Below are positions 1-64,000 of a stretch of DNA of 64,000 nucleotides, one piece after another; position 1 is the stretch's first letter; the number at the start of each line of letters is the position of its first letter. The translations under genes and the position numbers were made by a program. The stretch spans positions 60,280 through 124,279 of the forward strand of contig CAWEOK010000016.1 of NCBI GenBank assembly GCA_963810645.1, in the 5' to 3' direction. The stretch comes from an uncultured Solirubrobacterales bacterium (GTDB lineage Bacteria; Actinomycetota; Thermoleophilia; Solirubrobacterales; Solirubrobacteraceae). The notes below the pieces were generated by a model. That model saw only the letters and a program-made list of their open reading frames with translations, was not told the DNA's origin and searched no databases.

Positions 1-1072
1 CCTCGGCAAGCGCCTCCAGAAAGCGCGCGTTCTCCGCAGGCGTGCCGTACGTGACGCGCAAGGCGGGCGTGGGCGAGCCCAGCGCGCGTCCACCGCGCAC
101 GAGTATGCCGCGATCCTCCAGGCCGCGCATAACCGCGGACTCGTCGCGGTCGCCGAGATCGACCCAGCAGAAGTTCGCCTGCGAGTCGGCCACCGTCAGA
201 CCCAGCGCACGCAGGCCCTCGGCGACGGAAACGCGCTCGGCGACTGTGCGCGTCACCCGTTCCAGCACGGCGTCCTGGTGGGCGAGCGCCTCCACGGCGG
301 CGGCCTGGGCGAGGGCGTTGCAGAAGAACGGCTGGCGCACCTGGTCGACCGCGCGGGGGAAATCGTCGGTGCCGCACAGCGCGAAGCCGACGCGCAGACC
401 GCACAGGCCGTGAACCTTCGAGAAGGTGCGCAGCAGCACGAGGTTTGGGTGCCGATCGAGCAGATCAACAGACGCGTCCGGATCGCCCAGCAGGTTGAAC
501 TCGCAGTAGGCCTCGTCGACGATCACGCACACGTGCGGCGGAACCTGCGCGACGAACGCGGCGAGCTCCTTCGGTGGCAGTGCGGTCGAGGTCGGGTTGT
601 TCGGATTGCAGACGATCACCAGGCGCGTGGCGACCGTGATCTCGCGCAGCATCGCCGGCAGGTCGTGGCGCTGAGCGGAGTCGAGCGGGACCGTGATCGC
701 GCGGGCGCCCGAGGCCGCGGACAGGTGCGGGTAGACCGAGAACGACGGCCACGCGTGGACGATCTCCGCGCCGGGCTCGAGCAGCGCCTCGCCGGCCGCG
801 AGCAGGATGTCGCACGAGCCGTTGCCGATCGCAATGCGCGATGCAGGCACCTCGTAGCGGTCGGACAGCCGCTCGCGCAGGACCGAGCTCGACGGGTCGG
901 GATAGCGGTTGAGCGAGGACAGCGCACGATCGATCGCCTCCCGGACAGCCGGCAGGGGCGGATACGGCGACTCGTTGCTGGCCAGGCGCACGAGCGGCGT
1001 CTGCTCGGCGTAGCCCCCGGCGGCGGGGTAGACGGGGATGCGGCGGATGCGCTCTGTGAACTCCAGGGTCAT
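1..1072 (-). CDS. hisC: histidinol-phosphate aminotransferase (PLP, class I/II); 3' end runs off the window
   Basis: My own minus-strand translation from the ATG at 1070-1072 gives MTLEFTERIRRIPVYP...LASNESPYPP...CNPNNPT...RTFSKVHGLCGLRVG (PLP-lysine motif). It is absent from the ORF track because there is no stop inside the window. Confidence 0.85.
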   Translation of the reverse strand, partial: MTLEFTERIRRIPVYPAAGGYAEQTPLVRLASNESPYPPLPAVREAIDRALSSLNRYPDPSSSVLRERLSDRYEVPASRIAIGNGSCDILLAAGEALLEPGAEIVHAWPSFSVYPHLSAASGARAITVPLDSAQRHDLPAMLREITVATRLVIVCNPNNPTSTALPPKELAAFVAQVPPHVCVIVDEAYCEFNLLGDPDASVDLLDRHPNLVLLRTFSKVHGLCGLRVGFALCGTDDFPRAVDQVRQPFFCNALAQAAAVEALAHQDAVLERVTRTVAERVSVAEGLRALGLTVADSQANFCWVDLGDRDESAVMRGLEDRGILVRGGRALGSPTPALRVTYGTPAENARFLEALAE

Positions 1073-1128
1073 GGTGCGCTTATTGTGACGGACCGTCGGC
1101 GCCGTGACCGGCGAGCCTGAGCGTGGCG

Positions 1129-1500
1129 TTACTGCGCGGCCTGTAAGTCGGTGCGCAGCTCGGCGGCGTCGCCGAGGTAGACGTGCCTGGGCTCGTGCTC
1201 GTCATCGGCGTAGTAGTGGATCAGCACCCTGATCACGCGCGGCAGCGCCCGTGGCACCGGTATCTCCCGGGCGCACAAGAGCGGTACGCGCTCGAACCCG
1301 AGCGCCCGGGCGGCAACGGCCGGGAACTCCGCGTTGAGGTCGTTGGTCGCGGTGAAGATGCAGCTGACGACATGATCGGGCGTAAACGCGTTGCGCTCCA
1401 TGATCGCCTGCATCAACTCGGTCGTCGCGTCCAGGATCTCCTGGGAGTCGTTGCGCGGCACGCTGATGGCGCCGCGCAGGGCGAACAATCGTTGGGGCAT
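1129..1500 (-). CDS. aroH: chorismate mutase, AroH (monofunctional, B. subtilis) type
   Basis: From the internal ATG at 1498-1500 the product reads MPQRLFALRGAISVPRNDSQEILDATTELMQAIMERN...CIFTATNDLNAEFPA...RVLIHYY...RHVYLG, collinear with the AroH family as I recall it. Confidence 0.8.
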   Translation of the reverse strand: MPQRLFALRGAISVPRNDSQEILDATTELMQAIMERNAFTPDHVVSCIFTATNDLNAEFPAVAARALGFERVPLLCAREIPVPRALPRVIRVLIHYYADDEHEPRHVYLGDAAELRTDLQAAQ

Positions 1501-1513
1501 CGTGGCGATTGTG

Positions 1514-2218
1514 TCAGAGCGTGCGCAAGCGCTCGACCTCCGCGTCGCCCAGCCGCCGATATGCACCCTGAACAAGACCATCCAGGCGCAGCGGGCCGAA
1601 GGTGGTGCGCTCCAGGGCGAGCACCGGATGACCGACCGCCTCGCACATACGCCGGACCTGGCGGTTGCGGCCCTCGTGGATCGTCAGCTCGATCGAATCC
1701 GATCCCCGCCCACCGATCCGACGCACCTGTGCCGGCGCGGTGAGCCCGTCCTCCAACCGCACCCCGTCGCGTAGCGCTCGCAGCGTGTCCTCGCCAACAG
1801 GTCCGCCACCGACGCGCGCCAGGTAGATCTTGGGCACCTCATAGCGCGGATGGGTCAGCAGGTTGGCGAGCTCGCCGTCGTTGGTCAGCAGGATCAGCCC
1901 GCTGCTGTCGGCGTCCAGGCGCCCGACGGGATACAACCGCAATCCGTCGCTGGGCACGAGCTCGACGACGGTCGGACGGCCATGGGTGTCGCGCGCGGTC
2001 GAGACGACGCCGAGCGGCTTGTTGACGGCGTATACGACCTTCTGCTCGACCCCTGCCAGCGTGTTTCCGTCGACCTCGATGCGGTCGCCCTCCCCAACAT
2101 CGCGCGCCGGGTCGGTCACGACCTCTCCGTTCACGCAAACACGTCCCGCCGCGATCAACGTCTCAGCCGCCCGCCGTGAGGCGACGCCGGCGTGGGCGAG
2201 GTGCTTGGCTAGGCGCAT
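1514..2218 (-). CDS. rluB: rRNA pseudouridine synthase, RsuA/RluB family (S4 domain plus catalytic domain)
   Basis: MRLAKHLAHAGVASRRAAETLIAAGRV.VNG (S4 domain) and GRLDADSSGLILLTNDGELA (catalytic Asp motif). Confidence 0.85.
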   Translation of the reverse strand: MRLAKHLAHAGVASRRAAETLIAAGRVCVNGEVVTDPARDVGEGDRIEVDGNTLAGVEQKVVYAVNKPLGVVSTARDTHGRPTVVELVPSDGLRLYPVGRLDADSSGLILLTNDGELANLLTHPRYEVPKIYLARVGGGPVGEDTLRALRDGVRLEDGLTAPAQVRRIGGRGSDSIELTIHEGRNRQVRRMCEAVGHPVLALERTTFGPLRLDGLVQGAYRRLGDAEVERLRTL

Positions 2219-2875
2219 CTACTCCGGCGTCGGTCCGCCCCCGGCGCGGGCCTCGCCAGCACGCAAAAGCCGTTCGCGCAGCTCGGTCTGCTCCTCGGGG
2301 GTCGGGTCCCAGCGCGCGACGTCGGGGAGCTCCTCCAGCGAGCGCAATCCGAACAGCTTCAAGAACAGCGTGCTCGTGCGATAGAGAACCGCGCCGAACT
2401 GCGAGCGGCCTGCCTCCTCGATCAGCCCGCGCTCCAGCAGCGTGGTCGCGGCCGAGTCGGCGCTGACGCCGCGGATACGCGTGATCTCCGGGCGCGAGAC
2501 GGGCTGCAGGTAGGCGACGATCGCCAGCGTCTCGGCCTGCGCGGGGGTCAGCGTGGCGGTGCGAGGACGGCTGAACAGCCGCCGGGCGGCGTCCTCGGTG
2601 GCGGGGTCGGTCGCGAACGTGTAGCCGCCCGCCAGCTCGCGCAGCACGATTCCGCGCGTGCCGGGCACGTAGCGCTCTGCCAGCTCTCTCAGCGCCATCT
2701 CGATGTCGGCCTCCTCTGCCTGAGCTGCTTCGGCCAGCTCGGTGAGGCTGAGTGGATCGGGCGAGAGAAACAGCAGCGCCTCGATCGTGCTCGCCAGCTC
2801 TGCCCCGTACGCAGAGTCCGCGGAGTCCGCATGCTCCTCCTGGGCCTGGGCGATCGTGTCCAGCGGCGCGTCCAC
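2219..2875 (-). CDS. scpB: segregation and condensation protein B
   Basis: IEALLFLSPDPLSL.ELAEA...GIVLRELAGGYTFAT...LETLAIVAYLQPVSRPEI..IRGV is typical of ScpB. It lies directly downstream of scpA. Confidence 0.85.
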   Translation of the reverse strand: MDAPLDTIAQAQEEHADSADSAYGAELASTIEALLFLSPDPLSLTELAEAAQAEEADIEMALRELAERYVPGTRGIVLRELAGGYTFATDPATEDAARRLFSRPRTATLTPAQAETLAIVAYLQPVSRPEITRIRGVSADSAATTLLERGLIEEAGRSQFGAVLYRTSTLFLKLFGLRSLEELPDVARWDPTPEEQTELRERLLRAGEARAGGGPTPE

Positions 2876-2880
2876 GACGC

Positions 2881-3642
2881 CTATCCTGCCACGGCCGCGA
2901 CCGCAGCGACTGGCCGGGAGCCCACGGCCTCGATCGTGACCTCACCGAAGCTCTCCGGCTGGCGCCAGTCGGCCTCGCCGCGCTTGTACAGCTCCAGCAG
3001 CGCGAACAGCGTGACCGCGACCGTCATGCGGTCGGCGCCCTGGACGGCCTCATCGAACGAAAAGGCGCCACGCCGCAGCAGCCCGCGCAGATGCGCAAGG
3101 CGCTCGGCCACGGTGACGCGCTGGGCGCCGATGTGGCGCAGGCTGATCGTCGGGGGCATCGCCAGCAGCCGTCCGATCGCCTCGCCGAGGACGGCCGGAT
3201 CCTGGGACCCCTCCTCGGGCAAAAGCTCGGTGCGGCGAAGGTGCGCCGGGGGCGGGGATTCGTGAAAGCGCGTCCCGTGCTCGCGTGCGAGCAGCTCCCG
3301 CAGGTGAGTGGCGGCAGAGCGGTAGCGGTGCGCGTCCAGCATCCGTGCGAGCAGCTCCTCGGCGGCCTCCTCCGGCTCCATGTCCAACAGATCGTCCTCG
3401 CCCTCGCCTGCGAGCATCAGCCGGGACTTGAGCTCCAGCAGTGCCGCGATCAGGACAATGAACTCGGTCGCCGTCTCCAGATCGAGCTCGCCACGCGACT
3501 CAAGGTGGTCGAGGTAGGCGAGCACCACGTCGGCGAGCGCCAGCTCGAGCAGGTCGATCTCCTCGCGCAGGATCAGCGTCAGCAGCAGGTCGAACGGCCC
3601 GCTGAACACGTCCAGGTCGAGATCGAGCGTGGCGATGCTCAT
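2881..3642 (-). CDS. scpA: segregation and condensation protein A (kleisin)
   Basis: MSIATLDLDLDVFSGPFDLLLTLILREEIDLLELALADV is the ScpA N-terminal signature. I prefer the internal ATG at 3640-3642, because the maximal ORF would overlap trpS. Confidence 0.85.
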   Translation of the reverse strand: MSIATLDLDLDVFSGPFDLLLTLILREEIDLLELALADVVLAYLDHLESRGELDLETATEFIVLIAALLELKSRLMLAGEGEDDLLDMEPEEAAEELLARMLDAHRYRSAATHLRELLAREHGTRFHESPPPAHLRRTELLPEEGSQDPAVLGEAIGRLLAMPPTISLRHIGAQRVTVAERLAHLRGLLRRGAFSFDEAVQGADRMTVAVTLFALLELYKRGEADWRQPESFGEVTIEAVGSRPVAAVAAVAG

Positions 3643-3659
3643 AGTGCTCACCGTATCGA

Positions 3660-4670
3660 TCACGTCCGACGTGGCGCGCCGACACCCATACACGCGCGCA
3701 CGTCCGCGAGCGTGCGTGACGCGATTACGCGCGCGCGCGTGGCGCCATCGGCGAGCACAGCCTCGAGCGCCGGCTCATCGGCGCGCAGGTCGGTGTAGCG
3801 CTCGCGGACCGGTGTCAGGTACTCGACCACGGCTTGCGCAACCGCGACCTTCAGGTCTCCATACCCGCGGGCGTCGGCCAGATCCGATTCGACCACCTCG
3901 GGCGTGACCGCGCGCGCGACCGCGAGGATCTCGATCAGGTTCGACACGCCCGGCTTGTCATCGGCGCGGCGGATGTCTGAGCCGGAGTCGGTGACGGCGG
4001 ACTTGATCTTCCGCTCGATCGAGCGTGGCTCATCCAGCACATAGACGGTGCCGGCCTGCGAGCCGCCGGTGGTGGACATCTTGCGGGTCGGGTCCTGCAG
4101 GTCCATGATCCGCGCGCCGACCTCGGGAATGCGGTGCTCGGGCACCACGAGCACGTCCGCCCCCTCGCCACCACCGAACCGCGCGTTGAAGCGGCGCGCG
4201 ACGTCGCGCATCAACTCCAGGTGCTCACGCTGATCCTCGCCGACCGGGACCTCGTGCGCGCGATAGGCGAGCACGTCCGCAGCCTGAAGCACCGGATACA
4301 CGAGCAGCCCGGCTGAGACCAGCTCGCGCTGGGCAAGGGACTTGTCGCGGAACTGGTGCATCCGCTGCAGCCGCCCGAGCTCGGTGACCGAGCACAAAAG
4401 CCAGGTCAGCTCGGTGTGCTCGTGTACGTCGCCCTGGCGGAACAGGATGCAGCGCCGCGGGTCCAGTCCCGCCGCGAGCAGCAGGGCGGTCAGGTCATAG
4501 ACGCTCTCGCGCAACCGGGCCGGCTCGTAGGCGACGGTCGTGGCGTGCAGGTCGACGATGCAATAGAGCGCTTCGCCGCGGTCCTGCCCGGCGACGTACT
4601 GGGCGATCGCGCCGATGTAGTTGCCCAGGTGCTTTGAGCCCGTGGGCTGGATGCCGGAAAAGATGCGCAT
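3660..4670 (-). CDS. trpS: tryptophan--tRNA ligase
   Basis: MRIFSGIQPTGSKHLGNYIGA (HIGH-type motif) and KMSTT (KMSKS-type motif). Confidence 0.95.
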   Translation of the reverse strand: MRIFSGIQPTGSKHLGNYIGAIAQYVAGQDRGEALYCIVDLHATTVAYEPARLRESVYDLTALLLAAGLDPRRCILFRQGDVHEHTELTWLLCSVTELGRLQRMHQFRDKSLAQRELVSAGLLVYPVLQAADVLAYRAHEVPVGEDQREHLELMRDVARRFNARFGGGEGADVLVVPEHRIPEVGARIMDLQDPTRKMSTTGGSQAGTVYVLDEPRSIERKIKSAVTDSGSDIRRADDKPGVSNLIEILAVARAVTPEVVESDLADARGYGDLKVAVAQAVVEYLTPVRERYTDLRADEPALEAVLADGATRARVIASRTLADVRACMGVGAPRRT

Positions 4671-6169
4671 CAGAGAGACTGCCGGATCACGGGATGCTTG
4701 GCGGCAGCAACCTCGTCGAGCCGGCGGACCGGTGTCGTGTACGGGGCGTTCTGGGCGAGCGCCGGTCCCTCCGTCGCCGCCTCGCGCAGGATCTGAGCGA
4801 TCGCATCGGCGAACGCGTCGAGCGTCTCGCGAGTCTCAGTCTCGGTCGGCTCGACCATCAGCGCCTCGTCGACGAGCAGGGGGAAGTAGACGGTCGGGGG
4901 GTGAAATCCAAAGTCGAGCAGTCGCTTGGCGAGATCGAGCGTCTTGAGCTCGAGGTTCCGTCTCATCGGGCCGCCCGACAGCACAAACTCGTGCATGCAC
5001 AGATCGCCGTACGCGAGCGGCAGATACTCCGCCACGCCGGCCTCGCGCAGGCGCGCGAGTAGATAGTTGGCGTTCAGCACCGCCGTCTCGGAGGCGTCGC
5101 GCAACCCATCGGCGCCGAGCGAGCAGATATAGGCGTACGCGCGCACGAAGCAGCCGTAGTTGCCGTGAAACCCGCGCAGCCGCCCGATCGACTGCACGCG
5201 ATCTTCGTCCAGGTCGAAGGAGCCGTCGTCGTGGCGCACCACGACCGGAGTCGGCAGGAACGGGGCGATGCGCTCGGACACGGCGATCGGTCCCGAGCCC
5301 GGACCGCCGCCGCCGTGGGGCTGGGTGAAGGACTTGTGCAGGTTGAAGTGGACGATGTCGAACCCCATGTCGCCCGGGCGGGAGATGCCCATGACCGCGT
5401 TCAGGTTGGCGCCGTCGTAGTACAGCGTCGCGCCGACCCCGTGCACAATCGCGGCGATCGTCTCGATGTTCGGATCGAAGATGCCGAGCGTGTTCGGGTT
5501 GGTCAGCATCAGACAGGCGACATCGGTGTCCGCGTGCGCGCGCAGGTCGTCGAGGTCGATCCCGCCGCGGGAGTCGGTCGCGAGCTTGACGACCTCAAGG
5601 CCAGCCATCGTCACCGTTGCCGGGTTGGTTCCGTGCGAGGTGTCTGGCGTCAGAACCCTGCATCGATGCGTCTCGCCCCGTGACTCGTGATATGCGCGCG
5701 TCAGCAGGAGCCCCGCGAGCTCGCCGTGCGACCCGGCCGAGGGTTGCAGCGAGACGTGCGGCAGCCCGGATATCTCAGCCAGCGCGCTCTGCAGCCGGTA
5801 CATCAGCTCCAACGCCCCCTGCGCGCGGGCCGAGTCCTGCAGCGGGTGCAACCGAGCATGCCCGGGCAGCGCCGCCGCGCGCTCGTGCAGACGCGGGTTG
5901 TGCTTCATCGTGCACGACCCGAGCGGATAGAAGCCGGAGTCCAGGTCGTAGTTGCGCTTGGAGATACCGACGTAGTGGCGCACGATCTCGGGCTCCGAGC
6001 ACTCCGGCAGCCGTGGGGACTCGGAACGGCGATAGCGCGCCGGCAACAGCGTCTCGGCGTCCACCTCGGGCACGTCCAGATCGGGGCATACGAACGCCCT
6101 GCGTCCGGGGGCGCCCTTCTCGAAGATCGTCTTGGCGTGGTCACGCTGTTGAGGCGTCTCCGCGATCAT
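4670..6169 (-). CDS. gcvPB: glycine dehydrogenase (decarboxylating) subunit 2
   Basis: Split-type P-protein beta subunit with the PLP region NLHKSF. It has a 4-nt ATGA overlap with gcvPA. Confidence 0.95.
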   Translation of the reverse strand: MIAETPQQRDHAKTIFEKGAPGRRAFVCPDLDVPEVDAETLLPARYRRSESPRLPECSEPEIVRHYVGISKRNYDLDSGFYPLGSCTMKHNPRLHERAAALPGHARLHPLQDSARAQGALELMYRLQSALAEISGLPHVSLQPSAGSHGELAGLLLTRAYHESRGETHRCRVLTPDTSHGTNPATVTMAGLEVVKLATDSRGGIDLDDLRAHADTDVACLMLTNPNTLGIFDPNIETIAAIVHGVGATLYYDGANLNAVMGISRPGDMGFDIVHFNLHKSFTQPHGGGGPGSGPIAVSERIAPFLPTPVVVRHDDGSFDLDEDRVQSIGRLRGFHGNYGCFVRAYAYICSLGADGLRDASETAVLNANYLLARLREAGVAEYLPLAYGDLCMHEFVLSGGPMRRNLELKTLDLAKRLLDFGFHPPTVYFPLLVDEALMVEPTETETRETLDAFADAIAQILREAATEGPALAQNAPYTTPVRRLDEVAAAKHPVIRQSL

Positions 6170-7563
6170 GCGGGCACCACCTGACGCTCCGCCGCCACGG
6201 CCGCGCCGAGAACGTCTGCGAGCCGGTCGATGTCAGCGCGCGTGCGCTGCTCGGTGATCGCGACCAGCAGTCCACCACGATCGTGCTCGCGCCCGCTCAG
6301 CGCCTGGATGTCCACGCCCGGGTTTACGCCCCCACGCGCGCAGCGGGACTTGACGGCGGCCACGTCGGCGTCGAGACGGACCGCGAGCTCGCGGATCACC
6401 GGCTGGGCATGCATCGCTTCAACGCCGTCCAGCGCCGTCAGCGTCTCGCGTGCATAGTGCGCGCGTGCGAGCAGCAGCTCGCCCAGCTCGACGATTCCCC
6501 GCCGGCCGAGCCAGGCCAGATAGACGACACCGGCGAGCGCGTTCAGCGCCTGGGAGGTGCAGATGTTCGAGGTGGCACGCTCGCGGCGGATGTGTTGCTC
6601 GCGGGTCTGCAGCGTCAGCACGAACCCGCGCCGTCCGTCCACGTCCGTGGTCTCCCCCGCGATCCGGCCGGGTATCCGGCGCAGATACTCTTCGCGGGCC
6701 GCGAACAATCCGAACGAGGGCCCGCCGAAGTCCAGACGATTACCGAGCGACTGACCCTCGCCGACGGCCACGTCTACGCCGCATTCCCCCGGCGCCGCCA
6801 GCACGCCGAGCGTGATCGGGTCAACCTGGGCGACGACCACCGGTGCCGCATCCTCGCGGTCAGCGCCATCCCGGGCGGCCGCGCTCAGGGCCGCGGCGTC
6901 CTCGACCGCGCCGTAGAAGTTGGGCTGGGCGAACATCGCGGCGCTCGTATCGGCATCGATCGCCTCCGTCCACGCCTGCACGTCGGTGACCCCATCGACA
7001 AGGGGGACCTCGACGACGGTCATCCCATACCCGCGCGCATACGTGCGCAGGGTCTGAATCGAGTGCGGATGCATCCCGGCGCTGACGACGAGCCGGGTGC
7101 GGCCGTTGTGCAGCTTGGCCAGATAGCCGGCGGCGGCGAGCGCGCTCGGGCCCTCATACACCGAGGCGTTCGACACCGGCAGGCCGGTCAGCTCGCAGAT
7201 CGCGGTCTGGTACTCGAACATGACCTGCAGCCCGCCCTGGCTGATCTCCGGCTGGTAGGGGGTGTACGGGGTCAGGAACTCCGAGCGCTCGGTCAGCATG
7301 TCGATCAGCGCCGGCACATAGTGGTCGTACATGCCCGCGCCCAGGAACGAGATCTCCTGCTCGGCGCTGACGTTGCGCGCGGCCAGCTCGCGCAGGTGCG
7401 CGTACACGTCCTGCTCCCCCATCCCGGCCGGCAGCGCGAGCGCCCGCCCCAGGCGTACGCCCGCGGGGATCTGGCGGTCGAACAGCTCCCGTACGGAGCC
7501 GACGCCGATCGCCTGCAGCATCTGCTGAAGGTCCTGCTCGGTGGTGGCGGTGTAGCGACTCAA
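6166..7563 (-). CDS. gcvPA: glycine dehydrogenase (decarboxylating) subunit 1
   Basis: FLGAGMYDHYVPA...TPYQPEISQG..Q is typical of GcvPA. Confidence 0.95.
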   Translation of the reverse strand: MSRYTATTEQDLQQMLQAIGVGSVRELFDRQIPAGVRLGRALALPAGMGEQDVYAHLRELAARNVSAEQEISFLGAGMYDHYVPALIDMLTERSEFLTPYTPYQPEISQGGLQVMFEYQTAICELTGLPVSNASVYEGPSALAAAGYLAKLHNGRTRLVVSAGMHPHSIQTLRTYARGYGMTVVEVPLVDGVTDVQAWTEAIDADTSAAMFAQPNFYGAVEDAAALSAAARDGADREDAAPVVVAQVDPITLGVLAAPGECGVDVAVGEGQSLGNRLDFGGPSFGLFAAREEYLRRIPGRIAGETTDVDGRRGFVLTLQTREQHIRRERATSNICTSQALNALAGVVYLAWLGRRGIVELGELLLARAHYARETLTALDGVEAMHAQPVIRELAVRLDADVAAVKSRCARGGVNPGVDIQALSGREHDRGGLLVAITEQRTRADIDRLADVLGAAVAAERQVVPA

Positions 7564-7590
7564 GTTCCTGCAGCCAGCCTAGAAGATTGG

Positions 7591-7989
7591 CTACCCACCC
7601 AGCCCGGCGGAATAGGCCTGCGCGTCGAGCAGCGAATCGCGCTCGGACGGGTCGCTGAGCGCGATCCGCACGAGCCAACCCTCGCCGTAGGGGTCCTCGT
7701 TGATCGCCTGAGGATCGTCGGCGAGCGCCTCGTTGACGGCGAGGATCTCCCCCGACAGCGGCGCGACCACGTCGGACACGGCCTTGACCGACTCGACCTC
7801 GGCGTACGGCGCGCCCTGTACGAGCTGCGTGCCGACCGCGGGCGCCTCGAAGAACACGACCTCGCCGAGCGCGTCTTGCGCGTACCAGGTGATCCCCAGC
7901 CTGGCCTCCTCGGGGCTGGCCGGGTCGATGCGCGCCCAGTCGTGCTCGGGGTGATACAGCAACTCGTCTGGATAGCCTGCGTCAGACAT
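7591..7989 (-). CDS. gcvH: glycine cleavage system H protein (lipoyl carrier)
   Basis: From the internal ATG the product reads MSDAGYPDELLYHPEHDWARI...VESVKAVSDV (lipoyl-lysine motif). The maximal ORF start at 8109 lies inside gcvT. Confidence 0.9.
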   Translation of the reverse strand: MSDAGYPDELLYHPEHDWARIDPASPEEARLGITWYAQDALGEVVFFEAPAVGTQLVQGAPYAEVESVKAVSDVVAPLSGEILAVNEALADDPQAINEDPYGEGWLVRIALSDPSERDSLLDAQAYSAGLGG

Positions 7990-9100
7990 CAGGAGCCTTT
8001 CGGTATAGAGGCTTCTCACGGACCACGGCCGGGCGCATCTTGCCACGGACGTCGATCTCGAGACGAGTCCCGACCGTGGCACGTTCGGCGGGCACGTAGG
8101 CGAGGCCAATGCCGACGCCGAGCGAGGGAGACATGGTGCCGCTGGTCACGATCCCACCGCCAGCGATCGGATTGCCGGACCGGGCGATCCCGGGGCCGTC
8201 GATCGTGAACGCGATGAGCTTTTCCTCAGGTCCAGCCTCGCGAACCGCACGCACGGCGTCGGACCCGACAAAGCCCGTGTCCTCGGCGCAACACCAGCCC
8301 AACCCGGCTTCGATCGGCCCGCGTTCGGTGGACAGATCGCATCCGTACAGGTGGTAGCACGCCTCCAACCGCAGCGTGTCCCGTGCCGCCAGTCCCGCGG
8401 GAACCGCACCGCGCCGCGTCAACTCATCCCACAGCGCGGGGGCGTCCGCCGGTGCGAGCAGCAACTCGACGCCGTCCTCACCGGTGTAGCCGGTGCCGCA
8501 CACGAGCATCTGTGCCCCCGCCAGCCGCCGTGTCGCGGCCGTCATCCGGGGAGGCAGTTGGCCGAAACGGGGACTCGCGCCGAAGGCGCGTGTCCCCCGG
8601 CTTCGGTCGTCGGAGATTGCCTGGACCAGTTCCCGCGCGCGCGGACCCTGCACAGCGAGCATCGCGTAGTCATCGATGCGGTCATCCACCTGCACATCGA
8701 ACCCGCCCGCATGCTCGCGAAACCAGGCCAGATCGGAGACATGGTTGGCGGCGTTTGTGACCGTCAGCCAGCGGTCGGCGTCCAGGCGATACGTGAACAG
8801 GTCATCGAGCACGCCTCCGTCCTCGCGGCACATCACCCCGTACTGGGCGCCCCCGACCGGGACCTTCGACAGGTCGTTGCTGATCAACTTCTGCAACAGC
8901 TCGAGCGCTTGCGGACCCGAGGTTTCGATCTCGCCCATGTGCGAGACGTCGAACACACCGACACCGGTGCGCACCGCCATGTGCTCCTCGCGCACACCTG
9001 CGTACTGGACGGGCATCTCCCAACCGGCGAACTCGACCATCCTCGCTTCGGCCGCGACGTGGCGGTCGTACAGGGCGGTGCGGCGCAGGGTGACTGACAC
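7982..9100 (-). CDS. gcvT: aminomethyltransferase (glycine cleavage T protein)
   Basis: RRTALYDRHVAA.A.MVEFAGWEMPVQY...VFDVSHMGEI. Confidence 0.95.
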   Translation of the reverse strand: MSVTLRRTALYDRHVAAEARMVEFAGWEMPVQYAGVREEHMAVRTGVGVFDVSHMGEIETSGPQALELLQKLISNDLSKVPVGGAQYGVMCREDGGVLDDLFTYRLDADRWLTVTNAANHVSDLAWFREHAGGFDVQVDDRIDDYAMLAVQGPRARELVQAISDDRSRGTRAFGASPRFGQLPPRMTAATRRLAGAQMLVCGTGYTGEDGVELLLAPADAPALWDELTRRGAVPAGLAARDTLRLEACYHLYGCDLSTERGPIEAGLGWCCAEDTGFVGSDAVRAVREAGPEEKLIAFTIDGPGIARSGNPIAGGGIVTSGTMSPSLGVGIGLAYVPAERATVGTRLEIDVRGKMRPAVVREKPLYRKAPDV

Positions 9101-9121
9101 CGCGCGCAGGCTATCGAAGGG

Positions 9122-10225
9122 CTATCGCAGGAACGGGGGCACGTCGATGTCGTCGTCGGAGATCTCCAGCGACGAGCGCTGCCTGTCGTCGATCCGGGGG
9201 CTGCGATCCCGTCTCGTTCGGCCCTCCGCCCGCGCGGCCCGGCCGGGACGGTGGTCGAAGCCCGTGCCGATCACGGTCACGCGGACCTCGTCGGACATCG
9301 ACTCGTCGATGACCGCGCCGAAGATGATGTTCGCGTTCGGGTCGGCCGCGTTCTGGATGATCTCCGCGGCGTCGTTGACCTCGAACAGGCCGAGATCCTT
9401 GCCACCGGTGATGTTCAGCAGGATGCCCGTGGCGCCGTCGACCGACTCTTCCAACAGTGGCGAGGAGATCGCCGCCTTCGCGGCCTCGCCGCAGCGGTTC
9501 TCACCGCCCGCCAAACCGATTCCCATCAGGGCCGAGCCGGCGTCGTGCATGATTGTGCGCACGTCGGCGAAGTCGAGGTTGATCAGCCCGGGGATCGTGA
9601 TCAGGTCGGTGATCCCCTGGATACCCTGACGCAGCACGTCGTCGGCCTCTTTGAACGCGTCCAGCATCGAGGTGCGCCGCTCGACGACCGTCAGTAGCTT
9701 CTCGTTCGGGATCACGATCAGCGTGTCAACGACCTCACGCAGCCGCTCGATGCCCTCGGCCGCCTGGCGCCCACGCTGGGAGCCCTCGAACTCGAATGGC
9801 CGTGTGACCACGCCGACGGTCAGCGCGCCGATCTCGTTCTTGGCGATGTCCGCGATCACCGGCGCCGCGCCGGTGCCTGTGCCGCCCCCCTCGCCGGCGG
9901 TGACGAACACCATGTCGGCGCCCTTCAGCGACTCCTTGATGTCATCGCGCGACTCCGAGGCCGCACCCAGGCCGACGTCGGGGTTGGCGCCCGCACCGAG
10001 GCCCTTGGTCAACTCGTGGCCGATGTTCAGCTTCACGTCGGCGTCGCACATCGCAAGCGCCTGGGCATCGGTGTTGGCGGCGATGAACTCCACGCCCCGC
10101 AACCCCGCGTCGACCATCCGGCTGACCGCGTTGGTGCCGCCGCCGCCCACACCCACGACCTTGATCACGGCCAGATAGCTGCCGCCCTGACTCATGCTGC
10201 CGCCACTGCTCGCTGTGCTCTCCAT
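9122..10225 (-). CDS. ftsZ: cell division GTPase FtsZ
   Basis: [15 protein letters not shown] and [13 protein letters not shown] (tubulin signature), with a C-terminal DIDVPPFLR tail. Confidence 0.97.
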
Positions 10226-10306
10226 GGTTTATGCGGTTCCCGTCCGCAGCCTGCAGTAAGAGTTAAGGGTTCGATCGACACTGTCGGGCGACCCGCTGGA
10301 TTGTGC

Positions 10307-10335
10307 ACGTTATGCAGGGAACTTCGCCCTGTCAA
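10307..10335 (-). promoter_or_regulatory. candidate sigma-A-type promoter for ftsZ
   Basis: The minus strand reads TTGACA, a 17-nt spacer, then TAACGT (TANNNT class). It ends about 80 nt upstream of the ftsZ ATG, in an unusually AT-richer spacer. Confidence 0.35.
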
Positions 10336-10477
10336 CGATGGCGGTCACTATTGCAACGCGCGTTGCAGATCAAGGAACTCTCGACCGGACCCCGAGACAT
10401 GCGATTTCTGTACTATCAACCTCCAGTTGAGGTTTAGATCTTGGCCACAGGGATCGTGAGGGTGCGGGGATCGATGC

Positions 10478-11722
10478 TCAACCGCCCGGGGTCGTGCTGC
10501 CGATCGGAGATCGGCCAGCAGACGTTTCGGCGCTTGTGGACGAGCTCGCTCCAGTCGCTGACGGACCGGTCGTCGCGGTGGCGCCAGCGCCCGTGGAGCT
10601 CGCTTCAGTCGTGGGCGGGCTGGCCGCTTCGGTGGTGCCAGCGCCCGTTGAGCTCGCTTCAGTGCCAGTCGATCCGGAGCCGGACGACGCCGGTTCGCTG
10701 CCGGCGCCGGCGCCACTGCTCGCGCCGGTGCTCGGGCTCGTGCTGACGCCCGAATCGCCCGCGACGGCTGCTTCCAGGCCCGCGGCCAGTTCGGCGGCGG
10801 TGGCAGGGTTGGACGCGCTGGACGGTTCGGTTTCGGTGGTGCTCGCATCTGGACGAGTCGTGCCGGGCGCGAACCCCGCGGCCGGGCGTTCGGGCAGGCG
10901 TACATCGATGTAGGCGGCGCCCGCGGAGCTTGGGTCGGCGAGCACCCGCACGAGCGACAGCCACTTGGCATGCGGGCGGGTCGCGTCGCCGAAGTAAGCC
11001 AGCAAACCGCCGCGCAGCACCGCCGTCAGCCCCTGCGGCCCAAAGTACAGGTGCGTGACGGCCGGCACGAGCGCGGGCGGAGCCGCGCCCATCACGGTCA
11101 GCGCCTGGAGCAGGTACCCACTGCCGACGCTCTGTCCCACCACCGGCAGCGCTCCGGTGGCATCGGCCTTACCGGCGCTGAGCAGCGGCAGCGAGCTCGA
11201 CAGGTAGCTCGGTCCCAGCACAACCCCGTCGGCGGCCACGGCGGTACGGGCGCCTCCGAACGCGAGCGCCGCCACGGGGGGCTGCTCGACCACTTCGACG
11301 CGCAGTCCGTGAGGGAAGCTCGCGCGTGCCCGCACCGAGCGCACGATTGGATACTCAGCCACCGCGGCGCGTAATGCGGCGGGATTGACGGCGAGCGTGC
11401 TCATGCCATGGGCGGCCCCGGTCAGCGCCGTTTCGATCGCGGGGGTGTCCGCCCCGTGCACCGTCTGCAAGCCGTCGATCCGCACGTGCTCGACCCGGGT
11501 GAGCGCGGTGTGGCTCGCCAGCCACCATCCGCCGGCGAGCAGCGGTATCGCTACCAGCACGGCGATCAGCGCGATCCGCAGCGGCCGGCGCTCCCAGGCG
11601 AACGCGACCGTGTCGCGCGTGAGGTTGGCGGCCCCCCTCAGGGGGCGAGTCAGGCCGAATCTCGGACTCGCCGGTCTACGCAGCAGGCGACGTGGAGCAG
11701 GCGCGGCGATGGAACGTGCCAT
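10478..11722 (-). CDS. ftsQ: cell division protein FtsQ/DivIB-like (TM plus POTRA) with a long Ser/Thr/Gly/Ala-rich C-terminal tail
   Basis: Located between murB and ftsZ. It has an N-terminal basic region, a TM segment (IALIAVLVAIPLLAGGWWL) and the POTRA-like V.HVRIDGL. Confidence 0.75.
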   Translation of the reverse strand: MARSIAAPAPRRLLRRPASPRFGLTRPLRGAANLTRDTVAFAWERRPLRIALIAVLVAIPLLAGGWWLASHTALTRVEHVRIDGLQTVHGADTPAIETALTGAAHGMSTLAVNPAALRAAVAEYPIVRSVRARASFPHGLRVEVVEQPPVAALAFGGARTAVAADGVVLGPSYLSSSLPLLSAGKADATGALPVVGQSVGSGYLLQALTVMGAAPPALVPAVTHLYFGPQGLTAVLRGGLLAYFGDATRPHAKWLSLVRVLADPSSAGAAYIDVRLPERPAAGFAPGTTRPDASTTETEPSSASNPATAAELAAGLEAAVAGDSGVSTSPSTGASSGAGAGSEPASSGSGSTGTEASSTGAGTTEAASPPTTEASSTGAGATATTGPSATGASSSTSAETSAGRSPIGSTTPGG

Positions 11723-11754
11723 TCACGAGGTGTTCGACCTCACCGTACAAACCC

Positions 11755-12681
11755 CTACCACGGGAACCGCACGTCGCCCAGCGTCTGCACCTCGGGCTCG
11801 AGCTCGATCCCGAACCGCTCCTGCACGCAGCGGCGACCCTCGGCCATTACCGCGATCACGTCGGCAGTCGTCGCATCGCCGGTGTTCTCGACGAAGTTCG
11901 CGTGCTTCTCGGCGAACCGTGCGCCGCCGATGGTCAGACAGTTGCAGCCCGCCTCGGACAGGAGTTGCCCGGCCGTGCGACCCTCGGCGCGTGGGTCGTC
12001 TGGGTTGACGAACGTCGAGCCGAACGTCTTGATCCCCTGCGGCTGAGCCTCATGGCGGCGAGTGCGCATGTCGGCGAGCGTCGCCTTGACGGTGACCGGG
12101 TCGGATTCGGAGAGCTTCAGCGACGCGCGCGCGACGATCTCGCCGGTCGTGAGATTGGAGCGGCGGTATCCGAACCTGAGCTGCTCTGGCGTGCGGCGCT
12201 CGGTGCCCTCGGCCGTGACGACCTCCACCCACTGCAGTGTCCGCGCGAGCTCGCCGCCGTAGGCATTGGCGTTCATCCGCACCGCGCCGCCGACGGTGCC
12301 GGGGATGTTCACGCCGAACTCGATCCCCGCCAACCCCGCCTGGGCAGCGCGGGCCGCCACCGAGGGCAGTCGCGCGCCTCCGCCGCACACGATCCGATCG
12401 GGGCCCTCACGCTGGATCAGCGCGAGCTTGCGGTCGAGCTTGATCACCAGCCCGCGCACGCCCTCGTCGGCGATCAGCAGGTTCGAGCCCGACCCGACGA
12501 CGGCGACCGGCACGTTCGCGGCCTTCGCCCAGGCAAGCAGCTCGCGCAGTTGCGCATTGCTGCCGGCGCGGGCGAAGTACTCGGCCTCGCCGCCGGTGCG
12601 GATCGTCGCCATACGGGCCAGCGAGTAGTCCCGCTGCACGATCGACGGCACGGTTGTCGGCGCGTCCCTCGACTTAGGCAT
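11755..12681 (-). CDS. murB: UDP-N-acetylenolpyruvoylglucosamine reductase
   Basis: LARMATIRTGGEAEYF...VVGSGSNLL...GGA.F..KHANF..N. I prefer the ATG at 12679-12681, which gives an 8-nt overlap with murC. Confidence 0.9.
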   Translation of the reverse strand: MPKSRDAPTTVPSIVQRDYSLARMATIRTGGEAEYFARAGSNAQLRELLAWAKAANVPVAVVGSGSNLLIADEGVRGLVIKLDRKLALIQREGPDRIVCGGGARLPSVAARAAQAGLAGIEFGVNIPGTVGGAVRMNANAYGGELARTLQWVEVVTAEGTERRTPEQLRFGYRRSNLTTGEIVARASLKLSESDPVTVKATLADMRTRRHEAQPQGIKTFGSTFVNPDDPRAEGRTAGQLLSEAGCNCLTIGGARFAEKHANFVENTGDATTADVIAVMAEGRRCVQERFGIELEPEVQTLGDVRFPW

Positions 12682-14113
12682 CGCCGGTCTCCACCAATCG
12701 CCGCGCGAGCTGATCGACGTCACCGGCGCCCATCACCACGCATAGATCGCCCGCGCCCAGCAGCTCGCGCAGGACCGGCTCGGCGTCGACAAACGCCGGC
12801 AGCCAGTACACCGGCCTGCCCTGCCCGGCGTCGGCGGCGGCCTGAGCGACCAGCAGTCCCGTCACGCCCGGATGATCCTCGGCGCGCTCGCGCGCCGGGT
12901 ACACGTCGAGCACGACCATCACATCCGCTTGACCCAGCGCCGCGCCGAGCTCCCTGGCGAACATTTGCGTGCGTGAGAACAGGTGCGGCTGGAACACCGC
13001 CACCAGACGTTCGTGCTCCAGAGTGCGCGCCGCCGTCAGCGTCGCCGCAACCTCGGTCGGGTGATGGGCGTAGTCGTCATACACGCGCGCCGCGCGCGCG
13101 GTCGCGCCGACCAGCTGGAACCGCCTGCCGGCGCCGTGAAACTCGGCGAGGCCGGCAACGGTCCGCTCCTCGTCAGCCCCCGCAAGCCGGGCCGCCTCCA
13201 GCGCAGCCGTGGCGTCCAGCGCGTTGTGCGCGCCCGGCACGCTCAGCGCGACCTCGTGACCGCGCCAGTCAAAGCGGGAGCCACCGTCCGCGAGCGCCGG
13301 CTCAGGCGCGTCGTAGGGGATGACCTCGATACCCACCGACGTCTTCCACGCGGCCTCGCCTCGCGTGTCCGGCGCAAGCGCCCCGCCGGGGACCAGCTCG
13401 AGCAACTCGGGCCGGTCCCATATGACGATCCCCGCCCGCGCCCGGGCCAGGAACGCGCGAAACGTCTCGCGCAGCTCGACCAGTGAGCCGAACGTCGCGT
13501 GGTGATCGAGCTCGACGTTCGTCAGCACCGCGATCTCGACGTCCAGCATCAGCATCGAGCGGTCGGACTCATCGGCCTCGACGACCAGCCACTCGCCCTC
13601 TCCGGCCCAGTGCGCGTTGGCCTGCCCCTCCCCCACGGACCCGCCGACGAGCCAATCGGGCTTCATGCCGGCCGCGCGCAGCGCACACACGAGCATCGCC
13701 GAGCTCGTCGTCTTGCCGTGCGTGCCCGCCACCGCGATCGTCCGTCTCAGCGCGCTCAGCTCGCCCAGCAGCTCCGCCCGCGTGCGCTCGGGCAAGCCAC
13801 GCTCGCGGGCCGCCACGCGCTCGGGGTTCTCGGGCGGTATCGCGCTGGAGTAGACGACCTCCACGTCCTCGCCGTCCGGCACGTTCGCCGCGTCGTGCAC
13901 GCCGATCCGTGCCTGCAGCACACCGTCGGCCTGCAATCGCTCGACGTACGGGGATGCGAGCTGATCAGACCCGCTGACCTGTGCTCCCAGAGCGTGCGCA
14001 GCGCGCACGTATCCACTCATACCCGCTCCACCGACGCCGACTATGTGCAGTCGCCGACCGCTCCAGGGGCGCTCGGGCGAGGTGGTGTTGCCGGCGCCAT
14101 CGGACTCGGTCAT
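12674..14113 (-). CDS. murC: UDP-N-acetylmuramate--L-alanine ligase
   Basis: HIVGVGGAGMSGY and VAGTHGKTTSSAM (Mur ligase P-loop). The start is the ATG at 14111-14113. Confidence 0.95.
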   Translation of the reverse strand: MTESDGAGNTTSPERPWSGRRLHIVGVGGAGMSGYVRAAHALGAQVSGSDQLASPYVERLQADGVLQARIGVHDAANVPDGEDVEVVYSSAIPPENPERVAARERGLPERTRAELLGELSALRRTIAVAGTHGKTTSSAMLVCALRAAGMKPDWLVGGSVGEGQANAHWAGEGEWLVVEADESDRSMLMLDVEIAVLTNVELDHHATFGSLVELRETFRAFLARARAGIVIWDRPELLELVPGGALAPDTRGEAAWKTSVGIEVIPYDAPEPALADGGSRFDWRGHEVALSVPGAHNALDATAALEAARLAGADEERTVAGLAEFHGAGRRFQLVGATARAARVYDDYAHHPTEVAATLTAARTLEHERLVAVFQPHLFSRTQMFARELGAALGQADVMVVLDVYPARERAEDHPGVTGLLVAQAAADAGQGRPVYWLPAFVDAEPVLRELLGAGDLCVVMGAGDVDQLARRLVETGDA

Positions 14114-14129
14114 GTGAGCTCCGTGCCGC

Positions 14130-15230
14130 TCATCTGCTCGCCGCCACACCGCTCACGTCCGCCGCGGACACGCCGGCCGCCTGCAGCAGCTCGTCCGCGA
14201 CCTCGCGTGCTGCCTCGGGACGCGCGAGACTCCGCGACGCCCGTGCCATCGCGGCCAGTCGTACCCGGTCGCCCAGCAACACCGCGACCTCGCTTGCCAG
14301 ACGCTCACCGCTCAGCTCGGCGTCGGGGATCACAACCGCCGCTCCCGCGTCCGCCATCCAGCGGGCGTTCGCGGTCTGATGATCGGCGGAGGCGTATGGG
14401 TACGGGACCAGGATCGCGGGCAACCCATACGCCGCGATCTCGAACACCGACCCCCCCGAGCGCGCTATGACCAGGTCGGCGGCGGCCAGCGCTTGCGCGA
14501 GCTCGTCCAGGTTCAGATACTCGCGCAGGTCATACCTCGGCGGCAGCTCGCGTCCGGCCAGTTCGGGATAGTCGCGCCGACCGGCGATGTGCAGCACATG
14601 AAATGCGCCGTTCGCAAATGCATCGATCGCGGCCAGGTTGATCGAGCGCGCGCCCAGCGAGCCGCCGAACACGAGCACGCACGTTTCCCCCTCTGCGATC
14701 CCGAACCGGACTCGCGCGGTGGTTCGATCGGCATCCGGTACGGGGATCGGCCGGCCGGTGACGCGGTAGCGCGATCCCTCACGACCGGAGATCGCGAACG
14801 CCAGACACACCCGCCGCGCGCCGCGCGCCAGCAGGCGGTTGGCCAGCCCGAGATGGCTGTCGGCCTCGGTCAACACGAGCGGGATCCTCAGGCTCAGCGC
14901 GGCCAGTCCGACCGGCGCGGTCACGTACCCGCCGCCGCCGAGCACGGCGTCTGGGCGCAACTCCTTCAGGATCGCCCGTGTCCTCGGGACGGCCAACACC
15001 GCGCGCACCAGCGCGCGGATCGCATGCAACGGATTGCTGCGGCTCACGCCTTCGACCGCGATCGTGTGCAGCTCATACCCCGCCTTCGGCACTAGCTCGG
15101 CCTCGGCACGGTCCCCACCGATGAACGCGACCTCGGCGCCGTCAGCCCGCAGCGCGTCTGCCACCGCCAGCGCCGGCGCCACGTGCCCGGCGGTTCCCCC
15201 CGCGGCGATCGCGATCCTCGTCTGTGTCAC
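14130..15230 (-). CDS. murG: undecaprenyldiphospho-muramoylpentapeptide beta-N-acetylglucosaminyltransferase
   Basis: IAIAAGGTAGHV.PALAVA and ARSGGS...E. The likely GTG start is at 15228-15230, which overlaps the ftsW 3' end. Confidence 0.9.
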   Translation of the reverse strand: MTQTRIAIAAGGTAGHVAPALAVADALRADGAEVAFIGGDRAEAELVPKAGYELHTIAVEGVSRSNPLHAIRALVRAVLAVPRTRAILKELRPDAVLGGGGYVTAPVGLAALSLRIPLVLTEADSHLGLANRLLARGARRVCLAFAISGREGSRYRVTGRPIPVPDADRTTARVRFGIAEGETCVLVFGGSLGARSINLAAIDAFANGAFHVLHIAGRRDYPELAGRELPPRYDLREYLNLDELAQALAAADLVIARSGGSVFEIAAYGLPAILVPYPYASADHQTANARWMADAGAAVVIPDAELSGERLASEVAVLLGDRVRLAAMARASRSLARPEAAREVADELLQAAGVSAADVSGVAASR

Positions 15231-16407
15231 GGCCCCATCCTGCCGGTTTTCGCGCTCTCGTCGCAGTTCGAGTCGGCACGGCCCGCACATGCGCCGTTCC
15301 GCCCGCGGCCACGTTCAGCAGCAACCCCATCGACGCAAGCATCACGATCAGGCTGCTCGACCCGTAGGACACGAACGGCAGCGGCACGCCCGTCAGCGGC
15401 GCCAACCCGAGCACGGCGAACACGTTCAGCAACGCTTGGGAGACGATCAGCGAGGTGACGCCGACCGCGATCAGCGCGCTGTGCAGGCTGCGCGCCGCTT
15501 TGGCCACGCGCAGGCCGGCATAGGCGATCAGCCCGTACAGAAACAGCAGCGCGCACACCCCGACCACGCCCAGCTCCTCGGCGATCACGGCCAGGATGAA
15601 GTCCGTCGGCGCCTCCGGCAGGTAGAACACCTTCTGCACCGACTGGCCCGGCCCGACGCCGAACAGCCCGCCCGAGCCGATCGCGATCTGACCCTGGACG
15701 GCCTGAAACCCGCTGCCCGAGGCGTGCGCCCAGGGGTCGATGAACGAGGTCAGCCGCGCGCGCTCATACGGCCTGGCGAGCGCGTACAGGAACACCACTG
15801 CACACGTGACACCGGCGATGATCGCCAGGTTGCGCGCCGGGATGCCGGCCGCCACGAGCAGCGCAGCGGTCGTGAACGCGATCGTCATCGCGGTCCCGAG
15901 ATCGGGCTCGGTCGCCACCAGCAGACAGGCGCCCCCCACGACGATCAGCAGCGGCTTGGCCAGCTCGCGCAGGTCGTGCACCCGCTGGGGACGGCGGGCG
16001 AGCAGCGTCGCACCGTACAGCACGAGCGCGAGCTTGAGCAGCTCCGAGGGCTGGAACTGCAGCTGGCTCGGGCCGATCCAGCGCCGCGCGCCGTTGACCG
16101 ACACTCCTATGTGCGGGATGTGCACCGCCAGCACGAGCCCGAACGACACGGCCAGCAGCGGCGCGACGAACGTCTGCGCTTTGGCGACCCCGTCGCGGGC
16201 GAGCACGCGCATCACGACCAACCCGACCGCGCCGTAGGCGACGAACTTGATCAGATAGCTGCTGCCGTCGCCTTCGCCCTGCAGCAGCGCGGTGGCCGAG
16301 GTCGCGCTGTAGACCATCACCGCGCCGTACGCCAGCAGGCACATCGTGGCGGTGATCAGGATCCGATACTCGAGCGTGCTCTGCTGCCTGCGGGCGGCCT
16401 TTGCCAT
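15142..16407 (-). CDS. ftsW: SEDS-family peptidoglycan glycosyltransferase FtsW
   Basis: Polytopic membrane protein with PSELLK and LPEA.TDFI motifs, in the dcw position for ftsW, with an Arg/Gly-rich C-terminal tail. Confidence 0.9.
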   Translation of the reverse strand: MAKAARRQQSTLEYRILITATMCLLAYGAVMVYSATSATALLQGEGDGSSYLIKFVAYGAVGLVVMRVLARDGVAKAQTFVAPLLAVSFGLVLAVHIPHIGVSVNGARRWIGPSQLQFQPSELLKLALVLYGATLLARRPQRVHDLRELAKPLLIVVGGACLLVATEPDLGTAMTIAFTTAALLVAAGIPARNLAIIAGVTCAVVFLYALARPYERARLTSFIDPWAHASGSGFQAVQGQIAIGSGGLFGVGPGQSVQKVFYLPEAPTDFILAVIAEELGVVGVCALLFLYGLIAYAGLRVAKAARSLHSALIAVGVTSLIVSQALLNVFAVLGLAPLTGVPLPFVSYGSSSLIVMLASMGLLLNVAAGGTAHVRAVPTRTATRARKPAGWGRDTDEDRDRRGGNRRARGAGAGGGRRAAG

Positions 16408-16441
16408 CCGTGCTGACTTCTACACGTACGTGCGGATGCCT

Positions 16442-17773
16442 CTACTGGAGCAACTCCCTGAACCGCTCGCCGCGGGCTTCGTAGTCCTTGAACTGGTCGT
16501 AGCTTGCGCAGGCCGGGGACAGCAGCACCACGTCTCCGGGCCGCGCGGTGGCTTTGGCGGCGGCTACCGCGTGCTCGAGGTCCCCACATTCCTTGACTTG
16601 CACATCCACACCTTCCAGCGCCGCGGCGATCGACTCGGCGTCTTCGCCGATCGTGTACACCGCCTTGCAGCTGTCCTTGACCGGGTCGCGCAGGGCCGAG
16701 AAGTCCTGACCCTTACCCTGGCCGCCGAGGATCAGGTGGACGATCCTTCCCCCGCGCCCGTACGGGCTGTCGGTGGCCCCGGGGGCTTCGGTGGTCCTGG
16801 TGGGCTTGGCGGTGCCGGCATCGGGCGTATACGCGTCGAGCGCGACGAGCGTGCTGGCGACGTTCGTGGCCTTCGAGTCGTTCACGTACACCACCCCCTC
16901 CTTGCGCGCCACCTCCTCCAGGCGGTGCTTCACGCCTTTGAACGTGTGCAGACCCTCGCGCACGGCTTCTATGTCGACCCCGCGCGCGAGACATACGGCC
17001 GCGGCGGCCATCGCGTTCTGGACGTTATGCCTTCCGCGCAGGCCTATCTCCCATGCCTTTACATCCCCGGCATCCCATCTCACCTGCCGGGCGTGACCCG
17101 GGATCGCGATGTCGAGATCCGCCGGGACGACCGCGATGTCGTCCGCGGTCTGGTGCTCGAAGATCTTGAGCTTTACAGCGAGATAGGCGGCGACGGTGCC
17201 GTGCCTGTCCAGATGATCGGGACTGATGTTCAGCAGCACCGCCGCCTCGGGCGCGAACCCGTCCGCGTCTTCCAGCTGGAACGACGACGCCTCGCACACG
17301 ACCGTCGTCTTCGAATCGATCCTTTTCACGAGACCGCTCAACGCGGCGCCCACGTTGCCCGCGACGGCGACCGGAAGGCCCGCGGCACGGTGGATGTGCC
17401 CGATCCACTCGACCGTCGTCGTCTTGCCGTTCGTACCGGTCACGGCGATCACCTCGTTCCCCAGCAACCGCCATCCGAGCTCCAGCTCCCCCAGGACCGG
17501 CATCTTTCGCGCGAGCGCCTCTGCGATCACCGGCGCCTCTCTTGGCACGCCCGGGCTCTTGACGATTGTCCCGACCAGGCCCAGCAGCGCCACCCCGTCC
17601 TCGCCGGTGTGCAGCTCCACCCCGGCCTGCGCCAGCTCTCCCAGACCGTCCGGCCTCCCCGCGTCCACGCCGATCACGCGCTCGCCCCGCTCGCGCAACG
17701 CCCTTGCCGCCGCCACCCCCGAGCGGGCCAGCCCGACCACCAGATACGGTCCTCCGGGCAGCTCCGGTCTCAA
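16442..17773 (-). CDS. murD: UDP-N-acetylmuramoylalanine--D-glutamate ligase
   Basis: YLVVGLARSGVAAARAL and VTGTNGKTTT. A TTG at 17771-17773 gives a 4-nt overlap with the mraY stop. The 693-aa maximal ORF extends through mraY in another frame. Confidence 0.88.
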   Translation of the reverse strand: MRPELPGGPYLVVGLARSGVAAARALRERGERVIGVDAGRPDGLGELAQAGVELHTGEDGVALLGLVGTIVKSPGVPREAPVIAEALARKMPVLGELELGWRLLGNEVIAVTGTNGKTTTVEWIGHIHRAAGLPVAVAGNVGAALSGLVKRIDSKTTVVCEASSFQLEDADGFAPEAAVLLNISPDHLDRHGTVAAYLAVKLKIFEHQTADDIAVVPADLDIAIPGHARQVRWDAGDVKAWEIGLRGRHNVQNAMAAAAVCLARGVDIEAVREGLHTFKGVKHRLEEVARKEGVVYVNDSKATNVASTLVALDAYTPDAGTAKPTRTTEAPGATDSPYGRGGRIVHLILGGQGKGQDFSALRDPVKDSCKAVYTIGEDAESIAAALEGVDVQVKECGDLEHAVAAAKATARPGDVVLLSPACASYDQFKDYEARGERFRELLQ

Positions 17774-18738
17774 CGGATGCTCTGGTGATAGATCGTGAAC
17801 CCGATCGCGCAACAGATCGACGCCACGATCCAAAACCGCAGGATGATCTTCGTCTCCGACCAGCCCTTCAGCTCGAAGTGGTGGTGTATCGGGGCCATCA
17901 GGAATACTCGCCGGCGGGTCATTTGGAACGAGATCACCTGGATCGCGACCGACAGCGCCTCGATCACGAAGATCCCGCCCAGCAGAATCAGCAGCACCTC
18001 CGTGTGCGTCATCACCGCCAGTCCCGCGATCGCGCCGCCCAGCCCGAGCGAGCCGGTGTCGCCCATGAATATCGTCGCCGGGAACGCGTTGAACCACAAA
18101 AACCCGATGCACGCGCCGACCAGGCACCCCGCGAGCATCGCCAGATCGTAGTCTTCGGTCACGAACGCGATCCCGACGTACGCCAGCAGCACGATCGCCG
18201 CGCACCCCGCCGCCAGCCCGTCCAGGCCGTCCGTGAGGTTGACCGCGCTCGTGGTCCCGGCGACGACGAGGTAGATCAACAGTGGATAGAACGGTCCGGG
18301 CAATTCGACCGAGTAGTCGACGATCCGCAGTCGCAGCACGCTCGCGAGATGCGCCTCGTGACTGGCGACGAACCACAGCCCGAGCGAGATTGCGATCGTG
18401 ATCGCCAGCTTCGTGCGTGCCCTGAGACCGAGCGATCGCCTGCGCACGAGCTTCGTGTAGTCGTCGGCGAACCCGAGCATCGCGCACGCGATCATCGCCC
18501 CGAACACGCCGATCGAGCGCCATTCGTAGTTCGTCAATATCAGGAACGGCACCGCCACCGCGATCATCACGATGATCCCGCCCATCGTCGGCGTCCCCGC
18601 CTTCTGATGGTGCCCCTCCGGGCCGTCCTCTCTGATGTGCTGGCCGAACTCGCGCCGTCTCAGGAACGCGATGAACTTCGGGCTCAGGAATATGCAGATC
18701 AGCAGCGCGCTCGTGCCCCCGAACAGAATCCTCCCCAT
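17770..18738 (-). CDS. mraY: phospho-N-acetylmuramoyl-pentapeptide transferase
   Basis: KAGTPTMGG, NLTDGLDGLA and FMGDTGSLGLGG motifs. Confidence 0.95.
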   Translation of the reverse strand: MGRILFGGTSALLICIFLSPKFIAFLRRREFGQHIREDGPEGHHQKAGTPTMGGIIVMIAVAVPFLILTNYEWRSIGVFGAMIACAMLGFADDYTKLVRRRSLGLRARTKLAITIAISLGLWFVASHEAHLASVLRLRIVDYSVELPGPFYPLLIYLVVAGTTSAVNLTDGLDGLAAGCAAIVLLAYVGIAFVTEDYDLAMLAGCLVGACIGFLWFNAFPATIFMGDTGSLGLGGAIAGLAVMTHTEVLLILLGGIFVIEALSVAIQVISFQMTRRRVFLMAPIHHHFELKGWSETKIILRFWIVASICCAIGFTIYHQSIR

Positions 18739-20154
18739 TCAGACCCCGCCCGTCTGGGCCGGCTCCGGGACGGTCAACGCCTCCGCGACTCGCTCCAACC
18801 CCACGCCGCGCGAGCCCTTGACCAGCACCGTATCCCCGGGCCTGACCAGCTTCTCCAGCAGCTCGGCGGCGGCGTCTGCATCGGGCACTGCGTGGGTCTC
18901 GCCTGCGAATGTCTTGGCCATCTCGGATGCGATCCCGCCGACTGTGATGAGCACGTCCACCCCGTTTTCGGCCGCGTACTCGCCGATCTCGCGGTGGTAG
19001 CGACCCGCTTCTCGCCCCAGCTCGAGCATGTCCCCGAGCACCGCGACCTTGCGCCCGGGCGTCGTCGTCGCAAGGTCGTCGATCGCGGCTCGCATTGACA
19101 TCGGGTTGGCGTTGTAGCAGTCCTCGATCAGCACTCCTCTTCCTCCCGGCAGCTCTTTGCGCTCGCCGCGCATCTTCGAGAACCGCACCCTAACCTCGCC
19201 TTCGGGCGTAACCCCGAGCGCCCTTGCCGCCGCCACGGCCGCAGGCAGATTCCTCTGCAGGTTGACCGCCTGTTTGAACGACACTTTCAGGACGATCTCC
19301 TCGCCGCCGTCGTCGATCACCGCCTCCCCGTCCTCGTTGCATCCCTTCAGCAGCACATCGCCGCCCGGGCCGAACGTGACCGTCTCCACGTCCTTTCGGC
19401 GATACGGCTCCAGTAGCGGCTCATCCGCCGGTACGACCACGGTCGTTCCGGGCGCCAGCTCTGCGATCAGCTCGGCCTTGGCCTCGGCCACCCCCTCGAT
19501 CGAGCCCATCTGCTCCAGGTGCACGGGCCCCACGTTGACGATCACCCCCACGTCCGGCTCGGCGATCTTCGTCAGCTCGGCGATCTGGCCCTTCCCGCGC
19601 ATCGCCATCTCGAGCACCAGCGCCTCGGTCTTTGCGGGCGCACTCAGGATCGCCAGCGGCAACCCGATCTCGGTGTTCTGATTCTCCGGGCTCGCGACCG
19701 TTTTGAGGTGCCCAGCCAGCAGTGCCGCGACGATGTCCTTGGTCGAGGTCTTCCCCGTCGATCCGGTCACCGCCACCACCCTTGCGCCGTCTTCCCGCAG
19801 CTCCTTCAGCCATGCCTTGGCCAGCTCTTGTAGCCCTTCCAGCGGGTTTACGTGTGCGAGCACCACGCCTTCCAGATGCACCCCATCCCCCCCGTCGTCC
19901 TTTGCACTTGCGATCGACTTCGCGTGCTCGGGTTTGACCAACACCCCCCATGCCCCGGCCTGCATTGCCTGCACCGCATACCTTCCGCCGTCCGCGTGCT
20001 CGCCCTCCAGACCGACGAACAACTCGCCCGGCCCGACCGTCCTCGAGTCGATGCTCACGTTTTCGGGTCCGGTTGGTCGTGCTTGCCCTCGTGGCCGACC
20101 CACGACTTTTGCCCCGGCCGCTTGCGCGACCCTCTCGATCTCCCAGATCCTCAT
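18739..20154 (-). CDS. murF: UDP-N-acetylmuramoyl-tripeptide--D-alanyl-D-alanine ligase
   Basis: VTGSTGKTSTKD (Mur ligase P-loop), between murE and mraY. Confidence 0.9.
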   Translation of the reverse strand: MRIWEIERVAQAAGAKVVGRPRGQARPTGPENVSIDSRTVGPGELFVGLEGEHADGGRYAVQAMQAGAWGVLVKPEHAKSIASAKDDGGDGVHLEGVVLAHVNPLEGLQELAKAWLKELREDGARVVAVTGSTGKTSTKDIVAALLAGHLKTVASPENQNTEIGLPLAILSAPAKTEALVLEMAMRGKGQIAELTKIAEPDVGVIVNVGPVHLEQMGSIEGVAEAKAELIAELAPGTTVVVPADEPLLEPYRRKDVETVTFGPGGDVLLKGCNEDGEAVIDDGGEEIVLKVSFKQAVNLQRNLPAAVAAARALGVTPEGEVRVRFSKMRGERKELPGGRGVLIEDCYNANPMSMRAAIDDLATTTPGRKVAVLGDMLELGREAGRYHREIGEYAAENGVDVLITVGGIASEMAKTFAGETHAVPDADAAAELLEKLVRPGDTVLVKGSRGVGLERVAEALTVPEPAQTGGV

Positions 20155-21722
20155 ACGCTCAACACCTCCCGCACCACGGTCACATCGTCGAACGGCACCT
20201 TGACCCCGCCGGCCAGCTCTTGACCCTGCTCGTGCCCCTTGCCGGCGATCACGACCACATCGTCCTTCTCCGCCAGCGCGATCGCCCTTTCAATCGCGGT
20301 CCGGCGATCGACCTCGACGTGCACGACCGATTTTGCGGGCGAGGCCGCTGTGCCGACATCGGCGGTGGTGGTGGTGTTGGTGTTGGTATTGGTATTGGTA
20401 TTGGTATGGGTGGGGGGCATACCGGCCACGATCTCCGCCACGATCGCCTCCGGATCCTCTGACCTCGGGTTGTCCGATGTCACGATCGTCACATCCGCCA
20501 GCCTCGCCGCGATCTCCCCCATCAACGGCCGCTTACCCCGATCCCGATCGCCGCCGGCCCCGAACACGCACACCACTTTGCCCTTTGCGATGTCCCGTGC
20601 GGAGCGCAGCACGTTCTCCAGCGAATCCGGCGTATGGGCGTAGTCGACGATCACCGCCATCTCCTGACCCGCCCTCACCGACTCGAACCTTCCCGGCACA
20701 CGCACCCCGCGCTCCAGTGCTGCGACCAGCGTGTCGAGGCCATACCCGCACGCGTGCACCGCCGCCAGCGCCCCGACGGCATTCGCGACGTTGAACCGCC
20801 CCGGCATCGGCAACACCACCTCGCGTTCGTCCACGGGCGTATGCAGCGTAAACCTGCACCCACCCACGTCGCACCGCACATCGCTCGCGCTGTAGTCGGC
20901 CTTGGTGGATGGACCACCGTCGCCATCGCCACCCCCTTCCCCTTCCCCTTCCACCGCGAACGTCACCGCCCCGTCAAGCTCTTGCGCGAGCCTGCGCCCG
21001 TACGGATCACCGATGTTGACCACGCTCACGTCCGGCCCGGCCCCGTTGTCGTCGCCCTCGCCGGGCACGAACAACCGGCGCTTGGCCTGGAAGTAGTCCT
21101 CCATCGTCGGGTGATAGTCCAGATGATCTTGAGTCAGGTTCGTGAACACCGCCGCCCCGAACCTGATCCCGCGCGTGCGCCCGAGCGCCAGCGCGTGCGA
21201 CGACACCTCCATCGCGCACGCCCGGTCGCCGCCGTCCAGCATCTCCCGGAGCTCTCGCTGCAGGTCGATCGCCTCTGGGGTCGTCCTCTCCACCGACCGT
21301 TCCTCGCCGCCCACGATCGACTTGACCGTCCCCAGCAGTCCCGTCTGCACACCGGCCCCTTCCAGCAACGCCCGCACGATGAACGCCGTCGTGGTCTTGC
21401 CGTTCGTGCCGGTCACCCCGACCACCTGTAGTTGGTTTGTCGGATCGCCGTAGTATCGGGTCGCGATCGGCCCCATCGCCGCGCGCACCGACGGGACCAC
21501 GACTTCGGGCACACCCAGGTTCAGAGGCCGCTCCACCATCAGCGCCACGGCTCCGTTAGCGATCGCCTGCGCGGCGAACTCGTGCCCGTCGCTACGGTAT
21601 CCGACCACACAGCAGTACATGTCTCCGGCTTTGACCTTGCGGCTGTCGTAGGCCAGACCCTCGATCTCGATGGCAGCGTCCTCGCCGGCCTGCTCGGCGG
21701 CGATCAGCTCATCGAGTCGCAT
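20151..21722 (-). CDS. murE: UDP-N-acetylmuramoyl-L-alanyl-D-glutamate--2,6-diaminopimelate (or L-lysine) ligase, with two low-complexity insertions
   Basis: VTGTNGKTTTAF, TSDNPRSEDP and IAGKGHEQGQ motifs. ATGA overlap with murF. Confidence 0.95.
   Translation of the reverse strand: MRLDELIAAEQAGEDAAIEIEGLAYDSRKVKAGDMYCCVVGYRSDGHEFAAQAIANGAVALMVERPLNLGVPEVVVPSVRAAMGPIATRYYGDPTNQLQVVGVTGTNGKTTTAFIVRALLEGAGVQTGLLGTVKSIVGGEERSVERTTPEAIDLQRELREMLDGGDRACAMEVSSHALALGRTRGIRFGAAVFTNLTQDHLDYHPTMEDYFQAKRRLFVPGEGDDNGAGPDVSVVNIGDPYGRRLAQELDGAVTFAVEGEGEGGGDGDGGPSTKADYSASDVRCDVGGCRFTLHTPVDEREVVLPMPGRFNVANAVGALAAVHACGYGLDTLVAALERGVRVPGRFESVRAGQEMAVIVDYAHTPDSLENVLRSARDIAKGKVVCVFGAGGDRDRGKRPLMGEIAARLADVTIVTSDNPRSEDPEAIVAEIVAGMPPTHTNTNTNTNTNTTTTADVGTAASPAKSVVHVEVDRRTAIERAIALAEKDDVVVIAGKGHEQGQELAGGVKVPFDDVTVVREVLSV
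20364..20411. repeat. in-frame tri/hexanucleotide microsatellite inside murE: (GGT)4 (GTTGGT)2 (ATTGGT)3 ATGGGT on the + strand
   Basis: Read directly from the sequence. It encodes ...THTNTNTNTNTNTTTT... in the MurE C-terminal domain. Confidence 0.9.
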
Positions 21723-21731
21723 ACGCTGATG

Positions 21732-23417
21732 CTATCCGGGCGGGATGCGCAGATACGGCAACGCAAACGACATGATCTGCCCGAACGCCGGCGCCGCCAC
21801 GGTGCCGCCGTAGATCGACCCGTTCTGGGGTTCGTCGACGACGACCGCGCACAGCAGCTTCGGATCGGACGCCGGGGCGAACCCGATGAACGAGGCGACG
21901 TACGCGCTTTCGGAGTATTCGCCGGTCGCCGGATCGATCTTGCTGGCCGTGCCGGTCTTGCCCGCCAGTTCGTACCCCGGGATCGACACCTCGCTGGCGG
22001 TCCCGCCCGGCGCCAGCACGCCCTTCAGCATCGTGCGGATCTCACCCGAGGTCGTCTGCGAGATCACGCGGTGACCCGCCGGCTCGGGCTGGGTCTGGTC
22101 ATTGACCGCGCCGATGATGTGCGGCGGGCGCAGCACCCCGCCGTTGGCGATCGCCGAGTACGCCGTGGCCATCTGCAGCGGCGTCACCAGCTCGCCCTGG
22201 CCGATCGGCAGGTTCCCCATCGAGGAGCCCGAGTATTCGCTCAGCCCCAGCGCCACGCCCGTTTCCTCGCCCGGCAGTTCCACGCCGGTACGGGCGCCGA
22301 ACCCGTATTTGTGCACCCATTCGTTGAACCTCTCGGCGCCGTCGCGCTCGCCGATCTGGATCGCCCCGACGTTGCTCGATTGGGCGAGGATTTCCGAGAC
22401 GGTGAGGGTCTCGTCGGGGTGTTCCTCGGCGTCGTGGATCGTGCGGTCGGCAACCTGAATCTGATCGGGGATGTTGAACGGGGTATCCGGCGTGATCAAC
22501 CCGCTTTCCAGCCCGCCCGAGACCGCGACGACCTTGAACGTCGAGCCCGGTTCGTAGTTGAAGCTCACCGCCCGGTCCTGCGCCGCGGCTTCCAGCGCCG
22601 GCTTGGAGTACGCCCCGGGATCGTTCAGGTTCACCTGCGGCCAGTTAGCGACCGCCAGCAGCGCCCCGGTTTTTGGGTTCATCACGATCGCGGTCGCGTC
22701 TTTCGGATTGAACACCTTCCCGACCGCGTCGAGCACGTCTTCGGCACGCTGCTGGATGTTCGCGTCCAGCGTCAGCGTCAGCTTCGCACCCGGCTGCTCG
22801 GCATGGACGCTCGTGATCGAGATCGGCTGGCCGATCGCATCGCTGACCACCTTGCGCTCGCCCGCCCTGCCCTGCAGCAGCGCCTCTTGCGAGTACTCCA
22901 ACCCGGAGGACCCCTTGCCTTCGGCGCCGACGAACCCGAGCACCTGCGCCGCCAGCGTCCCGCGCGGATACACGCGGCGCATCGTCGGCGTGCCCGTGAT
23001 CCCTTCGAGCTTCAGCGCCGTCACCCGCGCCATCACCTTGCGCGCCTGCCTGGCTGCCAGCGCCGGCGCCAGCACCACGAACCCCGTGTGCTCGCTCAGC
23101 TTGCTCAGCAGTTGCGTCTGGGTCAACCCGAGCAATGGCGCGAGCTGCTGGGAGGCTTGCAGCGGTTCCTTGATCAGATACGGATCCGCTGAGATTTCCT
23201 GCGCGGGCTCGGACACGGCCAGGTCCACGCCGTTGCGATCGGTGATCGTGCCCCGCTGAGCCGGCAGCGTTTCGGTGCTCAATTGCTGGGTCTCGGCCGC
23301 CTTGCGCAGCGCCGGGGCCCTGACCGTCCCCAGATACAACGCTCGTGCCGCCGCGAGCACGAGCAGCAGGAAAAACACTCCGAATATGACCCCGATCCTG
23401 TGCTGGACGGTGGCCAC
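21732..23417 (-). CDS. ftsI: class B penicillin-binding protein / FtsI-like transpeptidase
   Basis: N-terminal TM and PBP dimerisation region, then the transpeptidase motifs STFK, SSN and KTGTA. Confidence 0.9.
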   Translation of the reverse strand: MATVQHRIGVIFGVFFLLLVLAAARALYLGTVRAPALRKAAETQQLSTETLPAQRGTITDRNGVDLAVSEPAQEISADPYLIKEPLQASQQLAPLLGLTQTQLLSKLSEHTGFVVLAPALAARQARKVMARVTALKLEGITGTPTMRRVYPRGTLAAQVLGFVGAEGKGSSGLEYSQEALLQGRAGERKVVSDAIGQPISITSVHAEQPGAKLTLTLDANIQQRAEDVLDAVGKVFNPKDATAIVMNPKTGALLAVANWPQVNLNDPGAYSKPALEAAAQDRAVSFNYEPGSTFKVVAVSGGLESGLITPDTPFNIPDQIQVADRTIHDAEEHPDETLTVSEILAQSSNVGAIQIGERDGAERFNEWVHKYGFGARTGVELPGEETGVALGLSEYSGSSMGNLPIGQGELVTPLQMATAYSAIANGGVLRPPHIIGAVNDQTQPEPAGHRVISQTTSGEIRTMLKGVLAPGGTASEVSIPGYELAGKTGTASKIDPATGEYSESAYVASFIGFAPASDPKLLCAVVVDEPQNGSIYGGTVAAPAFGQIMSFALPYLRIPPG

Positions 23418-23420
23418 CTG

Positions 23421-24167
23421 CTACCCCTGCGGGCTTGCCGTCGCGCCGCCGGATTCGCTGCTCGGCACCGTCTGGACGGGCGCCGGTGTGGGCGTGCTGG
23501 ACGCGGCCGCGCTTTCCGTCGTCTGCGCGGGCACAGTCGATGGGGTGGCGACGGGCGTCGTCGATTCCGTGGGTGCAGTGGATTCGGTGGATGTGGTGGC
23601 TGCGGTGGACGCGCTGGATTCCGTTGTCGTCGAGGTAGATTCGGTCGATGTTTGCTTCGGCGTGCTCACGCGCGCGTTCAGCGCCTGCAACGCCCTGCCG
23701 ACGTCGCCTTCGGACCCCCGCGCCGACAGGAACCGCAGCGCGCCCGCGGGGATCAGCTGCATGCCCATGTGCGCGGCCTGCAGCTCGACCGTGTTACCAG
23801 CGGCGACTTCGGAGTTTTCGACGCTCAGCGCCGAGTCTTCGCGCTGCAGCGCCGCCTCGTGCTCGAGCGCGCGCCCGATGCCAGCGTTCAGTTTCAGCAG
23901 CCCCAACTGCATCGTCACGATCCCGATCAGCGCAAACGCGACGATCCCGATCCACGCCCGTCCGTGGATCAGCCGATCGAGCAGCGGATGGGTCGCGATG
24001 GCAACCGCCGGGTTGACGGCCTTGCGGGCCTGCTGTGCGGGACGGGCCGGACGGGCGCCGGGGCCCGATACGCGCCGGGGCCGGCGCACCGGAGCCAGCG
24101 GGACACGACGGGGATGGATGGCGGGCGCAGCGGTCCTGGCGGCAGCCGCGGCGGGAGGTGGTGTCAT
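23421..24167 (-). CDS. FtsL-like bitopic cell division protein with a Ser/Thr/Pro-rich C-terminal tail
   Basis: Located between rsmH and ftsI. It has one TM (AWIGIVAFALIGIVTMQLGLL) followed by a short coiled region. The ATG at 24165-24167 gives an ATGA overlap with the rsmH stop. Confidence 0.6.
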   Translation of the reverse strand: MTPPPAAAAARTAAPAIHPRRVPLAPVRRPRRVSGPGARPARPAQQARKAVNPAVAIATHPLLDRLIHGRAWIGIVAFALIGIVTMQLGLLKLNAGIGRALEHEAALQREDSALSVENSEVAAGNTVELQAAHMGMQLIPAGALRFLSARGSEGDVGRALQALNARVSTPKQTSTESTSTTTESSASTAATTSTESTAPTESTTPVATPSTVPAQTTESAAASSTPTPAPVQTVPSSESGGATASPQG

Positions 24168-25123
24168 GCGGGACCACCATTCAACTTGCGGGCGGCGCGC
24201 AGGCGCGCGGATGCCGAACGCGGGTTGCTCGCGACCTCGCCCGCCGAGGGCACGATCGAGCGGCGGCTCAGCAGCGCACCCTCGGGTTCGCGCCCGCATG
24301 CACACACCGGCAGGTCGGGCGGGCAGATGCACCCCTGCGCGCGCTCGGTCAGGAACCGCTTGACCCGGCGATCCTCCAGCGATTGAAAGCTGATCCCCGC
24401 CAGCACGCCCCCGTCGCGCAGCAACCCCCAGGCCAGCGGCAGCGCCCGGTCGAGCTGATCGAGCTCTTCGTTGACGGCGATCCGCAGCGCTTGGAACGAA
24501 CGCTTGGCCGGATGGCCACCCGCGAACCGGGCCGGCGCGGGAATCGCGCAGACGATCGTGTCAACCAGGTCCTGGGTGGTCTGGATCGAGTCCGGCCCGT
24601 CCTGCGTGCGGCGGCGCACGATCGCGCGGGCGATCGCGTTTGCGTGGCGCTCCTCGCCGAAGTCGCGCAGGGTCCGTGCCAGCCGGCGCTCGTCCCAGGT
24701 GGCGAGCACCTCGCGCGCGGTCAACTCCTGGTCGGGGTCCATACGCATGTCCAGCGGCGCGTCATACGAGTACGCAAACCCGCGCTCGCGCGCGTCCACC
24801 TGCATCGAGGACATACCCAGATCGAAGTACACGATGTCCGCCCTGACACCTTCTTCGGCGAGCTCTTCCAGCGCCTGCGCGTAGTCGGCGCGGATGAACC
24901 TGACGGTGCAGGCCGTCTCCGTTGCCAGCTCTTCGTAACGCTCGCGTGCGAGCGGGTCGCGGTCGATCGCGATCAACGTGCCTTCGGGGCCGAGCCGCTC
25001 GGCGATCAGTTGCGCGTGCCCTCCCCCGCCGAACGTGCAGTCGATCGCGGTCTGTCCGGGCTGCGGGTCGAGCAGGTCGATCAGCTCGCCGGCGAGCACC
25101 GGGACGTGTGTCTTTGCGGTCAT
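24164..25123 (-). CDS. rsmH: 16S rRNA (cytosine1402-N4)-methyltransferase
   Basis: From the ATG at 25121-25123 the product reads MTAKTHVPVLAGELIDLL.P...DCTFGGGGHA...DLGMSS.Q.D. The maximal ORF upstream is an alternate frame across mraZ. Confidence 0.95.
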   Translation of the reverse strand: MTAKTHVPVLAGELIDLLDPQPGQTAIDCTFGGGGHAQLIAERLGPEGTLIAIDRDPLARERYEELATETACTVRFIRADYAQALEELAEEGVRADIVYFDLGMSSMQVDARERGFAYSYDAPLDMRMDPDQELTAREVLATWDERRLARTLRDFGEERHANAIARAIVRRRTQDGPDSIQTTQDLVDTIVCAIPAPARFAGGHPAKRSFQALRIAVNEELDQLDRALPLAWGLLRDGGVLAGISFQSLEDRRVKRFLTERAQGCICPPDLPVCACGREPEGALLSRRSIVPSAGEVASNPRSASARLRAARKLNGGPA

Positions 25124-25137
25124 GTCAGCGGTGATCG

Positions 25138-25620
25138 TCACGATAGGCGGCCGGTTGAGGGACCGGAGCCGGAGCTGGAGCTGGAGCCGTCCACGCCGGC
25201 GGTGATATCCCCGACGCCTTTCAACAGTGCCGGTCGATGGTCGTTCCAACCGCCGCGGTCCCACAGCTCCAGCCGATCGCCCGCCCCGACGACGACGACC
25301 TCCTTGGCCAGACCGGCGTGCTCGCCGAGGAAGCTCGGGATCATGATCCGCCCCGCCGCGTCGAGATCGGCGTCGTGGGAGCTGCCGTAGAAAAACCGCT
25401 CCAGCTCGGTCAGCCGCGGGGACAGCGGCGGTATCTCCGCCAGCGCGCGCTGGGTGTAGCGCTCGTACTCCTCCGGGCGCCACACGCCGACGCACGGCTT
25501 CAGGTCCACGGGCATCGCCAGCACCACGCCCTCCGACAGCGCCGCACGGTAGCGCGCCGGCACCGTCAGGCGGTTCTTCGCATCGAGCGTGTGGTCGAAC
25601 GTGCCGCGGAACGGGGCCAT
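25138..25620 (-). CDS. mraZ: transcriptional regulator MraZ
   Basis: MAPFRGTFDHTLDAKNRLTVPARYR (SpoVT-AbrB repeat with the DxxxR motif). First gene of the dcw cluster. Confidence 0.95.
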   Translation of the reverse strand: MAPFRGTFDHTLDAKNRLTVPARYRAALSEGVVLAMPVDLKPCVGVWRPEEYERYTQRALAEIPPLSPRLTELERFFYGSSHDADLDAAGRIMIPSFLGEHAGLAKEVVVVGAGDRLELWDRGGWNDHRPALLKGVGDITAGVDGSSSSSGSGPSTGRLS

Positions 25621-25725
25621 GTCGGGGGTTCTTCCTCTTCCGGCTCTTCCGGTCGGGGGTCGAAGTAGTTACCGAGCCGGGGTGGAGGAGTGGGAGGAGC
25701 CCCTCCACCTCGGCTCGCTGCCGCC

Positions 25726-25778
25726 AACTTACCCCACTTTCTCCCACAACGCAACTCTAATTGCACATTTTTTCCCAC
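25726..25778 (-). promoter_or_regulatory. candidate mraZ/dcw promoter with three GTGGG (MraZ-box-like) repeats
   Basis: The minus strand has GTGGG at 25778-25774, 25747-25743 and 25737-25733 (spacings 31 and 10 bp). The last two lie inside the 17-nt spacer of a weak TTGCGT / TAAGTT promoter-like pair, 106-158 nt upstream of the mraZ ATG. Confidence 0.45.
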
Positions 25779-25938
25779 AATCCTGTCGAGACACGCTCAA
25801 AATCGTCAAAACACCTGTCGTGGCGGGGGCTTGCGGGTGGGATCGCGTTGTGCCTGCGAGCCGGCCACAACGCGGGATTCCTGCAATCCGCTGTGCATAC
25901 CGGCGGCGTGCATCGGCCGTTGCAGATACGATCGGCTC

Positions 25939-27768
25939 ATGCGGGTCACGCAGGGGCATGGGATCGGGTACGAGCGGGAACGCGGATGGCGGTCATGCGT
26001 GCGGCCCCTCACGACGTGCAGCGTTGTCGCGTCGATCGCGCTCGCGGTCGCGCTCGCGGGCTGCGGCTCCAGCTCCTCGACGGGCTCGAGCGCCGACCCT
26101 GCGGGAGTCGTGCCCGCCTCGGCGGCGATGTATGTCGGTGCGGTCGTCCGGCCCAGCGGCACCCTCAAGACCGAAGCGCTCGCCGCCGGGCACGCGCTCA
26201 CCCACCAGACCGACCCGTACACCCATCTGCTCGGCGTCCTGCAGACGCCCGGCAGCCCGACACTCGACTACAGCAGCGACGTCGCGCCGTGGCTCGGCCC
26301 GAACGCCGGGCTGTTCCTGACCTCGCTCGGCTCCTCCGAAGCGCTCACGACCCTGCTCCAGCAGGGTCTGACCGGCGGCGGCTCGTCGACCACGACGGAG
26401 TGGCCGTTCAGCGCGGGCGGGGCGCAGGGCGCGATCGTGCTCGACACGACCGACCTCTCCGCCGCCAAGACGTTCGTTGCGAACGCCGCCTCACACGCGG
26501 GCGCGCACGCGTCAAGCTATCGCGGCGTCGCCTACCAGGTGAGCACTGGCGGAGACGCATTCGCCGTCGTGGACAAGCTCGTCGTGCTCGGCACCGAATC
26601 GGGTGTCCATGCCGTGATCGAAACGTCCCAAGGGGGTTCCTCGCTAAAGTCGGATCCCTCCTACGCCAAGCTGCAGTCGGTCGCCCCGTCCGGCGCGCTG
26701 GGTCATGTATATGCCAACCCGGCGGCGCTGACGAGCGCTCATGGGACGAGTGCGCACGGCGGCACGAGCAGCTCACAGGACCAGACCCTGCCGGAGCTGT
26801 TGAGCGTACTCGGGGGCACCCGCCCGCTGAACGTCTCGCTCGTGCCCTCCGCGGGCTCGCTCGCGCTCGACGCCGACGTCGGCCCCCCAGCCACGGGCGC
26901 CACCGGGACGCAGAGCGGCGGGCTCGTCGCCGCTGCCGCCGCGGGCAACCGGGCGCTCAGCGAACTACCCGGCGAATCGTGGCTGGCCGCCGGTCTCGGC
27001 AATGTCGGCGGCACAGCCGGAGGCAGCCTGAGCGGCCTGCACGGCCTGCTCTCGCTGGCGAGCACGCTGGGCTCCTCCGGGGCCGGCGCAGGGGTGGCCT
27101 CGCCGCAGCAGACCGGGCTCAGCGTGAAAGGGCTGCTCGAAGGACTGCTCACACCGCTTGACGAGCTCAGCGCCAACACCGCCCAGGCGCGGCAGGACTT
27201 CCTCAGCTGGATGGGCGACGCCGGGGTGTTCGCGAGCGGGACGAGCGTGCTCGAACTGAAGGGGGCCGTCGTGATCGACTCCACCAACCCGACCGCCTCG
27301 CGCGCCGCCGTCGCCAAGCTCTCAAGCGCCCTGCGTCAGGCGGGCGAGGAAGCCACGCCGGCCACTATCCCTGGCACCGAAGCGGCGATCGAAGCCAAAA
27401 TCACGGGCCTGCCGCTCACGCTCGTGATCGCCGACGGGCGCAGCTCGAGCGGGCAGACCAAGTTCGTGATGGGCCTCGGGCAGCCCTCCGTTGCAGACGC
27501 GCTGAACCCGCCGAGCACGATGTCGAGCACCGCTTCCTACAGCAGCGCCCAGAGCGCGCTCGGCGAAGGGATCGCACCGAGCCTCACGGTCAACTTCTCG
27601 ACGCTGCTGAGCCTGCTCGAAGGGGTCGGCCTCGCCGAAGACCCGACCGTCTCGAAATTCACGCCCTACCTGCGCGCCTCCACCACGCTGACCGGCGGCG
27701 GCAAGAGCCTGGGCGGTGGGATCGAACGGTTGCGCCTCGTCCTGGGCCTGCAGCACGCCGCAGGCTGA
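25939..27768 (+). CDS. putative lipoprotein of unknown function (Ala/Gly/Ser/Thr-rich, about 600 aa)
   Basis: Signal peptide plus lipobox (ASIALAVALAGC) follows the ATG at 25939; an alternative GTG start is at 25999. Divergent from mraZ. I cannot assign a family with confidence. Confidence 0.6.
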   Translation: MRVTQGHGIGYERERGWRSCVRPLTTCSVVASIALAVALAGCGSSSSTGSSADPAGVVPASAAMYVGAVVRPSGTLKTEALAAGHALTHQTDPYTHLLGVLQTPGSPTLDYSSDVAPWLGPNAGLFLTSLGSSEALTTLLQQGLTGGGSSTTTEWPFSAGGAQGAIVLDTTDLSAAKTFVANAASHAGAHASSYRGVAYQVSTGGDAFAVVDKLVVLGTESGVHAVIETSQGGSSLKSDPSYAKLQSVAPSGALGHVYANPAALTSAHGTSAHGGTSSSQDQTLPELLSVLGGTRPLNVSLVPSAGSLALDADVGPPATGATGTQSGGLVAAAAAGNRALSELPGESWLAAGLGNVGGTAGGSLSGLHGLLSLASTLGSSGAGAGVASPQQTGLSVKGLLEGLLTPLDELSANTAQARQDFLSWMGDAGVFASGTSVLELKGAVVIDSTNPTASRAAVAKLSSALRQAGEEATPATIPGTEAAIEAKITGLPLTLVIADGRSSSGQTKFVMGLGQPSVADALNPPSTMSSTASYSSAQSALGEGIAPSLTVNFSTLLSLLEGVGLAEDPTVSKFTPYLRASTTLTGGGKSLGGGIERLRLVLGLQHAAG

Positions 27769-27789
27769 GCTCACGCCGGCGCGGGCTCC

Positions 27790-29772
27790 TCAGGCCGGGG
27801 CGGGTTCGGGCTCACGCGCGCGCGGGGCGCGATTCTCGGTCTCGATGATCACGCGGCACGGGCGCTTTGAGAGCAGATACGTCGCGGTCGGACCGATCCG
27901 CTGCTCGCCGGCGGGCGCGTGGATCGTCAACCAGTAGATCACGTCCGAGCCGACCCGGATCGCTTCCTCGACGAGCGCCGCCCCCGGGTTGCGGGTGCGG
28001 ATCAGGCCGGTATGGATCTTGATCCCGTTACGCCTGGCCTTGATGCGCGCGCTCTCCAGGACAGAGCGGCCCTGCGCCTCCTCCTCCTCCAGGCCCGCGT
28101 CCAGCGATAGCTGGCTGGGCACGGGCAGCACGAAGATCGCATAGACCACGCCGTCCCGGCCGATCAGCTTGGCGGCGCTGGAGAGCGCCTGCGCGGAGAC
28201 ATCCTCGCCGAAGATCGGCACGAGCGCGGTGCGGTAGTCGAGCTCGTGAAAGTCGGCCGGGCGCTCCTCGCGGGGCAGCCTGTAGGACTTGCGCGGATCG
28301 AGTCCCTGGCGGTGGCGGTAGTAGAAGTAGCCGCCCATCCCGAGGACCATCCAGGGGATGCCGACGATCTTCGCCTCGGTGTGCAACACGGTCACGGCGA
28401 CCCATGCCGCGGCCGTGCCGATTCCGCCGATCACGGCGGTCATCGGGATCACCGAGCCTTTGATGCGCACTCCCCATGGGCTCATGTACGGGCGCTCGCG
28501 ATCCGGGTCCTTGACGCGCAGCGCGACGATAGCCGCGTGCGCGGTCGTGAACGAGAGCATCGCGCCGAACGAGTACAGATTGCCGAGCACGCTGGTGTTG
28601 CCGTAGATGATCAGAGTGCTGGCCAGCATCGAGAAGAACACGAGCGTGAACCACGGCGTGCGGTAGGAGGCGTGCAGCCGGGAGAACAGCCGCGGCAGCT
28701 GGCGGTGTTCGGACAGCGACCACGACAGGCGCGAGATCCCGATCATCCCGGCGTTCGTGGCGATGAACAGGATCGTCGCGGCGAGCAGCCCCAGGTAATA
28801 TTTGGCCAGCGTCAGGACCGTGCCGTGCAGTCCGAGGTGTTCGATCACGCCGAGCATCGGATCGTTTTCGAAGAACCCTCCCAGCGAGGTCGCATAGCCG
28901 GGGCTGGAGAACGACTGTTTGAGCTCGTGGCTGTAGCCGACGCCGTGATGCACGACCGGCAGCGCCGACAGCGCGACCATCGAGATGCCCGCGTACACCG
29001 CCAGAACGGCGAGCACAACGAGGTTCACGGCCTTCGGCACCTGCTTGCCGGGGTCCCTGGACTCCTCGGCCATGTTCGCGACGGTCTCGATGCCCGTATA
29101 CGCGAGCATCGCCAGCGACAGCGCGAATATCAGTTCCCGCCACGTCGGCACGCTGCCCAGATGCACCTGGTGCACCAGCAGCGACGGGTTCAGGACGAGC
29201 GCGACCCCGATGCAGACCAGCAGGATCTGCGTGCTGAGATCGAGGACCGCCAGGACGAGGTTGAGCTTGGCCGACTCGCCCAGCCCGCGGATGTTCAGCC
29301 AGGCCAGCAGCGCGACGACGATCAGCCCGCCGAAGATGTCGTCCGGGTTGTGCTTGAGCGGGCCCAGTCCGGGGAACGCGCTCAGGTAGTGCGGGACGAA
29401 GAACGCCGAGATCGCGATCGTCAGGATGTAGTCGAGGCTCAGCGCCCAGCCGGCGAAGAACGAGACGACGTCGTTGAACGCGTGGCGCGCGAACGAGGAG
29501 GAGCCGCCCGCTTCGGGAAACATCGAGGCGCCCTCGGCGTAGGTTTTCGCGGTCAGCGCGAACAACCCGCCGGCGAACAGGAACACCAGCGGGGTGAGTC
29601 CGAGCGCGTGCGCGGCCACCAGACCGAGCGCGTAGTAGATCGAGGAGCCGACGTTCCCGTAGGCGGTCGCGAACATGCCGGACACGCCGACCGATCGGCG
29701 CAGTCCCTGCTCTCTGAGGCGTGCCATCGTCGGCAGCGTATACGCCCGGGGCGGATGCAAAATCCCATTCAT
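27790..29772 (-). CDS. APC-superfamily amino acid permease with a C-terminal universal stress protein (Usp) domain
   Basis: About 12 TM segments with an N-terminal GNVGSSIYYALG motif, then a cytoplasmic C-terminal alpha/beta Usp-like region (ALVPIFGED...LIRTRNPG.ALVEEA...DVIY). An alternative start is the ATG at 29727. Confidence 0.85.
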   Translation of the reverse strand: MNGILHPPRAYTLPTMARLREQGLRRSVGVSGMFATAYGNVGSSIYYALGLVAAHALGLTPLVFLFAGGLFALTAKTYAEGASMFPEAGGSSSFARHAFNDVVSFFAGWALSLDYILTIAISAFFVPHYLSAFPGLGPLKHNPDDIFGGLIVVALLAWLNIRGLGESAKLNLVLAVLDLSTQILLVCIGVALVLNPSLLVHQVHLGSVPTWRELIFALSLAMLAYTGIETVANMAEESRDPGKQVPKAVNLVVLAVLAVYAGISMVALSALPVVHHGVGYSHELKQSFSSPGYATSLGGFFENDPMLGVIEHLGLHGTVLTLAKYYLGLLAATILFIATNAGMIGISRLSWSLSEHRQLPRLFSRLHASYRTPWFTLVFFSMLASTLIIYGNTSVLGNLYSFGAMLSFTTAHAAIVALRVKDPDRERPYMSPWGVRIKGSVIPMTAVIGGIGTAAAWVAVTVLHTEAKIVGIPWMVLGMGGYFYYRHRQGLDPRKSYRLPREERPADFHELDYRTALVPIFGEDVSAQALSSAAKLIGRDGVVYAIFVLPVPSQLSLDAGLEEEEAQGRSVLESARIKARRNGIKIHTGLIRTRNPGAALVEEAIRVGSDVIYWLTIHAPAGEQRIGPTATYLLSKRPCRVIIETENRAPRAREPEPAPA

Positions 29773-29849
29773 CGCACCAGCCCGAGCAGGAACCCGCCGT
29801 ATGATCCCGACGACCCGGGCCCCAACCGACCCCCGGCACTGAGAACGTC

Positions 29850-30341
29850 ATGGAAAGAACGTCACACCGCCGCGGCAACTACGACTCGGGCGAGGATTTC
29901 GTCCTCGAATACGGCGAGCTGCGGTTCACATTCAACGAAGCCGACTTTTCCGAGCGCTGCGAGCAGGCGGCGCTGAAGCTCGGTTTCGTCGGGGGCAGGC
30001 TGGGCTCCGACGAGCTCGAAGACCTCGTCAACCTCGCGGTCAACGGCGAGGTCTACGATCCGGCCTCTGCGCTGGGCGAGCACGTCAACGAGTGCTGGCC
30101 GGAGCTCGTCGGACCGGCCGAGCGCTCGCTCGTGCACTGGTTGCGACGGCTCGTGTTCAGGGGCGCATGGCTCGATCAGCGCGTGAACGAGGGTGAGCTG
30201 GGGGTCTGCTTCGACGAACAGACCGGCGGCTTCGTCTACGTGCAAGCCGCGGGCAGGCGGGACAGCGATTCATCCGTCGGCGGCGAACCGATCGAGCTGG
30301 CGCGCGAGCCCTCCTGGGGCCGCGTCGCCTATCGACGCTAG
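29850..30341 (+). CDS. hypothetical acidic protein (163 aa)
   Basis: This is the only sizeable + ORF in a gap between real genes, and its composition is not the Arg/Ala/Pro-rich antisense type. I recognise no family. Its stop overlaps the rho stop by 4 nt (convergent). Confidence 0.45.
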   Translation: MERTSHRRGNYDSGEDFVLEYGELRFTFNEADFSERCEQAALKLGFVGGRLGSDELEDLVNLAVNGEVYDPASALGEHVNECWPELVGPAERSLVHWLRRLVFRGAWLDQRVNEGELGVCFDEQTGGFVYVQAAGRRDSDSSVGGEPIELAREPSWGRVAYRR

Positions 30342-31534
30342 CCTGCGGCCTGGAGCGCGCTGGCGCGGGCCTGTGCGATCGCCCTGGCGCCCTCCTCGCC
30401 GACGAGCAGCTCGGCGCGCACGGTCCCACTGGCTGTGAGGTCAAGGGGTGGTCCGCCGGTGCCGACAAGCGCGGGGTCCAGGGCGATGACGGTCGTCTCC
30501 CCGCCGAACGGCCTGGTGGCGGTAGCGAGGATCGTCAGCGATCCGCCGTCGCCGAGGTTGCGTGCGGCCGCGAGCACGCGACGGGCCGTGTGCGGGTGCA
30601 GCCCGTCGAGGGTGTCGATCAGCACGAGCGCGTCCCCCCCGCGCGCGGCGGTGCGCTTGGCTGTCTCGATCGCGCGCTCTACCGTCTGACCCTGGGTGTC
30701 CGCCGAGGCGGCAAAGCTGAGCGCCGTCGCGGGCGCCACGGGACCCTCGCCCCACTCGGCGATCTCCTCGGGCCGAACGCCGGCGAGCACGAGCGTCACC
30801 TCGAGACCCTCGCGGCCTGCCAGCACACCCAGCAGACGCCTGAGGATCTCTGTCTTGCCGGAGCGCGCGGGGCCGGCGATCACAGCCCGCGAGCCACGAC
30901 CGAAGGGTGTGAGCCACTCGATCGCCTCGAGCGTCGAGTCACCGCCATCCAGTGCCAGGCGCTCGCTTGGGTAGGCGACGGGGCGCTCGTCGTAGTGAGG
31001 ACCCTCGGACACCTCACCGGCGGGGGCGCCGTTGATCGTCTCGACGCGGACCAGCGAGGGGTAGCGCTCTGAGCGCCGCGGTGTGCGCAGCGGCCCGGTG
31101 ACGCGATCGCCGGAGACGAGCTCGCAGCGACGGACCTGCGCGGCGGAGATGTAGACGTCTTCGTCGGAGGCGTCCGGCGGATGCACGCGCAGGAAAGCCG
31201 AGCCGTTGCCCAGCAGCTCGACGACGCCCTCGGCGGCGCGATCCTCGCCATCCGAGCGATCCTCTTCAGAGGACCTGGGCGCTTTGGCTGCCCGCCCTGC
31301 ACCCCGGGAGCGGTCTTTCGCGGGACGGTCCTTTGCGGGGTCATCCTTTGCGGGATGATCCTCCGCGCCGGGGAAGCTCGTCCGTGTCCTTGGTCTGGGA
31401 GCGTCGCGAGCGGCGCCCGCGCGTGCTCGAGCGCCGGCGCGCACCCTCCGCGGGAGCGTCCCCGCCGTCAACGGGTGTGTCTGCGGCGGATCCGTCGCTC
31501 GCCGTGTCCGCCGAGGCGGCGGTGGACGGTTCAC
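30338..31534 (-). CDS. rho: transcription termination factor Rho, main frame (CSD-like RNA-binding domain plus P-loop ATPase). The 5' part of this ORF is out of frame with the Rho_N segment.
   Basis: GVVELLGNGSAFLRV...DVYISAAQVRRCELVSGDRVTG (Rho CSD), GSRAVIAGPARSGKT (Walker A), ALVLIDTLD (Walker B), GGSLTILATA. Confidence 0.8.
   Translation of the reverse strand: MNRPPPPRRTRRATDPPQTHPLTAGTLPRRVRAGARARAGAARDAPRPRTRTSFPGAEDHPAKDDPAKDRPAKDRSRGAGRAAKAPRSSEEDRSDGEDRAAEGVVELLGNGSAFLRVHPPDASDEDVYISAAQVRRCELVSGDRVTGPLRTPRRSERYPSLVRVETINGAPAGEVSEGPHYDERPVAYPSERLALDGGDSTLEAIEWLTPFGRGSRAVIAGPARSGKTEILRRLLGVLAGREGLEVTLVLAGVRPEEIAEWGEGPVAPATALSFAASADTQGQTVERAIETAKRTAARGGDALVLIDTLDGLHPHTARRVLAAARNLGDGGSLTILATATRPFGGETTVIALDPALVGTGGPPLDLTASGTVRAELLVGEEGARAIAQARASALQAAG
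31310..31354. repeat. 3 x 15-nt tandem repeat inside the rho linker, encoding PAKDD/PAKDR/PAKDR
   Basis: The minus strand reads cccgcaaaggatgac cccgcaaaggaccgt cccgcgaaagaccgc. Confidence 0.85.
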
Positions 31535-31733
31535 CGAGGATCGCGTCGATCAGATCGGCCTTGCGCAGCCGGCGAAATCCGTCGAGACCGAGCTGGTCGG
31601 CAATCGCGTGCAAATCTGCCAGCGGGCTGGCCTGCAGCTCGGAGCGGTCGAATACTGCCATGGTTGTGCTTCTCCTTCGTCTGGTGGATTGGGCGGTTGG
31701 CGCCCGGCCGCGTTGCGGGTCAGCGGCCGGCAC
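31341..31733 (-). CDS. rho: Rho N-terminal (Rho_N) domain plus Arg-rich linker, in a different frame from the rest of rho
   Basis: MAVFDRSELQASPLADLHAIADQLGLDGFRRLRKADLIDAIL is the Rho_N helix bundle signature, followed by an RRRSSTRGRRSRR linker. The frame stops at 31341. Confidence 0.75.
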   Translation of the reverse strand: MPAADPQRGRAPTAQSTRRRRSTTMAVFDRSELQASPLADLHAIADQLGLDGFRRLRKADLIDAILGEPSTAASADTASDGSAADTPVDGGDAPAEGARRRSSTRGRRSRRSQTKDTDELPRRGGSSRKG

Positions 31734-31792
31734 CCGTATGTGAACCCTAGCGCGCGCGCCGGCCAGGTCTCGGCTGAGTCGGCCGGCGAGGA

Positions 31793-32695
31793 CTAACGCT
31801 CGTAGCGAAGTTCCTCGGCGAGCTCCAGATCCCTGCCGGGATCCAGCTCCCCGCGCAACGCTGCGCGCACCGCGATGTAGTCGGCGGCGGCCGCGACATC
31901 GTGCACCCGGAAGATGTGCGCTCCCCGATCGAGCCCGTCGGCCAGCGCCGCCAGTGTCCCTGCCAGACGCTCGCGCGGCGGACGTGAGGTGAGCGCTCCG
32001 ATGAAGTCCTTGCGCGAGATCGCCAGCAGCAGCGGCCGGCCCAGCTCGTGCAGGCGTCCGACGTTCGCGAGCAGGGCAATCGTCTGTGCGGGGGTCTTGG
32101 CAAAGTCCGGACCCGGGTCGAGGATCAACTGCTCGAACGAGACGCCCGCGCCGAGTGCCAGCTCGATGCGGGCGCGCAGAAACGCGAGCACCTCACCGGT
32201 CACGTCCTCGCCGTATAGATCCGGATCCTGCAGGCGTTGCTTGGGCACGGCGAGCGTGTGCATCAGCACGAGCGCCACACCGGTCTGCGCACACACCGCG
32301 GCGAGCTCCGGATCGCGCAGGCCGGAGACGTCGTTGACGATGCTCGCGCCGGCGGCGATCGCGGCGCGGGCGACCGCCGGCTTGTATGTGTCGACCGAGA
32401 CGGTCACACCCAGCTCGGCGACGATCCGCTCAATCGGTGGGACGACGCGGTCGATCTCGAGCTCGACCGACACGGGTGGAACCCCGGTGCGCGCGGACTC
32501 GCCGCCCACGTCGAGGATGTCGGCGCCCGCCTGCACCAGCTCGCGGGCGAGGCGCAGCTGCCGATCGAGAGTCGCCGCGGAGCCGTCGTCGCTGAACGAG
32601 TCCGGTGAGGCGTTGACGATGCCCATCAGCAGCGGCCGCTCGCCGAGTCGCAGGGTGCGCTCGCCCGCGCGTAGCACGTAGGTTTTGGCGCTCAT
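31793..32695 (-). CDS. folP: dihydropteroate synthase
   Basis: From the ATG at 32693-32695 the product reads MSAKTYV...LMGIVNASPDSFSDDG...DILDVGGESARTG...SVDTYK. The upstream part of the 494-aa ORF overlaps glpD in another frame. Confidence 0.9.
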   Translation of the reverse strand: MSAKTYVLRAGERTLRLGERPLLMGIVNASPDSFSDDGSAATLDRQLRLARELVQAGADILDVGGESARTGVPPVSVELEIDRVVPPIERIVAELGVTVSVDTYKPAVARAAIAAGASIVNDVSGLRDPELAAVCAQTGVALVLMHTLAVPKQRLQDPDLYGEDVTGEVLAFLRARIELALGAGVSFEQLILDPGPDFAKTPAQTIALLANVGRLHELGRPLLLAISRKDFIGALTSRPPRERLAGTLAALADGLDRGAHIFRVHDVAAAADYIAVRAALRGELDPGRDLELAEELRYER

Positions 32696-32747
32696 GCCGG
32701 GCTCACGCCGGGTTGGCTCATGCCGTTTGCACTGGTTCCGGCTGGAC

Positions 32748-34541
32748 TCACGCCGGCCGGACTCCCTCGGGCGAAGCCGCCTCTGGCTGCTCCGCTCCCG
32801 AACCTGTCTCCCGCGCAGGCTCGCCGTCCGGACGGTTACCCTCGGCGTCGGCTTCGGCCGCGAACCGCTCGATCTCCCGCTCAGTGCGTGCATCGTCCCA
32901 GCCGAGCTCGCGCGCCAGCACGCCGGCCACGCGATTGATCGGATTGCCCACCCCGCCCAGCTCCCGCGCGGCCAGCAGCCCCAGCCGGGTGCGGCGCAGC
33001 AGCACATCCCCGATGGTGAGCGCCTGCTCGCGACGGGCGGCGAGCGCGACCTCGGCCAGGAGGTCCGGCAGACCCGGGACGATCGGCTGGGCCAGCTCGG
33101 GGTGGGCGGGACTTCCTTCCCCCGCGAGCGCGAGCACCTCGTGAGCGGCATAGCCGTACCGGCCGGCCAGGGAAGCGTATGACTCTGCCGGCACGCCCTC
33201 CACGCGTGGTAGCTCCTCGGCGGAGATCGCCTGCCCAAGCGGGATCTCGTGGGTATGACAGGGCGCGTCGCGGGCATCGCGCTGCACGAGACGATCCACG
33301 GTCAGCTTGGCCATCCGCCGCCAGGTGGTCAGCTTGCCGCCCGTGATTGTGAGCATCCCAGACTCGGCCTCGTACAGCTCGGCGCGCCGGGAGATGTCGA
33401 CCGACTTCTTCGGGTCGCCGCTGGAGATCAGGGGTCGCACGCCGGCGAACGCGCCAACCAGATCACGCGGTGCAAAGGAGGCGCCGAAGAACTCGTTGAT
33501 CGCCTGAAGCAGGTAGTCGATGTCCTCCGCGGAGCTGTGCACGTGCTCCAGCTCGCCCTCGTAGTCGCGATCGGTCGTGCCGATCAGCGTGCGCCCGAGC
33601 CAGGGCAGCGCGAAGATCGTGCGTCCCGACCCGGCCGGGACGATCGCGCCGCCCAGTAGCGGCAGATCCTCGTGGCGCAGCAGGATGTGGGTACCACGGC
33701 TGGGTCGGATAATTGGGACCCGCCCGCCGCCTGGTTCGGACCCGTCATTGGCGTCCTCGCCCGAACCGTGCTGGGACGCACCGTCGGCGGAAGCGGAGGG
33801 GGGCGCCCCCAACCGGTCGGCCCAGACTCCCGTCGCGTTGACGACGTTCGCGGCGCGCACTTCGAGCTCATCCCCATTCAGGCCGTCACGCACGCGCACG
33901 CCGCATGCCCGTCCGTCGCGCTCGATCAGACTCAGCGCCTGCACGCGGTTGGCAGCGACCGCGCCGAAACGCTCGGCCTCGCCGAGGACGGTCAACACCA
34001 GGCGGACGTCGTCGGTCTGGCAGTCGTAGAACAGGTACCCGCTGGTCGGCTCGCGCGCGGTGAGCGCGGGCAGCAGCTCGAGCACTTCCTCGCCGGAGAT
34101 CACGCGGTGGCGCTCGGGACTCCAGGACTCGGACTCGCCCCGGCGCGAGCGCAGCCGATCCCGATCGAGCGACATCGCGTCATACAAATTCAGCCCGACT
34201 CCCATCAGCCGGTCCGGACGGGCGCCGTCGAACGCGGGCACGACCAGCGGCAGCGGATGCACGAGGTGCGGTGCCAGCGCGACCATCAGCTGGCGCTCGA
34301 GCAGCGCCTCGCGGACGAGGCTCAGGTCGAAGTTCTGCAGGTAGCGCAGCCCGCCGTGGACCAGCTTGCTGGAGCGGCTGGAGGTCCCGGCGGCATAGTC
34401 GGCGCGCTCGACCAGCGCGACGCTGAAGCCGCGCGTGGCGGCGTCCAGCGCCACGCCCGCCCCGGTGATCCCACCGCCGACGACGACGACGTCGAACTCG
34501 TTCTCGGACAGGGCCGCGATGGCCTGGGCACGCTCGATCAC
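32748..34541 (-). CDS. glpD: FAD-dependent glycerol-3-phosphate dehydrogenase
   Basis: DVVVVGGGITGAGVALDAATRG..VALVE..D.A.GTSSRSSKLVHGGLRYL. Confidence 0.9.
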   Translation of the reverse strand: MIERAQAIAALSENEFDVVVVGGGITGAGVALDAATRGFSVALVERADYAAGTSSRSSKLVHGGLRYLQNFDLSLVREALLERQLMVALAPHLVHPLPLVVPAFDGARPDRLMGVGLNLYDAMSLDRDRLRSRRGESESWSPERHRVISGEEVLELLPALTAREPTSGYLFYDCQTDDVRLVLTVLGEAERFGAVAANRVQALSLIERDGRACGVRVRDGLNGDELEVRAANVVNATGVWADRLGAPPSASADGASQHGSGEDANDGSEPGGGRVPIIRPSRGTHILLRHEDLPLLGGAIVPAGSGRTIFALPWLGRTLIGTTDRDYEGELEHVHSSAEDIDYLLQAINEFFGASFAPRDLVGAFAGVRPLISSGDPKKSVDISRRAELYEAESGMLTITGGKLTTWRRMAKLTVDRLVQRDARDAPCHTHEIPLGQAISAEELPRVEGVPAESYASLAGRYGYAAHEVLALAGEGSPAHPELAQPIVPGLPDLLAEVALAARREQALTIGDVLLRRTRLGLLAARELGGVGNPINRVAGVLARELGWDDARTEREIERFAAEADAEGNRPDGEPARETGSGAEQPEAASPEGVRPA

Positions 34542-34581
34542 GCGCCCAGTCTCGCAGAGGAAGGGGGGCGGGACTCGATAC

Positions 34582-36090
34582 TCAGAGCTGGGCGAGCTCG
34601 GCGGTGATCTCGCTCACCGCGGACTTGGCGTCGCCGAACAGCATCGAGGTCTTCGGGTCGAAGTACAGCTCGTTCTCGATGCCCGCGAACCCGGGGTTCA
34701 TCGAGCGCTTGATCACGATCACCGAACGGCTGTCGGCGACCTCGAGGATCGGCATGCCGTAGATCGGCGAGCTGGGTGTGTTCTTCGCCGCCGGGTTGGT
34801 CACGTCGTTGGCGCCGATCACAAGCGACACGTCGGTGCGGGAGAACTCGGGGTTGGCGTCGTCCATCTCCTTGAGCTGGTCATACGGAACATCGGCCTCG
34901 GCGAGCAGCACGTTCATGTGCCCGGGCATGCGCCCGGCGACCGGGTGGATCGCGTAGCTGACCTCCACCCCGCGCGCCTCGAGCTCCTTGGTCAGCTCAC
35001 GCACGGCGTGCTGGGCCTGGGCGACGGCCATGCCGTAGCCGGGGACGACGACCACGCGGCTGGCGTAGGCGAGCTGAATCGCGGCGTCGGCAGCGCCGAT
35101 CGAGCGCACCGTACCCGCGTGCTCCCCCGCCCCGCTGGCGCCCTCGACCGCCCCGCCGCCGCCAAACCCGCCGGCGACGATCGCCGGGATCGAGCGGTTC
35201 ATCGCGCTCGCCATCAGGCGGGTCAGGATCGTGCCCGACGCACCGACGATCATGCCCGCGACGATCAGCGCCGGGTTGTTGAGAGCCATGCCGGTGGCCG
35301 CCGCGGACAGGCCGGTGAAGGCGTTCAGCAGCGAGATCACGACCGGCATGTCCGCCCCGCCGATCGGCAGCACCACGGCGTTGCCGAGCAGCGCGGCGAC
35401 GATCAGCATGCCGATGAACAGCAGTTCCGAATGCGCTCCATTGACCAAGGCGACGCCCGCAGCGACGGCAAGGATCAACAGCACGAAGTTGACGATCTGC
35501 TGGGCGGAGCCGAAGGAGATAGGACGCCCAGGGATGATTTCCTGGAGCTTGCCGAACGCGATGTTCGAGCCCCAGAACGAGATCGAACCGACGATCGCGG
35601 CGAACACCGAGAATATTGCGACGTACGTCGGCACTCCCCCGATCTGGATAGATGCGCCGCTCTGCAACACGAGGCCGCTCGGGAATTCGTGGGCGAAGTT
35701 GATCGTGTGCGAACCGTAGGTCGAGCCGTGGTGGCGGAACTCGACCCATGAGATCAGCGCCACCGCGCCACCGCCGACGCCGTTGAACAGCGCGACCATC
35801 TGCGGCATCGCGGTCATCTTCACCTGGCGTGCCGCCGGCACCCCGACGGCCACGCCGAGGGCGATACCGAGCGCGATCAGGCCCCAGTTGCCCTCGCCGG
35901 GGTTCAGCAGGGTGGCGATCACCGCGATCGCCATGCCGACCGCCGCGGTGCGATTGCCGCGCACTGCGCTGGTCGGTCCAGCGAGCCCGCGCAGGCCCTG
36001 GATGAACAGGGCGAACGCGACGATGTACAGAACGTAGATGAAGCTTTCGCTCTGCAGGAACGTGCTCGCCAGCGGCAGCGCGGCGATCAT
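34582..36090 (-). CDS. pntB: NAD(P) transhydrogenase subunit beta
   Basis: Polytopic N-terminus plus the dIII domain (VPGYGMAVAQAQH...HPVAGRMPGHMNVLLAEA). Confidence 0.95.
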   Translation of the reverse strand: MIAALPLASTFLQSESFIYVLYIVAFALFIQGLRGLAGPTSAVRGNRTAAVGMAIAVIATLLNPGEGNWGLIALGIALGVAVGVPAARQVKMTAMPQMVALFNGVGGGAVALISWVEFRHHGSTYGSHTINFAHEFPSGLVLQSGASIQIGGVPTYVAIFSVFAAIVGSISFWGSNIAFGKLQEIIPGRPISFGSAQQIVNFVLLILAVAAGVALVNGAHSELLFIGMLIVAALLGNAVVLPIGGADMPVVISLLNAFTGLSAAATGMALNNPALIVAGMIVGASGTILTRLMASAMNRSIPAIVAGGFGGGGAVEGASGAGEHAGTVRSIGAADAAIQLAYASRVVVVPGYGMAVAQAQHAVRELTKELEARGVEVSYAIHPVAGRMPGHMNVLLAEADVPYDQLKEMDDANPEFSRTDVSLVIGANDVTNPAAKNTPSSPIYGMPILEVADSRSVIVIKRSMNPGFAGIENELYFDPKTSMLFGDAKSAVSEITAELAQL

Positions 36091-36491
36091 GCGGCGCCCC
36101 CCTTACCATCGCCCTCGCCGAGGTCTCCCGCACCCGGTTTGCCGCCGGCGCCACCGCCGCCTGTGCCGGCGCCCTCCCCGTCCTTCGCGGACGGCGGCTT
36201 GGGCTTTGACTTGAACATCTCGAGCATGCGATCGGTGACGAGGAACCCACCGACGATGTTGATCGTGCCGAACGCCACCGCGATCACCAGCAGCGCCTTG
36301 CTGAAAGCATCCAGACCCGCGAGCCCGAGTAGCAGCAGGCCGCCGAGCAGCACGATCCCGTGGATCGCGTTCGTCCCCGACATCAGCGGCGTGTGCAGGG
36401 TGTTCGGAACCTTCGAGATCACCACGAACCCGATGAATCCGGCGAGTACGAGGATCGCGAGGTTGGTTGTGAGCGTGCTGGCGAGGATCAT
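36087..36491 (-). CDS. pntAB: NAD(P) transhydrogenase subunit alpha, part 2 (membrane)
   Basis: LAGFIGF.VISKVP..LHTPLMSGTNAIHGIV. ATGA overlaps with both neighbours. It has a Gly/Lys-rich C-terminal tail. Confidence 0.9.
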   Translation of the reverse strand: MILASTLTTNLAILVLAGFIGFVVISKVPNTLHTPLMSGTNAIHGIVLLGGLLLLGLAGLDAFSKALLVIAVAFGTINIVGGFLVTDRMLEMFKSKPKPPSAKDGEGAGTGGGGAGGKPGAGDLGEGDGKGGAA

Positions 36492-37618
36492 ATTTGGGCC
36501 TCCACAGCGGCCTGAGCTCCGAGATGAACGATCTCACCGAGGCGCACGATGCATGAGCCGGCGACGATCTCATCGTCGAAGTCCAGGTGCAGCTGGCCGT
36601 CCTCGCCGACGAGCAACTCCAGCAGCGCGAGCACGTTGCGCGCGAACAGCTGCGAGGCGTGCTCGGGCATGAGCGCGGGCAGGTTCAACGGCGCGACGAT
36701 CTTGACGTCGTGCTTGACGACGGTCTCCCCCGGCTCGGTCAGCTCGCAGTTGCCGCCGGACTCGCCCGCCAGGTCGACGATCACCGACCCGGGCTTCATC
36801 CCTTCCACCGCCTCCGCGGTGACGAGCTTTGGCGCAGGACGTCCCGGCACGAGCGCGGTCGTTATGACGACGTCGAACCCCTTGATCGCCTCGGTCAGTG
36901 CGTACTGCTGCACCGCCCGCTCCTGCGCGGTCAGCTCGCGTGCGTACCCGCCCTCGCCGCTGGCCTCCAGGCCGAGATCGAGCCACTGCGCGCCCAGCGA
37001 CTGCACCTGCTCGGCCACCTCGGGCCGCACGTCGTAGCCGGTGGTGCGCGCGCCCAGGCGCTTGGCGGTGGCCAGCGCCTGCAATCCGGCGACGCCCGCG
37101 CCGAGCACGAGCACCTTGGCGGGCGGGATCGTGCCGGCGGCGGTCATCAGCATCGGGTAGAACCGGCCCAGGTTCTCGGCGCCGAGCAGCGCTGCCTCAT
37201 AACCGGCGACGTTCGACTGCGAGGACAGCGCATCCATCGACTGCGCGCGCGATATGCGCGGGATCGCCTCCATCGCGAATGCGGTCGCATGCGCGCCCGC
37301 CAGCGCACGTGTCGTCTGCGGGCTGGTCAGCGGCGCGAGGAAGCCCACCAGGATCGAGCCGGACCCCAGCGCCCGGATCTGCTCGGGGTCGGGCGGGGCG
37401 ATCGTGACGACGACGTCACACCCCCAGACCTCGGCGGCATTGCCGGTCAGCTCGGCGCCCGCATCGGCGAATGCGCCGTCGGGCAGCAGCGCACCGGCGC
37501 CCGCGCCACTCTGCACGAGCACCTCGATGCCTTTCGCCTTCAGCTTGCCGACCACCTCCGGCACGAGCGCGACTCGGTGCTCGCCGGGAGCGGTCTCAGT
37601 CGGAACGCCGATCCGCAT
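36488..37618 (-). CDS. pntAA: NAD(P) transhydrogenase subunit alpha, part 1 (dI)
   Basis: MRIGVPTETAPGEHRVALVPE and VLGAGVAGLQA (Rossmann fold). Confidence 0.95.
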   Translation of the reverse strand: MRIGVPTETAPGEHRVALVPEVVGKLKAKGIEVLVQSGAGAGALLPDGAFADAGAELTGNAAEVWGCDVVVTIAPPDPEQIRALGSGSILVGFLAPLTSPQTTRALAGAHATAFAMEAIPRISRAQSMDALSSQSNVAGYEAALLGAENLGRFYPMLMTAAGTIPPAKVLVLGAGVAGLQALATAKRLGARTTGYDVRPEVAEQVQSLGAQWLDLGLEASGEGGYARELTAQERAVQQYALTEAIKGFDVVITTALVPGRPAPKLVTAEAVEGMKPGSVIVDLAGESGGNCELTEPGETVVKHDVKIVAPLNLPALMPEHASQLFARNVLALLELLVGEDGQLHLDFDDEIVAGSCIVRLGEIVHLGAQAAVEAQI

Positions 37619-37704
37619 TGGGTCCGAGAACGTATCCGATCCTCCCGACGGCGGGCGGTCCGGGTTGGCGTCTGGAGGCCCGGGCGTGCGAACATGGCAG
37701 GGCC

Positions 37705-38427
37705 ATGACGGTGAATCTGACCCGCATCTACACCAAGCTCGGCGACGGCGGCGAGACCCATCTGGGAGACATGAGCCGCGTCTCCAAGCTGCACCCCCGC
37801 GTCGAGGCCTACGGGACGGTCGACGAGCTGAACGCGACGCTCGGGGTGGCGCTGACCCAGCCGGGACTGCCGGACCGGATCGCGGCGTGGCTCACACGCG
37901 TGCAGAACGACCTGCTCGACCTCGGCGCCGACCTGTCGGTCCCGGGCGCGGTCGAGGCGGAGGCGAAGGCGAAGGATGGGTCACGGCGGGAGGATGAGAT
38001 CGGGGATGGGGATGGCGATGAGGACGGGGATGAGGACGGTGACGGGGACGGCAAGCAAGCGGCCGACAGGCATCAGCGCCCACGGCTGCGTGTGACCGCC
38101 CAGTACACCGAGTGGTTGGAGGGGGCCTGTGACGAGGTCAACGCGACGCTTGCGCCACTGCGCTCGTTCGTGATCCCCGGGGGCACGGCCGCCGCCGCGC
38201 AACTGCACGTCTGCCGCACCGTCTGCCGCCGGGCGGAGCGACGCGCGATCGCCCTCGGCGCGGAGGGCAACCCGGAGGTCGTGCGCTACCTGAACAGGTT
38301 GTCGGATCTGCTGTTCATCCTCGCGCGCGCGGTGAACAAAGACGGGGTGGTGGGATCCGAATCGGGGTCCGAGCCACTATGGGATCCGGGAGCCCACGGC
38401 TCGGGCTCCGCTTCCCAGCCCACGTGA
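37705..38427 (+). CDS. pduO: PduO-type ATP:cob(I)alamin adenosyltransferase, with an acidic Gly/Asp/Glu insertion
   Basis: From the ATG at 37705 the product reads MTVNLTRIYTKLGDGGETHL...RVEAYGTVDELNA...FVIPGG...LHVCRTVCRRAERR. Confidence 0.9.
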   Translation: MTVNLTRIYTKLGDGGETHLGDMSRVSKLHPRVEAYGTVDELNATLGVALTQPGLPDRIAAWLTRVQNDLLDLGADLSVPGAVEAEAKAKDGSRREDEIGDGDGDEDGDEDGDGDGKQAADRHQRPRLRVTAQYTEWLEGACDEVNATLAPLRSFVIPGGTAAAAQLHVCRTVCRRAERRAIALGAEGNPEVVRYLNRLSDLLFILARAVNKDGVVGSESGSEPLWDPGAHGSGSASQPT

Positions 38428-39105
38428 GCGCGAGCGTGCCTCGCCGGCACGCAGACCGGCCACGGCCAGGGCCATCCACAGCGTGCCCACCAAGTAGCCG
38501 CCTACGACATCGCTCGGCAGATGCCAGGCGAGGATCAGCAGCGAGAAGCTGACGGCCGCCACGAACAGCACACCCAGGGCGGCTGCTGCCGGACGCAGGC
38601 GGTTTGGCGCGACCAGCACGGCGCACATGACGAGCGCGGTCGCCGCCGTCGAATGGCCGCTCGGCCAAGACGCGGCGTTGACCCAGCTGCCACCCCCGAC
38701 GTAAGCGTGTGGATGCGCGAGCAGTGGCTTGAGGATCTCGCTCGTCAGCGGCGCCAGGCCCAGTACGAGCCCGACGGCCAGCGCGACCTTGGGACGTCCG
38801 CGCCTGAGCGCGACCGCCATCAGGATGGTCCCCCAGAGGATGTAGAGCACCGGGTCGAGCAGGTGCAGCAATGCGTTCGCCACGTCGTCCAGTCGCGGCC
38901 CGCCGAGCAGCGTGAAGTCGTACAGCGCGACCGCGTCTTTGACGTGCGTCGCGGGCACAAACGCGGCCACGATCCAGGTCAGCGCGAGCGCGAGCGCGCA
39001 CAGCCCGGCGACCCACAGGGGCCCGGCGGCGGTTGGCCGGCCGTAATCTCCGCGTCGCGTGTGCGGGTGGGCGGCCGATAGATACACCGTTGACATGCTC
39101 TCCAC
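38377..39105 (-). CDS. PAP2-family (type 2 phosphatidic acid / undecaprenyl-diphosphate) phosphatase
   Basis: Six hydrophobic segments and SWPSGHSTAATALV (PSGH motif). Its 3' end overlaps pduO by about 50 nt (convergent). Confidence 0.8.
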   Translation of the reverse strand: MESMSTVYLSAAHPHTRRGDYGRPTAAGPLWVAGLCALALALTWIVAAFVPATHVKDAVALYDFTLLGGPRLDDVANALLHLLDPVLYILWGTILMAVALRRGRPKVALAVGLVLGLAPLTSEILKPLLAHPHAYVGGGSWVNAASWPSGHSTAATALVMCAVLVAPNRLRPAAAALGVLFVAAVSFSLLILAWHLPSDVVGGYLVGTLWMALAVAGLRAGEARSRSRGLGSGARAVGSRIP

Positions 39106-39202
39106 AGGGTAGGCGTGTCGGTAAAGGGAGGCTGAACCGCGGGTTGGACACGGCGCGAGACCCGCTCTCGAGCGAGGGTCCGCTTACATTTGCCCGGCGC
39201 GG

Positions 39203-40822
39203 CTACGGCCCAACTGGGAAAGTCCTGCCCGCGAGCGCGATCAGCGCCTGCGCGGTCACCCAGACGGGGGTCTGGGAGCCGGTGCGCGAGTAGCGGATGC
39301 TGCCGCCGGGCGCGATCAGGCTTTCCAGGTAGCCGACCGGGGAGCGGCTGCCGTGGCGGCGGATCGTGTGAGGGTTATATCCGGCGGCGATCAGGCCCTG
39401 GATCGCCCAGGCGGTTGACTGGGCGTTGGATTCGCCGCCGTACTGCTGGGGCAGGCCGCCGTCGAGGTTCTGGGAGCGGATCAGGTAGTCGGCCCCGGCA
39501 TCCAGGACGTGCTTGTTGCGAGCGCCGGCGTCGGCGAGCGCCTGCAGCGCCGTGCCGGTGTCATCGACGTCGCTGGGCGAGCCGTGCACGTCGAAGGAAA
39601 AGCCACCGTCGGAGCTCTGCTGGCGCTCGATCCAGCCCGCTGCTTCGCGGATCGGGCCGAAGGCCGGTGAATGCCCGACCGCACGCAGCGCGAAGATCGC
39701 GAACGCCGTGAGATCGACCATGTTCTGAAACGAGCCATCGCGTTCACGCGCGCGCAGTACTTCGGCGACGAGGTTGCGCCCGGCGAACGAGTACGCGCTT
39801 GCTCCGCAGGTGTGCGCGGCGAGGATCGTGCGCTCGGTATCGCCGAGACCCTGCAGCGTCGAGACTTCGCCGCGCAACGCGTCGAGTACCGAGTGCCCAT
39901 CGTGGGTGACGCTCGCCGGGTCGTGCCCGGCGGCCGCCAGGCCCATCGCGGCCCAGGCGGAATACAGCTCGCTGGGGCTCTGGCCGGCGGCGGCGCCATA
40001 TCCGCCGTTGGAGCTCTGGACCGAGAGCAGATATGAGACCTCGGGCGACAGGGACGCAGCGTGGGCGCGGGCGATCGATGCTCGTGCCGCCGGAATGCTC
40101 CGGCCCAGCGATAACCCACCCAGCACGAGCGCGAGGACCACCAATGCCACGGTCATCCCTCGTGCCGCCGGCGGGTGGCCCGTGGATAGGTCCGGCATGG
40201 CAGGCGTGTCCGGGACAGGTTCCCACTGAACGGTCATGCGCTCGCGGGTGCGGGCCAGCAGGCGCGCGAGCTCGGGTCCGAAGGCGAGCGCGAACAGCAG
40301 TGTCGCAACCGTGTCTGTGACGTCGAACGGCAGCGCCGCGCCCGCGTATGCGATGAACGCCGCGGGAGTATGGCTGGCGCCGATCGTCCAGGTGTAGAGG
40401 TTCATGATCTCCTTGGCCATCAGCGCCGCGGCGGCGCAGGCGATCGCCAGCGGCACTCGTGGCAGACGCCGGCCACTGACCCGCCCGAGCGTCGCTCCCG
40501 CGAGACCGACGAGACCCCAGGCGGCCATCTGCCAGGGGGTGTACGGGCCCTGACCGAGCATGATGTTCGACGCGAGCATGCCGATCGCGCCGACGGTGAA
40601 CCCGGGCAGCGGGCCGAGGGCGTAGCCGACGACGAACGCGATCGCGGTGATCGGCTTGACGTCGGGCAGTGCCACGAACGCGTCACGACCAAGCGCGGCG
40701 ACGGCCGCCAGTGTCGCCACCACGGCGACCATGCGCGCGGAGGGACGCCGGCGCTCGTATGCGATCCAGCCGGCGGCCAGGACCAGCCCGACAAGCAGAA
40801 ACGAGGCCGGCAGCCAGCTCAC
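39203..40822 (-). CDS. fusion protein: ECF-transporter S-component-like membrane domain, one extra TM, and an extracytoplasmic prenyltransferase/squalene-cyclase-repeat (alpha/alpha toroid) domain
   Basis: The N-terminal 200 aa or so hold about six hydrophobic helices. The C-terminal half carries repeated QxxxGG(F/Y/L) motifs (VQSSNGGYG, RERDGSF, RQQSSDGGFSF, RSQNLDGGLP). The GTG start makes a GTGA overlap with the ecfA stop. Confidence 0.7.
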   Translation of the reverse strand: MSWLPASFLLVGLVLAAGWIAYERRRPSARMVAVVATLAAVAALGRDAFVALPDVKPITAIAFVVGYALGPLPGFTVGAIGMLASNIMLGQGPYTPWQMAAWGLVGLAGATLGRVSGRRLPRVPLAIACAAAALMAKEIMNLYTWTIGASHTPAAFIAYAGAALPFDVTDTVATLLFALAFGPELARLLARTRERMTVQWEPVPDTPAMPDLSTGHPPAARGMTVALVVLALVLGGLSLGRSIPAARASIARAHAASLSPEVSYLLSVQSSNGGYGAAAGQSPSELYSAWAAMGLAAAGHDPASVTHDGHSVLDALRGEVSTLQGLGDTERTILAAHTCGASAYSFAGRNLVAEVLRARERDGSFQNMVDLTAFAIFALRAVGHSPAFGPIREAAGWIERQQSSDGGFSFDVHGSPSDVDDTGTALQALADAGARNKHVLDAGADYLIRSQNLDGGLPQQYGGESNAQSTAWAIQGLIAAGYNPHTIRRHGSRSPVGYLESLIAPGGSIRYSRTGSQTPVWVTAQALIALAGRTFPVGP

Positions 40823-42444
40823 GCGACGGCCCTCAATGCGATGTCTGACTGCAGCAGCGCGGCGCCCTGCTCGGGCAGCAGCGCCCCACCTGCGCCGCCG
40901 AGGATGCGGGCGGTCTCGGTGGCGAAATACCAGCCTCCGGCGAGCAGTTCTGTTGCATCCCCGTCGGCGATCACGCGGCCGTCGGCGAGCAGAACCGCGC
41001 GCTGCGCGCAGGATGCGGCGAACTCGGGGTCGTGCGTGGCCACGATCACCGCCAGTCCCCGCTCGGCGCGGCGGCGCAGCTCCAGCGCCAGCTCGGCCTT
41101 GGCCTCGCGGTCCATGCCCCGCGTCGGCTCATCCAGCGCGAGCACCGCCGGTGGGCCGTCCGGCGAATCGGCTCCGTCGCCCGCGACGATCGCCAGCGCC
41201 AGTCGTTGACGCTCGCCTCCGGACAGGTCGCGCGGGTTGCGCTGGGCCATGTGCGCCAGCCCGACGGACTGCAACGCCTCCGCAGAGGTCTCCTCGCAGA
41301 CCTGCTCGTGCACGAAGTAGTCGCCCGGGTTCTGCAGTAGCAGCGCGACCCGGCCGGCGCGCTCGATCCGCCCGCGTGTCGGTTCCAGCAGACCGGCGGC
41401 GTGACGCAGGAGCGTGGACTTACCTGCGCCGTTACGGCCCATCAGCGCGACGGTCTCACCGGGATGCAGGGTCAGCTCGACGCCACGCAGGATCGCCGGA
41501 CCGTCGCGCAACTCGTGCCAAACGCCGCGCACTTGCAACGCCGTGGCGGGCTTGCGCGAACGCCGCTTACGTGGCACAGCCGCAGCGGCCTCGGGCACAT
41601 CGTCACGATCCTTGGGCAGCAGTCCGCGCGCCCGTAACGCGGCGCGGGCCTGGCGCACGCCGACGGGCAGCGGTTGCAGGCCGGCGAGCGCGAACAGCTT
41701 CGATCCGGGCGTCTGCAGGGCGGGCGATTCGCGCGCTGCCCAGGCGAGGAACGACGCGGGATCGCCGTCGTGCGCGATGCGTCCACCGCGCATGGCGATC
41801 ACACGATCCGCCGCCGACAGGCAGCGCTCCAGGCGATGCTCGGCCAGCAGGATCGTCGTCTCCCACTCCTGATTCAGCCGGCGCAGCAGCCCTATCAGCT
41901 CATCACCGGCGACCGGGTCCAGCTGCGAGGTCGGCTCGTCGAGCAGCACCACCGGGGGCCTGCCCGCGAGCGCAGCGCCGAGCGCGACACGCTGCTGCTC
42001 GCCGCCGGAGAGCTCGTGCACCGAGCGGTCGAGCAGCGCGTCGATCCCCAGCGCGAGCGCGACCTCCTCCACCCCGCGCGCGACCGCGCCGGAGCCGTGG
42101 CCGCGGCTCTCCAGCGACAGCGACAGCTCCGAGCGCACCGAGCTCGTCACGAGCTGCGTCTCGGGGTCCTGGAACAGAGCGCCCGCGACTGCACCCAGCT
42201 GCGCGGGTCCGTGCTCGCGCGTATCCATGCCGGCCAGCGTGACCGTTCCGGCGTAGCGCCCGCCGTGGAAGTGCGGCACCAGTCCACAGGCGGCCCGCAG
42301 CAGCGTCGACTTACCGTGACCGGACAGGCCCGCGAGCAGGCACAGCTCGCCGGGCTCGATCTCGAAGCTGACATCGTCGAGCGCCGGCTGCTCGGCGCCG
42401 GGGTAGTGGTAGGTGACGCGGTCGAACGCCAGGATCGGGGTCAT
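40819..42444 (-). CDS. ecfA: ECF transporter ATPase, tandem fusion of two ABC domains (EcfA1-EcfA2-like)
   Basis: Two Walker A motifs (GLSGHGKST, GRNGAGKST), two signature motifs (LSGGEQQR, LSGGERQR) and two Walker B motifs (LLDEPT, ALDEPT). The ATG at 42442-42444 makes an ATGA overlap with ecfT. Confidence 0.9.
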   Translation of the reverse strand: MTPILAFDRVTYHYPGAEQPALDDVSFEIEPGELCLLAGLSGHGKSTLLRAACGLVPHFHGGRYAGTVTLAGMDTREHGPAQLGAVAGALFQDPETQLVTSSVRSELSLSLESRGHGSGAVARGVEEVALALGIDALLDRSVHELSGGEQQRVALGAALAGRPPVVLLDEPTSQLDPVAGDELIGLLRRLNQEWETTILLAEHRLERCLSAADRVIAMRGGRIAHDGDPASFLAWAARESPALQTPGSKLFALAGLQPLPVGVRQARAALRARGLLPKDRDDVPEAAAAVPRKRRSRKPATALQVRGVWHELRDGPAILRGVELTLHPGETVALMGRNGAGKSTLLRHAAGLLEPTRGRIERAGRVALLLQNPGDYFVHEQVCEETSAEALQSVGLAHMAQRNPRDLSGGERQRLALAIVAGDGADSPDGPPAVLALDEPTRGMDREAKAELALELRRRAERGLAVIVATHDPEFAASCAQRAVLLADGRVIADGDATELLAGGWYFATETARILGGAGGALLPEQGAALLQSDIALRAVA

Positions 42445-43349
42445 GGGTCGATACCTCGACGGTCTGCGAACGGCAGCAGGATGGCCGCAATCAGCGCGGC
42501 GCACAGCACGAGCGTTGCGATGCTCGTCGGCATGTGGATGAGAGGGTACGCCTGAAATGCAGCCGCTTCGGTCAACCGGCCGAGCACGGTGAGCGCGACG
42601 ATCGCGATGGCCGAGCATGCGAACGCGATGTCGTGACGCGACCATGGGCGCACGGCACGAGGGGTGCGCGGGGAGCCAGATCTAGCAGCGGCGAAGCCGC
42701 GCAGCTCGAGTGTGGCCGCCACGTCCATGGCGCGGTCGAGCGAGCCGCCGATGACGGCGCCGAGCAGTGCTACGCGCGCGCGGGCACCGGTGGGAGCGCC
42801 ACCTGGGCGCGTGTGTTGAGCCTCGGCCAGGCGCCCGGAGTCGGCGGCCAGTAGGGGAATCATGCGGGTCGCCAGCGAGGCGGTCAGCGCCGAGCGATAG
42901 GACAGCCGGCGCACCGCGCGCAGCAGCTCGTCGGGGTCGACCGCGAGGCTTGCAAGCGTCGTGACGAGGATCAGCAGCGTGACCTTCAGCCCGATGACCG
43001 CCCCATAGACGAGCGCCTCGACGGTGAGATCGCCCTGGCCCAACGGACCGAGATCGCCGAGCCGCGCGAACACGGTCAGGCCGTCGCGCGAGACGAGCAC
43101 GTTGATCGCGACGATCGGCACGGCCACGATCGCGGCGGTACGCAGGGTGCGCCTCAGCTGATGGCCAAGTCCGGCGGCCACCCCCGCGCCGAGCACAGCC
43201 AGCGTCAGCGCGAGCAGGACCAGCGGATGGAACAGCACGAGCACGGCCACGGTGAGCGCGAGTGCCCATGTGGCAGCGACACCGGCGCGCGCGGCGTGCA
43301 GGGGACTTGGGAGGCGGCGGTAAAAGAACGACGAACGTCCGCCCAGCAT
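42441..43349 (-). CDS. ecfT: ECF transporter transmembrane (T) component, CbiQ/EcfT family
   Basis: From the ATG at 43347-43349 the product is polytopic, with Arg-containing coupling helices (RSALTASLATR...LELRGF). Confidence 0.85.
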   Translation of the reverse strand: MLGGRSSFFYRRLPSPLHAARAGVAATWALALTVAVLVLFHPLVLLALTLAVLGAGVAAGLGHQLRRTLRTAAIVAVPIVAINVLVSRDGLTVFARLGDLGPLGQGDLTVEALVYGAVIGLKVTLLILVTTLASLAVDPDELLRAVRRLSYRSALTASLATRMIPLLAADSGRLAEAQHTRPGGAPTGARARVALLGAVIGGSLDRAMDVAATLELRGFAAARSGSPRTPRAVRPWSRHDIAFACSAIAIVALTVLGRLTEAAAFQAYPLIHMPTSIATLVLCAALIAAILLPFADRRGIDP

Positions 43350-43353
43350 GCGC

Positions 43354-44334
43354 TCACCCTCCCGCGGATACGGGTGCCGGGAGCGACAGCAGCTCACCCC
43401 CGGGGGTGATCGCCAGCGCGAAGCGGTTGTGCAGGGCCACTTCGTCGAACGCGTGCGCCGCCAGTTCCACGCCCGCTTCATCGGTGCCCGTGACGACCCA
43501 GACGGGGTCTTCTTCGCCGCTGCGCGTGGCCGCGATCAGTCCCGCTCCCGCGCCGAGCGTACGGGCGATCGAGCCCTGTTCGTTCAGCACCGTCAGCGTT
43601 GACCCGTTCGCCGCCATGCGCGCATACACGCCGCTGGAGCCCGGTCCGGACTCGATCTCATGCACGGTCGGATCGCCGCTCACCGCGGTCCACGGTCCGA
43701 CCATCAGACGCAACGTTTCCGGCTCATTGCCGGGGCTGATCGCGGCGAGCGGGGCAAGCACACCGAGCTTCTGCAGGCGCGACTCGACCGTCGTGCACGG
43801 ACCGTTCGTCACCGAGGCGCATTCGACGCGCAGCGGCAACCGTTTGCCGTCGATCCCATTCGCGAACGGATCGGGAAACGACCCCACGACTGCGGGCACG
43901 CTGTCGGTCTGGCTCCAGTCGTGCAGATCCCACCAGATGTGATCGCCGGCATGCACGTTCGTCTCGGCCGCGCCCTTGGGCGCCTCGATGCCGTTGACGA
44001 AGTAGAACCAGTCCTGCGGCTGTCCGCCTGCCGATCCGCCGGAGAGCCCGTCGATGCTCTGCACGAACCCGCCGCCGTACTTGGTCGTTACGGTCGCGTT
44101 GCGCATCAGCAGGCTCATGACCGTTTCTTCGCCGCGTACCTTTGGCGCGCTCTCAGAGCGCACGACCTGGGCGCCGAAGTCGCGGGTCACGGTCAACTTG
44201 ACCGCAGTCGGCGCCGAGCCGGCGCCCAGGCCGCAGCCGGCGCTCGTGGCGGCCATGAGGACCGCCACGAGCACAGCCACGCCGAGCGCCCGGCGACGGA
44301 CAACGCATCGGAGCCGCTCGGCCCTAGGAGACAT
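43354..44334 (-). CDS. lipoprotein with an N-terminal DUF4430 (transcobalamin C-terminal-like) domain
   Basis: Lipobox (LMAATSAGC), then KLTVTRDFG...ETVMSLL...TTKYGGGFVQSIDGL...DWFYFVNG...GDHIWWD, which is the DUF4430 pattern as I recall it. Confidence 0.7.
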   Translation of the reverse strand: MSPRAERLRCVVRRRALGVAVLVAVLMAATSAGCGLGAGSAPTAVKLTVTRDFGAQVVRSESAPKVRGEETVMSLLMRNATVTTKYGGGFVQSIDGLSGGSAGGQPQDWFYFVNGIEAPKGAAETNVHAGDHIWWDLHDWSQTDSVPAVVGSFPDPFANGIDGKRLPLRVECASVTNGPCTTVESRLQKLGVLAPLAAISPGNEPETLRLMVGPWTAVSGDPTVHEIESGPGSSGVYARMAANGSTLTVLNEQGSIARTLGAGAGLIAATRSGEEDPVWVVTGTDEAGVELAAHAFDEVALHNRFALAITPGGELLSLPAPVSAGG

Positions 44335-44339
44335 CGCCG

Positions 44340-45512
44340 CTAGCGGACATAGAACACGATCCTCGACGTTCCACGGGCCGGCGTCGTGTAGTTGCCGGCG
44401 GCGTCGGTCGCCGCGATGTCAAGCACATACCGGCCGGGAGGTAGCGATTCGGGCAGCAGGTATGAGAACTGACCGCTGCTCGACACCTTGAACGTGCTGC
44501 CCGTACCGCAGCGCGCTCGCACGAACCGGGTAGTGACGCCGTCGAATGCGTAGCAGCGACCTCGGTACTCGCGGCGCAGTTCAAGGCCGATCGAGGTGAC
44601 GTTGGTGTGCGCGAGCACCGTTCCCGAGAGCACCCGTGGGGCGTGGCCACGCTTGTAGGTGTGTCCGTCGATCAGGCTGGTCAGCCTCGGCACGAGCGCG
44701 TACTCGCCTTTGTAGGAGGGGACGACTGTCGTGCTGCCCGTGGATGTGGAGGCGGCCGACGAGCTGGTCGAGGTCCGGGTGCCGCACGTGCCGTCGTTGC
44801 CGTTGTGCACACAGATGTTGGCCTCGGTGCGAATTGAAGGGGACACGCTGGACGAGCCGGTCACATGCAGCGAATATTCACCGGGCGCTCCGAACGTCAG
44901 CGTGGCATGGCCACCTGCATCGGTCGTAGCGCTCACACCGCCGCCTGCAACAGTGGCGCCGACTGCCGGCGAGGCTTCTCCCTTGGAGTTGTACTGCTTG
45001 ACAATCACGTTGACCGCTTCGCCGATGTTGGCCGCCGTTGGCACTTCGACGCCAAGAGGATTAGGGCATTCTGTCGCTGTTTCAGAGCAGGGGGAAAACA
45101 GCACTTCTTGACCGGCTTCCGGTTCGGCTTCGCATGCTCCTACTTCCGACGCCGCGTGATTGACCCAGAGCTCCCAGTAGTAGCCACTACCAAAAGCGTG
45201 TTCCTCTCCCTCGATTGCATAGACCTCGTACTGACTGTATGAGGCATCCCAAGGACCGCCCCAATTGCCGCTGGTGGCGAGTTGCAGCGCACCGAGAGCA
45301 CTGGTCCCGGCACAGGAGTCTGCTGGTGTGCCGTCCTTGACAACGGGTTCCGTTGTTGTGGTCACCTGTGTCGCTGGGAGCAGGGTTTCGTTTAGACCCT
45401 CAACCCTGACGGTGACGGACGCTGGTCCGGCAGCCAAAGCTGTTGATGCAGACACGAATATCCCAAGACACGCGATGCCCAGCGCCAACGAGATACGACG
45501 AGATAGAACCAT
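44340..45512 (-). CDS. secreted multidomain protein: DUF4430-like domain, Ig-like/CarboxypepD_reg-like beta domains and a Ser/Thr linker
   Basis: The ATG at 45510-45512 has a GGAAAGGGG RBS. Signal peptide MVLSRRISLALGIACLGIFVSASTALA, then VTVRVEG.NETLL...GTSALGALQ...YYWELWVNH...GQEVLF. The 438-aa maximal ORF start falls inside the riboswitch. Confidence 0.65.
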   Translation of the reverse strand: MVLSRRISLALGIACLGIFVSASTALAAGPASVTVRVEGLNETLLPATQVTTTTEPVVKDGTPADSCAGTSALGALQLATSGNWGGPWDASYSQYEVYAIEGEEHAFGSGYYWELWVNHAASEVGACEAEPEAGQEVLFSPCSETATECPNPLGVEVPTAANIGEAVNVIVKQYNSKGEASPAVGATVAGGGVSATTDAGGHATLTFGAPGEYSLHVTGSSSVSPSIRTEANICVHNGNDGTCGTRTSTSSSAASTSTGSTTVVPSYKGEYALVPRLTSLIDGHTYKRGHAPRVLSGTVLAHTNVTSIGLELRREYRGRCYAFDGVTTRFVRARCGTGSTFKVSSSGQFSYLLPESLPPGRYVLDIAATDAAGNYTTPARGTSRIVFYVR

Positions 45513-45550
45513 TGAGCCAACCCCTTTCCACGAGGGCCTAGTGGGCTTGT

Positions 45551-45715
45551 GGTCGGAGGCAGGTCTCCTGGCTCCCGGGCCTACCCCTCCGCGCCTTCCC
45601 GATCGCCGTACGCGGATCGGTGGCTGCGCGCCTGATCGACACGCCGCGGTGGGCATCCCCGGTCACAGTGGCGGGTCCGCGCCGGATTCTCACCGGCTTC
45701 CCTACACCACCGACC
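45551..45715 (-). promoter_or_regulatory. cobalamin (B12) riboswitch
   Basis: The minus strand reads GGTCGGTGGTGTAGGGAAGCCGGTGAGAATCCGGCGCGGACCCGCCACTGTGACCGGGG...GGGAAGGCGCGG...GAGCCAGGAGACCTGCCTCCGACC. This contains the conserved core and a perfect B12 box (AGCCAGGAGACCTGCC at 45573-45558). GGTCGG and CCGACC can close P1. It ends 39 nt before the operon's first ATG. Confidence 0.88.
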
Positions 45716-45825
45716 GTATGAACGTCGCGTATCGTACTCGACCCGGCGGTGGGTGTGCAGTGTCGGGTTGGTTTTGGGGGATGCTTCGCCGATTCCGCTC
45801 GCTACGTCAGTACACCGCGCCCCGT

Positions 45826-47085
45826 CTAGGATTGTTCGCCGGGCAGTTCCCCAGCTACATCTCCCAGTGCGACACGCTGGTCGTAGTCGAGCACAGGCCG
45901 TTCCTTCAGCAACCGGCGGGCGATATCGAGGTCGTCTGGGCGCCCGAACGTCAGCGCCGCCACGACCCGCCCGTCCTTGAGATACCAGTTCGTGAACTCG
46001 CCGTCCCGCATCGACCCGCGCACGATCTCCTCGTCCCACTCATTCGCCGGCCCGACGTATTCGAGCTCGCCCAGACCGGCCAGCACCGAGTAGAAATACG
46101 GGACCACCTCGTGCGCCACATCGCGCCCGAGCATGTTCAGCGCCGCCGTCTTGCCGTGGTTGAACGCCACATCCCAATGCTCGATCCGCAGCGACCGGCC
46201 GTGCAGCACCGACTCGTACTCGCACACATCCCCGGCGGCGAACACACCCGGCACGGAGCTCTCCAGCCGCGCCGAGCACGCGATCCCACCGCTCTCGCCG
46301 ATCGTCAACCCCGCCCGCTGGGCGAGCTGGACATCCGGCGTCACGCCCGCGCCGATCACGACCGCGTCCGTATCCAGCTCCAGCCCGCCGCGCGTCACGA
46401 CTCTGCCGACACGCCCGTCCGCGCCCTCGAACCGCTCGAGCTCATCCTCGCCGTAGACCGTCACACCCGCGCCTTCGAGCAGGCCCTGGATGTATCGCCC
46501 GACGCGCTCCCCGAACCCGCGTTCCAGCGTGGCGTGCTCCTGCATCACGATCGTGCAGCGCTTGCCGATCGCGGTCAGGGACGCGGCGACCTCGCAGCCG
46601 ATGTACGACCCGCCGATCAGCACGACCTCCTCGGCATCGGCCACCCCCGCCCGGATCGAGTCGGCGTTGCCGAGCGTACGCAGATAATAGATCCCCTCCA
46701 GATCGCACCCCTCGACGTTCAGCCGCCGCACGTTCGCCCCCGTCGCGATCAGCGCCTTCCCGAACTCGACCTCCTCTTTGCTCGACAGCTTGGCCGTACG
46801 CGCGTCGAGGTCAAGCCCGGCCACGCTCGTGCGGGTCAGCAGCTCGATGTCCTGCTCCCCCCACCACTCCTGCGGCCTGAACAGCGGCTCCTCGCGAGTC
46901 TCCTCCCCGCGCAGATACCCCTTCGAACACTCCGGCCGGTTGTACGGCGCGTCTTGCTCGCGCCCGACGAGCAGCACCTCGCCCTCGGCGCCCTCCTCGC
47001 GCAGCCAGCGCGCGCAGTTACCGCTCGCCAGTCCCCCACCGATCAGCAGATACTCGACCTTGCGCGCCGCCGTCACACCGTCCAC
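45826..47085 (-). CDS. FAD/NAD(P)-dependent oxidoreductase, ferredoxin-reductase / AIF-like (pyridine nucleotide-disulfide oxidoreductase fold)
   Basis: YLLIGGGLASG, VVLIGGSYIGCEVA and FAAGDV motifs. The likely GTG start is at 47085 or 47076; the 461-aa maximal ORF adds an implausible N-terminus. Confidence 0.85.
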   Translation of the reverse strand: MDGVTAARKVEYLLIGGGLASGNCARWLREEGAEGEVLLVGREQDAPYNRPECSKGYLRGEETREEPLFRPQEWWGEQDIELLTRTSVAGLDLDARTAKLSSKEEVEFGKALIATGANVRRLNVEGCDLEGIYYLRTLGNADSIRAGVADAEEVVLIGGSYIGCEVAASLTAIGKRCTIVMQEHATLERGFGERVGRYIQGLLEGAGVTVYGEDELERFEGADGRVGRVVTRGGLELDTDAVVIGAGVTPDVQLAQRAGLTIGESGGIACSARLESSVPGVFAAGDVCEYESVLHGRSLRIEHWDVAFNHGKTAALNMLGRDVAHEVVPYFYSVLAGLGELEYVGPANEWDEEIVRGSMRDGEFTNWYLKDGRVVAALTFGRPDDLDIARRLLKERPVLDYDQRVALGDVAGELPGEQS

Positions 47086-47130
47086 TCTATAGCCAGACAC
47101 CCGCCACCATGTATGCCCCGCCACATCTGA

Positions 47131-47151
47131 GACGGGGCAGGACGCCCCGTC
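47131..47151 (-). terminator. GC-rich hairpin (8-bp stem, 5-nt loop) downstream of the T4SS-like operon
   Basis: GACGGGGC-aggac-GCCCCGTC lies about 65 nt after the stop at 47216. It has no U-tract, as in the I-shaped terminators common in high-GC genomes. Confidence 0.3.
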
Positions 47152-47215
47152 CCAATCCCGCTCTGTCCGTGCCCTCACCTGCGAGGATGCGGCCCAACCC
47201 CTCCACCCCAATCCC

Positions 47216-48481
47216 CTACAGACCCGGCGGATGCCTCACCGACCAATCCGCCCAGGTCGGGATGTAGCTGAGGATCCGCCAGCGCGGGCCGTCTTCGTTT
47301 TTGTTCGGCCCCACGTCGGTCCCGTTGTGGCTCGTGTCCAACCGCAACCCCGCGATCACGACGAACACGTGCGGCGTCGGCTCATCGGTCGCGTAGATCG
47401 TCACCCAGCGCCCCGGCCCCGGTTCGCCCCAGCCCACGTAGTCCTGCGCGAGCGGGTTGTCCCTGACGATTTCCGTCAGCGGCCGCACGCCTGAGCGATA
47501 CAGCACGTAGTTGACCGTGCTCGAGCAGTCCTCTTCGCTCGCGCCCAGCGGATCCGGATGACCGCCCGGACCGTAGGGCAGTTCCTGCAGCTCGTTCCCC
47601 GCCACGATCATCGCCTGCACCGTCGCCGGCACCCCCGCGGGGATCAACGCGACGTGACCGTCATCGGGATCCAGTCGCGCCTGTTCGCCTGCGATGAACC
47701 GCACCGGCGTATTGGTTTCGCCGGCCAGTCGTGTGTCCGCGCCGGTGATGCCGCCTTCGACGCCTTCCCCTCCTGCGCCGCTCCCTCCCGCACCCGGCGC
47801 CGGCACGGTCGAGGATCCGCGGTACTTCGCGGCCCAGCTTTCGACCTCCGCCACGTACCACCACGCGTGGTTGTAGGCATATATCGCGGCCTTGTAGTCC
47901 TTCGGCGCGCCCGAGGCGCGCAGGTAGTTGGCGGCGCCGTAGATCGCATCGGCCGGGTTCCAGCGGTCGGGCACGCCACCGGCGGGGGCCACCCCGTACT
48001 CCGCCCAGGTCGAGGCGAGAAACTGCATCGGCCCGCCGGCCCCGGCCGAGTTGACCGCCCCCTCCCGCGTGCACGACGGATCCGGGTCGCGCCCGTGATC
48101 GCACTCGACCTTGCCGATCCCGGCGAGCACCGCCCAATCCAGACCATAGTGCTGACCCGCCGCCTGATACAGACGTAGGTATTCCGGCGGGATTTCGGCC
48201 TTCGCGAGGGCTGATGGGCCGTCCGTCTCATCAGCGCTCACGGCTGTGCCGGTGAGACTGCCAAACCCGCCCACGCCGACGAGCATCATCAACGTTATCC
48301 CCAGGAACAGCGCCGCCAGCGCGGCGGCGCCTGCCGCGAGCGCACCGATCGCCAACGGCAGGCGGGGCAGTCGAGACAGGCCGGGCAGAGGCGCCTCTGC
48401 GGCCACCGCCGCGATCCTGATCCCCGTCATGATCTCGGATCCCCTCGTCCTTCCGGATCCCGTCGCCGTATCCACCGTCAT
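47216..48481 (-). CDS. bifunctional cell-wall hydrolase: N-terminal TM, SLT-like lytic transglycosylase, NlpC/P60-like domain (CwlT/VirB1 analogue)
   Basis: GIGKVECDHG...GAGGPMQFLASTWAEYG...AIYGAANYL...YAYNH (SLT) and C-terminal EEDCSSTVNYVLYRSG...HVFVVI (Cys/His peptidase pattern). ATGA overlap with the upstream gene. Confidence 0.72.
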   Translation of the reverse strand: MTVDTATGSGRTRGSEIMTGIRIAAVAAEAPLPGLSRLPRLPLAIGALAAGAAALAALFLGITLMMLVGVGGFGSLTGTAVSADETDGPSALAKAEIPPEYLRLYQAAGQHYGLDWAVLAGIGKVECDHGRDPDPSCTREGAVNSAGAGGPMQFLASTWAEYGVAPAGGVPDRWNPADAIYGAANYLRASGAPKDYKAAIYAYNHAWWYVAEVESWAAKYRGSSTVPAPGAGGSGAGGEGVEGGITGADTRLAGETNTPVRFIAGEQARLDPDDGHVALIPAGVPATVQAMIVAGNELQELPYGPGGHPDPLGASEEDCSSTVNYVLYRSGVRPLTEIVRDNPLAQDYVGWGEPGPGRWVTIYATDEPTPHVFVVIAGLRLDTSHNGTDVGPNKNEDGPRWRILSYIPTWADWSVRHPPGL

Positions 48482-51243
48482 CGCCGCCGCTCCCAGCCCA
48501 GCTGGCGCTTGCGCCCGGCGGCGACGTCATGCACATCGCGCATCACACTCGACTCGCCACCCGGCCTGGGCGCACTCGGAACGCCGTTCGACCTACCGCC
48601 TCCTCGCCGGTCATGTTGGGGAACGTCGGGTTTCGGGCGTCTCGACGGCGGTTTGAGGGAGGAGGGCAACTCGTGGCCTTCCTCCTGCACCTCACGCTCG
48701 AGCGAGCCGTCGAACTGCTTGTTCGCTTTCTGTTGCTCGCGCCCCTTAAGTGAGCCCTCGCCGCTTGCGGCAACCTCTCTGGCGGCCACGTCCAATCCCT
48801 TGCGCACCGCCAGCTCGCTGTCGATCTCTCGCCGCACCGCCTCCTGACCCCGGTCGTCGAGCGCTTCATACCTCCGCCGTCCGTAACCCACGACCCCTGC
48901 CATCCCCGCGTAGTCGCGCTCCCCTGGGGGCAGCGCCGCCTGTTCATCGAGGAGGCGCGCGCCCTGCTTGGCCCGCGTGCGCGTGTACACGTTGCCCGTC
49001 GCGCTCTGTGCACGCGTGCCGTCCTGCACGGTCTGCCGTGCCGCGGCGAGCGAGTCCCGATCGCCTGCGATCTCTCCCCGCAGGCGACCCATGTGCCCCT
49101 GCAACTCCACGGCACGCTGTCTGTGGGCCTCCTCCTCGACGCCGAACCGGTCCGCCGCACGCTTACGCTCGGAGTATGCGTAGACCGTGGGGTCGCTCAA
49201 CGCCGATTCGCGCGCGCTCTTTGCCTCGGCCGCCTCCATCTGAGCGGTGGCGTGTTCGCCCTGCATCTGCTCCAGCTGTGCACGTTTAGCCGATATCCGT
49301 GCTTCGGTCTGCGGGGCCGCCTGTACGAGTGCGTGCGCCTCCCGGTGCTCGCTCTCCAGCATGCGTTTGACCTGTCCGTCGGCTATCCCCTGAGCCCGTT
49401 TGAGGCCCGCCTGCGCCAGTTTGCGCCGGCGCTCCACGCTCGGCGGCGGCGTGCGCAGCTTGTCTTTGACCCATTTCCCGGCGCGCACCACCTCGGGTGG
49501 TTGCTGAGCCCGTTCACGAGCCCGCCGCAGCAGCGAGCGGTGTTCGTGCTGGTGGAGCCCGCGATGACCGTTTTTCGCGAAGCCGTCCACCTGGTGACGT
49601 TTGAGATACAGCCACCACCACATCATCGAGACGAGCAGCCATTGGGCGGCCCAGCCAAACGTGTGGACCTCCAGCAGCGTCCGCTGCATCAACAGCACGA
49701 CACCCAGCAGGAACGAGTAGATCAGCTTCGCGCAGACGGCGCCCAGCAGCCGCGTCGCCCAAGCCCTGAACGCAGCCCGGCCACCGTCCCCCAGCGCGGG
49801 AGCGATCACCGCCGCGGGCGCGAACAGCAGAAAGAACAGACTGAACAGCGCGGCTGTCAGCAGGCGCAGGGCGATGAAGCCGAGCACCGACACCATCCCG
49901 AGAACGCCGACCCAGAACAGACACAGGCCGAGGACGCGCCACAGCGTCCCGTCCCCGGTCCGGAACTCCGCCTCGCTGGCCGTCGGCCCATGACATGGTT
50001 CTTCCGAGCCACCACACAGCGCGTTGAACAGCGAGCCGGATTCGTTGATCGAGTTACGCTGCGGTCCGTTGGCGGGCAGCGCCAGGAACAGTTCGCCGTT
50101 CGTACGCGCGCCATTCAGCAGTTCCACGCCCTGGCTGCCGATCTTGGCCCGTTCCTTGGTCGCGATCTGGCGCGCCGCCGCGGCCAGTTGCGGGTCCAGG
50201 TGCTTGGATTCGCACCAACCCACGTCGCCGAACTCCATGAAGCACCACGGCCCGCCGATCGCGCCTCTGAATATGCTCCGCATGCTTTCCTCAAACGTGC
50301 GACCGGAATGAGCCGGCGAGCCCGTGGCCACAGAGGCGAGCGTGCCCAGGCTGGCCTCGTTGGCCCACCCATCCAGCGCGCCGATGGTGCCCAGTGGATT
50401 GACGATCACCCACAATCCGCCCATCATCATCAACGCCATCAGCGCCACCTCGCCAAGTGTCTGGGCGACCCGCCGACGGACGATCCCGTGATACAGCGCG
50501 AACACCGCTGCGATCGCCAGCGCCAGCACGAGCCACGGCTGCGTAAACGAGGCCTGTGTTTCACGTAGCCCCCGCGCGATGCTCCCGATCTGGGAGGTTT
50601 CGAACAGGTCGATCGTGTAGCACCACTCCAACACCACGATCACCGCATGCACGACCGACACGAGCAGCGTCCAGCTCCACTGGACCGGGTTCAGGATGTA
50701 CACGTCCAAGTCGTTTGCCACATCCGTCACTCCCGTGTTGATGTGCACGTCGAACCCGTAGTTGCCCGTCGGTGCCTGCCCTGCCTCAAAGCCCGAGATC
50801 CTGCAGTCGCGCGCGGCGTGCGACGACAGTTCGCCTTCCAATCCATCGCGGCATAGGTGGCTGCCCAGCCCGTTGGCCACGAGCGGGTCGCCGCCGCTCT
50901 GCGACACCGAAGCCGAGGCTTCTTCTTCGGGGGTCGTCCCCGATCCGCCCGTGCTCAGCGGCGGCTTGCTCGGTGCCCGCGCGGGGCCTTTCGCCGGAGC
51001 GTTCTTCGACGGCGGAGCGTTGTTCGCCGGCGGTTGGGTGTGCGTCGGAGTGGGCGCCCGCGCCGGGCCTTTCGCCGGCGATCGGCTTGGCGCTCGTGCC
51101 GTGGTTCGGGCCGAGGATTGCGACGAGTAGAACACCTGTGCGGCGCTCGCCGCCTGTGTGCCCGGCGATATGCCCACCCACATGAACACAGCCATCCACG
51201 CCGGCACCAGCAGACTTACCGCTGTACCGCGCCGGCACGCCAC
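48478..51243 (-). CDS. large polytopic membrane protein, VirB6/TcpH/ConG-like by position and topology, with a 374-aa charged coiled-coil-like C-terminal tail
   Basis: Signal-like N-terminus, Pro-rich segment, about seven hydrophobic helices, then a Glu/Arg/Ala/Gln-rich tail. The candidate GTG at 51241-51243 lies 2 nt after the VirB4-like stop. The start is uncertain (an alternative ATG is at 51195). Confidence 0.55.
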   Translation of the reverse strand: MACRRGTAVSLLVPAWMAVFMWVGISPGTQAASAAQVFYSSQSSARTTARAPSRSPAKGPARAPTPTHTQPPANNAPPSKNAPAKGPARAPSKPPLSTGGSGTTPEEEASASVSQSGGDPLVANGLGSHLCRDGLEGELSSHAARDCRISGFEAGQAPTGNYGFDVHINTGVTDVANDLDVYILNPVQWSWTLLVSVVHAVIVVLEWCYTIDLFETSQIGSIARGLRETQASFTQPWLVLALAIAAVFALYHGIVRRRVAQTLGEVALMALMMMGGLWVIVNPLGTIGALDGWANEASLGTLASVATGSPAHSGRTFEESMRSIFRGAIGGPWCFMEFGDVGWCESKHLDPQLAAAARQIATKERAKIGSQGVELLNGARTNGELFLALPANGPQRNSINESGSLFNALCGGSEEPCHGPTASEAEFRTGDGTLWRVLGLCLFWVGVLGMVSVLGFIALRLLTAALFSLFFLLFAPAAVIAPALGDGGRAAFRAWATRLLGAVCAKLIYSFLLGVVLLMQRTLLEVHTFGWAAQWLLVSMMWWWLYLKRHQVDGFAKNGHRGLHQHEHRSLLRRARERAQQPPEVVRAGKWVKDKLRTPPPSVERRRKLAQAGLKRAQGIADGQVKRMLESEHREAHALVQAAPQTEARISAKRAQLEQMQGEHATAQMEAAEAKSARESALSDPTVYAYSERKRAADRFGVEEEAHRQRAVELQGHMGRLRGEIAGDRDSLAAARQTVQDGTRAQSATGNVYTRTRAKQGARLLDEQAALPPGERDYAGMAGVVGYGRRRYEALDDRGQEAVRREIDSELAVRKGLDVAAREVAASGEGSLKGREQQKANKQFDGSLEREVQEEGHELPSSLKPPSRRPKPDVPQHDRRGGGRSNGVPSAPRPGGESSVMRDVHDVAAGRKRQLGWERRR

Positions 51244-51245
51244 CG

Positions 51246-53750
51246 TCAGGCAACCCCGGGCGTAGTCGAGAACGCGCGCAGCAGCGACGGCGCCACCACG
51301 TCCACCTGAATCGCCTCCACCCGCCCGGAGTGGTCGCGAAACAGACATCTGCCCGCCTCGAACTCGAGCAGGCTCTGACGCGCGCGGCGGTCCTCGGAGT
51401 CCAGCCCCAGCAACTGCAACGCCCGCCCCGCCTCGGCCTCCGAGCGCATCCCGAACACGAACGTCGCACCGATCAGGTTCTCCAGCGACTCGCGCTCTCC
51501 GACGAGCGCGTCGGTCACGAGCTGGGTCGAGATGATCGGCACCGCCAGCTCCGAGCGGCCCATGCGCTGCAGCGAAGCCAGCAGCTGCCGGCCGACCGGG
51601 TCGCCCAGCAATCGCCAACCCTCATCGAAGCTGAACAACTTCAGCCGCCCCCGCTCTGACCCGAGCAGGTGCATCGCGAACATCGCGATCAGCCGCACGA
51701 TCTGCTCGCCCACGCGCTCGGCCTGCGAGTACTCGGCCCTGCTCGTCCCCTGCTGGGGTCCCGGCAGGTCGCGGATCGGCAGGTAAGTGACCTGGCTCTG
51801 GCCGACCGGCGGCAGTCGTACCGCGGGATCCGCGAACCCGAGCTGGGTCAGCCCCGAGCGGGCGTAGACCTCGAGCGTCTTACCCACCTGCGCGTCGGTC
51901 TCATCGCCCTGCTCCAGCGCGCGCACCACCTCCAGGCAGGTCGGCTCGCTGGAGCGCCGCAGCACCCGATCTACGGCTCCCACGACCGCGGTCTCCCAGG
52001 CCGGCTCTGCGCGCCCGGGCAGCAGGTCGCGCAGAAAGGACACAGCGGCGTCCTGGCGCAGGTGCTCGGGCGCCACCCGGAGCGGGTCGAGCACGCCGCG
52101 CAGCGCCGGGTCGGGCTTCAGCGTCACGCACTCGGTGTGCGGCGCCACCTCCTCCAGCAGATGAAACCGATGGTCGCCCTTCGGGTCGCAGTCGATGATC
52201 CGCGCGCCCTGCAGGAACCCCTCGTACTTGAGCTTCTGATCGAGCGTCGTCTTGCCCGAGCCGAGCGCGCCGACGCTGAGGATCGTTGTGTTGCGGTCGC
52301 TGTCCGAGCCCTCGCGCAGGTTGAACCTGACAGGTTGGCGCGAGCCCGTGAGCGTGTGCCCGAGATAGAACCCCCCGCGCGAGCCCGCCTCGTGCGCGGC
52401 GGTCGGCATCATCGCCGCCACCTGCTCGGGCGTCAGCGTGTCGTCATACCCCGCCACCCGCGTGCGCTGGCCAGGCAGGTGCTGCATGAACAGCGGCAGC
52501 TGATCCCCGAGCGGGCGGTGCAACCGGATCTCCCCGTACGCGCGCCGCGTCATCTCCACGCGCTCCTCGAGCTCCTCCTCGTCCTCGGCCCCGATCGCGA
52601 GCGCGAGCGTCGCGCGCAGCAACGGTGGCCGGCTGGAGGACTGCAGATACGCGAGCAGGTCGCGGGCCTCCTGGGTGCGCTGATACCCGAGATCCGTCAC
52701 CCCCTGCTCACCGTCTGACTCGGCGCGCACGATCTGATCGGCGTCCTGGATGCGCCGGCGCGCGATCCGCAGCGCCAGACCGTTGGGCAGGTAGCGCGCG
52801 TTCAGCGACAGATCGACCCCGAACGGCAGCGACTCCGGCGGCGCGAACATCAGCTCCACGCGCGCGCCCGGGAACTGCGCCCGCTCGGGCAGCGCTCCCA
52901 CGATGAGCTGCGCCTGCCAGCTCGTGCCCATCTCTGACTCGATCTTCAGCGCGCGGCCGCGATGCTCCACGTAGGAGTCCATCCAGCGCAGCACGTCGCC
53001 CTCCAGCGGTGCCAGCGTGGCCTCGCCGTTGCGCTCGAACACGAGCGCTCGCGGCTCGTGCAGCCCATCGATCTGTGGCTCGCCGAGACCTCGGCAGAAC
53101 GCCCGGCGCACGAGCCACTGCAGCTCAACCCCGCGCGCCTGGCGGACCGGCAGGTAGTCGGCCAGGCGCGCGTGCGCCTGATCGGCGCGTACCCGGGCGC
53201 GCTCCAGCTCCGCGACCTTCAGCACGCGCCGGTCGCGTACTGAGAATGCTTGCCTGACCTCCCGCAACCACTCACGCGGATGACGTTCGGCGACACGCGA
53301 GACGTACGCCGCGACATCGCGCTCGGGCTCGCGCAGGCTGACGATCAGGAACACCTCCGGCCGTGCCCTGCCGACGTTCTGGAGACGGTTGTAGTGCTCT
53401 TCCAGATAGGCGTCGTTCGCGCGCGCGTGCGTGCGCGCGCGTGTGTATATGTGCCTGTGCCTGTGCCCGTGTCGTGCATGCACTTCATCCGACCCAACCC
53501 CCGCCACGTCCACGCTCATCTCCAGCTCGCGCGCATACCGCTCAACATCCCAGCGCCGTCCCACGCGCAGGATCTGCACGTCGGCCTCGATCGCCTCCAG
53601 CGCACCGAGCAGCGCCAGGAACCGTGAGCGCTTGCCGTCCTCGGACAGCCACTCATAGGACTCGCTCTCCACGGCAAACGCAGCCCAGCCGTCATCGAGC
53701 GAGTCGGCGAACACGCAGTTGCCGTACACGAACCCGATCGGCGGCTTCAC
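51246..53750 (-). CDS. virB4: VirB4/TraC/ConE-family type IV secretion ATPase
   Basis: Walker A is SVGALGSGKTT and Walker B is KLFSFDEGWRLL (the DEAW-type motif typical of VirB4), followed by IISTQLVTD. About 830 aa. The GTG at 53748-53750 makes a GTGA overlap with the upstream gene. Confidence 0.85.
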   Translation of the reverse strand: MKPPIGFVYGNCVFADSLDDGWAAFAVESESYEWLSEDGKRSRFLALLGALEAIEADVQILRVGRRWDVERYARELEMSVDVAGVGSDEVHARHGHRHRHIYTRARTHARANDAYLEEHYNRLQNVGRARPEVFLIVSLREPERDVAAYVSRVAERHPREWLREVRQAFSVRDRRVLKVAELERARVRADQAHARLADYLPVRQARGVELQWLVRRAFCRGLGEPQIDGLHEPRALVFERNGEATLAPLEGDVLRWMDSYVEHRGRALKIESEMGTSWQAQLIVGALPERAQFPGARVELMFAPPESLPFGVDLSLNARYLPNGLALRIARRRIQDADQIVRAESDGEQGVTDLGYQRTQEARDLLAYLQSSSRPPLLRATLALAIGAEDEEELEERVEMTRRAYGEIRLHRPLGDQLPLFMQHLPGQRTRVAGYDDTLTPEQVAAMMPTAAHEAGSRGGFYLGHTLTGSRQPVRFNLREGSDSDRNTTILSVGALGSGKTTLDQKLKYEGFLQGARIIDCDPKGDHRFHLLEEVAPHTECVTLKPDPALRGVLDPLRVAPEHLRQDAAVSFLRDLLPGRAEPAWETAVVGAVDRVLRRSSEPTCLEVVRALEQGDETDAQVGKTLEVYARSGLTQLGFADPAVRLPPVGQSQVTYLPIRDLPGPQQGTSRAEYSQAERVGEQIVRLIAMFAMHLLGSERGRLKLFSFDEGWRLLGDPVGRQLLASLQRMGRSELAVPIISTQLVTDALVGERESLENLIGATFVFGMRSEAEAGRALQLLGLDSEDRRARQSLLEFEAGRCLFRDHSGRVEAIQVDVVAPSLLRAFSTTPGVA

Positions 53751-54355
53751 CGTCCTTCCCTTCCGCTGGCCGCCCCGCGCACATCCAGTCGCGCACCCGG
53801 GGCCAGCGCGATCACCTGGCCGCTGTCCAGAGCCCTCCCTCCAGGCAGCTCGCACAGGGTCAACCGGGCCCCGCCCAACAGACCACGGCCCTCGACTCGC
53901 TCGTGCGCGGCGGTGATCAGCACCGCTCCGGGACCGGTGTAGCGCAGCCTGCGTATCGCCCCGTCAGAGCCGTCGGGCAACATCAGGACCTCCTGCGGAT
54001 ACCAGCGCTCCCCGGGCGCGCCGCAGGGACGCACTCCGGAGAACGTGCGCGGACCTACGCCGTAGCGCAGCAGCGCATACGCAGCCTGGTGAAACGGCCG
54101 GCCCTCGATCCGGATCACGCTCAACACCGTCGCACCGGCGGCCGGCAGCGCGAGATCGCGCAGGTACCAGGGCAGCGCCCCGATCGCTGCTCCCACCACG
54201 GGCAGGCTCCCGGCGATCAGGGTCGCCACCAGGATCGCGAGGAAGTAGACGACGCCTCGCACCGGGATCCCGCCTGGGTTCAACCGCAGTTGATCGACGC
54301 GGTAGATGCGTCGCTCCAGATCGAACACGGCGCGATATGAGCGGATCTCGATCAC
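53747..54355 (-). CDS. TcpE/PrgI-family (VirB3-like) conjugation membrane protein
   Basis: MIEIRSYRAVFDLERRIYRVDQLRLNPGGIPVRGVVYFLAILV... matches the TcpE N-terminal pattern (xYxxxWxxERxxYxxxxxxLP), followed by two TM helices. It lies immediately upstream of VirB4. The RBS is GGGAGG. Confidence 0.7.
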   Translation of the reverse strand: MIEIRSYRAVFDLERRIYRVDQLRLNPGGIPVRGVVYFLAILVATLIAGSLPVVGAAIGALPWYLRDLALPAAGATVLSVIRIEGRPFHQAAYALLRYGVGPRTFSGVRPCGAPGERWYPQEVLMLPDGSDGAIRRLRYTGPGAVLITAAHERVEGRGLLGGARLTLCELPGGRALDSGQVIALAPGARLDVRGAASGREGR

Positions 54356-54401
54356 GATCGACCTCCCGTCTCCGAGGCTCGGATCCTCACCTGCGGCACT
54401 C

Positions 54402-54464
54402 GCATCGCTACCTCGTGTACGTGCATCGCCATCTCGCGCACCCGCATCGTTGTCCCGCGCCTAC
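54402..54464. repeat. three imperfect 21-bp tandem units, each starting GCATCG, in the intergenic spacer
   Basis: GCATCG occurs at 54402, 54423 and 54444 (exact 21-bp phasing): gcatcgctacctcgtgtacgt / gcatcgccatctcgcgcaccc / gcatcgttgtcccgcgcctac. Confidence 0.6.
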
Positions 54465-54907
54465 CCGAACAACGACGTGACCGTGCCTTCCAGCAATTTC
54501 AAACCGGCCGGGGTGGCCAACAGCACCGCGACGATCCCCACCACGAACACGCCCGCCGCCTCCTTGAAGTCGCGGCGGAAGGCCAGCACGATCGAGGCGA
54601 TCGCCAGTGCGAGCCCGATCAGGCTCATCGCGATCGTGCGTCCTGTGCTGTCCGCTTTCTGGGCGGCCGATTCGAGCGAGTTACCCGTCGTTTCCGTAGA
54701 TTCCTTAGAAGTCGCCTTCTGGGCGCTTCCCCGATCGATGCTTCCCTGCTGGGCGCTGTCCTGCTGGATGCTCGACTGAGCGGGCGCTTCGACTGCGGCC
54801 TGCGCGGCGGGCGCACCGGCGAGGAGGCACACGCCCGCGAGCAGCAGGATCGCCCGGGCGCGGGTGTAGCGGGTCTTGGGGAGTGGGAGAACAGCGGAGA
54901 GCTGCAT
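54461..54907 (-). CDS. small secreted/membrane protein with VirB2/TrbC-pilin-like topology (signal peptide, polar linker, two C-terminal TM helices)
   Basis: The signal peptide ends in ...AGAPAAQA, followed by a Gln/Ser-rich linker, then IAMSLIGLALAIASIVLAF and GVFVVGIVAVLLATPAGL. The RBS is GAAAGGAA. Located between the TcpC-like and TcpE-like genes. Confidence 0.45.
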   Translation of the reverse strand: MQLSAVLPLPKTRYTRARAILLLAGVCLLAGAPAAQAAVEAPAQSSIQQDSAQQGSIDRGSAQKATSKESTETTGNSLESAAQKADSTGRTIAMSLIGLALAIASIVLAFRRDFKEAAGVFVVGIVAVLLATPAGLKLLEGTVTSLFG

Positions 54908-54951
54908 GCGGGTTCCTTTCTGGTTGTGGTGATGTCAGGAGTCGGGTCCAG

Positions 54952-55863
54952 TCATGAGTCGGGGTCCATCTGAATGGCGGACACCTCCCAGCGGCCCTGC
55001 ATGCGGGCGACGTCCAGTTCGTAGGCGAGCGTGTACCTGGCGCCGCGCGTGTCCTGGGCCTGCACGACGGCGAGCACCGCACCCGGTCCGCCGGCCCAAT
55101 CCAGGCGCTGCACCGATTCCAGGCTCAGCGCCTGCGCCGGCAGCGCGACGCGCGCTTCCCCGGTCAGATCCGCTGCTAGCTCCGAGCCCGAGGCCGACAG
55201 GTAGTTGCGCAGGGCGCGGTCCACGACCGTCGCGAGCGCCGGTTCGCTGACTTCGCGCAGGTGCGCCTGCGCCTGTGCTTGGGCGGGACCGCTGGCTGGG
55301 GCGCCCACGAATGCTGGATACCCGCCAAGCGCGAGGCTCCCGGAGGCGGTGCGCACGACCGGCACCGTCAGGTACTGCAGGCCCGCGTCGTTGGTCTGGG
55401 CGGCGACCGTATACACGTGCTCGGGGCGGGCGGGCGCCGATTCCAATTCCCGCTCTTGCACGACTTCGGTCCATTCCACGCGCTGTTCGCCGCTCGAGGG
55501 CGGCTGTAGGCCCGCGCCGGGTTCGATCCCGGGACCGGCATACGCGGCCAGCGCACGTTCGTGCGCCTGCGGTTCGGCGGCGTTCCAGGTCAGGTAGCTG
55601 CGCGTGAACTGCGAGGCGAACCCCTCGGCCGCGAGATCGGGCGGCGCCGGCGCCGGCGCGGTCCTCGGTATGACCGGCCGCGGCGGGTCGATCGCAAAGC
55701 GCGCGCTCGCCGCGAGCCCCACGACCGCCACAGCGCTCAGCAGATAACGGGTCCATTCGCGCGCCGCGCGGATCCGCCACAGCGGCTTTGCATCAACCGT
55801 CACTCGCGTGCGCACGTGCGCGTTACCGGCCGTCGCCTCCTCGATCCAGGGCGTCCCGCGCAT
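54952..55863 (-). CDS. TcpC/ConB-like (VirB8 analogue) bitopic protein
   Basis: From the ATG at 55861-55863: a short cytoplasmic N-terminus, one TM (YLLSAVAVVGLAASARF), then two repeated alpha+beta (NTF2-like by pattern) halves (FASQFTRSYLTW... and VDRALRNYLSA...). The stop and start share 1 nt (TGATG) with the upstream gene. Confidence 0.55.
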   Translation of the reverse strand: MRGTPWIEEATAGNAHVRTRVTVDAKPLWRIRAAREWTRYLLSAVAVVGLAASARFAIDPPRPVIPRTAPAPAPPDLAAEGFASQFTRSYLTWNAAEPQAHERALAAYAGPGIEPGAGLQPPSSGEQRVEWTEVVQERELESAPARPEHVYTVAAQTNDAGLQYLTVPVVRTASGSLALGGYPAFVGAPASGPAQAQAQAHLREVSEPALATVVDRALRNYLSASGSELAADLTGEARVALPAQALSLESVQRLDWAGGPGAVLAVVQAQDTRGARYTLAYELDVARMQGRWEVSAIQMDPDS

Positions 55864-56642
55864 CAGTGCTCGAACCCGAACTCGCTCTGGGCCCGTGCTG
55901 CGGGGGCGGTTTCGGTGGGCGTGCTCTGCGCCGCGCTCGCTGCCGGTGCGGAGGTCTCCTGGGGAGTGCTCGCGACGGGTGTGTAGGTGGCTTGCTCGGG
56001 CTGTGGTTCGCGAGTCGGCGCCGCTTGCGCAACGCGTACGTTCGCGGCCTTCGCTGCAACAGCCGCACCCGCGCGCGGCCTGCCCTGCCCGCTTCGCGCC
56101 ACGCGAGTCGATTCGCCTCGTGCCGAAGCCCGCTGCGTATCGCCCCGATGGCCCCCGTCCTGCCAAGCACCGACCCTGTGCACAGTCTCCCGCCGCAGCG
56201 TGACGCGCGTTGGAGACGCCATGACGACACGTGGCCCACCACCGATCGACGGCGCGCTGCGCGCGGGCGTGGATACGGCGACGACAGCGATCTGACGATC
56301 GCCAGGATGTGAGCGCAGCCCGACGAGTCCCACCGTCACACCGACCGTCCCCACCGCACCGGTCAGCGCGGCAGCCCCCGCGAGCCGGCGCAGTCTGCGC
56401 TCCCGCGAGATGCCCGCCCCCACCGTTGCTGCCGGTATGACCGGCGGCGCATATTGCCCCGCTATATGCACGGTCATCTCGGTCAGCTCGGGCGCAGCCA
56501 CCTCCCTCAGCTCGGGCGCAGCCACCTCCGTCAGCTCGACCATCGGCGCGTCCCAGTCGGCGAACGGATCGACCCCGGCCAGGTACTCATCCTCGCTGTA
56601 GACCCGGTAGACCGCGCGGTGGCGGCGCTGCAGGAGCGTCAT
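55863..56642 (-). CDS. bitopic membrane protein of unknown function; first gene of the T4SS-like operon
   Basis: Cytoplasmic N-terminus with a duplicated ELTEVAAP/ELREVAAP unit, a TM (LAGAAALTGAVGTVGVTVGLVGL) and an Ala/Pro/Thr/Gln-rich C-terminus. Confidence 0.5.
   Translation of the reverse strand: MTLLQRRHRAVYRVYSEDEYLAGVDPFADWDAPMVELTEVAAPELREVAAPELTEMTVHIAGQYAPPVIPAATVGAGISRERRLRRLAGAAALTGAVGTVGVTVGLVGLRSHPGDRQIAVVAVSTPARSAPSIGGGPRVVMASPTRVTLRRETVHRVGAWQDGGHRGDTQRASARGESTRVARSGQGRPRAGAAVAAKAANVRVAQAAPTREPQPEQATYTPVASTPQETSAPAASAAQSTPTETAPAARAQSEFGFEH
56483..56539. repeat. 2.4 copies of a 24-bp tandem repeat inside the 259-aa gene
   Basis: tcagctcgggcgcagccacctccc / tcagctcgggcgcagccacctccg / tcagctcga. 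Confidence 0.9.
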
Positions 56643-56682
56643 GCGAGCACCGCCCGGGTGACATAGCTGACGTAAAGAACAG

Positions 56683-56725
56683 GCGGCCGGAAGCCGAGAT
56701 GGGGAGATATCCGGCTTCCGGCCGC
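56683..56725 (-). terminator. strong hairpin (14-bp perfect GC-rich stem, 15-nt loop) followed on the minus strand by a T-rich tract; candidate terminator/attenuator between the sigma gene and the T4SS-like operon
   Basis: GCGGCCGGAAGCCG ... CGGCTTCCGGCCGC. On the minus strand it is followed by cctgTTCTTTAcg. Confidence 0.5.
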
Positions 56726-56811
56726 TCGCGGATGGGCATCGCCGTACGGTCGTCCGTTCGATCGACTGCCGGCGTCCCAGGGGACGCGCCTATGAGTGGG
56801 GGGAGATATGT

Positions 56812-57726
56812 TCATAGGTGGGTCCCTGTCTTCTCTCCCGACCCGGATCCCAAAACGGGACACTTCTCGCGAAAAGTTTTTTCTGCGGCGGCGAGATGCG
56901 CCCCCGCCAGTCCCTCCTCGCCCTGGACCGCATCGCCGTGCTCGGCCGCCCCCGCCACCTCCGGCGCCGCCTCGCCCTGCACCACCCCGTCCCGTGTCTC
57001 CGTCTCCCGTGCCGCCTCGTCCAAGCCTTCAACCGCCGGCGTCTGCTCGTTCCCGGCCAATTCGTCCAGCATCGCCCGCAGCCGCACACGTGCGCGCTGG
57101 GTGACCTTGCGGTGCTTGGCGAGCGTCCACCCAAACGTGGCGCAGAACTCTTCAGCCCCCATCTGCAACCCGATCTGACACGCGAGGACGAGTCGCTGGT
57201 CGGGGCTCAGCCCGTGTGCCAACCGCTCAACCGAACGCAGCTCGTGGCGCAGAAGCATGCGCTGCTCGATGTCGGCCCTGCGATCGGCCAGCTCGATTTC
57301 CTGCTCGCCTACGCCGCCCAGCGACATCGCCCCGTCGAGGATCGCCTGGGCCGGGCTGCGTCCCGACAGCGCGCGGCGACGGTCAATGATCCGCGAGTGA
57401 AAGCGCAGCTCCAGCGTGTTGCGCAGGTGCGCGCGGCTGGAGTACCGCAGCTCCCCGCGACGCGCCTGGGCCACCAGCTCGACGGTCGCCTGGCTGTAGC
57501 AGTCCTCCAGATCGGCATGGCTCAGCCGATGACGGTGCACCGACAGCAGGGTCCGGCGCGAGGCGTGCGCCACGAGCGCGACCTCCTCGGCGGGATCGCG
57601 CCCCGCTGCACCCGATCCCCCCGGACCGGCCGCGGGCCAGATGCCGCCCAGAGTTCGTGCTGGCGCCGGGAATCGGGTAGACACATAGGCATGTCGCTCC
57701 CGGCCACCAGCAGACCCCCCCTCCAA
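56812..57726 (-). CDS. sigma-70 family (ECF-like) RNA polymerase sigma factor with an acidic C-terminal extension
   Basis: Region-2-like LSHADLEDCYSQATVELV and region-4 HTH-like LSPDQRLVLACQ...GWTLAKHRKVTQRARVRLRAML. The true start is probably downstream of 57726, because yihY starts there divergently. Confidence 0.55.
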   Translation of the reverse strand: MEGGSAGGRERHAYVSTRFPAPARTLGGIWPAAGPGGSGAAGRDPAEEVALVAHASRRTLLSVHRHRLSHADLEDCYSQATVELVAQARRGELRYSSRAHLRNTLELRFHSRIIDRRRALSGRSPAQAILDGAMSLGGVGEQEIELADRRADIEQRMLLRHELRSVERLAHGLSPDQRLVLACQIGLQMGAEEFCATFGWTLAKHRKVTQRARVRLRAMLDELAGNEQTPAVEGLDEAARETETRDGVVQGEAAPEVAGAAEHGDAVQGEEGLAGAHLAAAEKTFREKCPVLGSGSGEKTGTHL

Positions 57727-58685
57727 TGAGCATCACCGACCGCCTGCACGCGCTCGACCGCCGCCAGCAGCAGCACCCGCGCGTCGCGTTCGTGGCGGCC
57801 GTCATCAAGAAGTTCGGCGACGACGAAGCCAGCCGGATGGCGGTGCTGATCGCCTACTACGGGTTCGTATCGCTGTTTCCGCTGCTGCTGGTGCTGGTGA
57901 CGGTGTTGGGTTTCGTGCTGGAAGGAGATCAGCAGACCCAGGCCAGCGTGTTGCACTCCGCGCTGGGGCAGTTCCCGATCATCGGCCAGCAACTGGAGAA
58001 CAACATCCATTCGTTGCATGGCAGCGCGGGCGCACTGGCGATCGGCGTAGTGGGACTGCTGCTCGGCGGCCTGGGCATCGTCGGCGCCACTCAGAACGCG
58101 CTGCAGCAGGTCTGGCACATACCGCGCAAGCGCAGGCCCAACTTCCTGGCGTGGCGGCTGCGGGGACTGGCGCTGTTCGTGGTGCTCGGCGTGCTGCTCG
58201 TCGTCTCGACCGCGATCGCGGGCTACGTGGCCGCCCAGACGGCCGGCGCCGTCGCCGTCATCGGGGGCGTTGTGCTCGCCCTGGCGTTCAATCTGGCGCT
58301 GTTCGGCGCCGCGTTCCGGTTTCTGAGCCCCGAAGAGATCCCCACCGGGGACCTGCTGCCCGGCGTGGTCGTGGCGGCCGTTCTGTGGCAGATCCTGCAG
58401 CACATCGGCGGCTACTACGTCGAGCACGTGGTTCGCCACGCGCAGGCGACCTCGGGATTGTTCGCGTTCGTGCTCGGTCTGCTCGCGTGGCTGTATCTCG
58501 GCGGGCAGATCCTGCTGATCGCGGCGGAGATCAACGTCGTGCACGCGCGCGGGCTGTGGCCGCGCAGCTTCTTCTCCGACCCGTTGCTGGATGCCGACCG
58601 GCGGGCGCTGAGATCATCGGCGGAGACCGAGGAACGGGTGGACGAGGAGAACGTCGAAGTCAGCTTCGACGCGCCTGGTGATTGA
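57726..58685 (+). CDS. yihY: YihY/BrkB-family membrane protein
   Basis: AAVIKKFGDDEASRMAVLIAYYGFVSLFPLLL... and a six-TM pattern typical of the family. Confidence 0.85.
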   Translation: MSITDRLHALDRRQQQHPRVAFVAAVIKKFGDDEASRMAVLIAYYGFVSLFPLLLVLVTVLGFVLEGDQQTQASVLHSALGQFPIIGQQLENNIHSLHGSAGALAIGVVGLLLGGLGIVGATQNALQQVWHIPRKRRPNFLAWRLRGLALFVVLGVLLVVSTAIAGYVAAQTAGAVAVIGGVVLALAFNLALFGAAFRFLSPEEIPTGDLLPGVVVAAVLWQILQHIGGYYVEHVVRHAQATSGLFAFVLGLLAWLYLGGQILLIAAEINVVHARGLWPRSFFSDPLLDADRRALRSSAETEERVDEENVEVSFDAPGD

Positions 58686-58730
58686 TATTTGGCTCTGCAA
58701 TGGGCCTTTACGAGGTCACCCGCAAAGTAC

Positions 58731-58759
58731 TTGCGCAAGCAACAACCCCGTGCTATACT
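58731..58759 (+). promoter_or_regulatory. near-consensus sigma-A promoter upstream of lon
   Basis: TTGCGC, a 17-nt spacer, then TATACT, in an AT-richer spacer. The 10-bp palindrome CTTGCGCAAG (58730-58739) overlaps the -35 element. Confidence 0.5.
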
Positions 58760-58781
58760 AACTAACAAATCGTAAGCTCAT

Positions 58782-61203
<2,422 letters not shown>

Positions 61204-61229
<26 letters not shown>

Positions 61230-61536
61230 GTGTCAGCCCGTTCCGGTCGAGGTTCGCGAAGCCGCGAGCCTGCTGGAGCGGCGCTGGCAGCTGTCGATCA
61301 TCTACGCGGCGCTCGCGGGCGCGTTGCGATTCAACGAATTCGCCGAGGCCGTCGCCGGCATCTCCCCGCGGATGCTCTCCGAGCGCCTGCGTGACCTGGA
61401 GGCCGCCGGACTGGTGCAGCGCACGGTCCTCCCCACCAGCCCACCGACCGTCGAGTACCGGCTGACCGCGCGCGGGCGGCGGCTGGGCCCGGTTATCGAG
61501 GCGATGCGGGCCTACGCGGAGGAACCCGTCGGCTGA
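61204..61536 (+). CDS. HxlR-family winged-helix transcriptional regulator
   Basis: LLERRWQLSIIYAL..G..RFNEF...GISPRMLSERLRDLEAAGLV.R......P..VEY.LT..G. The exact start is uncertain and overlaps the lon 3' end. Confidence 0.8.
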
Positions 61537-61611
61537 GACAACCGTGGACACACTGCGCGGGGCGTTGTCCTCGGTCACTCATGTGAGCAAGCACATTTCG
61601 CTCCCTGCGTC

Positions 61612-63318
61612 CTAGCCCCGCTTGGTCCACGGCCGTCTCAGGGGCGCTGTTCTTAAACCAGCGGCCTCCGGGCTTGCTCCGACCAGTGCGCCGCCCTCGC
61701 AGTCGGCGGCGCATACGACGCGTTCCGGGTTTCGCACACCGATGACCCCCGCGATGCCACCCAGCGCGACGAGCGCAGCCGCGATCGCCAGGCCGAGGTG
61801 GAAGCTGTGCAACGAGGCCGCTTCGGCGGCGCTCAGGACGGCGTGGGCCTGGCGCGGGGGCAATCCGTGAACATCGGGCAGGCCGAGCGGCAGGCGCTTG
61901 GCTTCGCGTACGGCCTTGTTCGCAGCCATACCGAGCGGCACGCCAGTCAGATGTGAGTCCAGGGATGCGGCGAACGCGGTGGCAATCGCAGCGCCGACCG
62001 CGGACGTACCTAGCAGACCGGCGACCCGGGCGACGGCGTTGTTGACGGCCGAGGCGATCCCCGCCTGCGAGCGTTCCGCCCCGGCGAGCACGGCGGCCGT
62101 GAGCGGGGCGACGGTCATCGACAGGCCAAGTGCAAACACGAGCAGCGCCGGCAGCACGTCGGCGGCGTAGTCCACGTGCACGCTGACGCGCTGAAACAGC
62201 AGCAACCCGACCGCGGCCACGAGCGGCCCGAGACCCATGAACAGGCGCGGGCCGTAGCGGTCGGCGAGCGCTCCGAAGCGGCGGGAGGCCGCGAACATGA
62301 CGAGCGTCACGGGCAGCGTCGCCAGACCGCTCTGCAGCGGCGTGTACCCGCCGACCTGCTGCAGGAACAGGACGAGGAAGAAGAACAGCACGGCCAGACC
62401 GGCGTACATCGCGAGCGTCTCGATGTTGCCGGCCGAGAAATTTCGCCGCCGGAACAGGCCCAGCGGCAGCATCGGGTCGCGCGCGCGGGACTCGTAGGCC
62501 ACGAACGCGAGCAGCAGCGCGACGCCGGCGATCAACGGCACGAGCACGCCGACGCTGGACCATCCGAGCCGGGGCTGCTCGATCAGCGCGAACACCGGAC
62601 CCCCGAGCCCGAGCGCGCACAGCGCGGCGCCGGGCAGGTCGATGCGGCGGGGACGATCCGGTCGCGGCTGTCCGCCGCGACCACCACCCCCCTCCCCCGG
62701 CACCGCAACTCCGTTCCCCGTCACCACGGCCGCGACGGGGCGCTCGGCGCGGGGGATCACGAGCAGGATCAGCGTCACGCAGACGATCGTGAACGGCAGG
62801 TTGAGCAGGAAAATCCAGCGCCAGGAGGCGATCGCCAGCAGCTCCCCGCCCGCCAGCGGCCCGAGCACGGTCGCGATCCCGCCCCACGCCGTCCAGCTGC
62901 CGATCGCCGGGCCACGCTCGGACTCCTCGAACGTGGCCACGATCGTCGCGAGCGAGCTGGGCACGAGCAGCGCGCCCGCCACGCCCTGCAGCGCCCGCGC
63001 CGCGACGAGCGCGTAGATCGAGGGCGCGAGCGCACATCCCAGCGAGGTCACACCGAAGCCGGCGACCCCGAGCGCGAAGATCCGCCGCTCCCCGTACAGA
63101 TCCCCGAGCGATCCGCCGATCAGGATCAGCGAGCCGAGCGTCAGCAGGTAGCCGTTGAGGACCCACTGCTGCGCGGCCAGCCCGCCGCCGAGCGCGCGCT
63201 GGATGCTCGGCAGCGCCACGTTCACGGCGGTCCCGTCGAGCAGCACGATCCCCGATCCGATGATGCATGCGAGGAGCGTCAGTTGCTTGCGCGCGGACTC
63301 GGTGCGGACGGCGGGCAT
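61612..63318 (-). CDS. MFS transporter, DHA2 (EmrB/QacA, 14-TMS) family
   Basis: From the ATG at 63316-63318: LLDGTAVNVALPSIQRALGG...WVLNGYLLTL...GGSLGDLYGERR.F. The maximal ORF adds about 120 implausible residues. Confidence 0.9.
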   Translation of the reverse strand: MPAVRTESARKQLTLLACIIGSGIVLLDGTAVNVALPSIQRALGGGLAAQQWVLNGYLLTLGSLILIGGSLGDLYGERRIFALGVAGFGVTSLGCALAPSIYALVAARALQGVAGALLVPSSLATIVATFEESERGPAIGSWTAWGGIATVLGPLAGGELLAIASWRWIFLLNLPFTIVCVTLILLVIPRAERPVAAVVTGNGVAVPGEGGGGRGGQPRPDRPRRIDLPGAALCALGLGGPVFALIEQPRLGWSSVGVLVPLIAGVALLLAFVAYESRARDPMLPLGLFRRRNFSAGNIETLAMYAGLAVLFFFLVLFLQQVGGYTPLQSGLATLPVTLVMFAASRRFGALADRYGPRLFMGLGPLVAAVGLLLFQRVSVHVDYAADVLPALLVFALGLSMTVAPLTAAVLAGAERSQAGIASAVNNAVARVAGLLGTSAVGAAIATAFAASLDSHLTGVPLGMAANKAVREAKRLPLGLPDVHGLPPRQAHAVLSAAEAASLHSFHLGLAIAAALVALGGIAGVIGVRNPERVVCAADCEGGALVGASPEAAGLRTAPLRRPWTKRG

Positions 63319-63411
63319 CCCGAGAGGACAGTACTCCGGTGCTCCGCCTCCGAGCGGATGCCGATACCGATACAGGACCGGCGGTGCAGATCGGCTAGCG
63401 TGGCCACAGCG

Positions 63412-64000
63412 ATGACCGACGCGACCGGCAGAGAGCTCGCGCCCCAGGAGCGCTGGAGCGCGGTGGATGAGTACATCACCGGCATGCTCGTGCCGGAGGA
63501 TGCGGCGCTGGAGCAAGCGCTCGCGGACAGCGCCGCCGCGGGGCTGCCGCCGATCGCGGTCACCCCCAACCAGGGTAAGCTGCTGGAACTGCTCGCGCGG
63601 GTGCAGGGCGCCCGTACGATCCTGGAGCTCGGCACGCTCGGCGGGTACAGCACGATCTGGCTGGCGCGCGCGTTGCCGCCGGGCGGACACCTGGTCACGC
63701 TGGAGGCCGAGCCCCGGTTCGCGGAGATCGCCTGGGCCAACATCGAGCGCGCAGGCTTCGGTGAGGTGGTCGAGCTACGGGTCGGGCCAGCGCTCGAGAC
63801 GCTCCCCCAGCTTGCCGAAGAGGGTGCGGGGCCGTTCGATCTGATCTTCATCGACGCCGACAAGGACAACTACCCGGGCTACCTGGAGTGGTCGCTTGAG
63901 CTGTCCCATCCGGGCACGCTGATCATCGGCGACAACGTCGTGCGCGACGGGCGCGTGCTCGACCCCGACGCGGGCGATCCATCGGGCGGCAACCCGCTGA
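63412..64000 (+). CDS. class I SAM-dependent O-methyltransferase (family 3, caffeoyl-CoA OMT/YrrM-like); 3' end runs off the window
   Basis: My own translation from the ATG at 63412: MTDATGRE...GKLLELLARVQGARTILELGTLGGYSTIWLA...DLIFIDADKDNYPGYLEW...GTLIIGDNV. It is absent from the ORF track because there is no stop in the window. Confidence 0.85.
   Translation, partial: MTDATGRELAPQERWSAVDEYITGMLVPEDAALEQALADSAAAGLPPIAVTPNQGKLLELLARVQGARTILELGTLGGYSTIWLARALPPGGHLVTLEAEPRFAEIAWANIERAGFGEVVELRVGPALETLPQLAEEGAGPFDLIFIDADKDNYPGYLEWSLELSHPGTLIIGDNVVRDGRVLDPDAGDPSGGNPL

What the first reader, a model, noticed from the sequence alone, without database searches (positions are those of the whole stretch)
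39203..40822. ECF S-component fused through an extra TM helix to an extracellular terpenoid-cyclase-like toroid
ECF S-components are normally small (about 20 kDa) stand-alone integral membrane proteins that bind substrate within the membrane plane. Here about six N-terminal helices (MSWLPASFLLVGLVL...ATLLFALAFGPELARLL) are followed by a linker. A further hydrophobic helix (VALVVLALVLGGLSLG) comes next. Then there are about 300 residues with at least four QxxxGG-type repeats characteristic of alpha/alpha toroids. An S-component with a large external domain would be an unusual architecture for this transporter class.
Basis: partly seen in the sequence, partly recalled or inferred. Interest (0 to 1): 0.7.

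Follow-up and report, generated by a model that had tools for sequence, protein, structure and literature searches.

The report
B12 importer subunit with tethered capture domain
This gene fuses the membrane subunit of a vitamin B12 importer to an outward-facing ring-shaped domain that probably helps catch scarce B12, a new arrangement of parts whose cooperation in bacteria was already predicted.

Summary
The 539-aa ORF at 39203-40822 (-) is real and is a true fusion. Thousands of full-length relatives exist, and at least 80 reference genomes of Thermoleophilia carry it. Its N-terminal half is a CbrT-type ECF S-component. A profile of it hits only the vitamin-B12 S-component CbrT (6FNP) among all PDB sequences (E 1e-24). 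An extra N-terminal helix precedes this core. A variable linker follows, always containing one hydrophobic helix. The C-terminal 283 residues form a confidently modelled alpha/alpha toroid of the terpene-cyclase/prenyltransferase superfamily. The gene is the last of a tightly coupled five-gene operon: cobalamin riboswitch, two exported DUF4430 (transcobalamin-beta-like) proteins, EcfT, EcfA-A', then the fusion. Riboswitch and gene order are conserved in 65 of 65 loci long enough to judge, and a PduO adenosyltransferase is usually adjacent. Best reading: a B12-repressed corrinoid ECF importer whose S-component carries an outward-facing toroid, which works with the DUF4430 proteins like a split transcobalamin. 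The system as a whole was predicted in 2007 (Burroughs et al.), and a fully split version was described in L. sakei. Only the attachment of the toroid to the S-component appears undescribed, so this is a new variant of a known kind. Binding, topology and hand-off are inferred, not shown.

The parts
45541..45726 (-). Cobalamin riboswitch aptamer (RF00174) heading the operon
   Evidence: Rfam: 85.4 bits against a gathering score of 31.5, E 1.3e-19, full-length model match. An equivalent riboswitch lies on the same strand upstream in 65 of 65 related loci with enough upstream sequence, and in two loci at 38-39% identity.
44340..45512 (-). Gene 1: secreted protein (390 aa) with a weak DUF4430/SLBB match and Ig-like C-terminal domains
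   Evidence: The likely true start is the ATG at 45512, preceded by GAAAGGGG about 15 nt after the aptamer. The N-terminus MVLSRRISLALGIACLGIFVSASTALA looks like a signal peptide. Pfam: DUF4430 E 4e-4 (below cut-off) and Big_13 E 8e-5. It is the least conserved operon gene (27-71% identity) and lies in a lower-GC stretch.
43354..44334 (-). Gene 2: DUF4430 (transcobalamin-beta-like SLBB) lipoprotein, 326 aa
   Evidence: Pfam DUF4430 E 1.2e-13, 51.7 bits against a cut-off of 23.8. The lipobox cysteine is nearly invariant (L-A-G-C in most orthologues). Present in all 65 full loci.
42441..43349 (-). Gene 3: EcfT (CbiQ family) transmembrane coupling subunit
   Evidence: Pfam CbiQ E 1.6e-15. The likely start is the ATG at 43349 after GGGAGGG, in the 4-nt gap after the stop codon of gene 2.
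40819..42444 (-). Gene 4: fused EcfA-EcfA' double ABC ATPase
   Evidence: Two ABC_tran domains, E 3.4e-48. The best NCBIfam models are ECF_ATPase_1 and ECF_ATPase_2. The start ATG at 42444 overlaps the EcfT stop as ATGA.
39203..40822 (-). Gene 5: the S-component-toroid fusion (539 aa), the finding itself
   Evidence: The GTG start overlaps the EcfA-A' stop as GTGA. Full-length homologues.
40760..40816 (-). TM0: extra N-terminal helix (aa 3-21), absent from CbrT
   Evidence: Hydropathy 1.94. It is followed by the conserved YERRRPSAR (2-4 K/R in all 24 divergent fusions) and retained in all of them. The CbrT alignment begins only at aa 26.
40232..40747 (-). CbrT-type S-component core (aa 26-197)
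   Evidence: The family profile hits only 6fnp_A (CbrT) among 177,635 PDB sequences: E 1.2e-24, aa 26-197 against 6-176 of 182. Pairwise identity is 27%. 6FNP is ECF-CbrT, a B12 transporter (PMC5997447).
40103..40159 (-). TM7: tether helix (aa 222-240) inside a hypervariable linker (aa 198-256)
   Evidence: Hydropathy 2.2-2.5. The linker sequence and length vary (29-74 aa), but a hydrophobic 17-mer is always present.
39206..40054 (-). Alpha/alpha toroid domain (aa 257-539), predicted to be extracellular
   Evidence: AF2 pLDDT is about 85-94 over this domain. Best Foldseek hits are class II terpene cyclases (8pak, E 2e-6), with rat transcobalamin 8ixu at E 1.8e-3. Profile against SHC: E 6e-38.
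39557..39571 (-). D418-V-D420-D421-T422 motif in the toroid
   Evidence: It aligns with the catalytic D374-V-D376-D377-T of SHC and with the D303 site of SsDMS. D420 is invariant and T422 nearly so. D421 is variable across the family.
38377..39105 (-). PAP2-family membrane phosphatase, a possible accessory gene
   Evidence: Pfam PAP2 E 3.2e-13. It lies 97 nt downstream, with no terminator-like site between. It is directly downstream on the same strand in 28 of 65 loci and is fused to the toroid protein in P0121.
37705..38427 (+). PduO-type ATP:cob(I)alamin adenosyltransferase (convergent neighbour)
   Evidence: Pfam Cob_adeno_trans E 2.8e-58; TIGR00636 E 5e-51. A PduO homologue lies within the locus in 56 of 65 related loci: 30 downstream and 26 divergent upstream of the riboswitch.

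Best explanation
The gene encodes the substrate-specific (S) subunit of a dedicated ECF-type ABC importer for cobalamin and related corrinoids. The importer is switched off by a cobalamin riboswitch when B12 is plentiful.

Architecture and topology (inferred):
- The S-subunit is a CbrT-family six-helix core with one extra helix in front (TM0).
- After the core comes a flexible cytoplasmic linker, one more transmembrane helix (TM7), and a 283-residue alpha/alpha toroid.
- Inferred path of the chain: N-terminus outside, TM0, core with both ends inside, TM7, toroid outside.

Proposed mechanism (all steps inferred):
1. On the outer face of the membrane the toroid acts as the counterpart of the alpha domain of transcobalamin.
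2. The two exported DUF4430/SLBB proteins encoded first in the operon, one secreted and one a lipoprotein, act as the counterpart of the beta domain.
3. Together they sandwich a corrinoid and pass it to the membrane-embedded pocket of the attached S-core.
4. The S-core docks on EcfT and EcfA-A', topples, and releases the vitamin inside.
5. The neighbouring PduO enzyme adenosylates it.
6. The long, variable linkers on both sides of TM7 would let the S-core topple while the toroid stays outside.

Shown here: homology of each part, the riboswitch, tight gene coupling, and conservation of fusion and synteny.

Not shown: topology, ligand binding by the toroid, cooperation with the DUF4430 proteins, and hand-off.
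For: 1. S-domain identity. A profile of 17 divergent S-domains hits a single PDB sequence, CbrT of ECF-CbrT (6fnp_A), at E 1.2e-24 almost end to end. No other vitamin S-component appears even at E<=10. CbrT binds and ECF-CbrT transports cobalamin and cobinamide (PMC5997447).

2. Regulation. A full-length cobalamin riboswitch (85 bits) heads the operon. It was found in 6 of 6 divergent loci by Rfam, in 65 of 65 loci with enough upstream sequence by nhmmer, and in 2 of 2 loci at 38-39% identity.

3. Operon. The order riboswitch, DUF4430, DUF4430, EcfT, EcfA-A', fusion is conserved in 65 of 65 loci. Junctions in the window are ATGA and GTGA overlaps or 4-5 nt gaps.

4. Salvage context. PduO adenosyltransferase lies within the locus in 56 of 65 loci. 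CbrT in L. delbrueckii also sits next to pduO.

5. Partners. Gene 2 is a Pfam DUF4430 member (E 1.2e-13) with a conserved lipobox. DUF4430 is the C-terminal domain of TCN proteins (PMC4350170). [quoted passage not shown]

6. Toroid. It is confidently modelled and transcobalamin is among the significant fold matches (8ixu, E 1.8e-3). The family-invariant residues are mostly polar: D420, N466, Q468, S469, plus Y511, W521 and T372.

7. Outside location.
- K/R-rich TM0-TM1 loop and K/R-rich end of the S-core in all 24 divergent fusions.
- Stand-alone homologues have signal- or anchor-like N-termini.
- Long homologues end in a disordered region, a TM helix and an Arg-rich tail.

8. Split versions occupy the same operon slots. 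An anchored toroid follows EcfA-A' with a 4-nt overlap (L084), and a toroid directly follows a DUF4430 gene (L083).

9. Independent literature reached the same system logic for other bacteria: PMC1796856 and bioRxiv 10.1101/864751.
Against: - By sequence the toroid is a terpene-cyclase/prenyltransferase relative (SHC E 6e-38). It is not detectably a transcobalamin alpha-domain relative: no TC, IF or haptocorrin among the 60 best PDB sequence matches listed (85 matched at E<=10), and Pfam Cobalamin_bind matches 1 of 21 members at E 0.079. In the fold search transcobalamin ranks only 38th.
- The toroid keeps the DxDD-type motif, and its middle Asp is invariant. That leaves room for catalysis rather than pure binding.
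- I could not confirm the DUF4430-transcobalamin link independently. The AF2 model of gene 2 is poor over the DUF4430 region (pLDDT 33-48), Foldseek gave nothing significant, and its profile finds no TC chain in the PDB.
- CbrT alone already binds B12 at nanomolar affinity, so the accessory module is not obviously required.
- The only experimental paper on a split homologue argues for heme as substrate.
- No topology predictor or experiment was available. The membrane part of the model has only moderate confidence.
Confidence: 0.7

Rival explanations
1. Same B12 importer, but the toroid does not touch the vitamin. It is a membrane-proximal docking platform or scaffold. It recruits the DUF4430/SLBB proteins, which do all the binding, to the S-component, or it holds the complex in the cell envelope.
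For: The toroid is not detectably related by sequence to the transcobalamin alpha domain. Two DUF4430 paralogues are encoded, and one carries Ig-like domains typical of surface proteins. Burroughs et al. suggested that extracellular SLBB proteins form surface complexes.
Against: In transcobalamin the toroid cavity supplies much of the B12 contact. The family-invariant residues of this toroid are the polar residues preceding successive helices of the repeats: D420, Q468, N466, S469, W521, T372. That pattern looks like one ligand site rather than a protein-docking surface, but this is inference, because model coordinates could not be inspected.
Confidence: 0.13
2. The system imports a different tetrapyrrole or B12-related compound, for example heme as claimed for L. 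sakei Lsa1836-1840, or only incomplete corrinoids or lower-ligand precursors. The riboswitch then only couples its expression to B12 status.
For: The L. sakei study reports heme-uptake phenotypes for the split homologue. Reviewers of the 2007 paper cautioned that SLBB ligands may be diverse. A phosphatase gene (PAP2 here, His_Phos_1 in L086) is recurrently linked, which could point to phosphorylated precursors.
Against: The riboswitch is universal in this lineage (65/65). The S-domain matches only CbrT, which transports cobalamin and cobinamide. PduO is adjacent in most loci. No heme-related gene was seen in the operon. Cobinamide uptake would still fall within the main explanation.
Confidence: 0.08
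3. The toroid is an extracellular enzyme. It uses the invariant Asp of its DxDD-like motif for acid catalysis, as class II terpene cyclases do. It would act on an isoprenoid lipid of the envelope (compare the adjacent PAP2) or modify the corrinoid before uptake.
For: D418-V-D420-D421-T aligns with the catalytic motif of SHC and SsDMS, and D420 is invariant. The top fold matches include single-toroid-sized class II cyclases such as 8pak, 8paj and MstE (342-352-residue chains). PAP2 enzymes commonly act on polyprenyl diphosphates (established knowledge), and PAP2 is fused to the toroid protein in P0121.
Against: The third Asp of DxDD is replaced by E, L, S, T, I or V in relatives. An acid/polar-x-Thr element recurs before the helices of several repeats (E285, D370, D420, Q468, W521), so part of the motif is structural. 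No invariant Cys or His exists for a prenyltransferase Zn site. An isoprenoid enzyme under a B12 riboswitch, covalently tied to a CbrT-type subunit, has no evident rationale. PAP2 linkage is limited to one subclade (28/65).
Confidence: 0.05
4. Artefact: two adjacent genes (S-component and anchored toroid) joined by a sequencing or assembly error in this window.
For: Split versions do exist elsewhere. Some database relatives are visibly frameshifted (P0144, P0156, P0173).
Against: The same uninterrupted reading frame occurs in thousands of independent assemblies, including complete chromosomes and a cultured strain, Conexibacter arvalis DSM 23288. The linker keeps frame although its length varies.
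Confidence: 0.01

Closest known systems
ECF-CbrT of Lactobacillus delbrueckii (PDB 6FNP; Santos et al. 2018, PMC5997447)
   Same: The S-core is homologous to CbrT: the only PDB hit, E 1.2e-24, 27% identity. It works with EcfT and EcfA/A'. It is genomically linked to a PduO adenosyltransferase. It shares motifs such as P-[DN]-V-[KQ]-P-x-T and S-N-x-x-L-G-x-G-x-[WY]-T.
   Different: CbrT is a stand-alone 182-aa protein that shares a general ECF module with seven other S-components (group II). Here the S-core has an extra N-terminal helix, a C-terminal tether helix and a 283-aa external toroid. It has its own dedicated EcfT/EcfA-A' in the same riboswitch-controlled operon (group I-like), plus two exported DUF4430 proteins.
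Bacterial extracellular SLBB (transcobalamin-C-terminal-like) plus alpha/alpha-toroid proteins in CbiO/CbiQ operons (Burroughs, Balaji, Iyer, Aravind 2007, PMC1796856)
   Same: The same set of parts and the same predicted role: secreted or surface SLBB protein(s), often a second paralogue, an alpha/alpha toroid, and CbiO-like and CbiQ-like genes, predicted to scavenge B12 or its precursors.
   Different: In the passages read, the toroid is fused N- or C-terminally to the SLBB domain in one secreted protein. Here the toroid is separate from the SLBB proteins and is fused through a transmembrane helix to the transporter's S-component. The cobalamin riboswitch and the CbrT identity of the membrane subunit are shown here; neither 'riboswitch' nor 'ABC transporter' occurs in that paper's text.
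Lactobacillus sakei Lsa1836-1840 ECF-like system (bioRxiv 10.1101/864751)
   Same: ECF-S, EcfA-A' and EcfT, plus one secreted transcobalamin-beta-like protein and one secreted toroid protein (alpha-like, geranylgeranyltransferase-like by HHpred), all in a single operon.
   Different: In L. sakei all five parts are separate proteins and the authors assign heme as substrate. Here the toroid is covalently tethered to the S-component, there are two beta-like proteins, and a conserved cobalamin riboswitch points to corrinoids.
Animal transcobalamin / intrinsic factor / haptocorrin
   Same: An alpha/alpha toroid and a DUF4430/SLBB beta-grasp domain. In the animal proteins these sandwich one cobalamin. 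Rat transcobalamin is a significant fold match to the toroid (E 1.8e-3).
   Different: The animal proteins are single soluble polypeptides. Here the two halves are on different polypeptides and one is tethered to a transporter. The toroid is much closer in sequence to terpene cyclases than to the Cobalamin_bind family. Animal carriers release B12 only after proteolysis.
Class II terpene cyclases (squalene-hopene cyclase, SsDMS, MstE) and prenyltransferase beta subunits
   Same: Clear sequence and fold homology of the toroid. The DxDD-type motif is aligned, with the middle Asp invariant.
   Different: A single toroid, predicted to be outside the cell. The third Asp is not conserved, there are no Zn ligands, and the domain is embedded in a B12 uptake operon rather than an isoprenoid pathway.

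Membership tests
ECF transporter S-component, CbrT (cobalamin) family | Six-helix S-component core homologous to CbrT | tested here: met
   Profile A3 against the PDB: the only hit is 6fnp_A, E 1.2e-24, aa 26-197 against 6-176 of 182. Pairwise BLASTP: 27% identity, E 2e-8. The single sequence is below the Pfam cut-offs for ECF_trnsprt and ECF-ribofla_trS, but several relatives pass.
ECF transporter S-component, CbrT (cobalamin) family | Works with an EcfT and EcfA/EcfA' energising module | tested here: met
   EcfT (CbiQ, E 1.6e-15) and a fused EcfA-A' lie immediately upstream with overlapping stop and start codons. This is conserved in 65 of 65 loci. Physical interaction was not tested.
ECF transporter S-component, CbrT (cobalamin) family | Genomic or regulatory link to B12 metabolism | tested here: met
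   Cobalamin riboswitch at 85 bits, present in 65 of 65 loci. PduO lies within the locus in 56 of 65 loci.
ECF transporter S-component, CbrT (cobalamin) family | Small (~20 kDa) stand-alone integral membrane protein with no soluble domain | tested here: not met
   The protein is 539 aa, with an extra N-terminal helix, a tether helix and a 283-aa toroid. This is the respect in which it departs from the family.
ECF transporter S-component, CbrT (cobalamin) family | High-affinity binding and ATP-dependent uptake of cobalamin or cobinamide | not testable with these tools
   This needs binding and transport assays such as those in PMC5997447.
Bacterial SLBB/toroid B12-scavenging operons (Burroughs et al. 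2007) | Exported transcobalamin-like SLBB (DUF4430) protein, often with a second paralogue | tested here: met
   Gene 2: DUF4430 E 1.2e-13 with a lipobox. Gene 1: signal peptide and a weak DUF4430 match, E 4e-4.
Bacterial SLBB/toroid B12-scavenging operons (Burroughs et al. 2007) | Alpha/alpha toroid domain associated with the SLBB protein, and CbiO/CbiQ-like genes in the operon | tested here: met
   All are in one operon. However, the toroid is fused to the S-component and not to the SLBB domain.
Transcobalamin / intrinsic factor family (Pfam Cobalamin_bind + DUF4430) | N-terminal alpha6/alpha6 toroid homologous to Cobalamin_bind (PF01122) | tested here: inconclusive
   Fold level: rat TC 8ixu, E 1.8e-3, TM(target) 0.43, rank 38. 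Sequence level: PF01122 matches 1 of 21 members at E 0.079, and no TC chain is among the 60 best PDB profile matches listed.
Transcobalamin / intrinsic factor family (Pfam Cobalamin_bind + DUF4430) | Toroid and beta (DUF4430) domain in one soluble polypeptide | tested here: not met
   The toroid and the DUF4430 domains are on separate gene products.
Class II terpene cyclase (SHC-type) | Alpha/alpha toroid with QW/PFTB-type repeats | tested here: met
   Pfam SQHop_cyclase_C E 2.5e-10. Profile against SHC: E 6e-38. Foldseek 8pak: E 2e-6.
Class II terpene cyclase (SHC-type) | Catalytic DxDD motif | tested here: inconclusive
   The window protein has D418-V-D420-D421, aligned to SHC D374-V-D376-D377 and to SsDMS D303. 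D420 is invariant, but D421 is E, L, S, T, I or V in relatives.
Class II terpene cyclase (SHC-type) | Beta-gamma didomain (or equivalent) located where isoprenoid substrates are made, within an isoprenoid pathway context | tested here: not met
   There is a single toroid of 283 aa, predicted to be outside the cell. The operon holds only B12-uptake genes. Single-toroid-sized cyclases of ~345-350 residues are among the fold matches (MstE, 8pak), so didomain absence alone is not decisive.
Protein prenyltransferase beta subunit | Zn2+ site formed by Asp/Cys/His, and a partner alpha subunit | tested here: not met
   No invariant or nearly invariant Cys or His occurs in the toroid across 21 divergent members. 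No alpha-subunit gene is in the neighbourhood.

The most novel reading that the evidence does not exclude
The tethered toroid and the separate DUF4430/SLBB proteins form a split transcobalamin whose opening is mechanically coupled to the transport cycle. When the S-core docks and topples in the membrane under ATP control, the tether pulls the toroid away from the SLBB partner. That pries open an otherwise near-irreversible B12 sandwich and drops the vitamin into the S-core pocket. It would be a transporter-driven solution to the release problem that animal carriers solve by proteolysis. It would also be the first ECF transporter with an obligatory, covalently attached extracellular receptor.
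Probability: 0.15. Interest if true: 0.8.

Novelty: new variant of a known kind. Interest (0 to 1): 0.5.

Why it matters
ECF transporters are usually defined by the absence of extracytoplasmic binding proteins: the membrane-embedded S-component is the sole receptor. Here a whole class of soil Actinomycetota (Thermoleophilia) builds a B12 ECF importer whose S-component is welded to an external toroid and accompanied by two exported transcobalamin-beta-like proteins.

Why this would matter if confirmed:
- It shows that ECF systems can use a receptor relay, as other ABC importers do.
- The universal cobalamin riboswitch gives clean evidence that such toroid/SLBB modules serve corrinoid uptake. 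That bears on the disputed heme assignment in L. sakei.
- It offers a natural split version of transcobalamin for studying how B12 is captured at very low concentration and then released.
- It raises a mechanistic question: how does a toppling S-component cope with a tethered 30-kDa domain?
- It fits the earlier proposal that animal B12 carriers descend from Gram-positive bacterial capture proteins.

The practical value is modest: better annotation (these genes are currently named 'prenyltransferase/squalene oxidase repeat protein') and a candidate marker for B12 scavenging in soil metagenomes.

Tried and rejected
- Structure of the DUF4430 lipoprotein (gene 2). The AF2 model was poor over the DUF4430 region (pLDDT 33-48). 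Its Foldseek search gave only non-significant hits to glycosidase and BcsB accessory domains. It says nothing about a transcobalamin-beta fold.
- Sequence link from the DUF4430 proteins to solved TC, IF or haptocorrin chains. Single sequences and a 19-member profile found none.
Its best Pfam hit was DUF4430, but only at E 0.018, and hhalign was not significant. I treat this as a lead only.
- Sequence link from the toroid to Cobalamin_bind. Essentially absent.
- Rodionov et al. 2009 (PMC2612444), the original CbrT prediction, is not held in the library.
- A literature search for SCO2321-SCO2325 found nothing relevant. The toroid scores 92.9 bits against NCBIfam 'SCO2321 family membrane protein' (cut-off 300), so it is related but not a member.
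- Context of stand-alone toroid homologues. Their contigs are short (1-5 kb), so only partial neighbourhoods were recovered.
- Taxonomy of the most divergent fusions. Cluster look-up gave few names, and all of those were Solirubrobacterales or Actinomycetes.
- Long-form homologues. My first idea, that the 740-830 aa forms carry a C-terminal DUF4430 domain (which would complete a transcobalamin), was wrong. The extensions are either PAP2 (P0121) or a disordered region plus a TM anchor.
- No terminator-like or promoter-like site was found between the fusion gene and PAP2. Whether PAP2 is co-transcribed stays open.
- Model coordinates could not be inspected. The idea that the invariant residues cluster at one mouth of the toroid remains an inference from the repeat architecture.


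Full report
**1. The observation**

The ORF at 39203-40822 on the minus strand exists as described: 539 aa with a GTG start. Hydropathy analysis and an AlphaFold2 model give the following layout:
- a helix at aa 3-21 (TM0);
- a helical bundle from about aa 27 to 195;
- a low-confidence linker at aa 196-256 containing one strongly hydrophobic helix (aa 222-240, TM7);
- a confidently modelled all-helical domain at aa 257-539 (pLDDT about 85-94).

There are seven, because TM0 precedes the six-helix core.

The strict motif QxxxGG occurs three times (aa 269, 402, 451), where shuffled sequence gives 0.2 on average and P(>=3) = 0.0014. Two degenerate copies bring the repeat count to five. Pfam matches SQHop_cyclase_C (E 2.5e-10) and Prenyltrans (E 4.4e-08) above their cut-offs. 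The S-component models match only below cut-off for this single sequence.

**2. It is a real fusion**

- A search of 5.8 billion proteins gave 3751 relatives at E<=1e-5. The top 120 were full length at 70-100% identity, and different sources name them either 'ECF S component' or 'prenyltransferase repeat protein'.
- An exhaustive search of cluster representatives found full-length fusions down to about 38% identity.
- A scan of one genome per species found 593 stretches encoding a relative. The best 80 are all Thermoleophilia or unclassified Actinomycetota, and include complete MAG chromosomes and the cultured Conexibacter arvalis DSM 23288.
- In alignments both domains are strongly conserved. 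The linker varies in sequence and in length (29-74 aa) but always contains a hydrophobic 17-mer.

This excludes a sequencing join.

**3. Identity of the membrane half**

A profile of 17 divergent N-terminal halves was searched against all 177,635 distinct PDB sequences. It hit exactly one, chain A of 6FNP (E 1.2e-24), aligning aa 26-197 with residues 6-176 of that 182-residue chain. Pairwise identity is 27%.

6FNP is ECF-CbrT of Lactobacillus delbrueckii. It transports cobalamin and cobinamide, and its S-component CbrT binds them at nanomolar affinity (PMC5997447). No other vitamin S-component appeared even at E<=10. TM0 has no counterpart in CbrT.

**4. Identity of the soluble half**

A profile of 21 divergent toroids gave the following:
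- squalene-hopene cyclase at E 6e-38;
- the sesquiterpene cyclase SsDMS at about 1e-36;
- prenyltransferase beta subunits at about 6e-9;
- thioester (TED) domains more weakly.

Foldseek ranks single-toroid-sized class II cyclases first (8pak/8paj, E 2e-6). Rat transcobalamin (8ixu) appears at E 1.8e-3, rank 38.

Transcobalamin is not detectable by sequence. Pfam Cobalamin_bind matched 1 of 21 members at E 0.079. The resemblance to the transcobalamin alpha domain is therefore at fold level only.

**5. Catalytic residues**

The window protein has D418-V-D420-D421-T422. In the profile alignments this motif lines up with the catalytic D374-V-D376-D377-T of squalene-hopene cyclase and with the mutated D303 of SsDMS.
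- D420 is invariant and T422 nearly so across the family.
- D421 is E, L, S, T, I or V in relatives.
- An acid/polar-x-Thr element recurs before the helices of several repeats (E285, D370, D420, Q468, W521), so part of the motif is structural.
- No Cys or His is conserved, so a prenyltransferase Zn site is absent.

The conserved residues are mostly polar, which suits a hydrogen-bond-rich ligand better than an isoprenoid. That is an inference.

**6. Context**

The gene is the last of a tightly packed minus-strand operon:

| Element | Coordinates | Notes |
|---|---|---|
| Cobalamin riboswitch | 45541-45726 | 85.4 bits, E 1.3e-19, full-length match |
| Gene 1 | 44340-45512 | Start preceded by GAAAGGGG about 15 nt after the aptamer; signal peptide; weak DUF4430 match; Ig-like domains |
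| Gene 2 | 43354-44334 | DUF4430 E 1.2e-13; nearly invariant lipobox cysteine |
| EcfT | 42441-43349 | CbiQ family |
| EcfA-A' | 40819-42444 | Start overlaps the EcfT stop (ATGA) |
| Fusion | 39203-40822 | Start overlaps the EcfA-A' stop (GTGA) |

A PAP2 phosphatase gene follows, and a PduO-type cob(I)alamin adenosyltransferase converges on it.

**7. Conservation of the context**

- Rfam found the riboswitch on the same strand 4.3-5.5 kb upstream in 6 of 6 divergent loci.
- An nhmmer model built from those sequences, combined with tblastn of the window's proteins, gave the order riboswitch, DUF4430, EcfT, EcfA-A', fusion in 65 of 65 loci with at least 6.3 kb upstream.
- PduO lay within the locus in 56 of these 65.
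- Two further loci at 38-39% identity (L085, L086) show the same operon and riboswitch.
- Split versions occupy the same slots. An anchored stand-alone toroid overlaps the stop of EcfA-A' in L084. A stand-alone toroid directly follows a DUF4430 gene in L083.

**8. Topology**

No predictor or experiment was available, so topology is inferred from four observations:
- The loop after TM0 (YERRRPSAR) and the end of the S-core are K/R-rich in all 24 divergent fusions. This places them in the cytoplasm and sends TM7 outward.
- Stand-alone toroid homologues start with signal- or anchor-like segments.
- Long homologues continue after the toroid with a Pro/Gly/Ala-rich disordered region, a TM helix and an Arg-rich tail. 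This is coherent only if the toroid is outside.
- The partner DUF4430 proteins are exported.

**9. Mechanism proposed**

When B12 is scarce the riboswitch allows expression. The toroid, tethered to the S-core, and the two DUF4430/SLBB proteins capture a corrinoid on the outer face of the membrane, in the manner of the alpha and beta domains of transcobalamin. The ligand passes to the CbrT-type pocket. The S-core docks on EcfT and EcfA-A', topples and releases it inside, and PduO adenosylates it. The variable linkers on either side of TM7 would permit toppling.

Shown: homologies, riboswitch, coupling, synteny. Inferred: everything about binding and hand-off.

I put 0.7 on this overall. I put about 0.9 on the narrower statement that this is a B12-regulated CbrT-type corrinoid importer with an extracellular accessory domain.

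**10. What is already known**

- Burroughs et al. (2007) described bacterial secreted transcobalamin-like SLBB proteins. They noted that these are commonly fused to an alpha/alpha toroid, often accompanied by a second SLBB paralogue, and encoded with CbiO-like and CbiQ-like genes. They predicted B12 scavenging and a bacterial origin for animal transcobalamin (PMC1796856).
- The L. sakei preprint described a five-gene operon with ECF-S, EcfA-A', EcfT and separate secreted beta-like and alpha-like proteins, but argued for heme (10.1101/864751).
- PMC4350170 states that DUF4430 is the C-terminal domain of TCN proteins.
- Searches for the fusion itself found nothing.

The system is therefore a known kind. 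New here are the covalent attachment of the toroid to the S-component through an added helix, the extra TM0, and the universal riboswitch in this lineage.

**11. Verdict**

The finding is a new variant of a known kind, of moderate interest (0.5). It cuts against the textbook statement that ECF transporters lack external receptors and poses a clear mechanistic question. The underlying logic, however, was predicted in 2007, and the function remains untested.

Noticed in passing
window 38377-39105 (-); P0121; L086 11190-11810: A phosphatase gene is recurrently attached to this operon. PAP2 lies directly downstream in 28 of 65 loci and is fused to the C-terminus of the toroid protein in P0121 (816 aa). 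In the divergent locus L086 the same slot holds a His_Phos_1 protein, the Pfam family that I recall includes CobC. This might mean that phosphorylated corrinoids or lower-ligand precursors are processed, or it might link the system to polyprenyl-phosphate chemistry.
   Followed up: partly
window 37705-38427 (+): The PduO-type adenosyltransferase carries an Asp/Gly/Glu-rich insert (DGDGDEDGDEDGDGDG...) that splits its Pfam match into two stretches. Its 3' end overlaps the 3' end of the convergent PAP2 gene by about 50 nt. The listed ORF start (37471) is probably too far upstream; MTVNLTRIYTK at 37705 looks like the real start.
   Followed up: no
window 44340-45512 (-) and about 44500-46000: The first operon gene (secreted DUF4430/Ig-like protein) lies in a stretch of lower G+C (0.62 against about 0.70). 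It is by far the least conserved gene of the operon across loci: 27-71% identity, against 55-85% for EcfA. This suggests faster evolution or replacement of the outermost capture protein.
   Followed up: partly
window about 47216-56166 (-): A block of conjugative-element-like genes lies just upstream of the operon: an SLT lytic transglycosylase (47216-48481), an AAA_10 ATPase of the VirB4/TraG type (51246-53855) and a TcpC-like protein (54952-56166). This may be an integrated conjugative element.
   Followed up: no
P0137, P0139, P0142 (homologues, 743-766 aa): Many distant fusions continue after the toroid with a 150-200 aa Pro/Gly/Ala-rich disordered region, a C-terminal TM helix and an Arg-rich tail. 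In these proteins the toroid is anchored to the membrane at both ends. The window protein lacks this extension.
   Followed up: partly
window 40760-40816 (-), aa 3-21 of the fusion: An extra N-terminal transmembrane helix (TM0) with invariant W3, E23 and P27 precedes the CbrT-like core in all fusions examined, and CbrT lacks it. Its role is unknown; it might pair with the tether helix TM7.
   Followed up: partly
window 34582-37618 (-); L083 1518-1898: Three ORFs next to the B12 locus (376, 134 and 502 aa) look from their sequences like a proton-translocating transhydrogenase (PntAA/PntAB/PntB-like); I did not scan them against any family library. In L083 an ORF with a similar N-terminus (MRIGVPKET...) directly follows a stand-alone toroid gene, so this neighbourhood may be partly conserved.
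   Followed up: no
P0144, P0156, P0173 (database homologues): Several cluster representatives of the fusion show Arg/Pro-rich out-of-frame stretches typical of frameshift errors in GC-rich assemblies. They were excluded from the profiles, and similar errors may inflate the apparent number of 'split' or truncated forms in metagenome catalogues.
   Followed up: yes

Follow-up and report, generated by a model that had tools for sequence, protein, structure and literature searches.

We have analyzed a 64,000-nt stretch of DNA from an uncultured soil bacterium of the actinobacterial order Solirubrobacterales (GCA_963810645.1, CAWEOK010000016.1:60,280-124,279, forward strand), which we term the window; all coordinates are positions within it. 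Seven co-directional and mostly overlapping genes form a cluster on its minus strand at 47216-56642. An earlier note on this DNA had claimed that most of them are translationally coupled, and the junctions it gave are indeed present, i.e., TGATG between orfA and tcpC, GTGA between tcpE and virB4, and ATGA between the polytopic gene (Poly) and the hydrolase gene. The gap from virB4 to the polytopic gene is 2 nt. The ICEBs1/pCW3-like order that had been assigned to the cluster genes is also correct. Including the sequences immediately upstream, the features are as follows.

56812..57573, minus strand: sigL, ECF-like (TIGR02937, sub-threshold)
56679..56766, minus strand: structured RNA element (nhmmer, RNAalifold, covariance model)
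55863..56642, minus strand: orfA, bitopic protein of 259 aa (one TM; no family match)
54952..55863, minus strand: TcpC/ConB-type VirB8-like bitopic protein of 303 aa (PF12642)
54461..54907, minus strand: VirB2/TrbC-like pilin candidate of 148 aa (topology; PF04956 sub-threshold)
53747..54355, minus strand: TcpE/ConD-type VirB3-like protein (PF12648 sub-threshold; position)
51246..53750, minus strand: VirB4 ATPase of TcpF/ConE type, 834 aa (PF12846; NCBIfam TcpF)
48478..51243, minus strand: Poly, VirB6/ConG-like protein of 921 aa (TM scan; NCBIfam sub-threshold)
47216..48481, minus strand: SLT/MltB-like hydrolase in the VirB1/CwlT position (PF01464, PF13406)

Relatives of the VirB4 were found in 366 stretches of species-representative genomes. 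The best 80 of these, in which VirB4 shows 77-92% identity, are all from Solirubrobacterales/Solirubrobacteraceae MAGs, and every carrier found is uncultured. Among those of the 80 loci whose contigs reach far enough for the neighborhood to be scored, the position is constant, with the shared order MFS, HxlR, lon, yihY, sigL, orfA, TcpC, pilin, TcpE, VirB4, Poly, SLT, oxidoreductase. The median identity across loci is 80% for VirB4, 88% for Lon and 76% for the neighboring oxidoreductase, and pairwise distances correlate with r = 0.49 between VirB4 and Lon and 0.44 between the oxidoreductase and Lon.

The nearest outgroup VirB4s are 40-50% identical and lie inside mobile elements. The closest relatives found are an element of Conexibacter sp. 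W3-3-2 (L081) and the metagenomic loci L083-L085, L087 and L088, all uncharacterised conjugative elements. The core order in the relatives is equal to that of the window (bitopic, TcpC, small pilin-like, TcpE, VirB4, polytopic, SLT). A full VirD4-type coupling protein (T4CP) is encoded 0-6 kb from the channel genes in L081, L084 and L088, and L083 has a T4CP fragment only. Varying by locus, the mobile relatives also carry ParA, DnaB, Toprim or RepB primase, ArdC, SSB and defence genes; a Replic_Relax-like gene occurs in L081 only, by a faint precomputed match.

Of the component identities proposed earlier, those of VirB4, TcpC and the SLT domain stand above the Pfam cut-offs; the matches of the pilin, TcpE and polytopic proteins fall below cut-off. 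VirB4 matches PF12846 at 5.6e-45 (154 bits against a cut-off of 27.5), and its best NCBIfam match is TcpF (2.4e-50). The Walker A sequence GALGSGKT and the Walker B residues D709/E710 are invariant among close orthologs; when the mobile relatives are added, Walker A and E710 stay invariant and D709 nearly so. An AlphaFold (AF2) model was obtained with pLDDT 86.1. The top 13 Foldseek matches of this model are chains of R388 TrwK/VirB4, at full length (E 1e-24 to 2e-18, with about 860 columns aligned), and it gives TM 0.74 with Thermoanaerobacter VirB4 on that protein's domain. The coupling protein TrwB is matched at only about 1e-6, compared with 1e-24 for TrwK/VirB4. The model has the two-domain fold (N-terminal plus ATPase) of the VirB4 family, distinct from coupling proteins. 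Against known ConE/TcpF relatives from plasmids, the window VirB4 reaches only about 25% identity.

TcpC matches PF12642 over profile positions 1-230 of 231 (5.3e-9; 36.6 bits against a cut-off of 27) and has a TM at its N terminus. It is 33-41% identical to its counterparts in L081-L085, with a median of 64% across the loci and dN/dS of 0.19. At the TcpD/ConC position, the pilin candidate begins with a signal peptide (…AQA|AV); a variable extension rich in Ser and Gln follows, and then a two-TM hairpin with an RRDFKE loop. This mature hairpin is nearly invariant across loci (dN/dS 0.20 for the protein), and the architecture is repeated at the equivalent position in L081, L082, L084 and L085. 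PF04956 (TrbC/VirB2) matches the window protein at 3.3e-4 (21.2 bits, under the 27.9 cut-off) and 5 of 30 members of the family. The protein resembles a VirB2 pilin whose signal peptide would be cleaved off; alternatively it could be a TcpD-like second VirB3-type subunit. The TcpE-like membrane protein scores 20.3 bits with PF12648 (8e-4; cut-off 29.9) and carries a C-terminal extension of roughly 100 aa, with dN/dS of 0.26. Its assignment as TcpE/VirB3-like is based on its position, on the overlap of its gene with virB4, and on 34-41% identity to its counterparts in L081-L085, among which are bearers of PF12648. Precomputed PF12648 matches are present in the counterparts of six relatives; those of L081 and L083 bear no mark of weakness, and those of L082, L084, L085 and L088 are weak.

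The polytopic protein starts with a signal-like TM, followed by a linker rich in Pro, Ala and Ser, at least five more TM and a charged cytoplasmic tail of roughly 320 aa. It has no match in Pfam; its NCBIfam match, to the CD3337/EF1877 mobilome membrane protein, reaches 6.6e-13 and 48 bits, where the cut-off is 120. It is 29-32% identical to its counterparts in L081-L085, and the gene at this position in L088 matches PF04610 (TrbL). Across the loci the median identity is 45% and dN/dS is 0.34. The gene has been cleanly lost in three species (L004, L007 and L008), which one would not expect of a VirB6-like gene in a channel or pilus machine that works. The product of orfA has no match in Pfam or NCBIfam. 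Its two ends are conserved, as an N-terminal motif (RAVYRVYSEEEYLAG) and a C-terminal SEFGFE[RH]; between them lie one TM and a disordered region rich in Pro, Ala and Ser. The protein is otherwise poorly conserved, with a median identity of 38% in the 12 loci where BLAST detects it and dN/dS of 0.42 from 2 pairs only.

The last gene encodes a membrane-anchored hydrolase, for which both an SLT and an NlpC/P60 domain had been claimed. The first stands, with 25.9 bits to PF01464 (SLT; cut-off 21.3), 30.4 bits to PF13406 (SLT_2; cut-off 24.3) and a PDB profile match to MltB/Slt35 at 6e-9 over the SLT part only. The C-terminal domain (residues 250-421), by contrast, has no match in Pfam (E up to 5), NCBIfam or the PDB profile. 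It is nevertheless conserved, with Cys319 (in DCSS), His371 and Asp382 invariant and a His at 385. The spacing Cys319...His371...Asp382/His385 is compatible with the NlpC/P60 family and is the one hint that this domain may be NlpC/P60-like. The median identity of the hydrolase across loci is 71%, with dN/dS of 0.21.

The cluster is the channel half of a Gram-positive conjugation machine; the components for choosing DNA and cleaving it are missing from it. The absence of a relaxase, T4CP, integrase, tRNA and direct repeats had been noted in its vicinity, and this holds for the whole window. Pfam scans of all called ORFs in the 64 kb (leaving out a murD-sized gap at 16.4-17.8 kb) revealed no coupling protein, relaxase or integrase; the window contains no tRNA, and no att-like flanking direct repeats that are convincing, with only chance-level 17-19-mers. 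Searching the window and the 80 loci over 10 kb on either side, 1.6 Mb in total, revealed no homologue of a T4CP (tblastn with the T4CPs of the mobile relatives), relaxase, Toprim/primase or ArdC, and the Replic_Relax-like protein of L081 had no match in the 80 loci when used as query. There is no recognisable oriT, the sole conserved non-coding element behaving as a sense-strand RNA, and the locus has no linked gene for a substrate, an effector or competence.

Housekeeping flanks had been inferred from the nearest genes, and over the full 64 kb the functions around the cluster are indeed housekeeping only (dcw cluster, rho, pntAB, B12 transporter, lon), the sigma-like gene excepted. A cobalamin riboswitch at 45541-45726 bears out the naming of one flank as a B12 operon. 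The GC content, judged by eye to be indistinguishable from the surroundings, is 0.694 in the cluster and 0.693 in the window, and the check for k-mer atypicality showed tetranucleotide usage inside the window's own spread, i.e., native. The integrase, att repeats and tRNA of an ICE are thus lacking in the window, and in the relatives the synteny is fixed.

Immediately upstream of the cluster, and co-directional with it, is sigL, a divergent ECF-like gene. It has no Pfam match, and matches the NCBIfam sigma70-ECF model TIGR02937 at E 9e-5 over positions 21-164 of 165. The score of 22.1 bits against a cut-off of 42.9 makes its likeness to a sigma factor weak. The earlier note had counted this gene among the housekeeping flanks, but it belongs to the conserved block and is not an unrelated neighbor: an ortholog covering >60% of the protein lies at the equivalent position in 56 loci, with a median identity of 57% and dN/dS of 0.30. 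No sigL homologue is detectable in the mobile relatives.

Between sigL and orfA lies the RNA element, in which a linker joins a small hairpin to a long GC-rich one that has AUCUCCCC in its loop. It was found by nhmmer at the equivalent position in 64 loci. RNAalifold predicts 22 pairs, of which 12 show compensatory changes; G-U pairs are numerous on the sense strand. A covariance model scores 96 bits here compared with 26 bits for the opposite strand; it matches the window once only and has no match in the mobile relatives, and no Rfam family matches. In the window the hairpin is followed by CCTGTTCTTT, which resembles a terminator. The element may act as a leader or attenuator for the operon. 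With an ECF-like sigma gene adjacent and a structured RNA ahead of the operon, expression of the cluster is probably conditional.

All of the cluster genes are under purifying selection. VirB4 (dN/dS 0.096) is constrained as strongly as Lon (0.108), and the values for the others are 0.19-0.42. The checks that had been proposed on relatives, for synteny, dN/dS and pseudogenisation, all favor domestication, and the preference expressed earlier for a maintained or domesticated apparatus over a decayed ICE remnant is supported by the synteny, the dN/dS values, the native composition and loci that are free of T4CP and relaxase over 10 kb on either side. A fixed address and strong purifying selection in dozens of related species indicate that the host probably took over the cluster. 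Since the nearest outgroups have the same order in mobile elements with a T4CP, sequence comparison identifies the cluster as an old and fixed derivative of an actinobacterial conjugation module, MOB-less and, locally, T4CP-less. We conclude that it is very probably a domesticated (exapted) mating-pair-formation module of a monoderm conjugative T4SS.

A possible history and mechanism can be suggested. An ancestor of this Solirubrobacterales lineage would have acquired, from a conjugative element of actinobacteria, the channel half (TcpC, pilin, TcpE, VirB4, VirB6-like and VirB1-like). The genes for the VirD4-type coupling protein, relaxase, primase, partition and integration would have been lost, the remainder being inherited at a single chromosomal position since. 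The machine would still assemble. The membrane-anchored hydrolase would open the wall, TcpC, TcpE and the polytopic protein would provide a scaffold in membrane and wall, and a hexamer of VirB4, the sole ATPase present, would pull the near-invariant pilin out of the membrane to make a short pilus, a pseudopilus or a wall-spanning conduit. Pilus biogenesis in the systems studied does not need the coupling protein. We advance this pilus or conduit mechanism tentatively, and with more doubt than conviction. Our best guess for the role is one independent of a T4CP, i.e., a surface filament for DNA capture or uptake (ComB-like) or for cell-cell contact, and not relaxase-driven export. Taken as a whole, the exapted module with such a mechanism and a T4CP-independent role is the best explanation, and we think it likely.

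The alternative that survives best, although we judge it unlikely, is a split system that is still conjugative, in which a T4CP and relaxase encoded elsewhere (chromosome, ICEs or IMEs) use the fixed channel. The cluster has all the channel genes that a monoderm conjugation system requires, T4CPs are often far from virB4 in other lineages (PMC12102498), ICE-type VirD4/T4CP homologues are present in some Solirubrobacteraceae MAGs, and our view of each locus spans 10 kb on either side. However, the T4CP family is patchy and diffuse, as is typical of mobile elements. A homologue search gave 346 matches with a median pairwise identity of 54% and 1.2% of pairs at ≥75%, whereas the VirB4 clade is tight, with a median of 82%; the T4CP homologues include no tight, vertically inherited clade paralleling that of VirB4. 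Moreover, none of the top T4CP matches is on a contig equal in length to any that bears the locus. A universally conserved machine cannot rely on sporadic elements, and in the mobile relatives the T4CP adjoins the channel genes.

It is also improbable that the cluster, instead of being a pilus or a device for taking up DNA, exports or injects proteins or toxins without a T4CP in order to compete or to remodel the surface. Conserved genes for an effector, immunity or a chaperone are absent beside the locus, a Sec-exported substrate leaves a monoderm cell without a T4SS, and the repeated loss of the VirB6-like translocon gene fits a translocator poorly. An RHS toxin gene does lie beside the locus in one relative (L053), but it is part of an insertion that truncates VirB4. 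The idea draws on Ptl and Brucella VirB, which secrete proteins without a T4CP, on the S. suis 89K T4SS, which secretes a protease from a Gram-positive cell (PMC12857230), and on the dedicated sigma-like regulator, which suggests conditional deployment.

A decaying remnant of an integrated conjugative element is very hard to sustain. The missing T4CP, relaxase and integrase would fit with it, as would the species lacking the VirB6-like gene (three) or having a truncated VirB4 (one). Against this, all seven ORFs of the window are intact and translationally coupled, dN/dS is 0.10-0.42 with VirB4 equal to Lon, the composition is fully native, and synteny is identical in dozens of species in which Lon is 81-93% identical to that of the window. 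A decaying remnant would not persist so long, and the data contradict this reading. They equally contradict an ordinary ICE with integrase, att sites, T4CP and relaxase just outside the region, which is scarcely credible given housekeeping flanks over 64 kb that recur in related species and no tRNA or att-like repeat, and for which nothing speaks but the ICEBs1/pCW3-like gene order.

The exapted module can be compared with known systems. It has the gene order and, with the pilin, TcpE-like and polytopic proteins as candidates, the channel component set of ICEBs1, Tn916 and pCW3 (MPF-FA/FATA), i.e., ConB/TcpC, ConC/TcpD, ConD/TcpE, ConE/TcpF, ConG/TcpH and CwlT/TcpG. Unlike them, the window and related loci have no ConQ/TcpA/VirD4, relaxase, integrase or oriT-processing gene within 10 kb on either side, and the window locus is chromosomally fixed and vertically inherited. 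The elements of Thermoleophilia and other Actinomycetota are as diverse as mobile elements are and lack sigL and the RNA element, whereas the window clade is tight and has both.

The chromosomal T4SSs of the Patescibacteria (CPR) resemble that of the window in being monoderm-derived, mostly relaxase-less, lineage-wide and equipped with VirB2-like pilins. Their T4CP is usually encoded far from virB4 (PMC12102498), and they have been read as machinery recruited to a function other than conjugation (PMC12102498; Wang et al. 2023 in PMC12857230). However, Patescibacteria are host-dependent epibionts with arrays of divergent pilins and usually VirD4 homologues somewhere in the genome, whereas the window clade has genomes of roughly 3-4 Mb with full housekeeping content, a single near-invariant pilin candidate and no T4CP within 10 kb. 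Chromosomal MOB-less T4SSs, which like that of the window have no neighboring relaxase or integrase, have been argued to be exaptations and not products of decay, and were predicted in free-living bacteria (Guglielmini et al. 2011, 2013; PMC3548315). Theirs is a statistical category, to which the window case adds lineage-wide synteny, selection, a mobile sister group and (local) loss of both relaxase and T4CP.

H. pylori ComB, B. pertussis Ptl, Brucella VirB and Bartonella Trw have a channel, pilin and VirB4 without VirD4 or relaxase, as does, locally and with its candidate pilin, the window cluster. These T4CP-less systems are functional machines (PMC12857230), host-owned and with non-conjugative functions, that of ComB being DNA uptake. 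ComB also lacks VirB11, leaving VirB4 as sole ATPase as in the window cluster. All four, unlike the window cluster, are diderm systems of MPF-T type with VirB7/9/10 outer-membrane complexes. It is conceivable, if rather doubtful, that the lineage possesses throughout a host-owned VirB4/VirB2 pilus or pseudopilus machine serving DNA uptake or exchange between cells, a monoderm analogue of ComB with its own sigma factor and an undescribed leader RNA. A review of December 2025 describes T4CP-less systems in Gram-negative bacteria only (PMC12857230); if our reading is true, this would be the first coupling-protein-independent T4SS of a Gram-positive (monoderm), free-living bacterium.

The T4SS locus consists of seven genes on the minus strand of the window, spanning 56642 to 47216, as the earlier note had described. 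They encode, in order, a bitopic membrane protein (orfA), TcpC, a pilin-like protein, TcpE, VirB4, a large polytopic VirB6/ConG-like protein (Poly) and an SLT hydrolase. The coupled junctions noted from the sequence are found as TGATG at orfA/tcpC, GTGA at tcpE/virB4 and ATGA at Poly/hydrolase, with a 2 nt spacer between virB4 and Poly. No part of a monoderm T4SS channel is missing, all of them are intact and under constraint, and the locus is a real, maintained, host-owned channel module, the function of which we infer.

The identity of VirB4 is secure at the level of sequence and modelled fold. It matches PF12846 at 5.6e-45, its top NCBIfam model is the pCW3 ATPase TcpF (2.4e-50), and Walker A and D709/E710 are invariant in close orthologs. 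Searching PDB sequences with VirB4 using phmmer gave no match. An AlphaFold model calculated from an alignment of 52 sequences including mobile relatives (pLDDT 86) aligned with full-length R388 TrwK/VirB4 chains at E = 1e-24, with a far poorer match to the coupling protein TrwB (1e-6). A model made from 14 near-identical sequences was discarded (pLDDT 36). The VirB8-like TcpC scores above the Pfam threshold. Matches for TcpE, Poly and the pilin-like protein are all sub-threshold, and these assignments are supported by predicted topology, position and homology to the counterparts in relatives. The hydrolase had been read as an SLT plus NlpC/P60 enzyme. Its SLT/MltB-like domain is borne out; the second domain offers only an invariant Cys...His...Asp/His pattern, suggesting a putative NlpC/P60 domain. 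In public databases the cluster proteins are named only 'ATP-binding protein', 'hypothetical protein' or 'AAA-like domain', and thus the system appears to have gone unrecognized so far.

Two of the proteins carry variable segments. Three tandem 24 nt repeats in orfA (56468-56539) encode VAAPELxE-type repeats that are missing from most orthologs; conservation is otherwise limited to an N-terminal motif, the TM segment and a C-terminal SEFGFE[RH]. The pilin gene includes a Ser/Gln/Ala-rich extension of about 45 amino acids (54640-54800, residues ~37-90) between the signal-peptide cleavage site and an invariant hairpin. Its length and sequence vary among species, and the pilin-like proteins of mobile relatives lack it.

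Pfam scans of the called ORFs over the whole window show that the 64 kb is ordinary core chromosome, with a GC content of about 69% and homologues in uncultured Solirubrobacterales/Solirubrobacteraceae (Thermoleophilia, Actinomycetota).

Setting of the cluster, in ascending order of coordinates (genes without coordinates from Pfam)
Low-coordinate end: aminotransferase, chorismate mutase, ScpAB, tRNA synthetase and glycine cleavage genes
Next: dcw cluster, ftsZ to mraW
Next: rho, dihydropteroate synthase, pntAB
Next: ECF/Cbi transporter operon with DUF4430 proteins
45541-45726, minus strand: cobalamin riboswitch (RF00174, 85 bits), preceding the DUF4430/Big_13 and ECF-CbiQ transporter operon
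Between the B12 transporter operon and the cluster: ferredoxin-reductase-like oxidoreductase
47216-56642, minus strand: T4SS cluster
56679-56766, minus strand: 88 nt structured RNA element between sigL and orfA, common to 64 loci
56812-57573: sigL, upstream of the cluster, a weak ECF-type sigma match
Beyond the cluster, high-coordinate side: yihY/BrkB, lon, HxlR regulator, MFS transporter

The B12-uptake operon is set off from the oxidoreductase gene by the riboswitch. No relaxase, coupling protein or integrase is found anywhere in the 64 kb window, extending to its full length a claim first made for the flanks; there is likewise no tRNA in the window and no att-like repeat flanking the cluster. 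The native composition judged by eye is confirmed by calculation, the cluster having a GC content of 0.694 (0.693 for the window) and a tetranucleotide usage indistinguishable from the remainder. Strongly negative GC skew (to -0.22) is seen at 17000-22000 and 45000-54000, where successive genes lie on the minus strand (mraY-murF-murE in the first, the T4SS cluster in the second), and this is therefore probably a coding-strand effect.

When one genome per prokaryotic species was scanned, 366 stretches proved to encode a relative of VirB4. The best 80 of these are all Solirubrobacterales MAGs, with VirB4 77-92% identical. Wherever the contig is long enough, the same gene order and flanks recur: MFS, HxlR, lon, yihY, sigL, orfA, TcpC, pilin, TcpE, VirB4, Poly, SLT, oxidoreductase, usually followed by the B12 transporter genes. 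The cluster genes are constrained, with dN/dS ranging from 0.096 (VirB4) to 0.42 (orfA).

Conservation and selection in related loci: median identity to the window protein; dN/dS (Nei-Gojobori, median over up to eleven close species pairs)
Lon: 88%; 0.108
VirB4: 80%; 0.096
Oxidoreductase: 76%; 0.18
SLT hydrolase: 71%; 0.21
yihY: 69%; 0.17
TcpC: 64%; 0.19
TcpE: 61.5%; 0.26
Pilin: 61.5%, mature hairpin almost invariant; 0.20
sigL: 57%; 0.30
Poly: 45%; 0.34
orfA: 38%; 0.42 (two pairs)

VirB4 distances between species correlate with those of Lon (r = 0.49) as well as do those of the neighboring oxidoreductase (r = 0.44). On this comparison VirB4 behaves like a neighboring chromosomal gene, its moderate r falling short of strict co-phylogeny, and such tracking leaves no room for a recent insertion or for a decaying remnant. 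Synteny, dN/dS and these distances thus support the earlier preference for a maintained or domesticated system over a decayed ICE, and among these carriers the locus is fixed and vertically kept.

There are exceptions among the related loci. In three species the Poly gene is cleanly absent from its place behind virB4 and ahead of the hydrolase gene (L004:12460-12532, L007:12451-12544 and L008:12424-12658), and the other cluster genes are still under purifying selection despite this. L005, a close relative of the Poly-less species, retains the gene, which implies on gene content that Poly was lost independently at least twice. In a further related locus (L053:12163-21400) VirB4 diverges past residue 711, and after the shortened gene come genes for a 1553 amino acid RHS-repeat/DUF6531 toxin, an HTH regulator and a Toprim protein. 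An insertion or rearrangement seems to have truncated VirB4 here and displaced the downstream half of the cluster.

Where might the module have come from? An exhaustive HMMER search shows full-length VirB4 relatives graded from 52% to about 30% identity, and plasmid ConE/TcpF-type proteins are ~25% identical. Eight of these relatives were examined, one of which (L086) is on a 6.5 kb contig that ends before its flanks. Six of the eight lie in obvious mobile elements and share the core order (bitopic protein, TcpC, small protein with signal peptide and two TM segments, TcpE, VirB4, large polytopic protein, SLT hydrolase).

Genes accompanying the core in mobile relatives
L081 (Conexibacter sp. 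W3-3-2): Toprim, ArdC, TIR gene, VirD4-type coupling protein (T4CP), Replic_Relax-like gene (faint precomputed match)
L084: T4CP overlapping the end of the SLT gene; methylase; SMODS
L088: ParA, TrbL-family VirB6, Toprim, T4CP
L087: DnaB, ParA
L083 and L085: SSB, primases, sigma-like genes, T4CP fragment

Defense-type cargo lies beside the transfer genes in L081, L083 and L084, comprising a TIR-domain protein, HEPN_Swt1/DUF499, SMODS, and an N6/N4 methylase with a ResIII helicase. Pairwise VirB4 identity within the clade of the window has a median of 82% and a minimum of 73%. This tight clade is therefore a host-resident branch set among diverse mobile-element systems of the same core order. 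On a Thermoleophilaceae contig (L082:444-7186) the pstSCAB operon comes after pilin, TcpE, VirB4, Poly and SLT, and no T4CP is seen; the contig begins inside the cluster, and this may be a second, independent host-owned copy.

The T4CPs, relaxase-like protein, primase and ArdC of the mobile relatives gave no tblastn match in the window and the 80 loci (1.6 Mb). By this search, the DNA-processing genes that lie downstream of the hydrolase in mobile relatives are gone from the clade of the window. A T4CP and relaxase are possibly encoded elsewhere in the genome, and a distant T4CP is common in Patescibacteria (PMC12102498). Against such a partner, homologues of one mobile relative's VirD4 form a small, diffuse and patchy family (346 matches, median pairwise identity 54%), some from Solirubrobacteraceae MAGs, and contain no tight clade to serve as the vertical partner of VirB4. 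This pattern is suggestive of the absence of a vertically inherited T4CP.

The host-resident branch seems to have acquired sigL and the RNA element as additions to the module. sigL keeps its position in 56 loci, and no counterpart is detectable in the mobile relatives; no link was found between sigL or orfA and the sigma-like or bitopic genes of those elements. The RNA, undescribed until now, forms two hairpins, one small and one long and GC-rich, the latter with a conserved AUCUCCCC loop. Compensatory changes occur at 12 of 22 pairs, many pairs are of the G-U type when read on the sense strand but not on the other, and the covariance model gives 96 bits to the sense strand against 26 for its complement. 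Because of this strand asymmetry, an oriT is a less likely reading of the hairpin, and the element is most simply taken as a putative leader or attenuator of the operon. Rfam holds no family for it, and the model finds no second copy in the window or the mobile relatives, so that no regulon is traceable. A T-rich tail follows the element in the window, though not in most relatives. A TTGAAC...CGAT stretch also shows compensatory pairing, and thus the data are compatible with either a promoter or RNA structure there.

The module has VirB4 as its sole ATPase, with neither a coupling protein nor a relaxase nearby. In the T4SSs that have been studied, VirB4 pulls pilin out of the membrane, and a pilus is assembled independently of VirD4. 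T4SSs lacking a T4CP do function: ComB is a DNA importer with VirB4 as its only ATPase, Ptl and the Brucella system are two-step exporters, and Trw makes a pilus/adhesin (PMC12857230). We propose that the hydrolase would open the cell wall, that TcpC, TcpE and the polytopic protein would form a scaffold, and that VirB4 would build a short filament or conduit by polymerizing the invariant pilin, with expression conditional via the sigma-like gene and leader RNA. Toxin export is ranked below a DNA-capture or contact filament, since a monoderm cell releases Sec-exported proteins without any T4SS and the pilin is conserved instead of diversified; this ordering is weakly supported.

The locus presents a clean natural case in which an abundant group of soil Actinomycetota has long kept the channel half of a monoderm conjugation system, with mobile sister elements available for comparison and with a candidate regulator and regulatory RNA. 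It makes testable what VirB4 and a pilin can achieve in a cell with a single membrane when no coupling protein is at hand, and how the machine of a selfish element is converted into a host organ. One review (PMC12857230) covers T4CP-less systems for Gram-negative bacteria only, and regards the search for other functions of Gram-positive T4SSs as a long-standing question. Literature searches on Solirubrobacter or Thermoleophilia with T4SS or VirB4, or on domesticated Actinomycetota T4SSs, found nothing relevant among the papers searched. Generic 'MOB-less' chromosomal T4SSs are known and have been read as exaptations (PMC3548315). Among described cases Patescibacteria come closest, with a chromosomal, relaxase-less T4SS derived from MPF-FATA that has VirB2-like pilins (PMC12102498, PMC12857230). 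By contrast, the present host belongs to the Actinomycetota with genomes of roughly 3-4 Mb, and its locus has no nearby T4CP, a single invariant pilin, and an associated sigma gene and RNA element.
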